A stretch of DNA of 63,585 nucleotides, counting the filler, from Craspedostauros australis (taxonomy: Eukaryota), in assembly GCA_030167865.1 (NCBI GenBank). It is 19 parts of 19 records of this genome, joined end to end, with 100 filler letters (N's around TTAATTAATTAA, not from the genome) between each part and the next. Parts side by side here need not be neighbours in the genome. Positions count along the whole stretch, not along the records: positions 57,538 to 59,270 come from JALAGF010001152.1; 18 more parts are not named here. One strand, 5' to 3'. The notes under the pieces are model-generated. The model made no database searches. It saw only the letters and a list, made by a program, of their open reading frames with translations, and had not been told where the DNA came from. Of the stretch, positions 1 through 63,585 are shown one piece after another. Positions within the stretch are counted from its first letter, which is position 1. Every line of letters begins with the position of its first letter. Made by a program: the position numbers and the translations under genes.

Positions 1-655
1 AAGTCTATTGTGGACCTCCTCCTCTGTGTGTCAAGAGTATGACGGACAACGGACAGACTAATCGTGAGACATGGTTTGAGTGGAATGACAAACTGGTATG
101 GCGAACGATGGATGTGAAAGGGAGACTGGAACACCGAAGTGTTCCAAGCATGAGGGTTGACCGGTTAACCTGAAACATCTATGCGAATGCGCTAACACAG
201 TTGAGTCGCTCGGAACCCAGAACATGATTACGTGACTGACAGAGAACCAGCGAAGGAGAACAAAGCGCGGACTGGAACAGCATCGAAGGACTGGACTGAT
301 CGTGCTAGAACTCCATGTTCTGAGCAAGTGTGATTGTTGGTGAGCATGTGAGAGGAGTGAGTGAACAACACGGAAGAGTGTACTGAATGAGTGATGGATG
401 CCTGATGAGAAGAGAGTGAATCAAGCATCAGCATGCATGCACCTCAGGAGTGTAGACCGATATCTCAGCAGACGAGCATGGTGAAATGCACTTGTCATGA
501 GCTATGAAATGGGCATGACAGAGAGAGAGATTGTAATGATGATTATGAGGGGCAACTACAGGAGGCCACCAGCATCATCATGGGCAAACGAGTCGACGAT
601 TTGAGAAATGAGTGTGTTGTTCCCACAGTTCTAAAACGGTACAGTTTAATAAGCA

Positions 656-1717
656 TTAGACTATATCTATAACTCCGGATTTCCAACAATCATTATTAGT
701 CAAGTGGCAGGATGCGCCGGTATCTCCCAACCATGTGTTTGCTTCATGTTGGTCTGGTGCAACCAACTCGCCGTTGCTCTCATTCGACTCGTGATCCTCG
801 ATCACCATGGCCATCTCGTGACCGAATCTTGCTGTATTGAAATGCTCCATCATCTCGACTTGGTGTTGAGGACTTCCCACAAGTGGTCTGGTCTTGGGGA
901 GTTCTGGACATTCCAGCCCGTCGCGTACTTCGGTGTCCTCCCAATTGTGCATCCACATGAGCCTTGATGCGGCCATCTTGCTCATCCTCATGATCAGGTG
1001 TTTGGGAAGTAGTGGTAGCCCTTTCTCTTCGAGCAGTTCGTTGATGACCACAATCTTGCATGACACATCGAATGCTCCGTTGAAGCCGATTTGAGTCAGC
1101 ATATAGTAGAGCTCTCGAGCTCCCATGCAGTTAGCTCCGTCTTCGATGGACTTCTTCCTCACATCGAAACAGAGGAGCGCGTCGTTGATACACACGTCGT
1201 TGGCTGCCAACACGTTGGATAGAGAGACTCTGATTGCGTCTTCCAAACAGTTGAACCTGCTCAGGATTGCTCGACGGCGGATCCTTTCAGGTTCCGTGGT
1301 TGTTGGGATGTCTCTGAACGCCCAACGTGCTCGAATCTTGAGCACGTCGAATTCGGTGCATCCTGTGCACCACGAATACATCGCTCCACGCGCGAGGCAG
1401 ATTGGACACCATGCATCCGTCCTGCTGCGTTCACACACGCGGTCGATTTCGTCGCGCAGGAAGTAGTCGATGGCGTTACTCATCCGAGTGCCCGCTGCTT
1501 CCTCATCTTGCGCAGGTGGCGCATTGTTGATATCGACGCCTGGCATCGCGATTTCGGTGTCCCCAATGCTCTCGTCTGATTCGAGCAAGTCACCGTTCAT
1601 GAGGTCGCGGATGCCTTCGTTGGTTGGTGATTCGACTGCTTCAGTCGAAGGGAACGTCTCCATGATTTCAAAGAGATCCTCTTCGAGTGCGCTTTCGAGT
1701 TCGATCTCGTCGAGATC
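656..1717 (-). pseudogene. Ty1/copia (CoDi-like) gag-pol fragment ending just after the protease active site
   Basis: The ORF is open from the contig edge. It carries the copia protease motif WLGDTGASCHLTN and stops about 12 codons later. An acidic region and a CxxC..CxxC motif lie upstream. Confidence 0.75.
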
Positions 1718-1817
1718 NNNNNNNNNNNNNNNNNNNNNNNNNNNNNNNNNNNNNNNNNNNNTTAATTAATTAANNNNNNNNNNNNNNNNNNNNNNNNNNN
1801 NNNNNNNNNNNNNNNNN
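1718..1817. other. Artificial contig spacer (first of 18)
   Basis: N44-TTAATTAATTAA-N44, with stops in all six frames. Identical spacers start at 3979, 11982, 13862, 15414, 16979, 18705, 23250, 32361, 38338, 39896, 42556, 49724, 51079, 52514, 56286, 57438 and 59271. Confidence 0.99.
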
Positions 1818-1852
1818 CTTCGTTTTCTTCTTGTTGCAGCGCGATTTCCTCC

Positions 1853-3978
1853 TCATCTGCTGTTGTGTGTTGTGCAGGCACGATCTCTGTGTGGGTGCTG
1901 TCCGCGTTCGTCGGTGGTGGGGTGTTCGTTGTGTTCGTTGTGTTTGTCGCGTTTTTTGTTTATCGTGATTTCCGGGGTACTAGTGTTCGCGGCCTTCGGT
2001 TTCGTGCGTTGGTAGGACGCGGACATGTACTGCTTCACTCGCATTGGGTTCACGTGTACCCGTGCATACCAGTCAGTCTTCATTTCGGTCGTCTCCATGC
2101 ACCGCCTGTATGCCTCGTACTCTGTTGGTCTGTTCTTCGGGTCCGCGCATGCCACTCTGCACACCTCCTCCAACACTTCCACCAGGTATGGGCGAATGGG
2201 CTCGTTGCGTTGCAGGGCTTTCGCAGCCCAACCAGGCTCAGCCAATCGTGGGTGTTCTGTTGCTGCTGTGGTGTCCTGCAGCACACTACTTACGTCAGGN
2301 GTCTCCAAGGCTGCCATGTTGATCGCTTCGAGGNANGTCAGCGCCTTGCTTTNGGTGGCACTCNTCGCGAACCTGAGGGTCTTTTTCTGCTTCCGNGGTG
2401 ATNTTGCTGTGAGTGGTTGTTGCGTCGATTGGTGTTCGTTGATGATGGGAACCTCGAAATTCATGATGTCATAGTCTTCCCATTCCGCTTCCTCCACACG
2501 CACTGGATCAGTGACATTTGATGCCGCAAGCAAGTCTGCGTAGCCGGTTCCATGTTGCACCTCGTGCGTTGATCGTACATTCATGCCCTTCGCGCGGAAC
2601 CTGTTGCGCGGATTTGTCTTGTGCATCACACAGCGACCTTCCAAACCTGATGCATCAACCAAGACAGTGGTAGTACCTCTGATATTTCCCATTCGCATCG
2701 CGTCGAAGATTTCGTGTTCGGTTTAAATTTTGCCGCCGCTTTGCACGTAGGATCGTAGTACGATAGTGATGTAGGCAAAGTGAGTGTCGATTCGCCCTTT
2801 GCCTGTTTGGGCTTCTGTGTAGATCCAAATGACAAATTGGGGAAGTCCGTTGCATGACGCATTCTTGTTGATCCGCGATGAGACGAGCGCGATGTGCTCG
2901 TGGCTGGCGAAGCAGCCCGCGTTGTCTGACTGCAGGATGATTTCTGTGACCGATGGTAGGAGATTGCGTACCTTCTTCTGGATGACTTTGAGAAGCCCAC
3001 CAACTTGGAGTGTGTCTTGGGTTGGCCGGCCATGAACAATTATATCAACAAAGCGATAAGTGAATTCATCATCTTTGCAGGTGACAATCATTACGCCAAG
3101 GAGCGACATGCCCTTCTTGCCCCAATACTCTGTCTGCGATTCTCCTTGCGCCGTCGGCAGAATCTTCTGCTTATGGTCGATGACAACGTAGGCGCACTTG
3201 TCATTGTTGTTGAGCTTGGCCTTGTACTTGTTCATCTGCTCGAATTGGACCTTTGCTCTCACTTGGTGTGCCATGTACGCAGTGATCTCGTTGTTGAAGC
3301 CCGGTACCGCCTCCAGCATACCGCCTAATTCATCCGCGTGGTCGCATAGATGATTGGCCTTGAGCGTCTCGATGAATGGGGCGACGCGATCATCCATGAA
3401 TCGCATTGCTTCTCCACATCTGTCGCATACCTTGCCTTGTTGATCGTGAGCGATGGGAGAAAGGGCGTTGGCGTCACACTCTGTGGTTGCTGTGGGAGGA
3501 TGAATGACCACGCATGCCGTATTGGTGTTGGCAGGCACTGTTGTGTTTTCGGTGCTGAGTGTAGACTTAGCCTGCTTCATTTTTGAATCCTTGCAAAGGG
3601 CGAAATGAGCGCAGTGCATGGGGTCTTCTTCACACTTGATCTGCATGTGTGAAGCAGTATACTCCCACTTGAGGAATGTAATCATAAGGTCCAGATCATG
3701 CACCAAGGTCTCACAGGTTTGAATATGCTCAACTGTGACGTCGTCATGTCCGTCATCACCATTGAATGAATCCCTGAGTAGAGCATTCAAGCGCACGAGC
3801 ATCTCCTTCAATGTCTTCGTTGCCATCCAGAAGTAGTTTTCGAAAGAGGAGAGGCCAGTAATCACTTTGCCTCTGCGTGTGAGCAGGCCTGTCATTGCTC
3901 GGAATGCTGGCTCGCCGACTGGGTTGTTCGTCGCAGTCTTGTACATTGCGAACAGCTCGTCTACGCTCGTTCCGCCAC
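1853..3978 (-). pseudogene. Sola-type (probably Sola3-like) DDD transposase, 5'-partial, with one in-frame TAA
   Basis: Motifs DHKQKILP..ESQTEYWGKKG, LQSDNAGCF and TEAQTGKGRIDTHF. ORFs 2723-3946 and 1853-2698 share a frame and are separated by TAA at 2723-2725 (GGKI*TEHEIFDAMR). Confidence 0.6.
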
Positions 3979-4078
3979 NNNNNNNNNNNNNNNNNNNNNN
4001 NNNNNNNNNNNNNNNNNNNNNNTTAATTAATTAANNNNNNNNNNNNNNNNNNNNNNNNNNNNNNNNNNNNNNNNNNNN

Positions 4079-5670
4079 GGTGAAGCCTCCGGAGTACAGC
4101 AGGAATCCGATTTCTTTGACTTCTTCTGCATCCTGGAGTTGAGCTTCGTATAGCCCCTCGTGCTCGTTGTAGTAGTAGGCATTGAGTTCTGAGTTCCTGT
4201 TGGCTGTGATGTCAAATGGGTTCTCTCTGGTAGTGATGCGCACTTTGGAGTAGGTGATTCCTGTTGCTCCTGAAGGGGCTCGAAGTCCAGGGAAGAAGGT
4301 TCGGAGTTCGTCCATCCTTTCTGGGATCTGTCCGGAGTGTGCAATGTGCGGTCCTGTGTTGCTGGACTCTCTCCATGGCAGTATCACTGCAGACGGGTCA
4401 ATTCTCCGGACTTGTCTGAACCAGCGTCGGATGCGGTCTTGGACTGCTGCCGTCGTGTCTTCCTCTGTTCGGTCAACATTGAGTTTGATGGTGAACCGGG
4501 TGGTGAACTCATGTCTTGGCGGCGCTATCTTCGTTTGCGATGTGTTGGACTCCTCGTCGGAGCTGACTGAGTGGTCATCTGTCCTTGCTGTCGTTGGTGT
4601 TTGCAGGTTCTTGCTTTGTCGGGTGTTGGTGACGCCTGAGTCTGTGGACGTATCGCTGCCTTGCGCTGACCCTGTGGACTGTGAGCTTCCTCCGCTTTGC
4701 TGACTGACCCAGTGCGAGTTCGTGGTGTGTCTCGGTGATTTGAATCTGGTCCTTTTCGTTGGCTGTCTGCTGGTGTATGAGTCACTGTCGGTGCTGAGCG
4801 ATTCTGTGTTCAGATGTGTTGGCATTTACGCCGCTGCTGGTCCTTTCGGTTCGTTTGGGTCGGTTGGGGAGTCCTCGTTGGTGTGTAGTGTCAGCCCTTC
4901 CATGCCTGTCTCGTTATCATCTGCGTCTTCGGCAGGTGCTGCTCCCAGATCATAGTTGGACCCAAGGACTCGATTCGCTGCTTTCCAGACTTTGACTGCT
5001 CTGGCGCTTTTCACCGTGCCATTGCTGTTGAGATGGGCGCGGAACACTTTGTGCGGGTTGGTTGATGCCACATTTAGTACGAACTGTAGGAGACGCATTC
5101 TTGTGGGGTCTTTGTTAGGCAGTGTGATCGGCCCGAAAGCGGTTACTCTGCTGTCTGCCAGGTCTCTGAAGAAGTGTTCCCATTGCTTGGTTGTTGGATT
5201 CTCTTGATCTGCGGTTGCTTCATCTTTGTTGTACCATATTGCTCGTGCTCTCCATGCTGCCTTTGCGGCTCTGTCGATGGATCCGTCGCCGGTGGCTTTC
5301 TCGAATGGCTCTACTTCGACGCCCGTCTTGTTGGCTGCTGTCTTTAATGTATTGGATCGGGGCCTGTATGTGATGGACACATCATCTGGATCGTCCTCCT
5401 CCATTCCGCCGTCGTATGGGATCGCTCTTTTTGCTTGTCTTCGGGCTCGGTGTTGGTTGCTTGCATCTATACTTCCTTTGGCTGGGGGTTTGTCGGGCTC
5501 CTTGGGCGGAGGCTTCAAAGTTGGTGCTTCCTCGGGTTCGGTCTCTTCGCGATGGCTCATGTTGGGTTGGTTGTTCGAAGTCATGTTGCTTGGCTGTTGT
5601 TTGTGTTGTGTTAGGGGATTAATTAGTTTTTATTTTTATTTGGTTTGGTTTGTCGGAATTCCGAATCTAT
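4079..5670 (-). mobile_element. 5' part of a probable non-LTR retrotransposon (Ambal-like ORF1) with one in-frame stop
   Basis: ORFs 4826-5584 and 4079-4825 are in frame, separated only by TAA at 4826-4828. RIDPSAVILPW and LQDAEEVKEIGFLLYS resemble diatom LINE ORF1 proteins as I recall them. An A/C-rich leader lies at 5585-5650. No RT is present in the contig, so the assignment is inference. Confidence 0.45.
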
Positions 5671-6612
5671 CACACGGGTGGCACGCCAATAGTCCCTCTT
5701 GGATGGTGCAGTCCATACTCCCATGTAGTAATACATTGCCAGGAATATGTAAAGCTCAGAAATTGTGATGGCAGGAGCCATGCTGCCACTCTTCCGGAGA
5801 TGGTTGTTGGAATGCCATTGGATTCTTTCCAGCAATGTAGATGGAAATATGATCTCCAGAAGGCTGTCCACTGTTGTCTTCACATTCCGGATGCCAGCAA
5901 ATCTTGGCTTGTGATTTCCAATTGGTAGGGGAGAGTATGGAGGAGGAACCGTTGGATGAAGCAGAGGTACTGGAGGAGTGGCAATGTTGTTGCCTGGGGA
6001 GGCTGTATGGCGGGATTTGCAGGGTGACTTGGTGGATTTGTTGGAGAAGACAGTGTTGTGCTGGGATTGCCCATCCATTGGTGTTGGGAATGGAGGGAAG
6101 TTCAGCTGCGGAAAGGTTCTCTGGTTGCTGTCATCACCAGTGAAGAATGCACAACCATGGCAACTACCTCGTGTGGTGGTGGTGTCTCTGGAGAACTCTT
6201 GTGTGCTGCTGCTGTCAGTGTAGGATTTGTGTGTTGGTGAAGGGATGGGGCTGACAGTGCTGCCATTTGTGGCATTCTCCTGACCAGACTGATCACTTGT
6301 GTCATTGTCCAATGAGGAGGCAGTGATACCTGATGCAGGCAGATTTGGATTGCCCCAAACATTGCTGCTGTTGCAGGATTTGTTGTTTCCAAGGAAGTCT
6401 CTGTAGGTTGGACTTTGCTCAGAATTGGATGTGTTGTTGTTAGCTGCAAAGAAGATGGCAGAGGAAGGCATTCCATTGAGGAATATGATGTGTGGCCGTG
6501 AGCTGCTGTAGGGTGATCTGTCGTATGCATGGTGCATGTGTGAGGGTGAGGTGGGTGATAGGCCTGTGCGGGGCGCAGGCTTTCGTGAAGGCTTTTTTTG
6601 GGGATCAACCAT
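5670..6612 (-). pseudogene. piggyBac-like transposase N-terminal part, interrupted
   Basis: LLEIIFPSTLLERIQWHSN..ITISELYIFLAMYYYMGVWTAPSKRDYW matches the N-terminal block of piggyBac (DDE_Tnp_1_7) transposases. Similarity stops abruptly near 5670. The DNA is CpG-poor. Confidence 0.75.
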
Positions 6613-6629
6613 GACAAAGCTTTTGAATT

Positions 6630-7262
6630 GGGTGATGTCGTGATGCTGCAATGATGTGATGTCGCAATGTTGGGATGCTGCAATGTTGCGATGCTGTGAT
6701 GCTGCGATGTTGTGATGATGTGATGTTGCAATGCTGCGATACTATGATACTGTGATGATGTGATGCTGCCATGTCACAATGTTGTGATGTTGGGATGCTG
6801 TGATGCTGCAATGTTGCGATGCTGCGATGTTGGGATGCTGTGATCTTGCGATGCTGCGATGCTGTGATGGTGTGATGCTGCAATGATGTGATGCTGCAAT
6901 GTTGGGATGCTGTGATGCCGAGATGCTGCAATGCTGTGATACTGCAATCTTGCAATGCTGTGATGCTGTGATGCTGCGATGCCGCAATGCTGTGACGCTG
7001 CAATGTTGGGATGCTGTGATGCTGCGATGTTGGGATGCTGTGACGCTGCGATGATGTGATGCTGCGATGTTGGGATGCTGTGATGCTGCGATCTTGCAAT
7101 GCTGTGACGCTGCGATGTTGGGATGCTGTGATGCCGCGATGCTGTGATGTTGGGATGCTGCAATGTTGTGATGCTGCGATGCTGCGATGTTGTGATGTAG
7201 CCATCCTGTGATGTTGTGATGCTGTGATGCTCACATGATGCGATGCTCACATGCTGTGATGC
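6630..7262. repeat. 8-bp tandem repeat, consensus GATGCTG(C/T), about 75-80 degenerate units
   Basis: Directly visible units GATGCTGT, GATGCTGC, AATGCTGT and GATGTTGG. Confidence 0.95.
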
Positions 7263-8457
7263 TCGTTGAACGGTAAGAGAAGCAGGCACCACAACCCGCA
7301 AGCAGCACATTGGTAGCAAGAGGCATGCTGATACGTAACAACAAAGGCATGACGTGTGGGTGTTGGCAAGGAAGCGGATTCGAAAAACGAAAATGCGACT
7401 TCGCCAATTTGGCGATTCGCGTCTCGCCAATGGAATGAGTGACAGTCCCGCAGCTCAAAATCGATTCACGAGTACTTTAGGCAACTATATCAACCTAAAG
7501 ACAGTAACAGACATATAAATGGGATAGCATGGTTGGAAACAGGAGCTCGAGAAGATTAAGAATATGCAAAAGAAAGAGGTTCCCACTTGTAGGCGTTGGG
7601 GTCAAAAATTCGACTAACTGATTTCGATTTGTTTATCGCCCAATTATTGGGCGATAGGTCGTAAAGGGATAGTACCATACGCTGCCTTTTGATGCCATGG
7701 TGCCTCCCGCAGGTCACTTGCGCAATGCCAATGTGCAGATGATGTACAATAGTAACGAAGAGACGAGATCTTTCGATTACCTCTCGATTCCCACCCATGC
7801 ATGGTGTTCCGTGTGATTCGATCAGCCAACCTGATGAGGGAGGATGCGATGAGAGCATCGATCCTGCAAACTCGTAGAGTCGAGGAGGGCTGAGCTGTCC
7901 CATCGTCATCGCAGCCTTGGCGAGCAAGCTTTAGGAAGGCATTCCGCTCTCAGTCGTGGGTGGTGGTGACCCCCCATGTGCCATGGGGCTTGTTTGTTTG
8001 CGTGTCTGTGTAGGCTTGTATGGAGACTATGATGCTCGACTTGTATCATCGGTCGATGCCCCCCGTTGTGCATCGGTACATGGATGCGCATGCCATGATC
8101 ATCCCATGAATGTGAATACTCGCGGCTCGCAATTTTGCAAGAGAGACGATCGGGTGAGACGGCGATCTCATCATGGTGGAGTACAAGAGGGAGGGTATGG
8201 AATGCGCCCTTCGAACTTTTTCATGTCGTTTGGAAGGATGGTGAAGACGGCGACGATGACGATGGTGTGTGACGGAGCAGTTCCAAGCCACTCTCCTCTC
8301 AGGCACACGAGCACCGGTCGTCAAAACGACCATGGCGCACTCAGACGCCATCGTTTTCCATCGCCATCGTTCATACGCACAGTAGCTGCTGCTCAGCGAT
8401 CGTCAGCCATCACCCATCTACCCAAACTGGACGAACACTGCTGATCACAAGCTCGCG

Positions 8458-8627
8458 TGAAATGTCAAAGTGCACAAGTAACTACTGTAGACGTATTGGC
8501 CCGTTGTTGCGTGCCCTGGTCGGACCTCTTGTTCTTTCTTTGTGAGTTGTCCGAAGACAAACCTCCGACCAGTATTTGTGACTAATATGATTAGTAAAGA
8601 GGTAAGAAGGTACAGAGAAAGTTGTCA
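8458..8627 (-). repeat. Probable 3' LTR of the copia element (TGACAAC...TTTCA, about 170 bp)
   Basis: It starts TGA directly after the purine-rich AAGGGGCG (PPT-like), and this TGA is also the pol stop. The 8458 end is a best guess because there is no second LTR to compare. Confidence 0.55.
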
Positions 8628-11600
8628 CGCCCCTTGATCTCGAGGTAGACCCGGATAGAAGAGAGCGGTGACAAGAAGTGTTAGTTGTGGCCTCGCCAAT
8701 GCCTTGGTGAGCATATCAGCGAAGTTGTGGATCGACGGGACGTGTACTGGGACCAGTATCCCGGCGCCGACGGCCTCACGGACCCGATGGAATGAGATGG
8801 CCACATGCTTCTTTTGCAGTAGGCTGTCTGCGATGGTCGTGTTCGAGATTACTGAATTGTTGTCACAGAAAGTGACCGCGGGTGATTTGACGCGTACTCC
8901 CAGCGATCGGAGCGCGTATCGTAGTGCAATGATTTCCTCCGTCACGGACCGCATAGCGTTGAATTCCGCGCCGTATGTTGACGTGGTAACCGATGTTTGC
9001 CTCTTGCTTGTGAAATACACAGGAGTCCTGCCAAGGAATAGTATGATCCCAGTGTTGGATCGCCGTGTGACAAGATCGTGTGCGTGGTCCGCATCGACGA
9101 ACGCATACATAGGCAGCTCAGGGTAGATCGGCTTGGGCGATCGGTCGTCGATTTCCTCCGCCGCCTCAGGATATTCTTCCTTCATTTGCGCCACCAATTC
9201 TGGGTTGGACGGCGTCGAGTTGAAGTTGTCAAGTATCATGGGCCTGGAGTCGACTTGCGTTCGGAGTGTGGACTTTCCTTTCAGGTAGCCCCAGATCTTG
9301 AGTGCTCGCACAAGATGTCCTTTTCGTGGTGATGCAGTGAATCGAGAAAGTGAAGAAGTTGCAAAGGCGACGTCGAAACGTCCAAGTTGAACGACCCAGT
9401 TCAGCATGCCGATAAGTTGCTGGAACTGCTAGTGTTCATCAGGTGTTAGTAGTTCGGTATCGTCCGTCTCCGGATGATCCTTGTTGCGCATCGGTACTTG
9501 CTGTTCGTGCAGCGTGCCATGTTGTCGCTCGACTTTGTCCAGCGCATTGACGATGTACTTGTCGCATCCGACACTCCATTTGCCTTTCGCATTCTTGGAG
9601 TAGTTGTTGCCCAGATAGTATTTGGGTGGTCCAATGTCTTTGATCGTGTCGACCTGTTGGATAGACTTCATGTATTGATCTGGATCCTTGGCCACGATCT
9701 TGAAGTCGTCGACATGCGTGCAGATGTAATCGTAGCCAGTGTCGTCTCTGAGCTTGATCCATACATCTTGGTCGTGTCGCGATGGGGAGAACCCCATGGA
9801 TGAGAGTGTGTTTGCGAAGTGAGCGTGGAATCGTTGTGCACTCGATCTGAGTCCATACAGCGCCTTCTTGAGCACGATTGTCTGGCCTTCACGGTGGTCG
9901 AATTCCTTGGCGGCTCTCGCGTAGATTCTCTCGTTGGTGTATGCGTTGACGAATGCATTGCCCACATCGCCGCATAGTTGCTTCAGCTTGTTGGTGTCTG
10001 CAATGACGTCGAGTATGCGAACACTGGTGGACTTCACTGTGGACGAGTATACTCTGATGTTGTCAGCAAGCTCGATGAGGTGACCTCCGGCGACCAGACG
10101 CCCCTTGCGTCGCAGATCTTGTTTGACTGCGAAGATCAGCCGTAGCTTGGTGCTCTGATAGTCTGAGGAAGGTTGATGAGTGGATGGGTGAAATTCGAAG
10201 CAGTCGAGCTCGATGAGAGCATCGATCTCCTTCTTGGCTGCGTCGCGCCAAAGTGTATTCCCATTCGCTTCGTCAAGCTGGAGTGCGTGCTTCATGTTGC
10301 ATGGCACTTCCACTCCGTACTGGAACATGGTGGCAAAGACGTCCTTCTTTGGTTTCTTCTTCCCTGGCCGTATGCGTCTCAGTATGGATATGTTGTCGTC
10401 GTCGTCAATTGTGAATTGGTGCGTGCGCTCGATGCGTTGCATGCGTCGTCGGATCGCTCGCACGGCGTGCTTTGCCCATTTCAGCATTGTTGTCGACTGC
10501 CGATTGTGTCTGTCATGCCGTTTCGGTTCGTTTGCGATGATGTATCTCGCCACGATCTCAGGATGGTCTGCCCTCAGGATGTCGTATCTGAACCATTGTG
10601 TCTCGTCGTTGTCCCATTTCGCGTTGAGATGAAGATGTCCGTCTCGGAATGAATGGCCTGCGACAGATGTGATGGCTGGATCGTTCGTTTCGTCCTTGGT
10701 GATCTGATTTTGGAACATTTCGTCATGCTCGCGCTCAGCCAGAGTGTCGATACGCCCCTGAATCCGTCGCTTGGGAGGATCTGGGATCCTCACCGGCTCG
10801 TAGTCATCGGATTCGTCCGAGATGTTGCCAGTGGATCGATCGTCGTCCCCGTCGTCGTCGGATATTGCGCCCGTGGGCCCGCTGTCGCGGTCGTTGTCGT
10901 CGTCTGCGACGATATTTGGCTGACCGAACCATCGGTCTTCATTGGGAGTGCTGTTTTCATTCACCGCGACGCCCCTGACCTCCGGTGGTCCTGCTTCAGG
11001 GATGCAAGCTGCCGCCCCTGACCGCACGGCAATTGCGTCGATGGCCTCACGGACCTGTCGAGCAAGTTTCGCCGGCATAGTCTTGGTTCGTGCCCGCTGC
11101 CCCGATTCGCCATTGGTTTGATAGTGGATCAGATCGAGGCGTGCGATTCGTTGCACTTCCTCGTCGGTAATTTGCGGTGCACTTGCGTCTTCCGCGATTC
11201 GTGGTTTCACGATGTTGCGCACCAGGGCCGTGCCCTTGGTTACGTCTTCGCCTTTTGGCGACCAAATGTGATAGGTGAAAGGGTCCCCATGGTCCCCATG
11301 CAATCCCCAAGAAATGCCCAGGTTTGAATGGGTGGTGCGGGAACTTCGTCATCGGCTCAAAATACCAGACCGGCTGAAAGAATGTGAACCGGAACATGGA
11401 GATGTCCGGCGTGTTGCCTTGTAGCATCTCGATTGGAGTGCGCCATTGAATGCTTTCTTTGGCGGTGTAGTTCCACACGTCGATAACATGTTGCACTGCG
11501 TGACACCAAAACGTGAGCGGTGCAGTCGCGGCCCAGAGCATCTGATACGCGTGTCGCTTGATGTTCCCGATGGCTCGCTCTGCGCGGTTCTGGTTCTGGT

Positions 11601-11981
11601 TCATTGGAGCGGTGAAGGAGTGCTTGATCATGTACCTTGTGGTTACAGCCTTCCATGCCTTACCGGCTTGGACTTGCGAGTTGTCCGAGATGAGTAGATC
11701 CGGTGCCCCGACCTGCACAATGAATTCCATCAGCGCCCCTGGTGTCATCGCCTCCCTTTGGAGCGGCTTGGCCCAGATGAACTTGGATTCGCTGTGTGTG
11801 AAGAGTTGGATGCATCGGTATTGTCGGATGGATGGGACCGTGGAGAAAAATGGATCTGTGTCCACCCTTCCCTTGATTCGGTATGGTTGCAACGCACCTA
11901 CTTGCTGTGCTCGATACTGCCTTGGGATGAGTCTTGACTCGGCCTCGATGGGTGTGTCGGCCAGCTGGGTGGATGCTTCCT
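8625..11981 (-). mobile_element. Ty1/copia CoDi-I-like pol (integrase, chromodomain-like, RT, RNase H), disrupted
   Basis: Integrase VDTD/ISDN/NRAE, RT YICTHVDD, RNase H FVDADHA/GAEF/CDN/ADMLTK in copia order. One extra G in a G-run near 11295 shifts the frame (GIAW-DHGDPFTY), and there is an in-frame TAG at 9429-9431. Confidence 0.95.
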
Positions 11982-12439
11982 NNNNNNNNNNNNNNNNNNN
12001 NNNNNNNNNNNNNNNNNNNNNNNNNTTAATTAATTAANNNNNNNNNNNNNNNNNNNNNNNNNNNNNNNNNNNNNNNNNNNNGTGCGTCACCCTCCTTGTC
12101 GTGTCGCACCGTTGCTGTGATTTTGCATTTGCTGTCATCGTGGGTTGATGTTTTGCATGCACTCACGCACACCTGTTCCGCCAATTCCGTTGCTTTCACT
12201 GTTGCTCGTGGATACTCGCCAACGAAATCCACAACCTCGTCGTTTCTCCATCGCCACTCCACTGATCTTCCCATCACACACATCACTTCCCCATCTTCCT
12301 CCACATCAACACATGTTCAACATGCACTTGCAATCTGCCCATCCCACACTTCGACATGCCAACATTGCAATGACACTGGCTTCTTCTGCTGTTGCAAAAC
12401 ACAATTGAAGCATGCCTTCTTTCCAGTTCTCACAAAAAA

Positions 12440-13300
12440 CAGCAGCAGCACACTCGAGCAACTTCCACCCCAGCGACGGACAGCATCATCAATGCGAACA
12501 ACTCACCAAACCAACAGCAGCAGCACCATGCTCGATCAACTTCCACTCCAGCGACGGACAGCATCATCAATACAAACAAGTCACCAAACCAACGGCACCG
12601 TGCTCGATCAACTTCCACCCCAGCAACGGACAGCATCATCAATGCTAACAAGTCACCAAACCAACAGCACCGTGCTCGATCAACTTCCACCCCAGTGATG
12701 GACAGCATCATCAATGCAAACAAGTCACCAAACTCACGGCACTGTGCTCAATCAACTTCCACCCCAGCAACGGACAGCATCATCAATGCGAACAACTCAC
12801 CAAACCAACAGCACCGTGCTCGATCAACTTCCACTTCAGTGACAGACAGCATCATCAATGCAAACAACTCACCAAACCAACGGCAGCATGCTCGATCAAA
12901 TTCCACTCTGGTGACAGACAGCATCATCAATGCAAACAACTCACCAAACCAACGGCACCGTGCTCGATCAACTTCCACCCCAGCAACGGACAGCATCATC
13001 AATGCGCGCAACTCACCAAACCAACGGCATCATGCTTGATCAACTTCCACTCCAGTGACAGACAGCATCATCAATGCGAACAACTCACCAAACCAACGGC
13101 ACCGTGCTCGATCAACTTCCATCCCAGTGATGGACAGCATCATCAATGCGAACAACTCACCAAACCAACAGCAGCAGCACCGTGCTCGATCAACTTCCAC
13201 CCCAGCGACGGACAGCATCATCAATGCGAACAACTCACCAAACCAACGGCACCGTGCTCAATCAACTTCCACTCCGGTGACAGACAGCATCATCAATGCG
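12440..13300 (+). repeat. 72-bp minisatellite, about 12 copies, reading as 24-aa repeats DSIINANNSPNQRHRARSTSTPAT
   Basis: Twelve DSIIN units counted. Length variants are multiples of 3. In-frame TGA stops at 13037-13039 and upstream at 12371-12373. Confidence 0.92.
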
Positions 13301-13961
13301 AGCACCTACGGGCAGGGTGTCAGCACTGGCGCATTCAGCATGCATAATGCAACACAAGACCCAAATCCACAGCCAGCCACAGCACCTGCCAATGGTGACA
13401 TCCATCAAGTGTCCCCGAGTCCACCTCGACATATTTCAGTTGCGCCAAACCAATCCTTGATTGGTGTTGCCACTGGCCTCGGTGTATGCCTCAACAGTGG
13501 CNNNNNNNNNNNNNNNNNNNNNNNNNNNNNNNNNNNNNNNNNNNNNNNNNNNNNNNNNNNNNNNNNNNNNNNNNNNNNNNNNNNNNNNNNNNNNNNNNNN
13601 NNNNNNNNNNNNNNNNNNNNNNNNNNNNNNNNNNNNNNNNNNNNNNNNNNNNNNNNNNNNNNNNNNNNNNNNNNNNNNCCTTCGCAGACTCTCCATGACA
13701 ACAACGCCTCTGGAATCAAAACTATGCCGATGAAGTGGGACCTTCTGCCTTGGCGTACAGCCAAATTCTCTGTCTCTGTCAGCGCTGCACAGCGGCTTTG
13801 CCACAAGCTCATGGTGGCTGAGGTTCTTCAGATTCGTGCTCGTGCAGTACTCAACACCAAGNNNNNNNNNNNNNNNNNNNNNNNNNNNNNNNNNNNNNNN
13901 NNNNNTTAATTAATTAANNNNNNNNNNNNNNNNNNNNNNNNNNNNNNNNNNNNNNNNNNNN

Positions 13962-15413
13962 GACGACGTGTTCATAGGGATTGAACGTATCGTTTGGACG
14001 GTCCTCAGCTTCGTCGCTGTCCTCTTCGTCGAAGATGCCCGTTCTCTCGTTTCGCGCTACTGGGGGAGGCGGCGCTTCACCGTGGTTCCCCTTGTCTCTG
14101 GTGACATCGTCGTTGTCTTCGTCTGCGCCGTCTTCGTCGGTGTCTTCGTCGTCTTCGCTCATGGCCTCCTCAACGTCGATGTCGATGGCTTCGTTGCCCA
14201 TCTCAGCTCCGTCGCCGTATGGACCGATCAGGTCGTGCGCGTTGAAGCAGCATTCGTAGCTCACTTCGCGTCTTAGATCCACCTCGTGGATGATTGGCTC
14301 CTCGCTGAGCCACTCCGGGATGATCTCATCATCCTGTACTTCGTTGTCACTTCGGACGCACTCGAAGTTATCGAAGAAGGAGTCTTCGATGTAGTCGTCG
14401 GACACCAATATGCAGAGCGGCATGTCCTTTGCCAAGAGTACCATCTCGTGCCCGCTCTTGTTGTGTCCTTCCGTTGCTGTGTTGGCCTGTTTGTCGGCCT
14501 TCTTCTTCTCGTTGAATTTCTTCTTTCGGCACTCCGCCTCGCGATGTCCGAAGATGCCGCAGTAGTTGCACTTGCTGTTGAAGCCACTTCCCTTGTTGCG
14601 GTTGTTGTTGCGTTTTCCGTTCATCTTGTTGTTGTTGTTGTTGTTGTTTTTCTTGTTGTTCGATTTCTTGCGTTCTGGGCAATTGGCAGATCTGTGACCA
14701 TACACACCGCAGTTGTGGCAGGTCCCCTTGAAGTTACCGGTGCTCGTGAAGCCGGTGTCGTTGCTCTTTGTGTTACTGTCTTGGAAATTGTCAATGTACG
14801 CCTTGCCTCCTTGATGAGTGGCGTATGCTGTTCGGAGTACTCCTCTGATCGCATTGATGGTGACGAGTTCCGGATTGAACGTGAGTTGGTGTTGGAAGTT
14901 CACGATGTGAGTTCTGTACTCGTTGCTCACCGTGCTGAGGATTTGCATGATCATTTCCTCGTCCGTGATCTCGTACTTGACATCGTGGAGACGCGATCGT
15001 AGACCCTCGAGTCGCGTGATGTAAACGTCGGGGTCCGTGTCTCTCTTCATCTTTTCGTTGTTGAATTGGCGCTTGAGTTTGATCTTCGTCACCGCGTCGG
15101 ATGGGCGGAACTTCTCCGCGAGAACGTTCCACGCTGCGTGTGGTTCCCCCTTGGGGTAATCGTCGGAGATGCACTAATTGATGTATTGGATGGCCTGCTT
15201 GCCCTTTCCCTTCTCTGCATCCATCATGAGGATCAGATCGCTGAAGCAGTCGCNTNCCAGCTCGTAGGTTTCCTCCAGTGCTTCCCTGTCTGCTTCGGTG
15301 GCTGCTGCGATCTCGCTCATTGTTGGGATCTTCGTCTTGCCCAACATCACGTCTCTCGTCTTCTGTGCACGAGCGTATGCCTTCGCTTGGGACTCCCATG
15401 CGCTGTAGTCTTC
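13962..15413 (-). pseudogene. Ty1/copia gag fragment with two CCHC zinc knuckles
   Basis: Gag core (AWNVLAEKF, DPDVYITRLEGLR), knuckles CHNCGVYGHRSANC and CNYCGIFGHREAEC, then an acidic region. In-frame TAG at 15174-15176. Confidence 0.88.
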
Positions 15414-15589
15414 NNNNNNNNNNNNNNNNNNNNNNNNNNNNNNNNNNNNNNNNNNNNTTAATTAATTAANNNNNNNNNNNNNNNNNNNNNNNNNNNNNNN
15501 NNNNNNNNNNNNNCGTCAGTGAATTCTCTCTTTGCTTCTTCAGCATTCATCATCCCATCATTCGATATCGATCGCATTCGATCTATCGA

Positions 15590-15733
15590 CAACACAACAA
15601 ACATACAAACACAGACAAACATCCAATCACAACCAAACAGACATACAAACACAAACAAACAGACACATCAACAAATAAACAAACATACAAACACAAACAA
15701 ACATACACACCAACAAATAAACAAACAAACAAA
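15590..15733. repeat. (ACAA)n-like low-complexity leader upstream of gag
   Basis: Degenerate AAAC/ACAA repeats running into a gap. Confidence 0.8.
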
Positions 15734-15775
15734 NNNNNNNNNNNNNNNNNNNNNNNNNNNNNNNNNNNNNNNNNN

Positions 15776-16978
15776 CCACCATCTCCGAAGCCGAGATCTT
15801 CAACCATGTTGTCAGGTCCGTGGGCATTGCTGACGATTCTGATGCCAGAAGTCTGCTTGACCAACAGGGCATACTCAGCATTGCCGACCTTCTTCTCCTC
15901 TCCAGGGAGGACCTACAGGCCTTCCAATACCAGGGTCTTGATGAGGATGGTGAAGCCTTTGTGTACGAACTCGATGCTCCTTGCATCCGTCGTATCCTCG
16001 CCCTTCCTCGCTGGTGGCAACATCAGGTTGACCCAACCTTCGTCACCTGGTACACCATCTCCCGCCATTCTCTTGCCGAGGCAATCGCATCGCCAATTGT
16101 CGCTCCAGCAGAAGCAGCAGCGGCGCGCGCAGCAACCACAGCAGCCACCACAGCAGCCACCACAGCAGCAACTGCAGCAGCCACTGCAGCAGCTACTGTG
16201 GCAGCATCTTCGGCTCCAACACCTGATCCCATTACCTCAACCCCGGTCTCCTCGTCGGAATCCCGTCTCCAAGACTTCCGAAAGGGGATGAGACGCAACA
16301 GCGAGCATTTTCCCAAACTCAAGGATGATCGGTTCTTCCTATCCTTCCGTCGCACCTTCATGACGGTTGCAGCCTCCCAAGGCGTCTCCGATGTCCTAAA
16401 CCCGGAGTACAAGCCTGCAGATGAGGACATGGTCCTCTTTCAAGAGCAGAACACCTTTGTCTACTGCACCTTGGTACTCTCTCTGAAGACTCAGAAGGGT
16501 CAGAGATGCGTCCGGAAGTTCGAGGACACCATGGATGGACAGGCTGCATTTGCAGCCATGCTCTCTGAGTATACCACCGGCGTGACCGCGTCCAATGCCG
16601 GGAAACATCTTCGCTCCATCCTCAACACCCTCAAACTGGACAAGGACTGGCGTGGCACTCGAGAGTCNTTCCTTGACTCGTGGTCCAACAAGGTGTACGA
16701 TCTCGAAGTCATCCAAGATGACGAGGTTGATNCTGATCGCAAACGCGATTGGTTGGAGGAAGCCATCTCCCCAGACACCGAGCTCTACCGTGCCCTATTC
16801 GAGTCCCAGTACCTCGAGGCATCCCTTCATGCAATGAGCATTGATGGTGTCTCAGCAGAGTTCACACTCGACTTCGAGCGTACGTTCGCACTCATACGCA
16901 GCCATGCTCAACGTCTTGACCGCGTCAAGCCTCGTGGACGTTCCAGTCGCAAGGTGCATAATGCCAAGCACTCCGGTG
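15776..16978 (+). mobile_element. CoDi-I-like copia gag, partial
   Basis: FRKGMRRNSEHFPKLKDD..VSDVLNPEYKP..LFQEQNTFVY..DGQAAF matches the diatom CoDi-I gag pattern. It includes an Ala/Thr-rich linker and is open to the contig end. Confidence 0.8.
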
Positions 16979-17080
16979 NNNNNNNNNNNNNNNNNNNNNN
17001 NNNNNNNNNNNNNNNNNNNNNNTTAATTAATTAANNNNNNNNNNNNNNNNNNNNNNNNNNNNNNNNNNNNNNNNNNNNAG

Positions 17081-17385
17081 TGTAACTACATGTGCGGAGA
17101 GCAAGGTACTGTATTGACTGTCTACTCTGTTGCACTGAATCAAGTGCATCAGTGCAGGGTCTCGCCAAGTTGTGTGGCATCGTTTCTTCACCCTACTAAC
17201 ACCAATAAGCTAACTCATAATAACAGACAAGGATTAGCTACAAAGCACTCTACTTCTCATCGTTACAAGTTATAACTATTCAAACAGCACACTTCTCTTG
17301 AACTGCATCACACGGCTATCCTGAAGCCGGCAGATTCACGAGGCATTCTCCACCGATTCGCGACGCCTACGCCCGAATCCTAACT
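17081..17385 (+). repeat. Probable LTR, copy 1 (305 bp, TGTAAC...CCTAACT)
   Basis: Near-identical to 18807-19111 (4 substitutions seen). Both copies are preceded by AG at the contig start, and their flanks diverge right after CCTAACT. Confidence 0.7.
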
Positions 17386-18230
17386 ATGGTTGCTTGTTGC
17401 TGTGTTTTGTAATGACAAAATAATGCCGAACCCACGTCTCGTGATTTGGGCGAACTCGCAAGACCGGTCGAAGATTTCTGAACCACTGTCGACATCTTTG
17501 TGGGATGGTGTCGTGGATTCGAATCGTTGGCGCTACTTTGCGCACGAGTGAAGACAACGACACACGCGGAACTCCAAAATTCTCACACAAACATCGACAG
17601 TCGATGACAAGCAAAGCCGCAACACAACCAATTCAGAACAACAGACGATCACTGCAACAGCAATGGCTAACACACACGATACTGGGAACAATACTGGCAA
17701 CGGTAACCAACAATTGATCAATTGATCAACCAATACACATCATTCGCGAACGGCCAGCAACAGAATCAACCAAGGCAACGGCAAAGAACGCCGTGGCAGC
17801 AATACTGGTGGCAACACCGCTGACCCAGTTGAAGAGGACGGCCGCAAGTCAGGGAGGGGAGCAACTTGTCTGCCAGCAGTAATGTCAACACCGTGGCGCT
17901 GTGGACTCGGAACAGCATCAGAAACAGCATCCACAGCTGTCACTCACAACAGCTTCAATTGGCACACAATCATCCGCAGCAGCGCATACTCCAATACCTA
18001 AAACAACATTCACAATCGCAGCAACAGCAGCCACACAACAGCTCCAGCATCGCAAGCACCAATGGCATCGGCACACAAGCCCTTGCATACGAGCATTCGC
18101 AGTAGTCTGAGCAACAATACCCGCAACTGCATTGGCGAAGGCACCAGCTCCACATCAGCGTTGGCATCAGCGTCGGCATCAGCGTCGGCATCAGCATTAT
18201 CATCAGCATCAGCGTCACGAAGAAAGCAAG

Positions 18231-18704
18231 ATGCCATTCGCATGGTCGGATGCCAAGAAGATATTGGAGGAGGAGCTCAAGGCAGGCGCTATCACGAAAG
18301 AGATGAAGCCCAAGGAAATATACGAAAGACATGCTGACTTCTCCAATGTGAAGTACACCAACTTCCGCAACAACTTGAATCGCCTCCGAAAAAAGTGGAA
18401 GAAGCACGAGGAAGATGCCATGGAAGCAGAGAAGGCACTCACTGCTTTCCGCAATATGGCAACTACTTCGATGCCAAGAGGCAAGCTGAGATGGGATGGT
18501 TCCGAGGCTCAGAATGCAATGAGAAGTGACTTCAAAGATGAACTCTTGAAGTCTCTTTCACCCAAGCAACTATATCAAAAGCGGCCATGCTATCAGGAAT
18601 TCCCAATGGAGCAATTTCGGAAGCACTTTCATGCAGCAAAACGATCGAAATACGAGTCTTTGTATTGGCAGCAACGCAGAAAGGACAATCAGAACGCAAA
18701 GCGC
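18231..18704 (+). CDS. Hypothetical protein with two internal copies of a W..S.A...L.....G......P...Y......F...FR domain, 3'-partial
   Basis: WSDAKKILEEELKAG..KPKEIY..NFRNNL and WDGSEAQNAMRSDFK..SPKQLYQKRPCYQEF..QFRKHF. Confidence 0.65.
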
Positions 18705-18806
18705 NNNNNNNNNNNNNNNNNNNNNNNNNNNNNNNNNNNNNNNNNNNNTTAATTAATTAANNNNNNNNNNNNNNNNNNNNNNNNNNNNNNNNNNNNNNNN
18801 NNNNAG

Positions 18807-19111
18807 TGTAACTACATGTGCGGAGAGCAAGGTACTGTATTGACTGTCTACTCTGTTGCACTGAATCAAGTGCATCAGTGCAGGGTCTCGCCAAGTTGTG
18901 TGGCATCGTTTCTTCACCCTACTAACACCAATAAGCTAACTCATAATAACGGACAAGGATTAGCTACAAAGCACTCTACTTCTCATCGTTACAAGTTATA
19001 ACTATTCAAACAGCACACCTCTCTTGAACTGCATCACACGGCTATCCCGAAGCCGGCAGATTCACGAGGCATTCTCCACCGATTCGCGACGCCTACGCAC
19101 GAATCCTAACT
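18807..19111 (+). repeat. Probable LTR, copy 2 (305 bp)
   Basis: Same length as, and about 99% identical to, 17081-17385. Confidence 0.7.
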
Positions 19112-19523
19112 CCAATTCACAATCTTTGACATTTCCGATCATAACTCAAGACAAGCTCGTTCGGTTGCACGAGCCCAACAGGGAAGGAGAAGACCACCTG
19201 ATTCGGCAACAAGTGGGCCGTACACCACAACAGTAGTAGCACAGCCATGCGATATGTGGAACAAAGGTCGACGGGTGGAACGGCAACGAGGTGGGGAGAA
19301 CAAGCTTCATCGGGACAAGTCGGAGCAAGAAGGCTTGCATGGGCAGTTGCCCAAACTCCTCGTTCGCGTGAACAACCATGAAACAAGACTTTCTCACAAT
19401 CTGTCGCCACGATACATTCAATTGCGTGACAAGGCAGCGCAACGCAAAGTAGCAAAACGAAATCGCGAACAGAGGTCACAAATCGAATCAAACCAAATGA
19501 AACCAAGCCACACAATCAGCAAC

Positions 19524-22500
19524 ATGGGTGCAGCAGAAGCCATGAGTGAGATCTTCGAAGCGGCTAGCGAGAGTCAAAGCCAGACCTTTGGGATAGATGA
19601 AGTCAGCGACTCGCAGATTGCCGAGGCTAATGTGACGCGCGCCGAGGACAGCACCGTTACACATGTTGAAGACGATGACAAGAGAGCGGAGATCGCTGCC
19701 AAAGAATCCACCTACGTTCGGTATTCCAAGGGCGTTGTGATCCTGGTGCTGGCATGTGCAACCGCCATCGTCGGTTACTTTACGTACTTTTTGACACACA
19801 GGGAAGAGGAGGAGGATTTTGATACTGAGGTGAGCATCCATCTACATGTGGTGTGGTTGCACTGTGATGATTCTGCAATGCTTGATTGTGCGCATGCTCG
19901 GCAATCACCCAAATCGCACAAGGGCACAGCCCTGCTCCATTCCATTCCGTACCACCAACTGTCATGTCTCACTGCTCCAAAACCTTCCCTTCACCATCAT
20001 TTTGCCCCACCTCAAACCCACCCTTGCTATGCTGCTGCTGCTATCACCATCATCCGCTACCACGCATACGCAGTTCGAGAACTATGCCGCTGAGATCATC
20101 GACCTCTCCGTCATCCAAGCAAGGGACATCTTCGATACGCTGGCAACGCTCACAGTCTCCATCACCTCGTTCGCGATGGCCTCCGAGCAAGAGTGGCCTT
20201 TCGTCGTCATCCCAGACTTTTTCTACCGTACTGAGAAGATGCTGCAGCTGTCGCCTTCCTTCGCTGTTGGCTTTCAGCCCATCGTTCCTCCGGACCAACG
20301 GGCTAGATGGGAACTCTTTTCACAGCAGAAGGCAGGATGGCTCAGCGATCCATTTCCAAAGAGCCTTGCCTACCTTGAAGAAAACCGTCCCACATTCGCG
20401 CTGCCTTACATCTGGGATGGAAGGGCAACTACAGACACTGGAATCCCATTGCCGTCACCACCAACTGAGTTCGGCTACTACACCCCCGTCTGGCAGGGCT
20501 CTCCGCCAAGCCCGGTTTCAAACTACGATACAATGAGCATCGGCGAGACCTACAGAGAACAGTTGGACAAGATGGTGGTGGAAGATATCTCTATTATGGG
20601 TGATGCGAGTATCGTCAACAACGCCGAGGCGATCTTGGCGGACAGCGTCATCCTGGATCCAATACACAAGACCCTTGAAGAAGGATCAGAGATTGTTGGT
20701 TTCCTTACCGCCATCGTGCCCTGGAGCCTCTACTTCGACAATGTGCTCCCTGAAGGCACGCCACCGCTGGATGTCGTCGTTCGCGAATCCTGCGGACGCG
20801 CCTACACGTTTCGGGTGGAGGGTCCGAAGGCAACCTACCTCGACAACCAAGATCTGCATGACCGCAAGTACTCGTCCAAGCACCACACTGGCGACTTCAA
20901 CGCCGTGTCTGCGCTGCAAACCAGCCAAAAATGCAAGTTCTCGATCGATGTCTACCCAACGAGAGAATTCGAGGACTCTTTCTATACAAACAGGCCCATC
21001 ACGTACACAATCGGTGCTGTGGTGATCTTCATTGCCACTTCGCTTGTGTTCATCATGTACGACTGCATCGTGCAAATGCGACAGAAGAAGGTCCTCACCT
21101 CCGCCCGAAAGACCGACGCCATTGTCAGTTCGCTGTTCCCAGAAGGGGTGCGAGACCGACTGATGGAGGAGGCCAACGAAGAAAACCATGCAGCAGCTGC
21201 GTCGAAGAATCCATTCGGAATTAGATCGCATTTGGCACACAAGCCCAATCCCCTTGGCACCGACAGTTTCCACCGGCCGAATTCGAAGCCGATTGCTGAT
21301 CTGGTAAGTTCGTCGAATGTTGCAGGATGTGAACAGTGCATCGTATTGTGAATCATATTCGAGTGTGTATGCGTACGAGTATGGGCGTGTAATGCTATGC
21401 ATCATCAGACTCACACTAAACGTTCAATGACAACGCTGTCCTGTTTCATGAACTTTGCCCCAACACGGCTCTGCGTCTATCTCATCTCCGCATGGTTCGC
21501 ACCTGCGCCCTCACCGCTTATTGCCATCTGTGCACACTTCTCCAGTTCCCCAACGTCACCGTCCTCTTCGCCGACATCGTTGGGTTCACTGCGTGGTCAA
21601 GCGTGCGAGAACCAACCCAAGTATTCACCTTGCTGGAACACATCTACGGAAGCTTCGATGCCATCGCCAAGCGACGTGGAATCTTCAAAGTCGAGACCAT
21701 CGGCGATTGCTACGTGGCAGCCTCGGGACTTCCCAAACCACGAAAGGATCATGCCAAGGCCATGGTCCTCTTTGCTCGCGATTGCCTCGAAGAGATGAAC
21801 CTCGCGGTTCACAAGCTCGAAGTCGTCCTTGGACCAGAAACTGCGGAGCTGGCCATGAGAATCGGCTTGCATTCCGGCCCCGTCACCGCTGGTGTTCTCC
21901 GAGGTGAAAAGTCTCGATTCCAGTTGTTTGGTGACACAGTCAACACCGCCAGTCGGATTGAGACATCCGGCATGTCAAACCGTATCCACATATCCACGGA
22001 TACAGCCAATGAGCTCATTCAGGCTGGCAAAGGCATTTGGGTGAAGCCACGAAAAGAGATGATGACCCTCAAGGGCAAGGGCGAGGTGCAAACATACTTT
22101 GTCGACATATCTCAGATTGATGGTTCGATGCTGGGATCCAGCAAGTATGAAGGCTCCTCAGATGGCGATGCTAACATCAACACCCGCAACAGCAACGCCA
22201 GTGGCAGCAGCAACAAGATCCCAAGCCTGTCGCAACACGCGGGAGAACAGGAAGGATGCTTAGAATCACGGTCGAGGCACACCGAAAGTCGCAAACAACA
22301 GCGTCTCATCGATTGGAACGCCGAGGTGCTGCAAGGTCTGCTCAAGCAGGTGGTCGCAGTCAGAAAGCCCGATGCAACTGGAACAACAACGGCACTTCCT
22401 GTCGAAGAATCACATGATGCCAAACGAGAACAGACGAGCACTCTCGATGAATTCACCGAGATCATCAAGCTGCCAGATGCTGCCGCCGTGTTCCAATGCG

Positions 22501-23249
22501 ATCCTGCCAACATCGAGCTGAGCCCCAACGTCGTTCGCCAGCTCCAGGACTACGTTGCACAGATCGCAAGGATGTACAAGCCCAATCCCTTCCATTCGTT
22601 CGAGCATGCATCCCACGTCGTCCAGTCCGTCAACAAGCTCATGGCACGTGTTGTGACGCCATCCGACTCCATTGACTATACCGAGCTCGCCTACAAGCCA
22701 GCACAGAACACGAGCGCCAACATGCACAAGTTCACATACGGCATCACCTCCGATCCTTTGATTCTCTTCGCCTGCGCCTTCTCCGCCTTGATCCACGACG
22801 TTGATCACAGCGGTCTCCCCAACGCCGTCCTGGCCGAGGAGGACCATCCGTTGGCGCAGATGTACAGGAACAAGAGCATCGCAGAGCAGAACTCCGTCGA
22901 TCTGGCATGGAAGCTGCTGCAGCTCCCCAAGTACAACGACTTCCGCAGATGCATCTACCAGACACAGGACGAACTGAGGCGATTCCGCCAGCTCGTGGTC
23001 AACGCCGTCATGGCGACGGACATCATGGACAAGGACCTCAACATGCTGCGCAAGAAGCGCTGGGACAGAGCCTTCGAATCCAGCACCGGTGATGAAGCAG
23101 ACACCAAGGAAGATAGCGACCGCAAGGCCACGATCGTGATCGAGCATCTCATCCAGGCATCCGACGTGGCTCACACCATGCAGCACTGGCATGTCTACCT
23201 CAAATGGAACGAGCGATTGTTCCATGAGATGTATCGGGGATACAAGGAG
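19524..23249 (+). CDS. Receptor-type class III nucleotide cyclase / class I phosphodiesterase fusion, 3'-partial; exons 19524-19829, 20074-21303, 21546->23249
   Basis: TM1, a CHASE-like extracellular region, TM2, cyclase (LFADIVGFT, KVETIGDCY, RFQLFGDTVNTASR) and PDE (NPFHSFEHASHV, LIHDVDH, ATDI, ASDVAH). GT-AG introns at 19830-20073 and 21304-21545 join the frames correctly. The start ATG is a best guess. Confidence 0.93.
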
Positions 23250-25389
23250 NNNNNNNNNNNNNNNNNNNNNNNNNNNNNNNNNNNNNNNNNNNNTTAATTA
23301 ATTAANNNNNNNNNNNNNNNNNNNNNNNNNNNNNNNNNNNNNNNNNNNNAAGTGCGTATGAGAGAATAGCGGGTGAACGATGCACATATACACGTACATC
23401 TTGACGTATACTCACATGTACATCTCGACAAACGGTGGAGGTGATCTCGGTGCTTCCAAGGGCGCGAAATTGTTCCTGGAGGCCCAACACGATCTACCAG
23501 ATGTCGAACGCGAGGTAAATCTGGAACAATGCGATCGACATCTAGCGGTAGTGATCTTGCAGCGACAGACGTGGCTGGATGAGCCGAGTTCTGTGACGAT
23601 TGAGACGGTGAAAGCCGATCGCTTTCGTTCCACTCGTTTGGTGGATTGATGTGGGCTCACCGGGCGCTTGTCGACGAGCTGCTCATGCTGTGGAAGATGC
23701 TGTTGTTCAAGGAGGTTGGAGATTTCTGGTTGTCTGACACGTTTTGCATTCACAGCTTACATGGTAGTATCGTACGTAGTCGTAGCTATCTCGCTCATCC
23801 CTCAAGGGGATCGTTTCAAGCATGTCCAGCGATGACTGATTGAACGAATACTCACCATCGCAGGCAAATTCATTCATGTTGGCGGCATTGTTGCAGTGAG
23901 CTATTGTAGTTGTAAACAACGGCATGCACCGTTTGGAGCTGCTCGAGGGTGACTTCATGACTCCCATGAGGATAGTGAAGACGGAGTCGACCAAGGAAGA
24001 GAGGGGGTGCCTCCAGAGGCTGTGGTGCCATCGGGACTGACAAGGATGATCATTCCGTGAAGCACCAGAGTCCACCAAGCTGACGCTTGTCTCTCTCTCT
24101 TGCATCGTTCTTGGCTGATCATGCTGTTGCTGTTGGTGTTGCTCTTGTTAGTGCTGTGGGTGCTATGCATGATATTCATTGATTTTCTGAGTTGCTTGCG
24201 TCTGAGTTGTTGGTGATGCTGATGCAGATGCTGATTTGTGAGAGGAGGACTGACGGGAATGAAGAGACTTGAGGATCTCGCACGATGAGGACGCCACAAG
24301 ATGGATGGGATTCATTGCCAATGCTGAGAGTAGCATCCATATACATTTGAACACCCTGGCACGATCGTTTGGATGTTGCGCAGGCGTTCGCCACGAGAAA
24401 TCGATCTTGTTCGGCATCTCCAGGGATGTCGCAGGTTCTCAACTACAAAAGCACCTCCTGTTGTGGAGGGACCATTTTGTGTTGTTGTTGGAAGTATCCG
24501 TGGATGTTGGTGCTCTTGTCTATCGATGGCTCAGGGGACAACCACTGTGGCAATATGAGTGATGGAATGCTGGAGTATCGGCATATGGAAACAGGGATCA
24601 TCCTATCCCTCCATCATCAGGAGCGCCGATGACTCGCTGGTCAAACTTGTTGGGAACACGATCGTTCAATCCACCGCCTTCATGCGTACTCGTAGTAGTA
24701 CAATGCATATTCCAGGTGCGGTTCTCAGGCAACCATGTTGCCGATTGGACTCCTTGGGGGATATGCGTACATCATGACGTGCGATGGTTGCAATTGAGAT
24801 TGTGACCATCTTGGTGCTCCCTCCATCGCGTCATCGCTGTTGGCGTCATCATCACTTTCGTGGTTGTTTCGGGTTGACGATCAGTCCTTCTCATCTGAAC
24901 ACCTTTCTGACGTGTCCTTCTCATGAAAGAAGCTAATAAAGTACTTCATTGACACACAGAATTCGTGGAATTGGGAACATCTCTGCACGCGCAAAAGTGG
25001 TGAAGCGAGAATCGACGATTCCCATTTGTGGTGTTCTCGCGTTCGCAACAGCGATCTTGTGGGGGTGTGTTGTGTTCTGTTCCTCCTTCTCGTTGTTGTG
25101 TGCACTGTTCGTGGTCAGCAAAAGGAAGGATCCGCACTCTCCAAACACCGCGGTTACCCTCTCCCAAACCAGGGGTGCGATCAAGAGAGGGAGACAGAGA
25201 GACGAGGAGAGAAACGGGAGAACATTGAAACGAGGCAACCGCACACACCGCTCAACACCATACTCGAACACATCAACAACAGACATGTCATGGGTACCTC
25301 GAAAAGCACGCTTCCTCAAAAGGCAATCCAACGCCAATCGTTCAACGTCCAACGTCAATCGTCCAGCAACCATCGACCATCCTCTCAAA

Positions 25390-27009
25390 ATGCCGAGTGT
25401 TACTAACCAACAACTCATTGATGCTGCCAGGGCAGGTGACTTGTGGGTGTTGAAGGAATGGAAGAAACAGAACAAGACGCAGAATGAAGGAGGTGATGTC
25501 AACAAGGTTACAGGCTGGGATGGTTGGATTCCCCTTCATCAGGCATGCCTGTGTGGCCAGCTGGGGTGTGTGAACTATCGCATCGAATCAGGTGGGGCGA
25601 ACATCAACTGTAAAACCAAAAATGGCGACACTCCCCTTCATAAAGCTTGCTCCAACGGCCACCTGGAGTGTGTGAAGTACCTCATCGAATCATGTGAGGC
25701 AGACATCAACTGCAAAAACAACAATGGTTCCACTCCCCTTCATCTGGCATGCAACAACGGCCACCTGGAGTGTGCCAAGTACCTCATCGAATCATGCAGG
25801 GCTGACATCAACTGCAAAGACAACAATGGTGACACTCCCCTTCATCAGGCGTGCCACAGCAGCCACCTGGAGTGTGTGAAGTACCTCATCGAATCAGGTG
25901 AGGCGGACATCAACGTCGAAAACAACGTTGGATCCACTCCTCTTCATTGGGCATGCTCCAAAGGCCACCTGGAGTATGTGAAGTACCTCATCGAATCATG
26001 TGAGGCGAACATCAACTGCAAAACCATCTATGGTGACACTCCTCTTCATCGAGCATGCCACAACGGCCAGCTGGAGTGTGTCAAGTACCTCATTGAATCA
26101 TGTGAGGCGAACATCAACTGCGAAGACAAATATGGTTGGACTCCCCTTCATCGGGCATGCCAATTTGGCCAGCTGGAGTGTGCGAAGTACCTCATCGAAT
26201 CAGGTGAGGCAAACATCAACTGCGAAAACAACTATGGAAACACTCCCCTTCATCGGGCATGCCAATTTGGCCAGCTGGAGTGTGTGAAGTACCTCATCGA
26301 ATCAGGTGAGGCGAACATCAACTGCAAAACCAACGATGGATCCACTCCTCTTCATCGGGCATGCCACAACGGCCACCTGGAGTGTGTGAAGTACCTCATC
26401 GAATCATGGGGGGCCGACGCCAACTGCAAAACCAACAACGGTTGGACTCCCCTTCATTGGGCATGCCACAACGGCAAGCTGGAGTGTGTGAAGTACCTCA
26501 TCGAATCAGGTGGGGCCGACGCCAACCACAAAGACAACGATGGTTCCACTCCCCTTCATCGGGCATGCTCTGAGGGCCATTCTGAATGCGTGGAGTACCT
26601 CATCGCATCAGCCAATGCCGATATCGACATCCAAAACAATAACAACAAAACCCCCCTTGATGTGATTGGGACAAACAATCAAATCAACGTGATGAGATCG
26701 ATCATCCCTGGTCTCAGTCACCGCAGCTCGGAACTGCGACAGCAGTTGAAAGAGAACGAGCAGGAGAATGAGCAACTGCGGCAGCAGTTGGAACGGGAGG
26801 AGGAAGAAAAGAAACAGAAGGCACAAGAGAATGAACAACTGCAGCAACAATTGGAACATCAGCTGAAGCGGAAGGAAGAAGAGAATGAACATTTGCGACA
26901 ACAGTTGAGACAGCAGTTGAAGCGAAAGAAGAAAGAGAATGAACACAAACACAGTAGCCACAAGAGGACCAGCATCAGCATTGGAGAAGACCGGCTCAGA
27001 TCCGTCTAA
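25390..27009 (+). CDS. Ankyrin-repeat protein (11 near-identical 34-aa repeats) with a coiled coil
   Basis: G.TPLH.AC..G.LECVKYLIES repeats at a 102-bp period (25522-26643), followed by a Q/E/K-rich heptad region. Confidence 0.92.
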   Translation: MPSVTNQQLIDAARAGDLWVLKEWKKQNKTQNEGGDVNKVTGWDGWIPLHQACLCGQLGCVNYRIESGGANINCKTKNGDTPLHKACSNGHLECVKYLIESCEADINCKNNNGSTPLHLACNNGHLECAKYLIESCRADINCKDNNGDTPLHQACHSSHLECVKYLIESGEADINVENNVGSTPLHWACSKGHLEYVKYLIESCEANINCKTIYGDTPLHRACHNGQLECVKYLIESCEANINCEDKYGWTPLHRACQFGQLECAKYLIESGEANINCENNYGNTPLHRACQFGQLECVKYLIESGEANINCKTNDGSTPLHRACHNGHLECVKYLIESWGADANCKTNNGWTPLHWACHNGKLECVKYLIESGGADANHKDNDGSTPLHRACSEGHSECVEYLIASANADIDIQNNNNKTPLDVIGTNNQINVMRSIIPGLSHRSSELRQQLKENEQENEQLRQQLEREEEEKKQKAQENEQLQQQLEHQLKRKEEENEHLRQQLRQQLKRKKKENEHKHSSHKRTSISIGEDRLRSV

Positions 27010-27909
27010 ACCGAGAACAGGGCAGACAACATCTTCTTGTGTGGGCAGGACGACCAACAAGCAATCAAGGCAAACTCCAGAGTCCTCATGGCCACTGTTC
27101 CATCCATGCAGACACTGATCAACTCTGGAGTCCAAAATCAATGCGCTCACAATGGTGCTCAAGATAGAACTGAACCCATCCAAACAACCATCCCTCTTCC
27201 CAACCTTCAACCAAAACACGTCCGATACGTCCTCCAATGCATCTACACAGGCGAGATATCCTTCGACGACAACACTCATGATGGCAACGCCAATGCAGAT
27301 GCCTCTCACCAGCCAGCTCCCACCCTCAATGGACAGGATGATCTGCAACAGCTGATCCTTGTGGCCAACGAGTTCGGCTTCTGGCGACTCAAGCTTATTC
27401 TTGAAGCGGAGTTAACCTGCAAGCATCTCACAGAGGACACCATGATAGATGTGTTGATATTCTCCCATCAACACAACTGTGTGGTGTTGAAGGATGCGGC
27501 AATGAGAATGGCAGCTGAAAGTGAGAAAGATATGTTCACTCATCTAGATTTAAGTAACCTGATTCTACATCAGCAACTGATGAGAGGTATTCATGTCCTC
27601 TGCAGTGGGAGAGTGGAGGGTGATGGTATTGATGATGAGTACAGTCGTATGTCCATGATGGAGCTGTACAAAGTCATGGATGAGGATGAGGGTACAGCAC
27701 AAATGGATTCATGCATGGATCGGGCGACATTAGTGGACCTCATCCGCTCTATGAGTACCAATCGATCCAAAATGATTGAGACGGACGGCGCTGCCACTGA
27801 TGACTTGAATCCAGACCGCACCTCGGGCCATGACATGCCTTATCATTGCTGTTGGCGCTGCAATTTCCCATGTCCCAAGCCCATCTTTACTCCGGAGCAA
27901 TTGGTTTGA
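27010..27909 (+). pseudogene. BTB/POZ domain continuing in frame from the ankyrin ORF after one TAA
   Basis: LRSV*TENRADNIFLCG..IKANSRVL..VLQCIYTGEI..LILVANEF..LKLILE..LKDAAM is a BTB plus helical tail pattern in the same frame as 25390. Confidence 0.75.
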
Positions 27910-28393
27910 TATCTTCCTTTCTGATGTCGCTGAGCAATGCGGCACGTTGGAGATCGCTGTTCGTTGCCGCTTGTCATTCATCATCAGCATCATTGGCATC
28001 ATCATCGTCTCTTGCAATGGTCGCCTTCGTTGATTCTGGTTGGCGTACCATATTTTTGCGGAGCCGCTGCTTGCTTGACTATTTCACTGCTTCATTTCTT
28101 CATTGCTTGGCGGAAGACGTCCCAGCGTTGGCTGATACCTCCATCAATGCAAACATAGTCATGCCATTTCATCTCTCTTGCTCTCTCTCTCTTTCTCTCT
28201 TTGTGTTGATGTTGTTTGATGGATCGTGGTCGCAAAATCGAAGATTCGTTGTTTTGGGTGGTGTCAAGAATTGTTGGCGTGTTTGGTGAGTACTCGTCTG
28301 TCTGCCATCCGTAGTTCATTCAACCAGTGACGCACACGCTGACGACCAACATCACCACTGCGTTGTCTGCATTCGACGCAACTCTGTTCGACG

Positions 28394-30790
28394 ATGGTGA
28401 TGGCGATGGCAACCACTCCAATGAAGTCGCATCCCTTCACAATTGGTACCACCACCAACAACACAAGCACAAACAATCAGACAATCAGACAAGATGATGA
28501 GACATCGACATCCAAGAGGATCTGTGGGAAGGCTCGCCAGTTGCTCCGCATCTTGACCCACCCGTTGTACAACTATGAGTATGGAACCTCCCTTGAGTAT
28601 GATCTACTCTGGGAGTTGCCACAGCAAAGCGTCCAGCCTGACACTCTGTTCGAACCTTCGTCCAGCCCGTGCGGTCATGTGATCATGACGATCGAAGTTG
28701 CTGGAAGAGGACGGTGTCAAACTGATAGCAGAGAAACAAACGGAGACCAAGCAACCGCAACAGGCCAACACGAAATCGAAGGCGAGCAAGCCCACAAGCG
28801 TCGCCAAAGAGGCCAAAGCAGCTGCAAAATCAGGTCGTCGTGCGAGTGTCAGCACAGATACACCAAGCAGCGCCAACAGAAGTACAGCCAAAGATGCGAA
28901 AGCTTCGGCTGTGAAACGATCACATGCGAAGAGTCTGGACATGCTCAACATGCAAGCTCACGAGATGTCATTCAGCTCCCTTGATCCCAGCAAGTTCATC
29001 AACAACGAACCGATACCGGTGCCAAACACCCCAGGTGGACTCAGCTTCGCCACAGCCCCAGCACTTGGCGCAACCCGCGAATGGAGCAGTCAAGACAAGA
29101 CGAAGCTTGCCCAGAGTCGGAGACGCAGGCCAAGGACACAAACGAATTCCAACGGAACGACCAGCAGCGCCACATCGAGGAGCAACAGTTTGGAATTCTC
29201 TCAGGACGGACACCACATGCCAGGCACATCAGATACACCAGTCACAACAGGTTCGATGAGTGCAGCCAGCACCCTGGCTGTATCTCTAGTTGCGACAACG
29301 GAGACGTCTCGCAGCAAGAGCCTGGAGTCACTGACCAATCTGCCAAGTCTCCACAACGATGACGACAGCGCCGGCGTTGCGACAAGTGCTGCTGCAACGA
29401 ACGGTGGGAGAAGCTCTGTGGCCCCTGTCACGCCTGGAGGTCGGAGCGCGGCATCTACACCAGCCTCCTTTCCCTTCAGCCACATACATGAAAGAGGCAA
29501 CAGTCTTCGTCGTTGAACAAGCGCAGGTCGACGTTGGCAAGCATCCTCAAGATCAAATCATCATCATTACGTGAAGTATCGTTGACCAGTCCTCCCAAAT
29601 CGAAGCAACGGCCATCTCTCGAATCCCGACCATTGCAATTGGCCGATCTTGCCTTGACTGAAGCATCCGCAAAGGCGCCATCATCGCCGTCGCCACCGTC
29701 ATCATCATCACAGTCCAAATCCAAACTCAATCTGCAACAGTTCGAACGCAACCACGGAGGTGTCTCGGCCACAACCCCAAGCCCATCCAGTCCTGGAGCC
29801 TTGAGTTTGGGAATCGAATTGCAATCGAGCAAGAAGGAACGAGGGGCTCCTTCTCGCAACAGATCTGCATGCAGTTCGTTGCGCTCAAGTGAAGACTCAA
29901 AGCAACGACGTTCACGCGAATGAAGCACGGATGCTCTGCGCGATGAGATCAAGGAAAGGATCTCCAAGGTGCTTGGCGATGGGGCCCCGACGTCACCACT
30001 CCAGCAAAACAAGAGACGTGTCATCGCCATTGATATTACCATCGAGATCACCGTCTCCACGGCATCGGCGGAGAAGCGCACTGCACACCAGCGGCAAGCT
30101 GCATTCAACATCGTCAAGATCAAAGAGTGTGGAGCATTCGACATCATTGAGTCATCGTCGCGACAGAGAAATTCACACATCCTCCTCTGGAAGAAGCTGC
30201 CGCTCGCCATCGGCGCGGAGTCGTCGAAGCTCGTCCGATCGCGGCCGCAGAAGAACTGCGCAAGTATCGATGGACTCATCGCCATCATCACGGCGACAAC
30301 GAACATCTGGCAGTTCGGATGATATGAACGCAGCCTCACGTTCACGCGAAACCAACTCAAATGCGCATTCCACCGGTACTGTTTTGCAACGGCGCAAGGG
30401 CTCACCTTCCCGAAAGCATGACCGAGGAAGTTCACGAAGACCAAATCAATGTGGCCATAGCCAATCGACACCACGTGGCGAAGATGGGCGAAGATCAGCG
30501 AAGGAGGTTCTCCGATGAACGATCACCATCGGCGCGACAACGAAACAGATCAAGAGGATATCGAAATTACAGCGTCGAACGGCATAGCAATGAGAGAGAT
30601 GAAGATGGACGGCATTGCAACAAACATTCGTCATCACGCGGGGCCCTTCAATCAAATCGCCGTGGACGAAGCAGATCGTCAACTCGCGATGCTGTCTACC
30701 ATGAGAAGATGTCTGGCACAAAGCCACTGCAACTCACATAATAGAAAGTGGTCAGGAGAAAGAGCGCGTCTCAGTGCCACCATCCCTTGA
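28394..30790 (+). pseudogene. Fragmented Ser/Arg-rich low-complexity gene
   Basis: A chain of overlapping + strand ORFs of similar composition alternates between two frames, with an internal TGA at 29921-29923. No domain recognised. Confidence 0.4.
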
Positions 30791-32460
30791 TGAATGGTAC
30801 CAAAACTCCCACCCCGTGATGCATCACGACACGATGGGATGGAATGAGATGGAGGGGCCGCTCCGTANNNNNNNNNNNNNNNNNNNNNNNNNNNNNNNNN
30901 NNNNNNNNNNNATGTAATACACCTACGAATAAACTGTACTTCTCTACGTATGTTTGGAACAGTACCGCATACACTATATCTGCTTGTGCAATAGAACACT
31001 GTGATGAAGGCACCGGATGTTTCAAGAGATTGAAGGGCTGGATACTGCTCCCACACTGCCTCCGCCTTGTCTACGACTAGTCTGGTGCGCCCTCTGCGGT
31101 ACAAACGCACACAAGGATGTTGCCGATGTCATTCACAAGCAGATTGGACGTCCGTGGTTCCATCCGCACTCTGCCATGAGCATCGTTGTTGGTTCGTTGC
31201 GCAGACAAAGGACGAATGGCAGCAGCATTATCACAAGCCGTGCGGTCGTCACCATGCCGCCGGATTCACACCCAGTGCACTCTACTCCAAGTCACACTGC
31301 CAAGCAGATTCAAAGCGATAGTGCCGATGCCAGCCGATCCAAGTTTCTGGAAGAGACGATCTACGAAGAACACATGGCGAGCAAGGCAGAGAGAAATGGT
31401 GAGAAGCCGCAAGGAGCATGGTTGCTGTGCGGTTCCATCGACCGTCTCGTATCACGCTATCGTTCTCATCTCACCAGGAGTTGCACTCCCGCCATTGTGC
31501 CAGAACTGCAGTCGAGACCCTCACCAAGTCTCAGGAGGAGCCATCACTCACGGTTACAGCAACAAATGCCAGGGTCACCATCCATTCCAATCTTCGAAGC
31601 GACCAGAGTCAGCGTGGCGGAAAGACAGGAACCAACGAGCTAGCGCAGTCCAAACATCCAACCAGCTTGGCGAGCAAAAGAAGAGACCAACGAATCAACC
31701 AACGAACCAACGAGCAACCCCATGCAGAGTGCGAATATTGTATTGCGGATCATGGCTGACACAGAGATCCATTTTGGTACAAGAATCACACGGCCAGCAA
31801 TCCATGGTCCATGGATACCGTACACCTACATATCCTCCTTTGTGGTGCTCCCAACTTCGTTCGTGAGGCGGATGTTCCTGTCGATCACCTCTGTTGAGCA
31901 TCGATGCTCTGGAAGTCACGAGCCAAGACGGCGGCACTCATGCCTATGGATAGAATGCGCATGGTGTTGTGTGTTGGTGGTCCGTGTGGCAGGAACAGTG
32001 GAGGCGGCACAGTATCACTCTGCTTGTTGATTGCTGAACGTGTCAACTCATCCCAATACGCAATGTGGTGTTGGTTTGATGTTGAGGACTCTTGTTGCCT
32101 GTGCGGATGGTGATTGTTGCAATGCGGTGGGATGGCAACCAGCCAAATCCAAATGAGATGGGTTGCAACCAACGAAGGCAATCACATTGGTGGCTTCATC
32201 GGCGGCTTCATGGTTGTTCGAGGCATTGGCTCACACCTCAAGTTGATGCTTGCGATGGCAGGCGGACGAGGGTCAGTGGTCTTGCAGATGCCACGATGAC
32301 GCAAGCAAGCGTGGGCCATGGTGCACATGGTGGTGGCGGCGGTGGTGGCGACGATGACAGNNNNNNNNNNNNNNNNNNNNNNNNNNNNNNNNNNNNNNNN
32401 NNNNTTAATTAATTAANNNNNNNNNNNNNNNNNNNNNNNNNNNNNNNNNNNNNNNNNNNN

Positions 32461-32847
32461 CCACCGCCCCCACCTGCCTCCAAATCCAAGCGAAACAAGA
32501 AGCGTGGCGGCAACAAGAAATCTGCCGCATTGTCCTCCATGCTGGACGGCAGCGATTCTCGCAAACGCAAACAAACACACAAACAAACACGCCCCAACGT
32601 CATCATCAACGAGAAACGAATGAAGAAGACGGCCAACGTCTTCATGCTGGGCGACGTCCCTTTCCCGTACAAATCTCGCGAGGAATACGAGCTGGCCATG
32701 GCAGGCGGCATGGGCAAGGAATGGAACGTGGGAAGCTCCGTCAAGGACATGACGCGACCGGAAATCCTGAAGCGATCTGGCAAGATCATCCAACCAATCT
32801 CAAAGGGCAAGAAACTTGCCACCGCCAGAGGTCCGGCGAAGTTCTAG
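32461..32847 (+). CDS. UTP14: U3 snoRNP / SSU processome protein Utp14, C-terminal part
   Basis: NVIINEKRMKK..VPFPYKSREEYE..GKEWN..RPEILKRSGKIIQPI. Open from the contig edge and ends TAG. Confidence 0.9.
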   Translation, partial: PPPPPASKSKRNKKRGGNKKSAALSSMLDGSDSRKRKQTHKQTRPNVIINEKRMKKTANVFMLGDVPFPYKSREEYELAMAGGMGKEWNVGSSVKDMTRPEILKRSGKIIQPISKGKKLATARGPAKF

Positions 32848-34005
32848 ACGCATGCATTATATAACAATACTGAATTACTCCACAATACTCAGCAGAGGAG
32901 CGAGAGCACTCACACGTACGACTATCACATTTGGTCATCTCCACAATGAGGTTCGCGGGCACACTTGCAGTGCTGGCCACACATACTCTCCTCTGGTCCC
33001 TCAAGACCGTGGAGGCAACGCAACCACCAAGGCAGGACGAAGTCGGCAAGCGAGGCTTTCGAGATGCAGGTGCAGGTGACTGCGTCAGGATTCACATCGA
33101 CATCCGTCACAAATCTCCAGTTTCATGTCAGCATGACGCCCAACGACATGAAACGAAATGAAATACCACACCATCCTGCACCATCCCACATGATGGAAGA
33201 GAGAGGCGGTGAGCCATGACAAAGTCGTGGACAGCCATCGCTTCCATGGCCAACCTGTGGCGGTATCTTTGGTGTCTGTTTCATGACCAACTCGAATGCT
33301 ATCCAGATCGTTGGACATCAGCATCGACATCAACATCGACACCACAAAAGATCTAAGGATCCAAAGGCTGGATGAAGGCCAACTCTTGGTTCTGCCATGA
33401 TGCTTGTGCCCAAGATGCTACTTGCACCACTCCAACTGCGAAATGCATCCACATCCGCATCTGCACGCGCAACCAGATCCACCTCCGCGCCATCGTCATT
33501 GTCAAGCAGCATACCTGATAATAGATGCCCCCTCATGAACATCATGGACATCATGTGGGCACAAGAGAGGGATGGTTGATGGATCTCAATCCCCTCCGCG
33601 TGACAGAAGCAGGAGCCACGAGAGGACCTCACTCAGCTGCCAAAGAAACGATGGCACACAGCGTGTGAATGAGCTGATTGGAGATGGACGAGAGCACTCA
33701 AATCAGATCAAATTGGATGTGCGGCACTCCACAATAGCGCTGCCATTTTTCACCCTTCGTTGCCATTCTTAACCATTCGTCACCATACCATGGACCATAC
33801 TTCACATTATTTTAACAGAGTAGTTGAAGTGCGATGGATCTCATCCGGCTTCTTCCATCTCTCATTTGGAGCTTGGCATGTTTCTCATGGGCAGTATTTC
33901 AAGTCCCTAATTTGCCTCTTCCTGCTCAACACCTTCATCTCTGCAGTCCCAGCCTGGTCGCCTTTGCCATCATCATCGTCACTACCCATTGGCAGGACCG
34001 ACCAT

Positions 34006-36264
34006 CTATTCAAACAATGCCAACATCCTCCCATCGCGACCTTCCTCTTGTGCACATTGCAACGGCGTATCACCACTCTTGTTCTGAATGTGCGGATCGA
34101 TCATCTCCAACGTCATCAGATACTCAACCACTTCCAAATACTCGCCTTTCACAGCACAGTACAGCACCGTATCTCCCTCATCATTCGCCATGTTCACATC
34201 CACATCCACCTTGTTCGATTCGACCAACAGTTTCATCTTCTCAGCTCGTATCTTGTGATCATCACTCTCGCTCTCACTTTCACACCCATGCTCAGATACA
34301 TTTCTATCTGCTCCTTTGCAAATACAGTGCAATGCTGTATCACCGCTGCTGTTTCGCAACGTGGCATCCACTGAGTCACATCCGATCAGATTCCGAAGGA
34401 CAGAAACATCGCCCTTCTTGCATGCGAGATGGAGGAGCGTGGTGCCATCATGATTCTGAATGTTCGCGATTGCTGTGACATTCTCCAACAGCTGTTGCAT
34501 GATGTCCACATCACCAACGGTATCACCATCATCAACATCATCATGGTTGTGCTTGTTGGAGAGATCGATGAGGTTGGTTGTGGCAATGATTTGATGTTGA
34601 ATGAAATCGAAGACGTGACGAAGCCTGGCGGTGTGATTGAAGGTGAAGAGCAAGCCCCTGTTGAATGCAATGTGAAGAGGTGTGTCACCATGTTTGTTTT
34701 GGACGTTGAGGCTTGCATCGGTCTTGCGTGACTGGAGCAATTCCTTGATGAAGCTTCGCCTATTTCTCAAGCAAGCAATGTGGAGAGGCGTATTCCCATG
34801 GTTGTTTTGGATATCGTTGGTGTTGTCGATGTCTGTATGGATGCCAATATCGTCGTTGTTGATGTTGAGCTCGTTGAAGTCCACCAAGCACCAAACGACA
34901 CGCCTGGACAGTGATGGTTGACCGCAAGCGATGTGGAGAGGCGTATTCCCATCGTTGTTCTGGGTGCGAAGCATGATGCTAGTGAGGGTACGATCATGAT
35001 TCATCAGATACTCAACCGCGTCGGGGGCCAGCCAATCCCTGAGAATGAGATGGAGCGGTGTATTCCCTTCGTTGTTTTGCATGCTCCCATTGGCGGTAGC
35101 GTTGGCATTGATGTTGCAGTTGCCGTTGATACCAAGCATGCTGTTGATGTCGATACGATCCGTTTCCATCAGACACACAATCAAATCTCTTTCCACCCAT
35201 AGGCAGGCAAAATGTAGCAGCGAATTGCCATTGCAGTTTGGTCCAATCACCTCAGGACGAACATCGAGTTCATCTAAATCCAACAAATATGCGATCATTT
35301 CCTTGTTCCCACTGCGACAAGCGCTATGGAGTGGAGTGTCCCCATTGTTGTTTCGGACGTTGACATCGATATCAACACCAATCCCATCCGACTCCATCAT
35401 GTACCTGACTATATCAATGTGACCGAACAGACATGCGACATGCAAAGGTGTGGAACCTTCCTTGTCCTGTTTGTTGATGTAAGCGTCAACGTTGATATGA
35501 CTCGATTGCACCAAGTATTCCAGCACATCGGGTCGTTCGCTCTGGCATGCGTGATGGATCAATGTGGAACCGTCATTGCCTTCCATGGTGATGGACACTT
35601 GGCCGGATTCCAACAAATACTTCGCGGTCTCAGCGTTGCTGTTTCCGCAGGCACAATGAAGCACAGTCTGGCCTTTGTTGTCTTTGATATTGACATCCAC
35701 GTCGATTCGATCGGATTCCATCAGATACTCAACAATGGCTTTGTGTCCATTCCAGCCAGCAAGGCAGAGTGGTGTTTGACCACTGTTGGATTTGATGTTG
35801 GCATCCACCTCGATTTCATTCGATTCCACCAAGTATTCAACGATGCTCTTGTGCCCATTCGAGCAAGCATGATGAAATGGCGTGCGCCCTTGCTTGTTTT
35901 GGAGATTGACATCCACATCGATTCGATCAGACTCCACCAGATACTTTACGATCGCCCTGGTTCCACGACAACATGCACGATGAAATACAGTTTCGCCGTC
36001 CTCGTCTGCCGTATTGGAAGGGATGACCGCTCCGTCCGCATACGATTCAACCAGATCTTGAAGCTCTGTCAAGTTATGATTGATGCATGCATTCTCCACC
36101 TGTCTGATCCACTCACAGACGGCCTCGTCACTGCTTATAGTGCATTGATTCCATTGTGACGAAAGAGATGTATGGTTGGGAAGTCGAGGTTGAATTGGAC
36201 CAGAGGAGGAAAGCACCAGCACCAGCATCAGCACCAGTGTGAGTGACAAGTACAAGCACAACAA
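34006..36264 (-). CDS. Ankyrin-repeat protein with about 14 divergent repeats; ends possibly frameshifted
   Basis: Repeated G.TPLH.AC motifs through the 752-aa ORF. The start is uncertain, and the last repeat degenerates near 34060. Confidence 0.85.
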   Translation of the reverse strand: MLCLYLSLTLVLMLVLVLSSSGPIQPRLPNHTSLSSQWNQCTISSDEAVCEWIRQVENACINHNLTELQDLVESYADGAVIPSNTADEDGETVFHRACCRGTRAIVKYLVESDRIDVDVNLQNKQGRTPFHHACSNGHKSIVEYLVESNEIEVDANIKSNSGQTPLCLAGWNGHKAIVEYLMESDRIDVDVNIKDNKGQTVLHCACGNSNAETAKYLLESGQVSITMEGNDGSTLIHHACQSERPDVLEYLVQSSHINVDAYINKQDKEGSTPLHVACLFGHIDIVRYMMESDGIGVDIDVNVRNNNGDTPLHSACRSGNKEMIAYLLDLDELDVRPEVIGPNCNGNSLLHFACLWVERDLIVCLMETDRIDINSMLGINGNCNINANATANGSMQNNEGNTPLHLILRDWLAPDAVEYLMNHDRTLTSIMLRTQNNDGNTPLHIACGQPSLSRRVVWCLVDFNELNINNDDIGIHTDIDNTNDIQNNHGNTPLHIACLRNRRSFIKELLQSRKTDASLNVQNKHGDTPLHIAFNRGLLFTFNHTARLRHVFDFIQHQIIATTNLIDLSNKHNHDDVDDGDTVGDVDIMQQLLENVTAIANIQNHDGTTLLHLACKKGDVSVLRNLIGCDSVDATLRNSSGDTALHCICKGADRNVSEHGCESESESDDHKIRAEKMKLLVESNKVDVDVNMANDEGDTVLYCAVKGEYLEVVEYLMTLEMIDPHIQNKSGDTPLQCAQEEGRDGRMLALFE

Positions 36265-37593
36265 GGACGCTCATACACGCAGTCGCATTTGTGCACGCCT
36301 CGCAAGAGATGCGGCCAAACCAATCCAAACCAAACCAAGACAACTCACGCTTCCAATTGACCGCTGGACATGTTGATCGTTGTTCGTGTGATGCTTTTGA
36401 TCCTTTGTATGCTGCTGGTTGCGTGGGTGGCGTCGATTGGATGAATCACTCTCCGATTGTGACAAGAAGTGTACCGTCCAGTACCAATGATTGTCTTCTG
36501 TTTCCTGTCTGTGTGGCGAGCTGTTTTGACAGCAGAGACGAGATGACGAGCTGATCTGAGTGTTGTCGCATTCACCACACGACAACAATCCACCGTGATG
36601 TTGGTCGTGTGGGTGTCGCCACATCACCAACCATTCCTCATGCCATCTTTGGTGTCACGGCAAGAATGGAGACGACAGAATGGAATTCTCACATCATCAG
36701 AAGCACAGCCACCATTTCATGTCAGTTCTCGACACCGAAGAATCCGAACACTGACAAAGATCCAAAACAGAAGGACTCCTCGTTGGTGGTGTTGTCCGAT
36801 CCACACTGTACGTACATCTCCATCTCCATCTCCATTCGAATGGTCGCAGCCACCACCATCTAAAGCTCACTTCATGCTGCACGCTCCATCATCTGCTGTC
36901 TTCATACCATACGCATACGCATACGCATACGCATACTTGTGCGCCCAATCACTCAATCACTCAACCACTCAACCACTCAACCACTCAACGATTCAATCAC
37001 CATCTGGAACCAGTCAAGACAGGGATGAATCGAATGAGCAATGACATGTCGGTGGTTGGGATTGTTGACGCGCATCATGATGTTGCTGCCATGCAACACG
37101 GGCTTTGATGGGTGCAAAGGAGTGGCCAGCGGTTTCCATCCCCTCAGCAGCAGCACTGTCGGCAATGTTGCCAAGCCAGAGACATGGATCTGCACAACTC
37201 CGCCATCTTCAGGTTGCGGTGCGATTCTCCATGCTGGCGGCATCCTCCTGCGACTCCGAGCTGATAACAGAGGAAGGACACAAGCAGATCGATTCAGATG
37301 CGCAACTTCCACTCGAATCCGTGTACAGCGACGTTCTGTGGGAGAAGAGGATGGTGCACCATCACCCCAGGCGCATGATCCACTCATCCAAGGAACGATG
37401 GAGGTGGGAGATGCACCAATCCAACTGAAAGAAGATGGACTTTGGAATGACGAAATGAGGATGAGTACCAGTTTGGATGTACAGAAACAACTGGCCGACG
37501 ACAGAAGCGCACTTCACCACAGCGCGCAATATTGGAGAGCAATCGACAACGAGTACATCAATCAGTTGTACAAACAGCGTGGCATCAACGGAG

Positions 37594-38337
37594 ATGATAC
37601 AAGCCTCCAAACGCTCTGCGTACAAAAACATGTCCCAAGTTCCAGAATCCGAATTCTCCACCTTCATCGGACAGCAGCTCATGGATGTGGCATCCGGTGA
37701 CAACGCCGCAGCCAAGACATCCTCCAAGCTCACGCTGGACCACCTCATGGCAGGCCTGCAGGACACGAAGGGCTTTTCCGATCTGCAAAAGACCATGGCC
37801 GCCGACAGTCGCAGCAGCGCCGTGCAGACCACCCTCGCTCCCATGGCGCGCGTCAAGGCCAACCGTCTGCAGCGCAAGGAGGCCTACGGACAGCAAAAGA
37901 AGGAGATGGGTGGCTGGACGCAGGCCATCCAGACCAACCGCAAGGCGGAGACCTTGGACTTCAAGGACAACACGGGTGCGCATCGTGCCGAAACCAGTGT
38001 CACGAAGGACACCTTCGTCGACAAGTTCGAAGCGTCCAATGACTTTGAACGCGAGCTGGAGCAGGCCCTGGAGGAGCAGGCCAAGCAACAGGAGGTTGCC
38101 GAAGGTAAGGCCGGAAAAGGAGGAGGCGATGGCTTTGATGACAACGACGACGACGACGACGACGATCTTGGACGAAATGAGATCACCATGGAGGAATACA
38201 AGCACCGCCACGCTCAGCTGGCGCAGGTCCGCGCATTGCTGTCCTACCAGGAGCAGAAGCATCAGTACATGAAGAAGATCAAATCCAAGACCTACCGCCG
38301 CATCCGCAAGCGCCAGCGCGAACGCCAAAAGGAGAAG
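37594..38337 (+). CDS. UTP14: Utp14, N-terminal part, 3'-partial, start uncertain
   Basis: ESEF..LTLDHLM..RLQRKEAY..W...IQTNRKAETLDF..RALLSYQEQK..KKIKSKTYRRIRK. Confidence 0.88.
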
Positions 38338-38437
38338 NNNNNNNNNNNNNNNNNNNNNNNNNNNNNNNNNNNNNNNNNNNNTTAATTAATTAANNNNNNN
38401 NNNNNNNNNNNNNNNNNNNNNNNNNNNNNNNNNNNNN

Positions 38438-39895
38438 GCTGGGGTTGAAGTCGTGTACCCTCTTCATCAGAGAGTCGACCTCCATACCTCGGATCCAGTC
38501 GTTATCGTAGGTATTGAGGAGCTCATTCCAGAATAGGATGCCGTCCTCGGTGAGGAGTCCTCTGGTGGCGAGTCCATGTGCTGGGCCGCCGGCGAAGACA
38601 GAGTATAGTCCCGCGAATAGGGTNNNNNNNNNNNNNNNNNNNNNNNNNNNNNNNNNNNNNNNNNNNNNNNNNNNNNNNNNNNNNNNNNNNNNNNNNNNNN
38701 NNNNNNNNNNNNNNNNNNNNNNNNNNNNNNNNNNNNNNNNNNNNNNNNNNNNNNNNNNNNNNNNNNNNAGGAGGTGGGCATGGATTTGGTGTTTCACCAC
38801 TTGGAAGGATGCCGCATCACTCGTGAATTTGACGGAGTCAGGGATGGGGCGTCGCTTCGTTAGCTTGGCCTGGGCGACTGGTGGTTCGCTGCGAGTGGAT
38901 CCTCGATGGGGTGTATACCCGGGTTCGTGTTGCCCGTGTGGGGTGTTCGGGCCCATGTTGCGTGGGTTATGTCTTCCGGAACCTCCATTGGGATCGGTTG
39001 GGCGGTACCCATACGCGGGTGGTCGTGGTGGATACCCGGGGTGAGGGTGTCCAACGGGGGTGAAGGCTCCTTGTGGCATTGGAAAACCTCCGGCTCCATG
39101 GGGAAAATGGCCAATGGGGATAGGGATTCCGATGGGCGGGAATCCTCCTGGATGGGTTCCGTGGTACGTCGGGAGCGGTGGACCATGAGGGAATTGGTTT
39201 CCCATGGTAGGGGAATGCCCATACGGGTTGCCGCCGTGGTGTCCATGGTTAATTGGGGGTCCATGGTTGTCACGGTGCGGGCGGTTTGTCCCATGGCTCG
39301 CGGGTGGGTTGCCGGCAGGGTTTCGGTTCACGGGTTCGTTCCCGTTGTTGCCTCGATAGTTACCCACGCCGTGTGAGGCTGGTGTATCCGCAGTACCGTG
39401 GTAGGGATGCGGGTTACGATCGTGGGGTGGGCGGTTCCTGTCGTTCTCTGGGTAGTTCATCCGGGGTGGGTTGGTACCTCCTGGGCCTCCGGCGGTCGTG
39501 TCGGGGGCGAAGGTTACTACCTTGGCGCCGGTTGGGTTGCGGTTGTAATCGCCGATCGTCGCGGGGTCTACGTTGGGGAAGAGTCGGTTCCGTCCCGTGG
39601 GGCCGCGGTTGTCGGGTACGTCTACGGTATCGTCGTTACCAGGGTGTTGGTCGTAGTTGGTGCCTGGTTCGGTATCTTCGTTGGGCGGAGTGGTGCCGCG
39701 GGTGTCGATGATCACTGGTGACGTGTTTTGTGATCCTTGCTTGGCGATGCTGGAGAGTTGGGTTTCGTTCTGGAAGTTGGGTGGGGTACGGTGCGGTGTA
39801 TTCCCACCAAACATGAGGGAGAGCCCAGATGGGGTTCCTCCTGGGTGGCTGTCGTTGTCGCGTCCGGTTCTATGGGTAGATGCTTCTGACCCAGA
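38438..39895 (-). mobile_element. Probable CoDi-type copia gag fragment with a long Pro/Gly/His-rich N-terminal region
   Basis: The frame is open across the contig. IPDSVKFTSDAASF and LFAGLYS..EDGILFWNELLNTYD resemble CoDi gag cores. Confidence 0.55.
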
Positions 39896-40220
39896 NNNNN
39901 NNNNNNNNNNNNNNNNNNNNNNNNNNNNNNNNNNNNNNNTTAATTAATTAANNNNNNNNNNNNNNNNNNNNNNNNNNNNNNNNNNNNNNNNNNNNGTTCG
40001 TCTCTGGTCTCTGCCTCGGCTGTTTGCGTTGGTGTTGACTGATTCGATCCTTGGTTGGAGGGAGAGCGCTGGAATCCCCCCTGGCAGAGGGAGAGTATCT
40101 TCCTCTCGGTGCCCCCTGTTTTTTTCGTCACAGGTGGCGGAAAAAGAGGGCTCCCCCCCCCCAAAAGAGAAAGAAGTGGAAGAAAAAGAGGAACAACGAG
40201 AAAAAGTGAGCTGCCGACAA

Positions 40221-41918
40221 TCACATGCAAAGCGCGGTGATCCGCAACCGGTCCGCGAGTGGCCACTGCAGATACGCCGTAGGCATATCCTCGTTAGCGC
40301 GCTGTCGTCGCCAGCGCCCGTGTTCGGAGACCTCGAGTTTGGTGGCCGCTCGCATACATCCCGGCCGCTTCCGGGAAACGTGGGTGCGTCCCCCTCGCCG
40401 ATACATGTGAAAAGAGTAGAACCGCGTGGGAATGGGTACTTGCTCCGCGCCGATGGCCGACCGTAGAAAGGTGTCGCCCCGCTGTTGTTGCTCCAGCAAG
40501 GATGGATACACGAACGTCGTGCGGTAGAATTGCGACGTCCACGGTTGCCCCGAGGGATGGTGCGCCACGAGGTCGGTTGGGACACAGTTATCCCGATCCG
40601 CGCGTGCGCGAAGCATCCAGTCGCCGAGACTGAGGCCGGACGAGGTGCGGAAAGCGATGACGACGTCGGCCTGCCGACTGCGATCGGACTTCGTCTGCAT
40701 GGCCAGGCGTAGTAGTACTGCGCCCGTGTTCGGTGGGAGGTCGTTGTTGCTGGCGTCGCGTGGGTTGAGAATGGTGACATCCGACCACGCGATACCGAAG
40801 GTTTCCGCAGCTCGTAGCCATCCCAACCAGCCGATGAGGTTGATGATGCCCGCCATAGCCGCTGTCCGCCGCTGTTGTGGCGTGACTGCATGTTGGTATT
40901 GGTGGAGGAAACTTCGGTCCATAAAGTGGACGTGACGAGAAAGCAAGGCAGCTGAGGGCCGCGAGTCTTCACCGAGCCGTGTGCGCATGCCCTGTGTCAG
41001 CATCGCATATCCGAGATGGTCGGTAGGGAGGCATGCGTCGACGATGATGGGTCGTTGTTTGGCGTCGAGCATGGCACGTTCGGGGTGCGAGATGCACATG
41101 TTCCACGCGCCAAAGGCCGATGCAGCGCTGCGTAGCCCCCGTACGGTGCTGAATTTGATGGTCTGGTCGTCGAGTGCGTTCTTGCGAGAGGGCGCCTGTG
41201 TGGCGTAGTGCTCCTGCGCCCACATGATCGGGATCGTGTCGGAGCAGGGTGGCGCCTGGATGTCGGGTGGTTGCATAGTCGGGATGCCGTATTGCAGACC
41301 GAACTTGCGCAACACTTGAATCTTGCTGCTGTATGTAGTGAGTGTGCCGGCTGCCCAGTTGTGTGCCATGTCGATGATGCGCATGCGCTCCAAGCGGAGG
41401 AGGTGATAATCGGTGGGGCTGGGGACCAGCTCCCGCTGGAGATGCACTCGAACCGTGCATGCTTCACAGACAAAGAGACCCAGGATGCCGAGGTTGGGTG
41501 GCAGCACCAGGCCCTTATGATTGCGGAGACGCGTGCGGAAGGGAGGTCCGACTCGACAGCACAGCTTGTGGTATCGGGTATAACATGGCTGGTAGGAGGC
41601 ACCGCCGTGAGTGAACCCAATGTCGGCGAAGTGACACTGGTGCGCGGCAGTGCGCTGATTGATACTCCTAGCACAGCCCGTGCAAACGCTCGGCGATCCG
41701 TTGGTGATGCCGCCGATTCCGGGAGCGGGGAGCAAAGTCCAATCTGGGAGGTGTGAGGGAACGAGTGTGTGGAGAGACGCGGAGGAGGAGGTTAGGAATG
41801 TTGAGAGGAGAAGAAGAAGAGAGAGACAGGTCGTCATTGGTGAACACTCCGACCCGGATGAGATGACGTGAGAGTCGGACGAAAGTGCGTTGGAGCACTC
41901 TGGGGACGAGGATGACAA
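40221..41918 (-). CDS. Tyrosine recombinase of a DIRS/Ngaro-like retrotransposon, with an N-terminal Cys/His finger
   Basis: Catalytic set LRAAE, HMYRRGG, HGRW and MPTAY. It overlaps the RNase H ORF in another frame. The true start is uncertain. Confidence 0.9.
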   Translation of the reverse strand: MSSSSPECSNALSSDSHVISSGSECSPMTTCLSLLLLLSTFLTSSSASLHTLVPSHLPDWTLLPAPGIGGITNGSPSVCTGCARSINQRTAAHQCHFADIGFTHGGASYQPCYTRYHKLCCRVGPPFRTRLRNHKGLVLPPNLGILGLFVCEACTVRVHLQRELVPSPTDYHLLRLERMRIIDMAHNWAAGTLTTYSSKIQVLRKFGLQYGIPTMQPPDIQAPPCSDTIPIMWAQEHYATQAPSRKNALDDQTIKFSTVRGLRSAASAFGAWNMCISHPERAMLDAKQRPIIVDACLPTDHLGYAMLTQGMRTRLGEDSRPSAALLSRHVHFMDRSFLHQYQHAVTPQQRRTAAMAGIINLIGWLGWLRAAETFGIAWSDVTILNPRDASNNDLPPNTGAVLLRLAMQTKSDRSRQADVVIAFRTSSGLSLGDWMLRARADRDNCVPTDLVAHHPSGQPWTSQFYRTTFVYPSLLEQQQRGDTFLRSAIGAEQVPIPTRFYSFHMYRRGGRTHVSRKRPGCMRAATKLEVSEHGRWRRQRANEDMPTAYLQWPLADRLRITALCM

Positions 41919-42555
41919 ATCCAGTATCCAATGGCTGCTCCGCCCAGCACCCCAGTAGGAAGTAGATCAGTTGATAGGCCAGTTCTGGCGGCGGTGCCCA
42001 CAGGGTGATGCAGTTCATGCAGCTCTCTGGGTTCCACGGGCGGTCCCATCGACGTAGCAGTACAGTCGTGAGGGTGTCGGGGAAGGCGAGGGACGCGATC
42101 CGGGAGACATGCCGTTGTTGGAGTGGTGCCGGGGCCAGACATGCGGATAGGATCTGCGATGAGGTCGGTCTCTGATGGGCCGCATTGATCCAGATCCCAC
42201 GGCTGAGTCCGTCAGTCCCTTCTGTGATGATGGCGGTGCCAGGGATGTGGATGACTTGAAGGTGACACGACAGGTGAAGCTCGAGCTGCTTGATCTTTCG
42301 AACCATCTTGTGCAGTTCCGGTGATGTGGAAGTGCCTCCATCGACAACACAGTAGGTGCACATGTTGTCGGTGAAGTAGAAGAAGGTGGCGCCGAAGACG
42401 TCCATGGCAGATGCTGGGTTGTTGGCGACCTGCTGCAGAGTGCTGAGTAGGGTGCGTAGCTCCTTCCAGTTGGATGAGTGGCGTGTTGCCACGAGGGAGG
42501 ACCATGTGCCCATCCACATACATGAGGGTTGACTGGGGAAGAGGATGGTGCCACC
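41668..42555 (-). CDS. RNase H C-terminal part of the RT-RH ORF of the same YR retroelement, 5'-partial
   Basis: SSNWKELRTL, YFTDN and HIPG....TDGLSRG are DIRS-type RNase H motifs. Confidence 0.88.
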   Translation of the reverse strand, partial: GGTILFPSQPSCMWMGTWSSLVATRHSSNWKELRTLLSTLQQVANNPASAMDVFGATFFYFTDNMCTYCVVDGGTSTSPELHKMVRKIKQLELHLSCHLQVIHIPGTAIITEGTDGLSRGIWINAAHQRPTSSQILSACLAPAPLQQRHVSRIASLAFPDTLTTVLLRRWDRPWNPESCMNCITLWAPPPELAYQLIYFLLGCWAEQPLDTGFVILVPRVLQRTFVRLSRHLIRVGVFTNDDLSLSSSSPLNIPNLLLRVSPHTRSLTPPRLDFAPRSRNRRHHQRIAERLHGLC

Positions 42556-45353
42556 NNNNNNNNNNNNNNNNNNNNNNNNNNNNNNNNNNNNNNNNNNNNT
42601 TAATTAATTAANNNNNNNNNNNNNNNNNNNNNNNNNNNNNNNNNNNNNNNNNNNNTTGACTGATAGCCGCATTGAGCGATTGAGCGCGGTCGACTTTCCT
42701 TGGCTGGCCCGGCCTCATCAGTCCATGCCGAGTGCGCAGGTCGGACGGGATGAGCGATATCAACGGAATCAACGGAATCGACGTGCTGAGGGACGTTCCA
42801 TCAAGTTATGACGAGGAGATGGAGATGAGATGGAGGACGGTTACGATCATGGCGATTGCAGAGGCAGCTTCACTCCGTCTTCGATGGGCCTGCCTTGTGT
42901 GATTCCCATGGACGCCGATTTGTTGGCGGCTGCAACATCATTGTATGGTAGGGTACATCATTGTCCATCATCGTGCATCATGGTCATCATGGTGCATAAT
43001 AGTAGTAGTAGAGGAGTGCTCTATGGTATTCCGTCGCTCCCATGTATTGTGCAATACGTACGAATGCACCATAGCTCGTACAGAGTCTGGTGCCAATCCA
43101 GTCCCCAGTCAGTCACGACAAAGCGCAACCATCCAAACGCTTCCGAACCCGAACCACGTCACGTTCCAAACCCAGCCTTCGGCGAGCCTCGCCGAAGGTG
43201 AAGGAACTGCAGGAACAGTCCAGGACAAGGAACACAATCTGTGGATCCGAGTAGAAAGACGCCGCAAGGCCGCACATCACCGCGATCACCGCGGCGAATC
43301 AGGAGGAAACGAAACACCTGCAACAACCAATGCAGCTCCTCATAAATACTAATTCACAACCTTGATCATTGCACACCATCGTATCAGCATCTGGACTACC
43401 AATAGTAAGATGCGACGATGGCAGGAGATGAGAGAGAGAGTGTGTGGTCTTTGGACGGAGTTGGTCACACCCGCGGGCCACTTGCGGGTTCCGTGTCTGC
43501 GAAGGGGAGTCTCACTGGTGGTCGAGATCTGGCAAAGGCATTCCTTTTCTTCCATTGCTTTCGGCGCTAACAACTGCGCGGATCCTGGAAAGCACAGAGC
43601 TCTCCGTTGGTCGCTTGTCGGCGTTTGCCGGTTCTCAAATGTTTGTGATTGGCGCACTCGTTGATCCGATTGCGGATGGATGGATGGATGGATGGAGTGA
43701 TGGATGGAGTGATAGCAGATTCAAAGCAGCATCCAGCCACCCATAAATGTAGGAGTATCACAGGCCCGTGCTTGCCAGGCGATAGAAGCAACGGTGACGG
43801 AGACTGTGCTGAATCGCGACGAGAAGAAGTGCACTCTGCCTCTTCCGTCGTTCTTGGCAGAGGAACAGAATGATGGCGTGGCCGTCCAGATGGGAATCAG
43901 AGACGTCAAACCTTGCGACCACGGTTCAGGAAGTAGAGAGGGCCACCAACCATCCAGTTCTGTCTTTGCGCATCTTGACACCTTTCGGTTGTTGGTTCGT
44001 TCGTTCGCTCGTTCTCGTCGCACGGGTATTGTACCAAACCAAGCGACGCATTCAGGTTTTGCCGCTGTTCCTGAGGAGCATCGATCTGGACAATTGGCCA
44101 CATTTTGATAGCACGATGCTGACGTGCTCGGCAGTGGCGGTGCGACGGACGCAGGCGTCTTTTGCGTGGCCGCATCCAACCAATTGCACCGCCGATGAGC
44201 ACGAGCGCGGATAGCGCTGACGAAGAGGACGACGACGTTGACGACGAGGATGGGCACGATGCCAACAAACGCAATCAATGAAGTGGACGGAGTGATCGAT
44301 TTTCCTTGTGCTCGTACTCGTATGGTACGTATGGTATGTATGGCAGCTTATATGGTATTGGAATTGTTCTCGTCGTTGGCTCAACTTCTTCGGGCCTTGA
44401 GTCGGTACCGGTCAGTCGCAAAGGCAAGCACTTCGGATGTTTATTATCGTTGTCAGTGGTGTCGTTGTGGTTGTTGTTGGACTCCGTTGGTCGCGATTCC
44501 GGTTGACGTCAACGACCTACAATCCAGTCCTGGACGTGGGAAGTCAACCTGTTGTTGTGTCACTACCTCCGGAAAGTGCGTCATTCATTCGTGGCATTCA
44601 GACGTGTAGTGTTGATGTAGGATCTTTGGTAGGAGTTGTGGAGCTAACAACATAGAGCATCCTTCAGATTTGTAACGTGAGCGTCGGATCACCGATGCAA
44701 CCCGGCTGGATACTTATTGAAATACTCCACAGAAATCTTCGGTGCCTTTTTATTACAAAACGTATGTTAGCACTTTGCAGAGTGCTACTTGAAGTTGGGA
44801 AATGTTCATAAGTGGACGAGTACATAACGAAGCCTCGCAACAGTGTGACGATTGCTTGTACTTCACGCCAGAATTGTCCAGGTGCGCACAAAACAGATGA
44901 CTGTGGCCGTCGCGCTCACAAACCAAAGAGTTCTCCGGAGCACGATTTACCAAATGCTCCACCAAGACAAACACATCAGTGAGAGCCATCAATCCGTGAT
45001 GCCTCCAGCAACACCATCGAAATGGCCACGACATGTCATAAGATGAAGGACCGCTCACCAGCCCTTTCGATCGATCTCTTTTCACTCCAGTGCTGTGTTG
45101 AAGTCCCGTTACCCCCTGCGCTCCGAATTCTCTCACTGCACGATCACACTACTTCGAAGACACAACAAAAAGAGCGGAGCCGAATTGATCAACGCAAGCA
45201 CACACCCCGCAAGTGGCTCTCCGGCATCAGCAACTTGCTTGAAAACAAACGGGCGCCATCTACAACACACAGGATCACACACCAGTGCCATTGAGCACAC
45301 CTCATGCGGAGAAGAATCAGACTCACACGCACATCGCATTAATACAACAGCGT

Positions 45354-47030
45354 ATGTCGGGACTTTCACACACGCACCTCACAGGCACCGACACAGACCG
45401 ATGCAATCCCGACGAAGGCATAGCACCACGTGAGCGAGAGCGAAATGGTTACAGGAGCAAACCCACGATCAACGATGAAAGTATCGACAGCAACGATGAC
45501 AACAAACACACGACCAATAGCAGCGGCAACAGCGGCAGCAGTGAAGTGTCTGAGTGGCAACCGATGCCGATTGGAGCCGGGCCCATGACAGTCGTGTCTT
45601 CCGTGCACATCAGCGACACTTTTCGGAGCCAAGAGCAGCTCGCGGAGCTGAAAGGCTTTCTCAGCATTGTCTTTGCTCCATCATCAAGAGCAATGCGAGT
45701 GATCACTCCAGCGGACGTGACTGGAATTCAGTTGCCTCCATCGCCAACACCTACTGCGATCGAAGTCACCAACAACCCTCCGCATCGTGTATCTACCAAT
45801 CGACAACGCCTGCATAAACAGAGGCGGACAAGGCACCAATACGAATTCATTCACGATCAGTTCGAAGTCGGTGATATCAACTCTCGCGCTCTTGAGCGCA
45901 ATCACGATATTGTCGATGATGCTCGGTACATTCAAATTCTCGAATCGCCAGGCAGACTACTACTTGACAACACAACCACAATGAGCAGCAGCGCAAATGA
46001 TTCACAACACTTTCATTTCGAGTCTCTTCGTCTTGATACATGGGATGAGACCGACGAAGATTCCTGGATCAACGAGCTTCAGGTGTCTGGCGAGCGTGCA
46101 GAAACGGATGACATTGGCATCGGCTATGCGCAGTATCTTGAGCACACAGATCAAGTTGAACAGTCCATTGAGGATGAGCAGGTGGCGAAGGCGCAGCGGC
46201 ATCTCGATTTTTCCATGACAGCCGGCGGCTCTGCAAAGGATGTTCTGACAGTGGACTATTCGGACATCAGTATCTGTGTCTCCGATGCTGAGGCGACCGC
46301 GGTGGGTGAAGGGAATGCGGTGCAAGGGGCCATTTTTGCGAACGCCGACCAAGAAATACAAGAGATGGCATCAACAGCCGCGGCATCACTGTTCCCAGAG
46401 CCCTCTCGGCCACCACGAAGGCGAGAGCAAGCACATGCGAGGCAGCATGCTCCAACCTCTTCTTCACTGGCTTCGTCTTTGCCTTCCACAAGGAGGAAGC
46501 AGAGATCCGATACAAGTAGATCCCAGAGTGGTATCAAGTTCCGCCAGTACCAATCCGACCAGTGGGATGTTCGCTATCATGAGCTCATCCAATTCCACAA
46601 GCACCATGGACACTGTATTGTGGGGTCGAGGGATGGTAAAACGCTCTCGCATTGGGTCAAGCGACAGCGGTATCTGTACAAGCAAAAGCAGGACGGTCGG
46701 CACTCGACTCTCACCGACGAGAGGCAGGCGAGGTTGGAACGCCTTGGCTTCGTGTGGGACTCTCACGATGAGGCATGGGAAAATCGATTCAACGATTTGA
46801 TGCTGTACAGAGCCAGACACGGGCATACAAACGTCCCCGCGCACTTCTCGGAACAGCCGCCCCTTGGCATTTGGGCGAAGGTCCAACGCCGTCAGTATCG
46901 CCTATACCGCAGTGGCCAAAGGTCAACGTTGACAGAAAGGCGCATTGAACGTCTGAATGAGGTGGGCTTCCCTTGGCTGGCGCAGCCCAACCAGACGGCC
47001 GCAAACAGATCATCGAAGAAGCGCAAGTGA
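45354..47030 (+). CDS. Helicase-associated (HA) domain protein with two C-terminal HA domains
   Basis: W..RY.EL..F...HGHC.V..L..WVKRQR..RLERLGFVW, followed by a second copy ending LNEVGFPW. Long disordered N-terminus; start uncertain. Confidence 0.88.
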   Translation: MSGLSHTHLTGTDTDRCNPDEGIAPRERERNGYRSKPTINDESIDSNDDNKHTTNSSGNSGSSEVSEWQPMPIGAGPMTVVSSVHISDTFRSQEQLAELKGFLSIVFAPSSRAMRVITPADVTGIQLPPSPTPTAIEVTNNPPHRVSTNRQRLHKQRRTRHQYEFIHDQFEVGDINSRALERNHDIVDDARYIQILESPGRLLLDNTTTMSSSANDSQHFHFESLRLDTWDETDEDSWINELQVSGERAETDDIGIGYAQYLEHTDQVEQSIEDEQVAKAQRHLDFSMTAGGSAKDVLTVDYSDISICVSDAEATAVGEGNAVQGAIFANADQEIQEMASTAAASLFPEPSRPPRRREQAHARQHAPTSSSLASSLPSTRRKQRSDTSRSQSGIKFRQYQSDQWDVRYHELIQFHKHHGHCIVGSRDGKTLSHWVKRQRYLYKQKQDGRHSTLTDERQARLERLGFVWDSHDEAWENRFNDLMLYRARHGHTNVPAHFSEQPPLGIWAKVQRRQYRLYRSGQRSTLTERRIERLNEVGFPWLAQPNQTAANRSSKKRK

Positions 47031-47117
47031 GGATACGTTAGTTTGATCCGTACCGAACGCAATACATCCTCATACAAACTCGTACATACTCGCAACATTC
47101 TCGTAAATACTCCATAT

Positions 47118-49001
47118 CCATGAGGAAATTCTGTCGCGATAGAGGACCCCTGATGTCTCAGGAGACAAACTTTTTGACCTTTGTGCGAGGGCCTTGTCTC
47201 CTGAGACAAAACCAAAAATAACACGACGTTTCCTCGCGATGGGAAAAGTGGTCGACCAGTTGGACTAAAACTAGAATTGGACGCTCGTCTCGTCGCACAT
47301 TTTCTTCGTGTATTTTCTTCGTACTTTTTTGTTGTCCACGTTTTCACGTAGTAATGGCGTAGTTTCAGACACTCGCCAGGTGTTGTTGTTGTTCGCATTG
47401 CATATGAAGGTGCTTGCTATCTAGTTGTATGCAATACCATTACTAATGACACACTGGTGACTATCACTTGTTCCTCTGCACCATTCCAGTGCCATAAGGT
47501 GGTGTGGGAGCACTGGTATCAATGCCATGCACTGCAGCAACGGTGGCCCAGAGGTCGCCATGAGGCAGGTTGTGATGAGTTACAGTGCTGACTATAAGAT
47601 GAAGCAAGGAGATGAGGTGCTACCACTGCAGCCTCGGAATGCCTGCCAATGACAGGCAAGGGTGCCACTGACATAGGGACTATATCAATTTGTATTGGGC
47701 AAATGCACAGAGTGATTGGTGTCCCTGTCAATCAAGTTCCCGCAGAAGTAGGCACGTGGCTTTGCAGGCGATGGTAACATGCCTGCCTGGGGGCATCCAA
47801 CACAGAAATACATGCAGACAAGTAGAGTGCAACGAGTGGAAGGAGGGTTCTGGTGAAAGGAACTGAGATCTGCAGAGAGCACATGCATGTCAACTCGATA
47901 GCCGTTCTGCCTCGTGCCCAACACAAGATCAAGCAGGCCGCACAAACGCGCCTCTAGCAAAGGCCGGACAAACAAGTAAACAGCTTAATCCTTGAGTTCT
48001 ATATGCGCCAATCCAGTGCCAGAATGTCACCAGCAACTGGTCTCATTTCATTGCGTTTCGATTGCAGATGTGACCCTTTCCGTTCCTACTTGCTTTTGTT
48101 CCATGGCTGTCACAGGTCTCACACATTGCGTCAACACCGCATTCTTACGAATACCCTGTGCCATGGTCGATTTCTAAATCAGCGTTGCGCTCCTTTGCAG
48201 TTGGATCCAATCTCTGACAATCGCACGAAAGATTGGGGTTTTGTATTTGTGCTCATGTCATCCAAGAGGAGACTTTTTGTTCTTCCCATGTCTATGACCG
48301 CCATGCAGTGAATGATGGAGTATTGCTTTTTCAATGCAAGAGAGATGGAATGAATAGTAGCTTGTACTTGCAAGGTATTGTGGGGAATATTGCAAGTGGT
48401 GAACTTGCCATGACGGATGGGCACGGGCAAGCATCAATCTTTGCACTCGCCACAATGCTGGAGAGACGGCACGAAGCCAGCAAACAATGGATGTGCCCTT
48501 CCAATCGAGCAGGAGCAATAATGGTCTACAAAGCAATCAACTGGAGAGGTCGGTTTGCAAGATGAACGGATCCAACAGAACTGGAGACGAAGATACCTGA
48601 CTCTTGCCCGCTCGATCCCATAGCAAGCAAGTACAGCAACAGCTAGACAACACCATGCATGTATTACGCAAGATCTATGTCATTCATATGCTCTGCAGTG
48701 AGTTGTTTAGTCAGATATGCAACAAAGCCAACATATCACTGCTGATGGTCAAAAAGCACGGGAAAAGTACACAGTATTTCTCTTGTTGGTCGTGAAAGCA
48801 CAGGAGACAATTGAGGTTTTGGGTGTTGTTGTTTTTGGTTTTACTCGATTGAGTCCGCTGTCTTTCGGTTCCGTGTTAATTTACCACACTAATTTTGAGT
48901 TTGTCTCCTGAGACAACANTCTTGGTCCACATCCGGGTGCCTTGTCTCAGGAGACAAAAAGGCCCGATTTTGTCTCCTGAGACATGAAAATTTCCTCATG
49001 G
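47118..49001. mobile_element. Non-autonomous TIR DNA transposon (piggyBac-like), 1884 bp, ATAT target duplication
   Basis: Perfect 13-bp TIR CCATGAGGAAATT at 47118-47130 and 48989-49001, ATAT on both sides, and five subterminal TGTCTC-NN-GAGACA palindromes. No intact ORF. Confidence 0.85.
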
Positions 49002-51179
49002 ATATAGAAATACAATCGTGCGGGATGCTCCGCCGAATCTCAGCAATGGGAGAGACAGCGGCGTTCACCTCCAGGAAACAAGAATATATCAGCAGAGTAC
49101 TTGTAGCCATGAGTAATAGAATAGAAGATAGAGTACTTCCGTACGAGTACTCGTAGAGAGCGCCACACGCAAATGACGCTCAGATACGTGCACCGGCGTG
49201 CATGCCACGTCTTTCACTCAGCCTGACCCGCAGCTGCAGATTGGATGTTGCAACGGTATGTACCTGTCGAGTCTCTATTCCTCCGCATACTCCAAGCATT
49301 TGATGAGCATTGCGACGATCTGACCTGCGAAATGCATTGCTTTGGTGAGACCTCAAGTTGGCGTTTCATTCTTGGCTGCGATGAAGGAAAGATGCGGCAC
49401 GAATAGAGGACTTTCGCATTCTGTTCCCCCAGTCCCGAGCAGTCCCACGAGGGAGTCATAACCTGATAGAGACACTTTTCAGGGGGCGGGATGCGAACTT
49501 CCCCCTCGGCGAGCAGAATAGGGAGATATCGCATGTAAAATGAAGCCACCCCTGGAACCTGTCGTGGTGACAACTAGTGGGGAGCTGTCCCCAAATGTTC
49601 GCGTTCGCGTTGGATCTTGGAGGGACTGAAACAATCAATTTAATCATACAATGACGTCATCAATACTGTCTAGCCTAATCTATGCTGTTGAGTAGCCTTC
49701 CTCGGTGGAAGACTATGACAACANNNNNNNNNNNNNNNNNNNNNNNNNNNNNNNNNNNNNNNNNNNNTTAATTAATTAANNNNNNNNNNNNNNNNNNNNN
49801 NNNNNNNNNNNNNNNNNNNNNNNGTGATGAAAGGCTACCACACACACGATGTGTAGTTGAACTGCAATCCATGCGTTGCTCGCCCTCCAGCTCATGCACC
49901 CCTGCCATCTGTCCATCTCGTCATTCTGTTGAACATGCATCTATCTTGAAGCATATCCATGTGAATGGATCAGCTGCTGCTCTATGGGTGACGATACTGG
50001 AAGACTGTATGTGTGCAGGATCACCACGGCATGCTGCTGCGCAACAAAGAACGGCTNNNNNNNNNNNNNNNNNNNNNNNNNNNNNNNNNNNNNNNNNNNN
50101 NNNNNNNNNNNNNNNNNNNNNNNNNNNNNNNNNNNNNNNNNNNNNNNNNNNNNNNNNNNNNNNNNNNNNNNNNNNNNNNNNNNGTCTGATACAGCTTTGT
50201 TCTCAACATCAAACGGCGTCAAAACCGGTTGAAGGACAAACCATCCTCCTGGCAACGTGCAAAAGACACGGAATACTAACTGGCAGTCTACACATGCTTC
50301 CTATTGATTCGTCAATGCATGCTGAATGTTTTCTTTGGATTGGTTGATTGTCTCAGGGCGCAGTCTGTAGTCTATGTGATGCTCATGATTGATCTTGTAT
50401 TGGTGTTGGGTGCATGCTTTGCTGGATACCCTCAGTTGGATGCAGTATTATCTGCTCTCTGCTGCTTACGACATGTGCTGCAGACTTCTGTGTTGTGTGC
50501 CATGCTTTCTGCTCATTGATTGCCTCCTGCCAGATGCTGTGCTATTGGCCATCAGCCAAATTTATGACTCTCAAAGAGTATTGAGATATTCATTCCACTG
50601 CCTCAATGCTCAGCCATCTGTAAGGTTCCAAATGCACGAATTCGCTGGTCATCGTCATTGTCATTGTGCTGTCAATGTTGTTGAGGATTTTGTTGTCCTG
50701 ATGCATGGCGTTCGCAGCTCGTTGTGCGTCGCTGACTGCTCCTCTTTGCCTGTGCTTGGTGCTGTCATGTGGGATGCAAACTTGGCCCATGGTGGGAGTG
50801 CAATGAGATGCAGCTCTAGATGCGTTATTTCCCTTCAACCATACTCGTATTCCTCATGCGTTGGCATAGATTGTTGACAATGGTTGCTGCGCCTGCTGAT
50901 GAGTCTGTGGAAGGCATTAGCGGAGTACCTTGGTGGATGTCTCCGCTGGTGTATTCATGTGATGGTGGAGTCCCATGGTCATCGACAATGCTGTTGATAC
51001 CAAACTACGCAGTGTCCTTCTACTCAGCGCGCATTGAGCTTTTCGTCGATGGGCACATTGGCGTCGTTGGTGGTGATANNNNNNNNNNNNNNNNNNNNNN
51101 NNNNNNNNNNNNNNNNNNNNNNTTAATTAATTAANNNNNNNNNNNNNNNNNNNNNNNNNNNNNNNNNNNNNNNNNNNNA

Positions 51180-51617
51180 GCCACTGGTATCTGCTCCGGA
51201 GCCTGGGTCCTTGCCTCCGTCCACAAGGCCGTCTCTGGCTTCCAGCTCGATGAGGTGTACATCGGCACCCCAGAGGAGCGCGCCGCCGGCATGAAACCAG
51301 ACCACCAGAGCAACCGCAACCTCGACCTTGGAACCAACGTGCTTGTGAACGGTGCCGGTTCCACCACCGTCCCACGCGAGAACCTCGAGATGCAGAAGGC
51401 CTTGGCCGCCCAGCCAGAATCCTTCTCTTCCCAACGCGAGCGCATCCTGTCCAACATCAAGGGACTCCGCGAGGAGATCAACTCGTGTAGCAACGAGGAG
51501 GATGCCGTCGTCTTCGAGTCTGCCCTCCGAATGGAGACTGCTGCCATGAACAAGCTGCATCAGGAGGAGAACGACAGTGCCGCCGAGAGTGACGAGGAGA
51601 TGGGTGTGCAGAAGTAA
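51180..51617 (+). CDS. SIT: Silicon (silicic acid) transporter, C-terminal part with coiled-coil tail
   Basis: Translating from the contig edge gives ATGICSGAWVLASVHKAVSGFQLDEVYIGTPEER, the conserved end of diatom SITs. Ends TAA. Confidence 0.92.
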   Translation, partial: ATGICSGAWVLASVHKAVSGFQLDEVYIGTPEERAAGMKPDHQSNRNLDLGTNVLVNGAGSTTVPRENLEMQKALAAQPESFSSQRERILSNIKGLREEINSCSNEEDAVVFESALRMETAAMNKLHQEENDSAAESDEEMGVQK

Positions 51618-52046
51618 GCACGTTGACACTTGGTGCGTTGAGGTGCAACTACATCGCGCCGTACCCATACATCCACACACCCACACATCCACACATGCAT
51701 CATGCCACCGATGGTATCATTGAGATGTATCGTGAATCTCAGACCACGGCGCCGCTTGCTTCCAATAGATGCAAAGCGCAATCGCATGCCATACATGTAT
51801 CTGCCACAACACATCACAGTACGTCGCAACGCATGGGCTGGACAGAGGCACAGTGACCTTGCAACACGAAGCGACGTTGAGCAGATTGCAGCAAACCATA
51901 CTATAATTGGAGTCCACTGAACAATAGTACAGTAACGACTGATTGACGTCAACGATGGATGTTAAGCACTTGACAGCTGCGAAAGGAGACTACTTTGACA
52001 GATGGTTGGGTGGTTCGTTCTTGTTCATTTTACAGCCATGCTCTCA

Positions 52047-52511
52047 TCAAACAAGAGTGGTCAAGTAGTTGGCAATATCAGTCTGACCCAGCAGTTTCGC
52101 AATGCCCAGCGCAGTCAAGCCACTGTTAGTCTTGATGCTGATGTCTACGTTGCACGATTCCACCAAATACGTCACGACCTCCACTTTACCACGCCAACTT
52201 GCCCACCCAAGTGCTGTGATGCCATACTTGTTTTGAATGTCGATTTCTGCGTTGCACAATTCCACCAAATACTTCACGACTTCCAATCTGCCATGCATGC
52301 TTGCAAGGTGCAATGCAGTGCTGCCATAATTGCTGGTTTTGATGTTGATATCGACCTTGCCTTGTTCAACCAACGACTTCACAACGTCGAAATGGCCATC
52401 AGCGCTGGCGCGATGGAGGATGGTCTCGCTATTCCTGTCTTTCACGTTCAAATCAACATTGGGTGCTGCAACCAGATACTTGACAATGTCGAAGTGATTG
52501 GTGTGATATGC
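52047..52511 (-). CDS. Ankyrin-repeat protein, C-terminal part, convergent with SIT
   Basis: TILHRAS..GHFDVVKSLV, TALHLAS..GRLEVVKYLV and two further repeats. Open to the contig edge. Confidence 0.88.
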   Translation of the reverse strand, partial: AYHTNHFDIVKYLVAAPNVDLNVKDRNSETILHRASADGHFDVVKSLVEQGKVDINIKTSNYGSTALHLASMHGRLEVVKYLVELCNAEIDIQNKYGITALGWASWRGKVEVVTYLVESCNVDISIKTNSGLTALGIAKLLGQTDIANYLTTLV

Positions 52512-52613
52512 CTNNNNNNNNNNNNNNNNNNNNNNNNNNNNNNNNNNNNNNNNNNNNTTAATTAATTAANNNNNNNNNNNNNNNNNNNNNNNNNNNNNNN
52601 NNNNNNNNNNNNN

Positions 52614-55600
52614 GGAGGATGGCAGCGTAATGAACTGTCCTATCCATCCATTCACGAATATTCCGACCGCATTGGCGCGCGATCCTCAACACCAACTTGC
52701 AGAAAAACCGGATGCAATACCCTGCCAATGCAAGTCTCACACTTGTTTTGAATGCCAAATCACCCACGCTCTACCATCCGTCCTGTCACCCGCAAACGAG
52801 AACCTCACCGCAAATCAGAAACAACTGCTACTGGATCATCAACGCTTCGGACATCTCGGAATGGATCATGTGAAACAACTTTATCGACTCACACGCAGAG
52901 TAAGACGTCTCTCCGGACCTGCGCAAAGATGGATTGAGACCCCTTGCCTTCCAGGGCGAGGAAAGGGACCTGCCAACTGCATNAACCCACTCTGCCAAGC
53001 CTGCGCCATCGCAACGGCCAAGCGTCGACCAATACCTACAAGAACCTCACATCCATCCGAAGACCAACGTCCAATTGCTCCAAACGCAACCAAACCAGGT
53101 CACCTCGTCTCTGTGGATCACTACCACGTTGCAGTGAAAGGACGCCTCGAACACACCAAAGGGCGCGAACCCGTATCCAGCAAATATGTTGGCGGAACCA
53201 TCTTCTACGACAGCTACAGCGGGTTCATCCATACCTTCCATCAGGCATCTCTCGGCGCACACGACACCATCCAAGCCAAGAACGACTTCGAGTACATTGC
53301 CAGCCAGAGCAACGTGTCCATCAAGATGTACCATACGGACCAAGGCTCTCTCTCCTCCCGCACCTTCCGCGAATCGTTGACTGCCAATCAGAGCATCCGG
53401 TTTGCGTCGCAAGGAGCGCACCATCAAAATGGAGCTGCAGAGGTCGCTATCCGAGTCATCATGAACAGGGCGAGAGCAATGCTCATTCACGTCAGCCTCC
53501 ACTGGCCCGATCAATTCGATGTCGAACTTTGGCCGCTCGCAGTCACCTACGCCACCTGGACATACAACCACATTCCGCAGCGAAACTCCAACAGCTCTCC
53601 CATGGCAAAGTTCACGGGATCTGACGACAGCTGTGTAATGCTCCAGCGATCGCGCGTATGGGGTTGCCCAGCATACGTCCTGCACAAGAACCTCCAAGAC
53701 AAGAACAAGATTCCAAAATGGGAAGCAAGAGCTCGGATGGGCCAATTCCTTGGCTTCAACCGCGAGTTCTCCTCAACCGTCGCATCCATCCTCAATCCTC
53801 GTACCGGTCACATCAGCAGTCAATATCACTGCGCCTTCGACGAACGCTTTTCTACCATCGCAACAACCGACGACGGAGAAGACGACATCGACCCCAACTG
53901 GCATGACATCATCCGTTTCGAAAGCGATAACTACGCCGAAGACCACGACGAAGACATCGACGGACCTCTGCCTGACGCAGATCCCGAATTCATGACCGAC
54001 GAAGAACGAGAAGAATGGAATCGCCAGCATCGCCCCGAACCACGCATGCCTCCGCTCATTCATCCGCCGGCAACAATCATCAGAAACGATGATGACGACG
54101 GATTCGTCCCTCGCACATCACCCGATACAAGCATCCATGATCTGCCGCCTGGCACCGAAGTGGACAGCGGCGACGAGGACGACAACGCCGGCATACCGCT
54201 ACCAGATCCTTCCCTTGAAAATGAAAACAACACTGGCATGCCACAGCCAGAGCCACCAACGGCCGAAGATAACTCTCCAGTTATACGATCTCGATCCGGA
54301 CGACGCATTCGCAGACCCGCTCGCTACCGTCAGAACGAAGCAACCTCTCGCAACACCGTCTTTCATCGCATTCATGCTCTCTGCCGCGGGCGCGGACCTC
54401 GACCACAGACATCACCACTCTTCTTCCAAAACCTCAATTGGGACATCAACGACAACTTCGACATCCCAAGCCGCTACCAGATCCTACTGGAAGCGTCTAC
54501 CAGTCCAACTCTCAACGAAATCTACGATATGGACCCTCTCATTCTCCAAGCCAAAGCGCACGATGACGATCATCCATCTCTTGCCGACGTTCTGAACTGC
54601 CCTGACCTAAACGAACGAGCCATATGGCGAAAAGCAATGAACGCTGAAATTGAACAGCTTCTTGACAAGAAGACATTCCGCGTGGTTCCTCGGTCAATGG
54701 CAATCAACCACGAAATCATCCCTTCAACCTGGGTCTTTCGTCGCAAAAGATTCCCAGATGGATCCATTATGAAGCTCAAAGCCCGTCTCTGCGTGCGAGG
54801 AGACCAACAGCAACGAACAGGGCGAGACAGAAATGAAACGTTTGCTCCCGTTGTTGAATGGAGCTCCATCCGTCTGATATTCGCACTGATGATCGAACAT
54901 GGACTGCACACTCAATCAATTGACTTCAAAAATGCATTTGTTCAATCTCATCTGCCTGCTCCAATCTACATGCTTCCTCCCCCTGGACCGATTCCTATCA
55001 ACAATCCAAACATTCCAGAGAAGGACCGCCCTATCCTACAAGTCAACAAGAGTCTTTACGGTGACCGAAGAGCGCCACGCCTGTGGTACGAACATCTTCG
55101 CGACGCCCTCATCAGCGACAAATTCGGATTCAGAATGGCTGAGCAAGATCCCTGTCTGTTCCTCAAGAGCAACATCATCATTTGCGTCTACGTGGATGAT
55201 GCGATCCTCTGTGGCACAACGATGGAAACTGTTCAATCGACTATCCAACAGCTGCATCAAGAAGGTTTTGACCTCACATGCGAAGGAGATCTCTCTGCAT
55301 ACCTCGGTATAAAGATCGAGAAATCCAACGATGACCAAATCAAGCTTTCTCAGCCTGGCCTCACAGCCAAAGTCATTGAAGCCCTCGGACTGCAACAAGG
55401 ATCCTCCCGCGTAATTCCAGCAGACGCCACTCTTGGCAAGAATCCAGATGCCGATTCCATTTCCAATCAATTCAACTACAGATCCGTATTGGGAATGATG
55501 ATGTATCTTGGCACGAACACAAGACCAGACTGCGCATTTGCCATCAATCAATGCGCTCGATTCAGCCATGATCCGAAACATCCTCATGAACTCGCACTCA

Positions 55601-56184
55601 AACGCATCGGACGCTACCTCCTCGGAACGAAAGACCAAGGCATCCAAGTCAAACGATCAGCAATCGGCTCCATGGACTGCTATGTCGACGCTGACTTTGC
55701 CGGAGTCTGGGGCAAGGAAGATCCTCAAGATCCCAACTCCGTCCGATCCCGCACTGGATTCATCATCACCCTTGGTAACATGCCCATCATTTGGAAATCA
55801 AAGATTCAGTCCGAAATCGCAATGTCAACACAAGAAGCAGAGTACATTGCACTCTCAACCGCAATGAGATCAGTCATACCTCTCAAGAACGCTCTCAAAC
55901 AACTCATGCACGCCTTCCACATCAAATCAACGGCAGAATCAGAACTGACCACCATCTTCGAGGATAACCAAGCTGCCATCACCTTAGCAACAACGAAGCC
56001 GCCGCGGATGACACCAAGATCAAAACACATCGCCATCAAATACCATTGGTTTCGATCTCACCTCAAGAAAGGATCCTTCGAAATCAAGTACATCGATTCA
56101 ACTCTTCAGAAAGCCGACATCATGACGAAGCCATTGGCGCGAGCCAAATTCGTGGCAGCCCGAAAGCTGATCATGGGTTGGTAA
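52614..56184 (+). mobile_element. Uninterrupted Ty1/copia (CoDi-II-like) pol: integrase, RT, RNase H; 5'-partial
   Basis: HHCC (HQRFGH..CQAC), DDE (SVD, HTD, GAAE), RT VYVDD, RNase H YVDADFAG/EAEY/EDN/ADIMTK. At least 1184 aa with no stop. Confidence 0.97.
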
Positions 56185-56198
56185 CGCATTCAACACCT

Positions 56199-56285
56199 GA
56201 GGGCGAGTGTTATCATGAATTAGTCCAGCTGATCGATACGACACCAAACCCGAACCAGCACGCCGCTGCGTCAGCAACGCCACGA
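56199..56285 (+). repeat. Polypurine tract and start of the 3' LTR
   Basis: GAGGGCGAG (56199-56207) then TGTTATCA from 56208, 14 bp after the pol stop. Confidence 0.75.
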
Positions 56286-56385
56286 NNNNNNNNNNNNNNN
56301 NNNNNNNNNNNNNNNNNNNNNNNNNNNNNTTAATTAATTAANNNNNNNNNNNNNNNNNNNNNNNNNNNNNNNNNNNNNNNNNNNN

Positions 56386-57437
56386 GGCAGGTCCCTTTCC
56401 TCGCCCTGGAAGGCAAGGGGTCTCAATCCATCTTTGCGCAGGTCCGGAGAGACGTCTTACTCTGCGTGTGAGTCGATAAAGTTGTTTCACATGATCCATT
56501 CCGAGATGTCCGAAGCGTTGATGATCCAGTAGCAGTTGTTTCTGATTTGCGGTGAGGTTCTCGTTTGCGGGTGACAGGACGGATGGTAGAGCGTGGGTGA
56601 TTTGGCATTCAAAACAAGTGTGAGACTTGCATTGGCAGGGTATTGCATCCGGTTTTTCTGCAAGTTGGTGTTGAGGATCGCGCGCCAATGCGGTCGGAAT
56701 ATTCGTGAATGGATGGATAGGACAGTTCATTACGCTGCCATCCTCCAACNNNNNNNNNNNNNNNNNNNNNNNNNNNNNNNNNGGTTGGCGATCGGTCTTG
56801 ATGCTGTGGTATTGAGCGTAGGCTTGCGGAGAGAAGAGGCGGATGTGTGCTTCCTCCACGTAATGTGCTCTGGTTCGGACAGGTGCGATGTTTCCGTTCA
56901 GGGATAGCACTTGCCATTGGACGGTGCCTATGCCAGAGATTTGAAGTTTGCCGCTTGCTGTTTGGATGTCTCCGAAATTACCGAGATGTGGTCCTGTGAT
57001 AAAGTCCTCCTTTCGATATGTCATGGAGAATGAGCACCCAGTGTCGAGGATGATGGGACACATGGCGCGCTTGTTGGTGAGACCGGGAGTATGGTAGTGA
57101 CGGGAGACGAGAACGTCCATGAAGTTCGGTGCTTTGGATGCTTCATAGGCAGTGGAGGCCAGATAGGAGANNNNNNNNNNNNNNNNTCGAAGTTTATCTG
57201 ACTGAAGGGTGAAGAAAGATGGAGTGATCGAAAAGCAGTGCTTTGGTTGAGACGGAGGTAGAGACATTGCGCGTTGTTGGGCATCTGCGGCAATGCGTCG
57301 GTTCATCATGAATGAGTCAAACTCATCATGGAATCCGGAGAGATGAAGGAAGTGAGCTGGCAGCGGGTCGTTCTTGCGTGTGTGCTCGTCGTTCCATCCG
57401 TCGCCAAAGAGCAGTTGATCGTAGTCGAGAGGCTGGT
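56386..57437 (-). mobile_element. Second copy of the same copia family, protease to integrase zinc-finger region
   Basis: IILDTGCSFSM protease motif. Near-identical to 57538-58589 and overlaps the start of the 52614 contig. Confidence 0.93.
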
Positions 57438-57537
57438 NNNNNNNNNNNNNNNNNNNNNNNNNNNNNNNNNNNNNNNNNNNNTTAATTAATTAANNNNNNN
57501 NNNNNNNNNNNNNNNNNNNNNNNNNNNNNNNNNNNNN

Positions 57538-58926
57538 GGCAGGTCCCTTTCCTCGCCCTGGAAGGCAAGGGGTCTCAATCCATCTTTGCGCAGGTCCGGA
57601 GAGACGTCTTACTCTGCGTGTGAGTCGATAAAGTTGTTTCACATGATCCATTCCGAGATGTCCGAAGCGTTGATGATCCAGTAGCAGTTGTTTCTGATTT
57701 GCGGTGAGGTTCTCGTTTGCGGGTGACAGGACGGATGGTAGAGCGTGGGTGATTTGGCATTCAAAACAAGTGTGAGACTTGCATTGGCAGGGTATTGCAT
57801 CCGGTTTTTCTGCAAGTTGGTGTTGAGGATCGCGCGCCAATGCGGTCGGAATATTCGTGAATGGATGGATAGGACAGTTCATTACGCTGCCATCCTCCAA
57901 CTCGAATGAGAAGGATTCCGTGTCTCCGTAATATGGTTGGCGATCGGTCTTGATGCTGTGGTATTGAGCGTAGGCTTGCGGAGAGAAGAGGCGGATGTGT
58001 GCTTCCTCCACATAATGTGCTCTGGTTCGGACAGGTGCGATGTTTCCATTTAGGGATAGCACTTGCCATTGGACGGTGCCTATGCCAGAGATTTGAAGTT
58101 TGCCGCTTGCTGTTTGGATGTCTCCGAAGTTACCGAGATGTGGTCCCGTAATGAAGTCCTCCTTTCGATATGTCATGGAGAATGAGCACCCAGTGTCGAG
58201 GATGATGGGACACATGGCGCGCTTGTTGGTGAGACCGGGAGTATGGTAGTGACGGGAGACGAGAACGTCCATGAAGTTCGGTGCTTTGGATGCTTCATAG
58301 GCAGTGGAGGCCAGATAGGAGACGGCTTGCACCTGTGTTCGAAGTTTATCTGACTGAAGGGTGAAGAAAGATGGAGTGATCGAAAAGCAGTGCTTTGGTT
58401 GAGACGGAGGTAGAGACATTGCGCGTTGTTGAGCATCCGCGGCAATGCGTCGGTTCATCATGAATGAGTCAAACTCATCATGGAATCCGGAGAGATGAAG
58501 GAAGCGAGCTGGCAGCGGGTCGTTCTTGCGTGTGTGCTCGTCGTTCCATCCGTCGCCAAAGAGCAGTTGATCGTAGTCGAGAGGCTGGTGTTTGTTGTAA
58601 AAGCGTTGTTGGTGTTTCCAGCGATCGGTAGTGAGTGTTGAAAGGAAGAATAGTGTTGTCGATGGGATCATCACAGCGGATAGAAGGAAGAGACGACTCC
58701 AGAAGCCCATCCTCATGCGTTGCGTTGAGGCGAATATGGTCGGTGGTGCTTTGGAGCGACAGACTCGGTAGCTCTTGCGTCCGCGCATGATGTTGACGTG
58801 GTTGAAGGTTTGGTGACAGTTGGCAGATAATGCCAGGACGTATGTTGTGAATGTGGATGCGAGCAGGTGCCAGAGGAGAGACGGGAATAGCAGGATCGGA
58901 CTTACGACAATGAAAGCTGCCTTTAA
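57538..58926 (-). CDS. pol frame of the same copia family: transframe region, protease, start of integrase
   Basis: The frame is open from 58938 to the contig end. The protease Asp codon is at 58195-58197. Confidence 0.88.
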
Positions 58927-59270
58927 AAACCCTCTTGTTCAGAGAATCTCAAAAGCTTGCGAGTTTCGTCGTCGTTCCCTTTTGGTTCCGCTTGCTTGTT
59001 TGAGTTGTTGGAGGATCCCTTTCTACCTCGGCCGCGACGGTTGCGTTGGCGAGAGACGAAGTCGTCATGTCCGTCGGTTGGATGGTTGCCCCATCGTTTG
59101 CAGGTTTCATGGTCACACCAGTATTCAGTCTTGCCGTGGGTGATGCGCTCGTGTGCCTCGCCCTGCTTTGGAGGCGTGTAGTCGATGGGCTGACCTCCGC
59201 GGTCATGGGAAGGTCGGCTGCGTCCTGAAGAGTCCTTGACGTTGGTGTTGGCTTTGCTCCTGATGCCTCT
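58923..59270 (-). CDS. gag C-terminus of the same copia family (missing from the ORF track because it has no start codon)
   Basis: Manual translation gives ..PPKQGEAHERITHGKTEYWCDHETCKRWGNHPTDGH..basic tail..SEQEGF*. Confidence 0.82.
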   Translation of the reverse strand, partial: RGIRSKANTNVKDSSGRSRPSHDRGGQPIDYTPPKQGEAHERITHGKTEYWCDHETCKRWGNHPTDGHDDFVSRQRNRRGRGRKGSSNNSNKQAEPKGNDDETRKLLRFSEQEGF

Positions 59271-59372
59271 NNNNNNNNNNNNNNNNNNNNNNNNNNNNNN
59301 NNNNNNNNNNNNNNTTAATTAATTAANNNNNNNNNNNNNNNNNNNNNNNNNNNNNNNNNNNNNNNNNNNNTG

Positions 59373-61430
59373 GCATCGTCGCAGGAGGACGAATCCTCGT
59401 GCTGGAGCGAACTGTTCCAGGCCAGCCAAAATGGCGATCCGCAGCAAGCTGAGTCCATTCTGAATGCAATGCGCGCATCGCCCGATCAGCGACCCAACCT
59501 CAAGGCCTACACCATGACGTTCCAGGCCTACGCGAAGTCGGCGAGTCCCGACATTGTCAAGCGCTCCGAATCCCTGCTGCGGCGCATGTGGTTGGATTAC
59601 AAGGCTGGCATCTTGATGGACGGACCGCCGACGGAGTTTGCCTACAATTCCGTCATCAATGCGCATGCCAAGCAGCTGCTCTTCTTGCGGCGCAACCATC
59701 AATTTGGCGACGCCGAAGCGCTGCAGCAGCGCGAGACGTATGAATACCAGAGAGCGGGTGGGCGGATTGCGCGTGGCGATGACGATGCGCAGAATAACGA
59801 GGCTGTGGACAATGCCAACGATGAAGCGTTGGCAACGGCACAGGCGACTCCGCTCTCCAACAGTGGTGCCATGATGATACCGACGTTCTACAAAGATGGC
59901 AAGCCGTCCATCAAGCGCGTCATGGAACTGCTGCATGAGATGCAATTCTTCTCGGCGACGTCGACCGCAACGCACATGAAGCCCAGCGTCGTCACGTACA
60001 ACTCCGTCATTCACTGTTTGGCGCAGATTGGGGACTATGATACGGCAGAGGCCATTCTGGACGACATGATTCAGGAATCCAAACCGCTGGGCGATAGTGC
60101 TGGCACTCGCAACGGCGATGGCGACGAAGCCACCGTCCAACCGGATCCGATCACGTACAACGCCGTTATCAGCGCATTCTCCAACAGCCCGCAAGCCGAA
60201 AGCTCTTCACCGTCGTCTAGAATACCGGAACGAGCACAGGCGTTGCTGACGCTGATGGAAAATCATCCCAGCCCCGAGGTGAAACCCGATATCGTCACCT
60301 ATAACAGTGTGCTGAGCTGTTGGGCCAAGTCGGGACGGTTGGATGCCGGCGAACGTGCCGATGCCCTGCTGCAGCGCATGAAGACCGAAGAGTGCGGCGT
60401 GCAGCCATGTCTCATCAGCTACAACACCGTCCTCTCAGCCTGGTCACGATCCATGGTGAAGCCGTCGGCGCGTCGTGGCACAGATCACGCGCCCAGCAAG
60501 GACGCTCCCAGACGTGCCGAGCTCATCCTCAAAGAGCTGCAGGAATTGTACCGCAGCAAGAAGCAAAAGAACGCGCTGCACCATTCCATGAAACCCGACA
60601 TCTACACCTACACCACAGTCATCGACTTTTGTGCGCAATCGCGACAGAAGGTGGCGGCGGATCGAGCTGCCACCATCCTGTTTGAGATGAAGGATCTGCT
60701 GGAGCCCAATACCATCACGTACAACGCGGTCCTCAAAGCTTACGCCAAAGTGGGCGAGGCCGAGAAGGCGGAATCCTTGCTGCAGGATATGATTGAAGGC
60801 ACGATGCAAAGCGCGCTGCAGGATGACCAGGCAGATACCACAACCGTCGCGGTCCTGCCCGATCGCATATCCTTCAACACGGTGTTGGACGCCTGGTCCA
60901 AGTCGCGTTCCCCCGATGCGCCGGAGCGCGCCGAGTTGCTGTTCGAACAGATGGATAGGTACCACGAAGAGGGCATCATCGCGTGCCGTCCCGACACGGT
61001 CAGCTTCAACACCCTCATCAATTGCTGGGCCAAGGCCAGCTCGGCCCGACCGCACGGCGCCCAACGTGCCGATGACCTCTTGACCACCCTGCAGCAGCGG
61101 TACCGCCAATCCGACAAGAGCCACGATCTGCGTCCCACCACCATCACGTACAGCTCCGTCATCGCGGCCTGGGCGCGCAGCCGCAAGACGCAGGCGGCCG
61201 ATCGGGCGCTCGAGCTGCTAGGAGCCATGAACGCCAACCGGCATCTCAGGCCCACCGTTCTGACCTACAATGCCGTGCTGCGGGCGGTCGTGGCGTCACC
61301 CATATTGTCGGACAAGGAGACGATTGATCATGTGGGCGGTGTCTTGCGCAAGATGAAGAAGGCCAGAATTGCCACCGATGGGTTTACCAAAAAAGCCATC
61401 GCACCTTTTGCCGATCAATTTGACTTGTGA
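59373..61430 (+). CDS. Pentatricopeptide repeat (PPR) protein, 5'-partial
   Basis: About 11 P(D/N/T)..(T/S)(Y/F)N.V(L/I)..W...G....AE.LL..M repeats. Open from the contig edge and ends TGA. Confidence 0.95.
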   Translation, partial: ASSQEDESSCWSELFQASQNGDPQQAESILNAMRASPDQRPNLKAYTMTFQAYAKSASPDIVKRSESLLRRMWLDYKAGILMDGPPTEFAYNSVINAHAKQLLFLRRNHQFGDAEALQQRETYEYQRAGGRIARGDDDAQNNEAVDNANDEALATAQATPLSNSGAMMIPTFYKDGKPSIKRVMELLHEMQFFSATSTATHMKPSVVTYNSVIHCLAQIGDYDTAEAILDDMIQESKPLGDSAGTRNGDGDEATVQPDPITYNAVISAFSNSPQAESSSPSSRIPERAQALLTLMENHPSPEVKPDIVTYNSVLSCWAKSGRLDAGERADALLQRMKTEECGVQPCLISYNTVLSAWSRSMVKPSARRGTDHAPSKDAPRRAELILKELQELYRSKKQKNALHHSMKPDIYTYTTVIDFCAQSRQKVAADRAATILFEMKDLLEPNTITYNAVLKAYAKVGEAEKAESLLQDMIEGTMQSALQDDQADTTTVAVLPDRISFNTVLDAWSKSRSPDAPERAELLFEQMDRYHEEGIIACRPDTVSFNTLINCWAKASSARPHGAQRADDLLTTLQQRYRQSDKSHDLRPTTITYSSVIAAWARSRKTQAADRALELLGAMNANRHLRPTVLTYNAVLRAVVASPILSDKETIDHVGGVLRKMKKARIATDGFTKKAIAPFADQFDL

Positions 61431-62301
61431 TGGAAAATAGCAAAGCAGCTAAGCACCGACATCGCACGTACCATCATGTACACTGGTAGAGAGTACCAGT
61501 ATACCTTCGACAACAACTGTGAATGTTCCGGTACTACCTGCGTGGTCTGATTGATTTGTTCTTGGTTTGGGAATGCTTTTGTCAGCAGGAAGTATTCGGA
61601 TTCCGATCCATCGCTGTCATGGGAACCGTTTTTGCGAATGACATACGAGAAATACGAAGTTGAGTTGCTGTGCTCTATGTGCTGCTGCGTTCGTCATTGC
61701 TGTCGCACAGCTTCGCCATTCTCATGACGCACTTGCACCAATTAGTAGGCACGAATGGATGCAACCAATCAGGTTTCTTCCACAATGATGTAGATGTGTT
61801 CACAAAACAACGTCCACACAAAAAGACTTCTCAAACTGTCGTTTGATTAGATGTTCCTACCCTGCTCATGTGGCACAGCTTTGTGTGAGAACTAGTATCG
61901 GGACGAGCGTGTGCGGTACTGGCGTGTGTTGTGTACTTGCACAAGGATCGGCCCAGCACAGTGCGAGGAAAGGATCTCGTTGATGTCGACAGAACCTTGC
62001 TGCGGCCATCAACCGATGTGGTGTGATGTGCCGCGATGCGATTCGGCATAGGAGGCAACGCATCAACGACACCAATACGAAGGAATGCTGGCATCATCAC
62101 ATCAGCCGGATCAAGTGGGCATGTCAGCTCGCGCTCGGCTATTTGTGCTCAAACCGTGGATGGAACTCGACTCGATTAGAGTCATGTCAAGTCGAAAAGA
62201 GTCAAGCCAAGTCAAGTCAAGCACCCCACGAGTAGAGTGAACCAAGTGAAATAGAGCCAAGCCAAGTGCGAGCAGAGTAGAGCAGAGTAGAGCAGAACAG
62301 A

Positions 62302-63471
62302 ATGAAGATTGTTATACAGGGAAGAGCATCTCCAGGTCTATGCAGGATAGAACGGGATTGGTTGACTGCAGGTGAGGCTACTACATCGCAGCAACTTTGC
62401 TCAACGGGTGACTGCATCGCATCGCAACATCTTCATGACCCACAACTATCGATACTTCAGACATCCAGTCGTTGTTCAGTATCATCATCGTCGTCGTCGT
62501 CACTATCATCATTGTCGTCGTCGTCGTCGTGCAAATCACCCCCACGCCCACGACAACTACTAGTAGAACCCGACGCAGATAGCAATCCAATGAACCGACT
62601 GCAAGCTGCCAAGCAGCACTTGCACGACATGCTGAAGCAGCACAATGGCTCGCCGAGCCACCCGGAAGTATTGGATGCCATTGATCAGTTGCAACGTGCC
62701 AACACAACTCCTGTGACTGCCAATCTTGTCAATAACCTTTTGGTTGGTAGGTACCATACCTTGACCGCGCCCCAATTTCCCGGCCAAGTGAATGACTCGG
62801 CGACCATGTCTGACAACGAGCATCCTCAGTACACGTTGGGACGCTTGTCTTTTCATATCTTCCAACCAGCGAGTCTACTATGTTCTGTGGTACGTATTCG
62901 CAACGAAATCGTTGCACACGATGCGGACAATGACAACATTGGTGACATTGGTGACAATGGTGACAATCAAAACAATGATGACAATCAAAACAATGACAAC
63001 GAGAGCAATGAAACTGAACATAGTGGTGACAATGGCAAGAAACAGTATTCCTTCGACATCATCTGCGACATCATAATTCATACAGATGACAACGTCGATT
63101 TGCCAGCCACATTGACGAATCATGCTACCTGCTGGTGGTCGAAGAATCGACTGAAAGTGAAATTCCGCGGTGGCACGCTATCATCATCGTCATATGGCGA
63201 GGATGAGGAGGTTTGGCGTCGCACTTTTGCGTCCGCGTATGAAACTGCCGCGTCACAACAGTCGGTCGTGTCTTCCATCGTGTGGTTCGTGATGAAGTTG
63301 GTGTTGGGATTGCGATTACCAACCGATGCCAATCCCGGTGCATCGTTCCAGTTTGAGATGAAACGGTCGCCGATCGGATGGATGGAGTTCTTGTATCTCG
63401 ATGACGATCTGCGCGTCTCGAAAGGCAATCGTGGCACCATCGTGATCGTCGAGCGCATGGAGGAGTGCTGA
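62302..63471 (+). CDS. PAP/fibrillin-like (lipocalin-fold) protein; start may be 62590
   Basis: C-terminal GWMEFLYLDDDLRVSKGNRGTIVIVER and an N-terminal helix VLDAIDQLQRAN. Confidence 0.7.
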   Translation: MKIVIQGRASPGLCRIERDWLTAGEATTSQQLCSTGDCIASQHLHDPQLSILQTSSRCSVSSSSSSSLSSLSSSSSCKSPPRPRQLLVEPDADSNPMNRLQAAKQHLHDMLKQHNGSPSHPEVLDAIDQLQRANTTPVTANLVNNLLVGRYHTLTAPQFPGQVNDSATMSDNEHPQYTLGRLSFHIFQPASLLCSVVRIRNEIVAHDADNDNIGDIGDNGDNQNNDDNQNNDNESNETEHSGDNGKKQYSFDIICDIIIHTDDNVDLPATLTNHATCWWSKNRLKVKFRGGTLSSSSYGEDEEVWRRTFASAYETAASQQSVVSSIVWFVMKLVLGLRLPTDANPGASFQFEMKRSPIGWMEFLYLDDDLRVSKGNRGTIVIVERMEEC

Positions 63472-63585
63472 TTCATGACAACGACAGCAACAACGACGAC
63501 AACAACGACGACGACAACTGCGACTACGAATGAGAATAACAATACGATAATAGAGTAAAGTGTCATCACAACAGCACATTGAGAG

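What the first reader, a model, noticed from the sequence alone, without database searches (positions are those of the whole stretch)
25522..26643. DARPin-like ankyrin array: homogenised framework, hypervariable binding positions
Seen: eleven 102-bp units share an almost invariant DNA framework (CTGGAGTGTGTGAAGTACCTCATCGAATCA), including silent sites. Multi-nucleotide changes cluster at the residue after G (W/D/S/N), after H (Q/K/L/W/R), the two after AC (LC, SN, NN, HS, SK, HN, QF, SE) and the beta-turn (TKN, DNN, TIY, DKY, TND). Units look like mosaics of each other. Known: these are the concave binding-surface positions of ankyrin repeats, and concerted evolution with diversified contact residues is the signature of fungal NLR repeat domains. 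Inference: a recombination-diversified recognition system in a diatom, possibly for non-self or pathogen proteins. Two other ankyrin genes with related repeats occur in this window.
Basis: partly seen in the sequence, partly recalled or inferred. Interest (0 to 1): 0.7.

Follow-up and report, generated by a model that had tools for sequence, protein, structure and literature searches.

The report
Diatom ankyrin-BTB diversified binder library
This array is one of about 150 related genes in a diatom whose ankyrin repeats keep a shared frame but vary at the predicted binding face, likely a library of intracellular binders for fast-changing foreign proteins; this copy has lost its BTB domain, which is predicted to be a ubiquitin-ligase adaptor.

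Summary
The gene (ATG 25390) encodes an N-cap, 11 ankyrin units and a coiled coil, then a TAA (27007-9) that cuts off an in-frame SPOP-like BTB-BACK domain. The genome (Craspedostauros australis, by a 100%-identical UniRef protein) has about 150 such genes: 157 N-cap and 153 BTB pattern hits. Across 142 arrays (2-60 units), 781 of 800 internal units are distinct. In close unit pairs dN/dS is about 3.1 at codons 2, 7, 10, 11 and 34, and 0.62 in the framework. Synonymous diversity is not raised at those codons, and linkage decays with distance. Many copies lost BTB through different stops and frameshifts, yet their arrays stay open (0 stops against 11.8 expected). The ANK-BTB clade nests among diatom MATH-BTB proteins, and CUL3 is present. 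Best reading: a recombining, positively selected library of cullin-adaptor-type binders, plus BTB-less binders like this one. It is not an NLR: no NOD domain was found. Targets, CUL3 binding and an immune role are untested, and the recalled CUL3-contact glutamate is absent.

The parts
25287..25366 (+). 80-nt GT..AG intron in the 5' UTR
   Evidence: joint 25286->25367 with GT..AG ends in a contig of run X1 laid at 85% likeness, so it may come from a paralogue; sequence
25390..25521 (+). start codon and N-terminal cap (MPSVTNQQL...), shared by the family
   Evidence: 157 genome hits to a 27-nt cap pattern against 0 for the reversed control
25522..26643 (+). 11 x 102-bp (34-aa) ankyrin repeats; hypervariable codons 2, 7, 10, 11, 34, and less so 13, 32, 33
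26644..26724 (+). degenerate C-terminal capping repeat (end approximate)
   Evidence: translation; the role as a cap is inferred
26725..26943 (+). Q/E/K-rich predicted coiled coil containing a 54-bp tandem repeat (ends approximate)
   Evidence: translation; TRF 26817-26945; the coil is inferred from composition
27007..27009 (+). premature TAA that ends the protein at 539 aa; intact paralogues read Q or H here
   Evidence: a 109-nt X1 contig matches 26969-27077 with no differences and no gap, and the next best genomic match is 92%
27010..27790 (+). in-frame but untranslated SPOP-like BTB-BACK domain
   Evidence: Pfam BTB E 9.7e-7; the model of an intact paralogue's domain matches SPOP
27788..27794 (+). 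breakpoint of a deletion of about 950 bp relative to many paralogues (removes the gene's 3' end)
   Evidence: blastn hits break at 27794/27788 with a jump of about 950-1000 nt in the paralogues
27788..29400 (.). downstream segment co-duplicated with the gene in up to about 30 of 106 sampled paralogue loci
30912..32360 (.). segment that lies upstream of other family members (about 27 of 106 sampled loci); another copy may follow beyond the contig end
   Evidence: the further copy is inferred

Best explanation
This gene belongs to a family of about 150 ankyrin-coiled coil-BTB genes whose repeats are shuffled and positively selected at the predicted binding face, likely so that each protein binds a different fast-evolving foreign protein; intact members are predicted to work as SPOP-type CUL3 adaptors, and BTB-less members like this one would bind without degrading. 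Shown: architecture, family size, repeat numbers of 2-60, dN/dS above 1 at the face codons, open arrays in BTB-less copies, nesting of the BTB among MATH-BTB proteins, and a CUL3 gene in the genome. Inferred, in order: (1) an ancestral MATH-BTB swapped MATH for ankyrin repeats; (2) unequal crossover and short conversion tracts move codons and units among genes, keeping one compatible framework while reassorting the face residues; (3) selection favours new face residues; (4) intact proteins dimerise through BTB, recruit CUL3 and ubiquitinate what they bind; (5) truncated proteins sequester or block targets, or compete with intact paralogues as decoys, and also serve as repeat donors. That the targets come from viruses, parasites or bacteria is inferred by analogy only.
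For: Family size: 157 N-cap, 153 BTB and 677 exact framework hits, each with 0 control hits. Diversity: 781 of 800 units distinct; 732 different five-position combinations among 781 units; face residues rich in N, D, Y, W, S, R and H, proline 0.2%. Selection: in 320 nearest-neighbour pairs, omega 3.10 (CI 2.70-3.63) at codons 2/7/10/11/34, 2.43 at 13/32/33 and 0.62 in the framework. Synonymous diversity is 0.17 at the top five codons against 0.13 elsewhere. Face mapping: codons 33, 34, 2, 10 and 11 align with the positions that differ between DARPin R12 repeats. Shuffling: r2 falls from 0.047 to 0.006 with distance (permutation p 0.006); two genes 99.2% identical over 601 nt upstream have unrelated arrays of 6 and 7 units. 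BTB-less copies: their arrays carry 0 rare stops against 11.8 expected (p 7e-6) with omega 3.06 at variable codons, while their BTB core carries 16 stops against 20.4 expected. Intact BTBs carry 0 stops against 8.3 expected. BTB type: AlphaFold model at pLDDT 89.5, best match SPOP (Foldseek E 9e-7; VIA Z 15.1, rmsd 2.4 over 170 residues for 4j8z). The ANK-BTB clade (100/99) sits inside MATH-BTB rows. CUL3 is present. Precedent: nematode F-box and MATH-BTB adaptors (PMC4334554, one passage).
Against: No target, pathogen link or induction data. The glutamate of SPOP's M-x-E loop (role in CUL3 contact recalled, not from a call) is absent: 0 of 112 family sequences have E there, mostly G-I-Q-H, although the register in that loop is uncertain. 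Most sampled copies lack BTB (76 of 107 in the cap-anchored sample; 14 of 33 classifiable in the BTB-anchored sample), so degradation cannot be the role of most members. Intact BTB is only moderately constrained (rare pN/pS 0.57). Rare replacements in the repeat framework look nearly neutral (pN/pS 0.95-0.98). The omega values come from pair counts of single-nucleotide codon changes, not a codon model; recombination can inflate them, and the site sets were partly chosen from the data.
Confidence: 0.5

Rival explanations
1. It is the same diversified binder library, but it works without CUL3: BTB only dimerises the arrays for avidity and is dispensable, and binding alone neutralises the target.
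For: The M-x-E glutamate is absent in 0 of 112 sequences. BTB was lost through several different lesions at the junction while the arrays stay selected. The coiled coil could replace BTB as an oligomeriser (inference).
Against: The whole BTB-3-box-BACK fold is retained; intact copies have no stops against 8.3 expected; descent from MATH-BTB adaptors.
Confidence: 0.17
2. The selective partner is endogenous or conspecific (transposon proteins, selfish elements, mating or self/non-self determinants) rather than a pathogen.
For: Sequence alone cannot name the partner. The window holds several copia-type retroelements. Fungal ANK/TPR/WD arrays with this signature are linked to allorecognition (PMC4986451, passages).
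Against: About 150 loci with almost all units unique suggest many unrelated targets, more than a few self loci would need (inference).
Confidence: 0.15
3. It is a largely neutral segmental expansion: exposed codons drift, truncated copies are pseudogenes, and conversion from a few working genes keeps their arrays open.
For: Flanks co-duplicate. BTB decays almost neutrally in truncated copies (rare pN/pS 0.80; 30 of 51 have further lesions). Rare framework replacements are near neutral.
Against: Drift predicts omega of about 1, not 2.3-3.1. The expected stop count is scaled to rare synonymous changes in the same units, which conversion would erase equally, and it is still 0 against 11.8. All 8 N-free non-102 spacings between units are multiples of 3. 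The window copy's stop region appears in the likely RNA run.
Confidence: 0.11
4. A targeted hypermutation process writes the diversity into those codons.
For: Multi-nucleotide codon changes cluster there: 216 at five codons against 43 in 26 framework codons.
Against: Synonymous diversity is about the same as elsewhere (0.17 against 0.13), and stops and proline are nearly absent. Old alleles moved by conversion explain the multi-nucleotide changes.
Confidence: 0.04
5. The arrays are assembly mosaics of collapsed repeats.
For: The assembly is fragmented (6734 contigs), and some arrays contain N gaps. No long reads were available.
Against: The longest exact repeat inside the window array is 43 nt, and the longest shared with any other sampled array is 83 nt. 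Mis-assembly cannot create 781 distinct in-frame units or a codon-specific omega. X1 contigs match window stretches exactly.
Confidence: 0.03

Closest known systems
SPOP / plant BPM MATH-BTB CUL3 substrate adaptors
   Same: BTB-3-box-BACK fold, Pfam BTB and a weak BACK_BPM_SPOP hit, substrate module placed N-terminal to BTB, and descent from diatom MATH-BTB
   Different: The substrate module is a variable ankyrin array plus coiled coil instead of MATH; the M-x-E glutamate is absent; many members lack BTB
Nematode F-box and MATH-BTB, and rice MATH-BTB, birth-and-death expansions
   Same: Large lineage-specific adaptor family with positive selection on the substrate-binding part and proposed targeting of foreign proteins (PMC4334554 passage; the rice paper was seen only as a reference title in PMC13075204)
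   Different: Diversity comes from shuffling a modular repeat of 2-60 units, not only from point mutation in a fixed domain; truncated binders stay under selection
Fungal NLR ANK/TPR/WD repeat domains with high internal conservation (Podospora)
   Same: Highly similar repeats, repeat-number variation and positive selection on the concave helix and hairpin face (PMC4986451 passages)
   Different: No NOD domain and no N-terminal effector domain; the partner domain is a C-terminal BTB; about 150 loci exchange one repeat type
Ectocarpus ROCO-LRR and NB-ARC-TPR candidate receptors
   Same: Stramenopile, birth-and-death family, diversifying selection on the concave face, repeat shuffling (PMC3341825 passages)
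   Different: There each repeat is an exon; here the array is intron-free, uses ankyrin repeats and has no GTPase or NB-ARC domain
Animal ABTB2 and plant NPR1 (ANK plus BTB proteins); DARPins
   Same: Same domain types; ABTB2 is reported to interact with cullin-3 (PMC12664368 passage); the DARPin design of a fixed framework with variable face positions (PMC8683736 passages)
   Different: ABTB2 and NPR1 are low-copy conserved genes (recalled); the tree places this BTB with diatom MATH-BTBs, though those two were not in the tree; DARPins are artificial 33-aa repeats, against 34 aa here

Membership tests
SPOP/BPM-type CUL3 adaptor | BTB followed by 3-box/BACK | tested here: met
   For an intact paralogue: model and fold match to SPOP, Z 15.1, rmsd 2.4 over 170 residues; Pfam. 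In the window copy the domain lies behind a stop.
SPOP/BPM-type CUL3 adaptor | N-terminal MATH domain | tested here: not met
   Pfam finds ankyrin repeats and no MATH in the window protein and in L083; separate MATH genes exist in the genome, 20 matches
SPOP/BPM-type CUL3 adaptor | hydrophobic-x-Glu loop motif (recalled as a CUL3 contact) | tested here: not met
   SPOP reads M-E-E there; 0 of 112 family sequences have Glu, mostly I-Q-H; the register is set by eye
SPOP/BPM-type CUL3 adaptor | physical binding to CUL3 and substrate ubiquitination | not testable with these tools
   A CUL3 gene is present; binding needs an experiment
NLR / STAND receptor (fungal type) | central NACHT or NB-ARC domain | tested here: not met
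   None found by Pfam in the window protein, the downstream frame, four other ORFs of the contig, or intact L083
NLR / STAND receptor (fungal type) | repeats with high internal conservation under positive selection at the binding face | tested here: met
NLR / STAND receptor (fungal type) | repeat-number polymorphism between alleles or strains | tested here: inconclusive
   No pair with both flanks at least 95% identical among 142 arrays; variation is shown only between paralogues
Rapidly evolving cullin-adaptor expansion (nematode type) | large birth-and-death family with positive selection on the substrate domain but not on the cullin-binding domain | tested here: met
   About 150 genes; omega 2.3 at variable codons in intact genes; intact BTB rare pN/pS 0.57
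Rapidly evolving cullin-adaptor expansion (nematode type) | recognition of foreign proteins | not testable with these tools
   no target data
Ectocarpus exon-shuffling receptors | one exon per repeat | tested here: not met
   Units are contiguous at 102-nt spacing in one reading frame

The most novel reading that the evidence does not exclude
A single-celled diatom runs a natural DARPin-library immune system: about 150 loci trade ankyrin codons and units by ongoing, possibly mitotic, recombination to make new binders against viral or parasite proteins, split into a degrading arm (ANK-BTB-CUL3) and a selected BTB-less neutralising or decoy arm.
Probability: 0.2. Interest if true: 0.88.

Novelty: new variant of a known kind. 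Interest (0 to 1): 0.63.

Why it matters
Diatoms are attacked by viruses and parasites, yet few candidate recognition proteins are known for them (own knowledge; my four searches on diatoms or this species, listed no description of this family). The family joins two signatures known separately: fast-evolving cullin adaptors and recombining repeat arrays of the fungal-NLR type. It also shows selection acting on copies that lost the adaptor domain. It gives a defined gene set, in a species already used in laboratory studies (search listing), in which intracellular recognition can be tested directly. It is also a natural library of 781 ankyrin repeat variants on one compatible framework.

Tried and rejected
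Intron removing the stop: rejected. No GT..AG joint at the junction was among the 15 of 26 joints shown, and an unspliced exact contig spans the TAA. Complex prediction of BTB with a stand-in CUL3 from another diatom (82% identical over the region searched; the tool did not use the alignments): no verdict, score 0.00, so no evidence either way. Search with the window's BTB among longer proteins: no hit. Single-sequence search of PDB with the BTB: no hit; the profile and fold searches did find SPOP. Run search: one holder listed, not on record as RNA, so no RNA holder is listed; uncovered parts are not used as evidence. Allelic pairs: none found. Four-gamete violations were about 75% at all distances, so they do not separate recombination from recurrent mutation and were not relied on. 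Frameshift lists included misaligned tails; only well-aligned windows were counted. In the tree one row (P0019) was skipped, three outgroup rows (P0033, P0049, P0053) were cut at doubtful anchors, and P0006 and P0020 were labelled MATH by eye without a Pfam MATH hit; no clade test was run. Earlier-findings look-ups returned nothing. Paper searches returned nothing; two papers read for the CUL3 motif did not mention it. PMC12159174 and PMC7335047 have no occurrence of 'ankyrin' in the main text; their supplements were not read and may list the family. Physical clustering of the window's three ankyrin genes: rejected, as they lie on different contigs.

Full report
Setting. The window is a chain of separate contigs joined by N linkers. 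The finding lies on G000:C1140, window 23350-32360, in a 65.9-Mb assembly of 6734 contigs. A UniRef protein labelled Craspedostauros australis matches this genome at 100% over 481 aa, so the organism is that diatom. The two other ankyrin genes (34006-36270 on the minus strand, and a fragment ending at 52513) lie on other contigs and carry more diverged repeats.

Observation. The array is real: period 102, 10.6 copies, 82% matches, with 11 in-frame units from 25522. The quoted 30-mer is exact in 5 of 11 units, and units differ by 9-38 nt. In the 10 internal units, 21 of 24 sites vary in eight variable codons against 25 of 78 elsewhere. The longest exact internal repeat is 43 nt, which makes an assembly mosaic unlikely, although no long reads could be checked.

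Gene anatomy. From ATG 25390 the frame gives an N-cap, 11 repeats, a C-cap, a Q/E/K-rich predicted coil and a TAA at 27007-9 (539 aa). The same frame continues with a BTB domain (Pfam E 9.7e-7). Many paralogues read through this point as one ANK-coil-BTB protein. The window copy also lacks about 950 bp at the gene's 3' end. The one run that holds the sequence, X1, is only guessed to be RNA. It shows a GT..AG joint at 25287-25366 and cover concentrated on the gene. A 109-nt contig matches 26969-27077 exactly across the stop, and the next best genomic match to that stretch is 92% (40 of 155 candidates scored). The stop is therefore real and unspliced, and this copy is likely transcribed.

Family. 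Pattern searches give 157 N-cap hits, 153 BTB hits and 677 exact 18-nt framework hits, each with 0 in the reversed control. I sampled part of the family in two ways. Of 107 cap-anchored genes, 17 are intact, 76 have an open array and end after it, 10 run off a contig, 2 have N gaps and 2 have a broken array. Of 40 BTB-anchored loci, 19 are intact, 14 have the array cut off from BTB, and 7 have no units in view. The two samples are biased in opposite directions, so the true fraction of intact genes is uncertain. The 76 truncations fall into several classes: 19 junction frameshifts, 15 stops at one Gly codon, 13 at the window's codon, 13 in the coil, 5 nearby and 11 other. They are scattered over a FastTree of the BTB core. 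Flanking DNA co-duplicates with the gene, and several contigs carry two copies.

Repeat evolution. Across 142 arrays of 2-60 units, 781 of 800 internal units are distinct. Entropy peaks at codons 10, 7, 2, 34 and 11 (2.7-3.8 bits), followed by 32, 13 and 33, and 732 five-position combinations occur among 781 units. Codons 33, 34, 2, 10 and 11 align with the positions that differ between repeats of a solved DARPin. In Podospora ANK arrays the selected sites also map to the inner helices and hairpin (PMC4986451, passages). In 320 nearest-neighbour pairs differing by 8 nt or fewer, omega from single-nucleotide codon changes is 3.10 (2.70-3.63) at the top five codons, 2.43 (2.07-2.88) at codons 13/32/33 and 0.62 (0.54-0.71) in the framework; multi-nucleotide changes number 216, 31 and 43. 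These are pair counts, not a codon model, and recombination may inflate them. Synonymous diversity is 0.17 at the top five codons against 0.13 elsewhere, which argues against local hypermutation.

Shuffling. Framework differences are 7.4 within genes and 8.6 between genes per 78 nt. The nearest neighbour lies in the same gene for 28% of units (1.8% by chance), and for 9 of 10 window units the closest unit is in another gene, where there are many more candidates. Linkage r2 falls from 0.047 to 0.006 with distance (p 0.006). Genes with near-identical flanks on one side have unrelated arrays: 99.2% over 601 nt upstream with 6 against 7 units, and 97.5% over 1384 nt downstream with 4 against 5 units. 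Exchange therefore works both within arrays and across the family. No allelic pair was found.

BTB-less copies are not simply dead. In 419 units from truncated genes there are 0 rare stops against 11.8 expected from rare synonymous changes in the same units (p 7e-6), with omega 3.06 at variable codons and 0.60 in the framework. All 8 N-free non-102 spacings are multiples of 3. The BTB core of those genes, by contrast, has 16 stops against 20.4 expected, and 30 of 51 have further lesions; intact genes have 0 against 8.3. Against this reading, rare framework replacements look near neutral (pN/pS 0.98).

What the BTB is. Its closest relatives among 1.84 billion representatives (93 hits) are older ANK-BTB and MATH-BTB proteins; those named are mostly from C. 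australis, with one from Stauroneis. The ANK-BTB rows form a 100/99 clade inside MATH-BTB rows, with the window's family as a 100/100 subclade (midpoint root, no clade test, some outgroup cuts doubtful). The model of an intact paralogue's domain (pLDDT 89.5) best matches SPOP BTB-BACK, as does the profile search. The genome has CUL3 and 20 MATH matches. However, SPOP's M-x-E loop glutamate, recalled as a CUL3 contact, is absent in all 112 family sequences examined. CUL3 binding is therefore a prediction with one point against it.

Mechanism and rivals. Best reading (0.50): a MATH-to-ankyrin swap turned a cullin adaptor into a recombining binder library under arms-race selection, with intact members tagging bound proteins for degradation and truncated members binding only. 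Rivals: a CUL3-independent binder library (0.17), endogenous or conspecific partners (0.15), neutral expansion (0.11), targeted hypermutation (0.04) and assembly artefact (0.03). The evolutionary signature is well supported, and the biological target is not shown.

Comparison and novelty. [quoted passage not shown] It is not an NLR, not a MATH-BTB and not exon-shuffled. Ten literature searches listed no description of this family; most subscription journals and all supplements were outside what I saw. Verdict: a real feature and a new variant of a known kind, interest 0.63.

Noticed in passing
L066 (G000:C3870:17500-27400): An intact family member with 60 ankyrin units in one open frame of 2444 aa.
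   Followed up: partly
window 52570-56184, 56338-57489, 57490-58938: Copia-type retroelement pieces (RVT_2, Pol_BBD); the same protein stretch recurs on three adjacent short contigs, probably redundant repeat contigs.
   Followed up: no
window 40221-41966 (-): 581-aa ORF with no Pfam hit; by eye it resembles a tyrosine recombinase of DIRS-type elements (label recalled, not tested).
   Followed up: no
window 34006-36270 (-): Long diverged ankyrin protein with 108-bp (36-aa) units and no BTB hit, on another contig.
   Followed up: partly
window 19110-23297 (+): Membrane guanylate/adenylate cyclase-phosphodiesterase fusion gene, cut by the contig end.
   Followed up: no
window 12453-13301: 72-bp tandem array, 11.6 copies, 87% matches, open in several frames; function unknown.
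   Followed up: no
window 6634-7261: Array of 8-bp units (GATGCTGT type), about 600 bp long.
   Followed up: no
window 28689-29516 (+) and paralogue loci L072, L110: S/T/K-rich ORF with no Pfam hit that co-duplicates downstream of many family members.
   Followed up: partly
G000:C333:44428-51208 (L136, L137); C4448: Older ANK-BTB genes occur as a tandem pair, and four MATH matches cluster on one contig.
   Followed up: no

Follow-up and report, generated by a model that had tools for sequence, protein, structure and literature searches.

The stretch of DNA analyzed here (the window; 63,585 nucleotides of Craspedostauros australis, assembly GCA_030167865.1) holds part of an element in which gag ends at a stop codon and pol continues in the −1 frame, and the question is how such an element makes Pol. 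The original prediction was a programmed −1 ribosomal frameshift at the end of gag. Our results also favor this reading, with a probability of roughly 0.6: frameshifting of the −1 type would be real and programmed here, in a family whose members mostly rely on readthrough of a stop codon. The element is a two-ORF Ty1/copia-type LTR retrotransposon, probably of diatom origin, and the novelty is modest: a familiar −1 trick in an unusual lineage.

The gag/pol junction and the surrounding element

Read directly, the minus strand at the junction is TCT GAA CAA GAG GGT TTT TAA AGG. Gag ends, as originally described, with GAG GGT TTT TAA; the slippery heptamer G_GGT_TTT (58932-58926) lies in the gag frame, fits the pattern X_XXY_YYZ and is directly followed by the gag stop TAA (58925-58923). 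Upstream, the −1 (pol) frame is closed by a TGA, which was likewise found where it had been placed (58941-58939, minus strand). It sets a gag/pol overlap of 13 nt (58938-58926), which contains the heptamer, and leaves the −1 frame open for two codons before the site. In the other direction, no stop interrupts the −1 frame between 58938 and the end of the contig at 57538 (467 codons), and its first ATG is indeed the one at 58788 (codon 51). The T5 run at the site (58929-58925) adjoins an A3 run and is the only run of at least five Ts in ~4.9 kb of the element. As a check on chance, heptamer-plus-stop sites were counted over the window on both strands. There are nine. In two of them, the upstream frame measures 60 codons or more and the −1 frame 100 codons or more; of these two, only G_GGT_TTT opens into a long −1 frame, with 465 codons up to the end of the contig, compared to 113 codons at the other site. 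The TGA at 58941-58939 was also considered as the true in-frame stop of gag and was rejected: ahead of this TGA, the pol frame meets a stop within 40 codons, and the gag frame ends with the family-typical G-F-stop.

What is present of gag is a 3′ tail of 115 codons (59270-58926, minus strand) that ends with ...RFSEQEGF and carries the motif IDYTPPK..EYWC..C.RWGNHPT. It is 60% identical over 63 amino acids to P0005, a stand-alone gag protein of 511 amino acids, and 41% identical over 54 amino acids to the gag ORF of the metagenomic relative L005. The gag stop had been placed correctly; the 5′ part of gag is absent, as the contig runs out at an assembly spacer (59271..59370; N44 TTAATTAATTAA N44), beyond which lies an unrelated contig. 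On the other side of the junction, Pol begins with a hydrophobic N-terminal extension of ~245 codons (58204..58938, minus strand) that reaches to the protease; this extension has no Pfam match and carries a family motif, ~FPxxW[MF][IL]LS, here GFWSRLFLLSAVM, at codons 78-90. It is followed by a retropepsin-like protease with ILDTGCS (57973..58203, minus strand; Pfam Pol_BBD, E = 3.3e-6, residues 246-322), the part matched in most of the best 150 of 888 relatives, and by the start of the integrase with an H-x4-H zinc-finger region and HQRFGH (57538..57972, minus strand; weak gag_pre-integrs match; alignment A2).

Pol continues on the plus strand of an overlapping contig (52615..56184) with the rest of the integrase, an SH3-like domain, RVT_2, an RNase H region and a stop. 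The two contigs are joined by positions 52614-52974 (plus strand), which are the exact reverse complement of 57898-57538 (361 nt, 100%) in the same frame. The continuation matches RVT_2 (PF07727; E = 9.2e-41 on 52615-56181) and SH3_retrovirus (E = 3e-7) and is 35-45% identical to full-length Pol relatives, with a collinear order. By its RVT_2 domain and its order PR-IN-RT/RNase H, the element is assigned to the Ty1/copia type, as had been proposed. Over both contigs, pol comprises 1536 codons, from 58938 to the stop at 56184-56182. The original prediction had described a stop-free −1 frame through the protease into the integrase; this frame extends through the RT as well, and the remaining 4.6 kb of pol contain neither a frame break nor a stop. 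A second copy or allele of pol codons ~117-467 (56386..57437, minus strand) differs from 57538-58589 at 10 real positions, nine of them synonymous in the pol frame and one R→H; it ends 337 nt short of the junction site. With pol unbroken over 1536 codons and 9 of 10 copy differences synonymous, the element is not a decayed relic.

The window consists of 19 small contigs chained by spacers of the form N44-TTAATTAATTAA-N44, and the junction contig has a length of 1733 nt. The assembly is fragmentary, with scattered internal Ns and unmerged overlaps between contigs, and both ends of the element lie outside the window. A neighboring cyclase/phosphodiesterase ORF has its nearest Atlas cluster at a score of 0.89, with Bacillariophyta as the commonest phylum, which serves as a lead to a diatom host.

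Junctions of related elements

The protein library contains 888 relatives at E ≤ 0.001, and six metagenomic relatives with a readable gag/pol junction (L002-L006 and L008) were compared; an alignment of 30 sequences (A1) was too diverse for a scan of the locus, and a 9-sequence alignment (A2) was used instead. In five of the six, a lone in-frame stop occupies the matching place, so the norm found for the family is an in-frame stop and not a frameshift, and none of these five carries a heptamer there. L005 is the only one of the six with pol in −1, and its gag ends with A_AAT_TTT TAG. A heptamer abutting the gag stop is therefore present in 2/2 elements with pol in −1 versus 0/5 with the in-frame layout (Fisher p = 1/21, a small sample with n = 7). 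The bases in the X position differ (GGG in the window, AAA in L005), and both sites fit X_XXY_YYZ.

L005 and the window element are distant from each other. Their protease regions are ~35% identical, their junction regions gave no alignment at the DNA level, and they are not sisters in a quick tree, in which deep support is weak. They are alike in the gag motif EYWC..C.RWGNHPT, in the gag end (N-F-stop in L005) and in a pol that lies in −1, with a hydrophobic stretch at its start. The gag of L005, on a contig of 7542 nt, spans 530 codons from stop to stop and shares the Zn-knuckle motif of the window gag, and its −1 frame is open for 40 codons ahead of the site, compared to two in the window. 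A second frame break of L005 lies inside the RT at a T6 run; judged from its sequence, L005 would be either a damaged copy or a bearer of T-run length errors.

The gag of 5/7 elements ends with Phe (EGF* in the window, TNF* in L005, HSF* in L006, GSF* in L004 and AGF* in L002), which places the TAA of the window element at the normal gag end of the family. After the gag stop, pol is open without an ATG for 49 codons in the window element, 33 in L005, 126 in L003 and 65 in L008, and in L003 the conserved Pol motif begins ahead of the first Met. These stretches, together with the L003 motif, indicate that Pol of this family cannot start at its own AUG; the need for recoding at the gag stop is family-wide. 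In L006 and L004, an ATG lies directly 3′ of the gag stop. Beyond composition, the 49 residues that follow the junction show no significant similarity to the relatives (the summed score was reached by 67/1000 shuffles, that of the best pair, with L002, by 39/1000), and a likeness of SPILLF to QPILLLF was therefore dropped as evidence. Pyrimidine richness after the junction is mild in all seven elements (0.59-0.67). In a homologue search for close copies among longer proteins, only four distant matches were found; proteins of similar length gave no homologue at E ≤ 1e-10, and scans of viral contigs and genome contigs revealed no relative.

Proposed minus-one slippage and its alternatives

According to the −1 slippage model, Gag would terminate at the TAA (58925-58923), and a minority of ribosomes, with GGU and UUU in the P and A sites, would slip back by one base on G_GGU_UUU. 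The slipped tRNAs would re-pair as GGG-UUU, UUA-AAG-GCA would be read next, and Gag would be fused to Pol through the peptide ...SEQEGF-LKAAF..., after which come the hydrophobic linker, protease, integrase and RT/RNase H. Slippage is probably aided by the stop next to the heptamer, which plays such a part in luteo-, diantho- and umbraviruses. That ribosomes slip at this site, and that they do so in tandem in the P and A sites, we infer from the layout; only two elements, that of the window and L005, carry a heptamer plus stop with pol in −1. Consistent with slippage, the accessible text of PMC5009743 counts G_GGU_UUU among the heptamers most prone to shifting. In barley yellow dwarf virus (BYDV), GGGUUUU directly before a stop drives −1 frameshifting, and for BYDV and PEMV the abutting stop is described as contributing to frameshift efficiency in the accessible parts of PMC8144474 and PMC4737148.

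Local folds and hairpins near the site were analyzed for the window and L005. The original prediction had come with no convincing downstream pseudoknot seen by eye, and no stimulatory structure was predicted here either: the local folds of the window are no more stable than shuffles (z = +0.26 for 120 nt and +1.07 for 70 nt), the downstream fold of L005 gives no structure signal either (z = +0.99), and the best hairpin starting 3-10 nt past the heptamer was matched by 17/100 shuffles for the window and by 26/100 for L005. Frameshifting stands as the best explanation, with L005 having the same layout. As local RNA structure is not predicted, the efficiency is probably low or dependent on an undetected signal.

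The main alternative, itself unlikely, is a mistake of one base in sequencing or assembly, or else a mutation private to this copy. One extra A after the TAA (A4, not A3) would change the site to GGT TTT TAA AAG GCA, an in-frame TAA that would be read through as in the relatives, 5/6 of which have their in-frame stop at this very place. Furthermore, the site spans two adjacent homopolymers (T5 and A3), the assembly is of low grade (19 small contigs, scattered Ns, unmerged overlaps), and the T6 break of L005 indicates that T-run frame breaks do occur in contigs of this family. However, two unrelated contigs would both need an indel almost exactly at the gag stop, a few bases away at most, and in each a perfect in-frame heptamer would have arisen by chance (estimated at ~1/16 to 1/32 per contig in view of the conserved Gly/Asn-Phe codons). 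Such a heptamer is found at the matching place in 0/5 in-frame relatives. The rest of pol also speaks against it: there is no frame break or stop in the remaining 4.6 kb of pol, and the copy differences are synonymous by 9 to 1. A second form of the error, a T6 run that fuses gag and pol, would in addition delete a stop that is kept between gag and pol in 6/6 readable relatives.

It is improbable, and more so than an error, that the layout is real and that Pol is made without a Gag-Pol fusion, either from a subgenomic RNA or by initiation at the ATG at 58788 through leaky scanning, reinitiation after the gag stop or an internal entry site. This ATG, at codon 51, precedes the earliest Pol motif that is clearly conserved (codons 78-90), and the 49 residues ahead of the ATG show no significant conservation. 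L006 and L004, with their ATG directly after the gag stop, would be in line with separate initiation, as would Tca2, for which a junction reporter gave de novo initiation and not readthrough according to the accessible text of PMC2194720. On the other hand, the motif of L003 precedes its first Met after 126 ATG-free codons, L008 has 65 such codons, and a scanning ribosome would have to pass the whole gag ORF of roughly 500 codons. Separate initiation also leaves unexplained why both −1 elements have a perfect heptamer abutting the stop.

Splicing of gag to pol is very improbable, even though Drosophila copia regulates Gag and Pol by splicing (PMC2194720, accessible text). The candidate, a 14-nt GT...AG removal (58930-58917), reads ...SEQE-AFIVVSPILLF in one frame but has no equivalent at the L005 junction. 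It was rejected as too short; to our knowledge, 14 nt is below any known spliceosomal intron length.

Comparison with known recoding systems

Retroviruses and Ty3/gypsy elements use gag-pol −1 frameshifting by tandem slippage on X_XXY_YYZ. The window element resembles them in having a gag-frame heptamer in a short gag/pol overlap with pol in −1, and the purpose would be the same, a low ratio of Gag-Pol to Gag. It differs from them in being of the Ty1/copia type (PR-IN-RT, RVT_2), in the gag stop that abuts the heptamer and in the site, for which no 3′ hairpin is predicted. Compared with canonical −1 frameshifting sites, the heptamer lies in the overlap as usual and is kept in the one further −1 relative (1/1, a small sample), whereas a stem-loop or pseudoknot 5-9 nt downstream is not found among the local folds.

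The closest likeness at the site itself is to plant viruses. BYDV, RCNMV and groundnut rosette virus have GGGUUUU or a similar heptamer followed directly by the ORF1 stop (PMC4737148 and PMC8144474, accessible parts); the heptamer of BYDV, G_GGU_UUU, is identical to that of the window, where the stop is also immediately 3′. These are, however, plus-strand RNA viruses that make an RdRp, and they need a large adjacent hairpin and long-distance pairing, for which nothing comparable is predicted in the window. Measured against such a luteovirus/dianthovirus/umbravirus-type site, the abutting stop is present and the adjacent hairpin is not predicted, with the 3′ end of the element RNA lying outside the window.

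The element shares with other Ty1/copia elements the superfamily and the problem of making less Pol than Gag. The strategies described for these elements in the accessible text of PMC2194720, PMC2829016 and PMC7175516 are a single ORF (most plant elements), splicing (Drosophila copia), a +1 frameshift (Ty1, Ty2, Ty4 and some Sireviruses) and an in-frame stop (Tca2); the layout of Tca2 is resembled by the five in-frame relatives. No report of a −1 slippery site in copia or diatom elements was found in open-access text. Diatom CoDi elements are copia-type elements with ORF1 (gag) upstream of ORF2 (polyprotein), as given in the accessible text of Maumus et al. 2009 (PMC2806351), and the window element, with its copia type and a gag ORF upstream of a pol ORF, is like them. 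The claim of novelty made for the original prediction has to be narrowed accordingly: a two-ORF layout is not wholly undescribed, while no discussion of slippery sites or of the mechanism for CoDi elements was found in the same text.

A wider reading is tentative and, taken as a whole, rather doubtful. It is imaginable that a large and mostly uncharacterized clade of copia elements of diatoms and marine protists has its Gag/Pol switch fixed at the codon after the terminal Phe of gag, and that this clade has moved repeatedly between readthrough and −1 frameshifting (N_NNU_UUU_UAR), with no local RNA structure in either mode; the cause of recoding would then be the stop codon as such or a factor acting in trans. 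The recoded product would start, ahead of the protease, with a hydrophobic, membrane-like domain that is conserved. We know of no retrotransposon in which a conserved hydrophobic, membrane-like domain starts the recoded product. A copia lineage in which heptamer plus stop are conserved, nested among relatives whose in-frame stop occupies that very codon, would lend itself to the study of two questions: how a retroelement switches between readthrough and frameshifting, and how powerful a slippery site with an adjacent stop is without RNA structure. For genome annotation, it is of note that gene callers split such elements into a gag ORF and a seemingly start-less Pol ORF.

The junction and the element that carries it

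On the minus strand, the end of gag reads ...TCT GAA CAA GAG GGT TTT TAA AGG CAG..., with the heptamer G_GGT_TTT in the gag frame (58932-58926) directly followed by the gag-frame stop TAA (58925-58923). The -1 frame is closed by TGA (58941-58939, minus strand), then has 467 open codons from 58938 as far as the end of the contig, with its earliest ATG at 58788 (codon 51), and runs through a retropepsin-like domain (Pol_BBD, E 3.3e-6, codons 246-322, ILDTGCS) into the start of an integrase. Re-reading of the minus strand returned every coordinate of the original prediction, as well as its stop-free frame from protease into integrase, and the observation of heptamer, gag stop, and open -1 frame is confirmed. 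Nine heptamer-plus-stop sites occur on the two strands of the window, and only the one at the junction opens a long -1 frame. Across the junction, the remaining frame (+1 with respect to gag; 58478-58948, minus strand) is open as well, for 156 codons, but it holds no recognisable domain and is probably open by chance in this composition.

The junction contig has 1733 nt (57538-59270) and lies between spacers 57438-57537 and 59271-59370; positions above 59270 and below 57538 belong to other contigs. Its first 361 nt are found again, as an exact reverse complement (57898-57538, 100%), at 52614-52974 (+) with agreeing frames; the two are unmerged contigs of one element. The overlap in matching frame carries pol across 52615-56181 as far as its stop at 56182-56184, giving a joined pol of 1536 codons with one ambiguous base. 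The continuation holds SH3_retrovirus and RVT_2 domains (the latter with E 9.2e-41), and the order PR-IN-RT together with RVT_2 makes the element Ty1/copia-type. A second copy or allele of pol (56386-57437, codons about 117-467) differs from 57538-58589 at 10 unambiguous positions; read in the pol frame, one change is R->H and the other nine are synonymous. Such a pattern speaks for activity in the recent past, under purifying selection, the copies probably descending from working elements.

The contig end cuts gag to a 115-codon tail, which has no match in Pfam but shares 60% identity over 63 residues with P0005, a 511-residue stand-alone gag protein, through the motif IDYTPPK..GKTEYWC..C.RWGNHPT. 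The tail also carries an unusual Zn-knuckle-like motif (59100-59160, minus strand), EYWCDHETCKRWGNHPTDGH (C-x4-C-x5-H-x4-H); relatives have C-x2-C...RWGNH, and a canonical CCHC knuckle is seen in L008 alone (CWNCDSIEHVLGDC).

Junctions and Pol extensions in related elements

A nine-sequence alignment and one scan of metagenome contigs gave 11 loci, six of them with a readable gag/pol junction. In five, gag and pol share a frame and are parted by one stop: TAG near 132-134 in L002 (gag end ...SAGF) and TGA in L003 (...FMGI, 377-379), L004 (...DGSF, 2661-2663), L006 (...DHSF, 1238-1240), and L008 (...PATN, 2423-2425). Three of these five have no ATG near the gag stop, and a single in-frame stop of this kind implies that the family usually relies on stop-codon readthrough; in L006 and L004 the sequence is TTC TGA ATG, so that reinitiation is conceivable there too. 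Phe is the last gag residue in five of the seven elements, which places the window's TAA at the usual gag terminus of the family.

The sixth junction is that of L005, whose gag frame spans 530 codons from stop to stop, carries the family's gag motif EYWCVKCNRWGNHPTDK, and ends in ACA AAT TTT TAG, with A_AAT_TTT immediately before the stop and pol (KFLVALL...) in the -1 frame. This is the window's layout with another X triplet. The original prediction named conservation of heptamer and stop at the gag ends of relatives as a check, and the two recur where pol lies in -1: a heptamer abuts the gag stop in both such elements (window and L005), whereas no X_XXY_YYZ heptamer stands at the gag stop of any of the five in-frame relatives. 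In a quick maximum-likelihood Pol tree with weakly supported deep branches, L005 is not the sister of the window, and in-frame elements fall between the two. Two loci show a further gag start about 1 kb downstream of pol within a single contig (L006, 7237-7728; L007, 5981-6598), the result either of elements in tandem or of the assembly of a circular or one-LTR form.

When the 467-residue Pol start served as query in an exhaustive profile search, 888 proteins matched at E <= 0.001. The protease-integrase part is the region matched by most of the best 150 of these, and in many the DTG motif is preceded by 100 to 570 residues. Many of the relatives found open with a hydrophobic stretch, and a regular expression for gag-type Zn knuckles matched seven of these proteins, never upstream of the protease motif. 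In the nine-sequence alignment, a motif of about FPxxW[MF][IL]LSxVM is kept well upstream of the protease (GFWSRLFLLSAVM in the window, codons 78-90), which indicates that the stretch from junction to protease is real coding sequence typical of the family. This Pol extension (window 58204-58938, minus strand, and matching regions of L002-L006) has about 100-350 residues, is strongly hydrophobic with a conserved motif of about W..x..FPxxW[MF][IL]LS, and has no Pfam match; it looks membrane-like, which would be odd for a retrotransposon polyprotein.

Probable frameshifting and its alternatives

Programmed -1 frameshifting at the gag end is the best-supported interpretation, to which we assign a probability of roughly 0.6. 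Going by the layout of the sequence, the majority of ribosomes would stop at TAA and yield Gag, and a minority would move back by one base, tRNA-Gly and tRNA-Phe both slipping on G_GGU_UUU, and read UUA AAG GCA... to give Gag-Pol with the junction ...SEQEGF-LKAAF.... The same product would arise if only the P-site tRNA-Phe slipped on U_UUU while the stop occupied the A site; tandem slippage is favoured because the XXX triplet is conserved. Read in this way, the junction is a further case of known -1 frameshifting and no new mechanism.

That a sequencing or assembly error, or a dead copy, created the -1 layout seems doubtful. One extra A after TAA would turn the window's junction into the in-frame stop seen in most relatives, the assembly is of poor quality, and L005, whose RT is interrupted by another frame break at a T6 run (5889-5894, GGG TTTTTT AAG), is an imperfect witness. 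However, pol is free of stops and frame breaks over 4.6 kb, its two copies differ as do descendants of working elements, and the only T5 among the four homopolymers of at least five in the window's element part is the site itself. Furthermore, in each of two unrelated contigs a chance indel would have had to land only a few bases from the gag stop and make a perfect in-frame heptamer; with the Gly/Asn-Phe codons conserved, we estimate the chance of this at roughly 1/16 to 1/32 for each element. As to the break in L005, T5 in place of T6 would restore W-V-F-K-R-K-R (...TTWVF-KRKRLPDG...); the motif resembles the junction site and may mark either a dead copy or an error in T-run length.

Independent initiation of Pol is rather improbable, although ATG 58788 lies upstream of the conserved Pol motif and the 49 residues ahead of it show no significant similarity to relatives after control for composition (summed score reached by 67/1000 shuffles; best pair, with L002, by 39/1000). 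Against an own start, the pol frame after the gag stop is open and free of ATG over stretches of 49 (window), 33 (L005), 126 (L003), and 65 codons (L008), and in L003 the conserved motif begins ahead of the first Met, so that for the family the Pol N-terminus must be reached by recoding at the gag stop; the heptamers would also remain unexplained. This case is weaker for the window alone than for the family. Splicing of gag to pol is unlikely, as the sole frame-restoring GT...AG spans 14 nt and has no counterpart in L005.

RNA structure, known systems, and the rest of the window

Folding of the downstream sequence, named as a check in the original prediction, gave no predicted local structure in the window or L005. 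The 120 and 70 nt after the window's heptamer are no stabler than dinucleotide shuffles (z +0.26 and +1.07), and the same holds for L005 (z +0.99). When a hairpin is made to start 3-10 nt past the heptamer, the best one reaches -7.3 kcal/mol in the window and -8.5 kcal/mol in L005, matched by 17/100 and 26/100 shuffles. Neither local folds nor hairpins thus provide the downstream structure of canonical -1 PRF; the site is -1 PRF-like in layout and may rely on the heptamer and the abutting stop, or on an undetected signal. Its interest lies in this lack of predicted structure, in a codon that is normally an in-frame stop in the family, and in the conserved hydrophobic Pol extension.

Copia-group elements are, reportedly, mostly of a single ORF, as the abstract of a 2003 survey of LTR elements has it. 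That survey, as summarised by Atkins et al. (2016; PMC5009743), found pol in the -1 frame for 28 of 51 animal elements and only +1 in plant elements, and the same review, in its part on slippery sites, counts G_GGU_UUU among the most shift-prone heptamers. In BYDV, RCNMV, and GRV, according to the relevant passages of PMC4737148 and PMC8144474, a stop directly after the slippery site contributes to efficiency and a large adjacent hairpin is also required; the site in the window has the abutting stop, and no adjacent hairpin is predicted for it. Strategies described for copia-type elements in passages of PMC2194720, PMC2829016, and PMC7175516 are splicing (copia), +1 shifting (Ty1, Ty2, Ty4, and Sireviruses), and an in-frame stop (Tca2). 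Gag-Pol frameshifting of Drosophila 1731 is mentioned in a review and in the title of a cited paper, with no direction given there. Passages of Maumus et al. (PMC2806351) on diatom elements do not discuss the mechanism, and the frame relation may already stand in a table of that paper. In the open-access literature, we found no report of -1 slippery sites for elements that are copia-type or from diatoms.

The window of 63,585 nt is no continuous piece of chromosome but is divided by 18 spacers of 100 nt (44 N, TTAATTAATTAA, 44 N) into 19 contigs of 1.1-9 kb, so that closeness across a spacer says nothing about genomic neighbourhood and ORFs "ending" at a spacer are artefacts. An unrelated second copia-type fragment (8625-11348, minus strand; RVT_2, E 2.4e-15) has about 23-26% identity to the relatives compared here, and its RT frame is split by an in-frame stop (9429-9431); it looks degenerate. 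Host-type ORFs lie on other contigs at 21420-23249 (+), 24940-27006 (+), 34009-36270 (-), 45243-47027 (+), and 59373-61427 (+); as kinds, they comprise a guanylate cyclase/phosphodiesterase fusion, two long ankyrin-repeat ORFs, one with a helicase-associated (HA) domain, and one with PPR repeats. The fusion, on a neighbouring contig, makes a diatom host a plausible lead, through a nearest Atlas cluster that is mostly Bacillariophyta (score 0.89).
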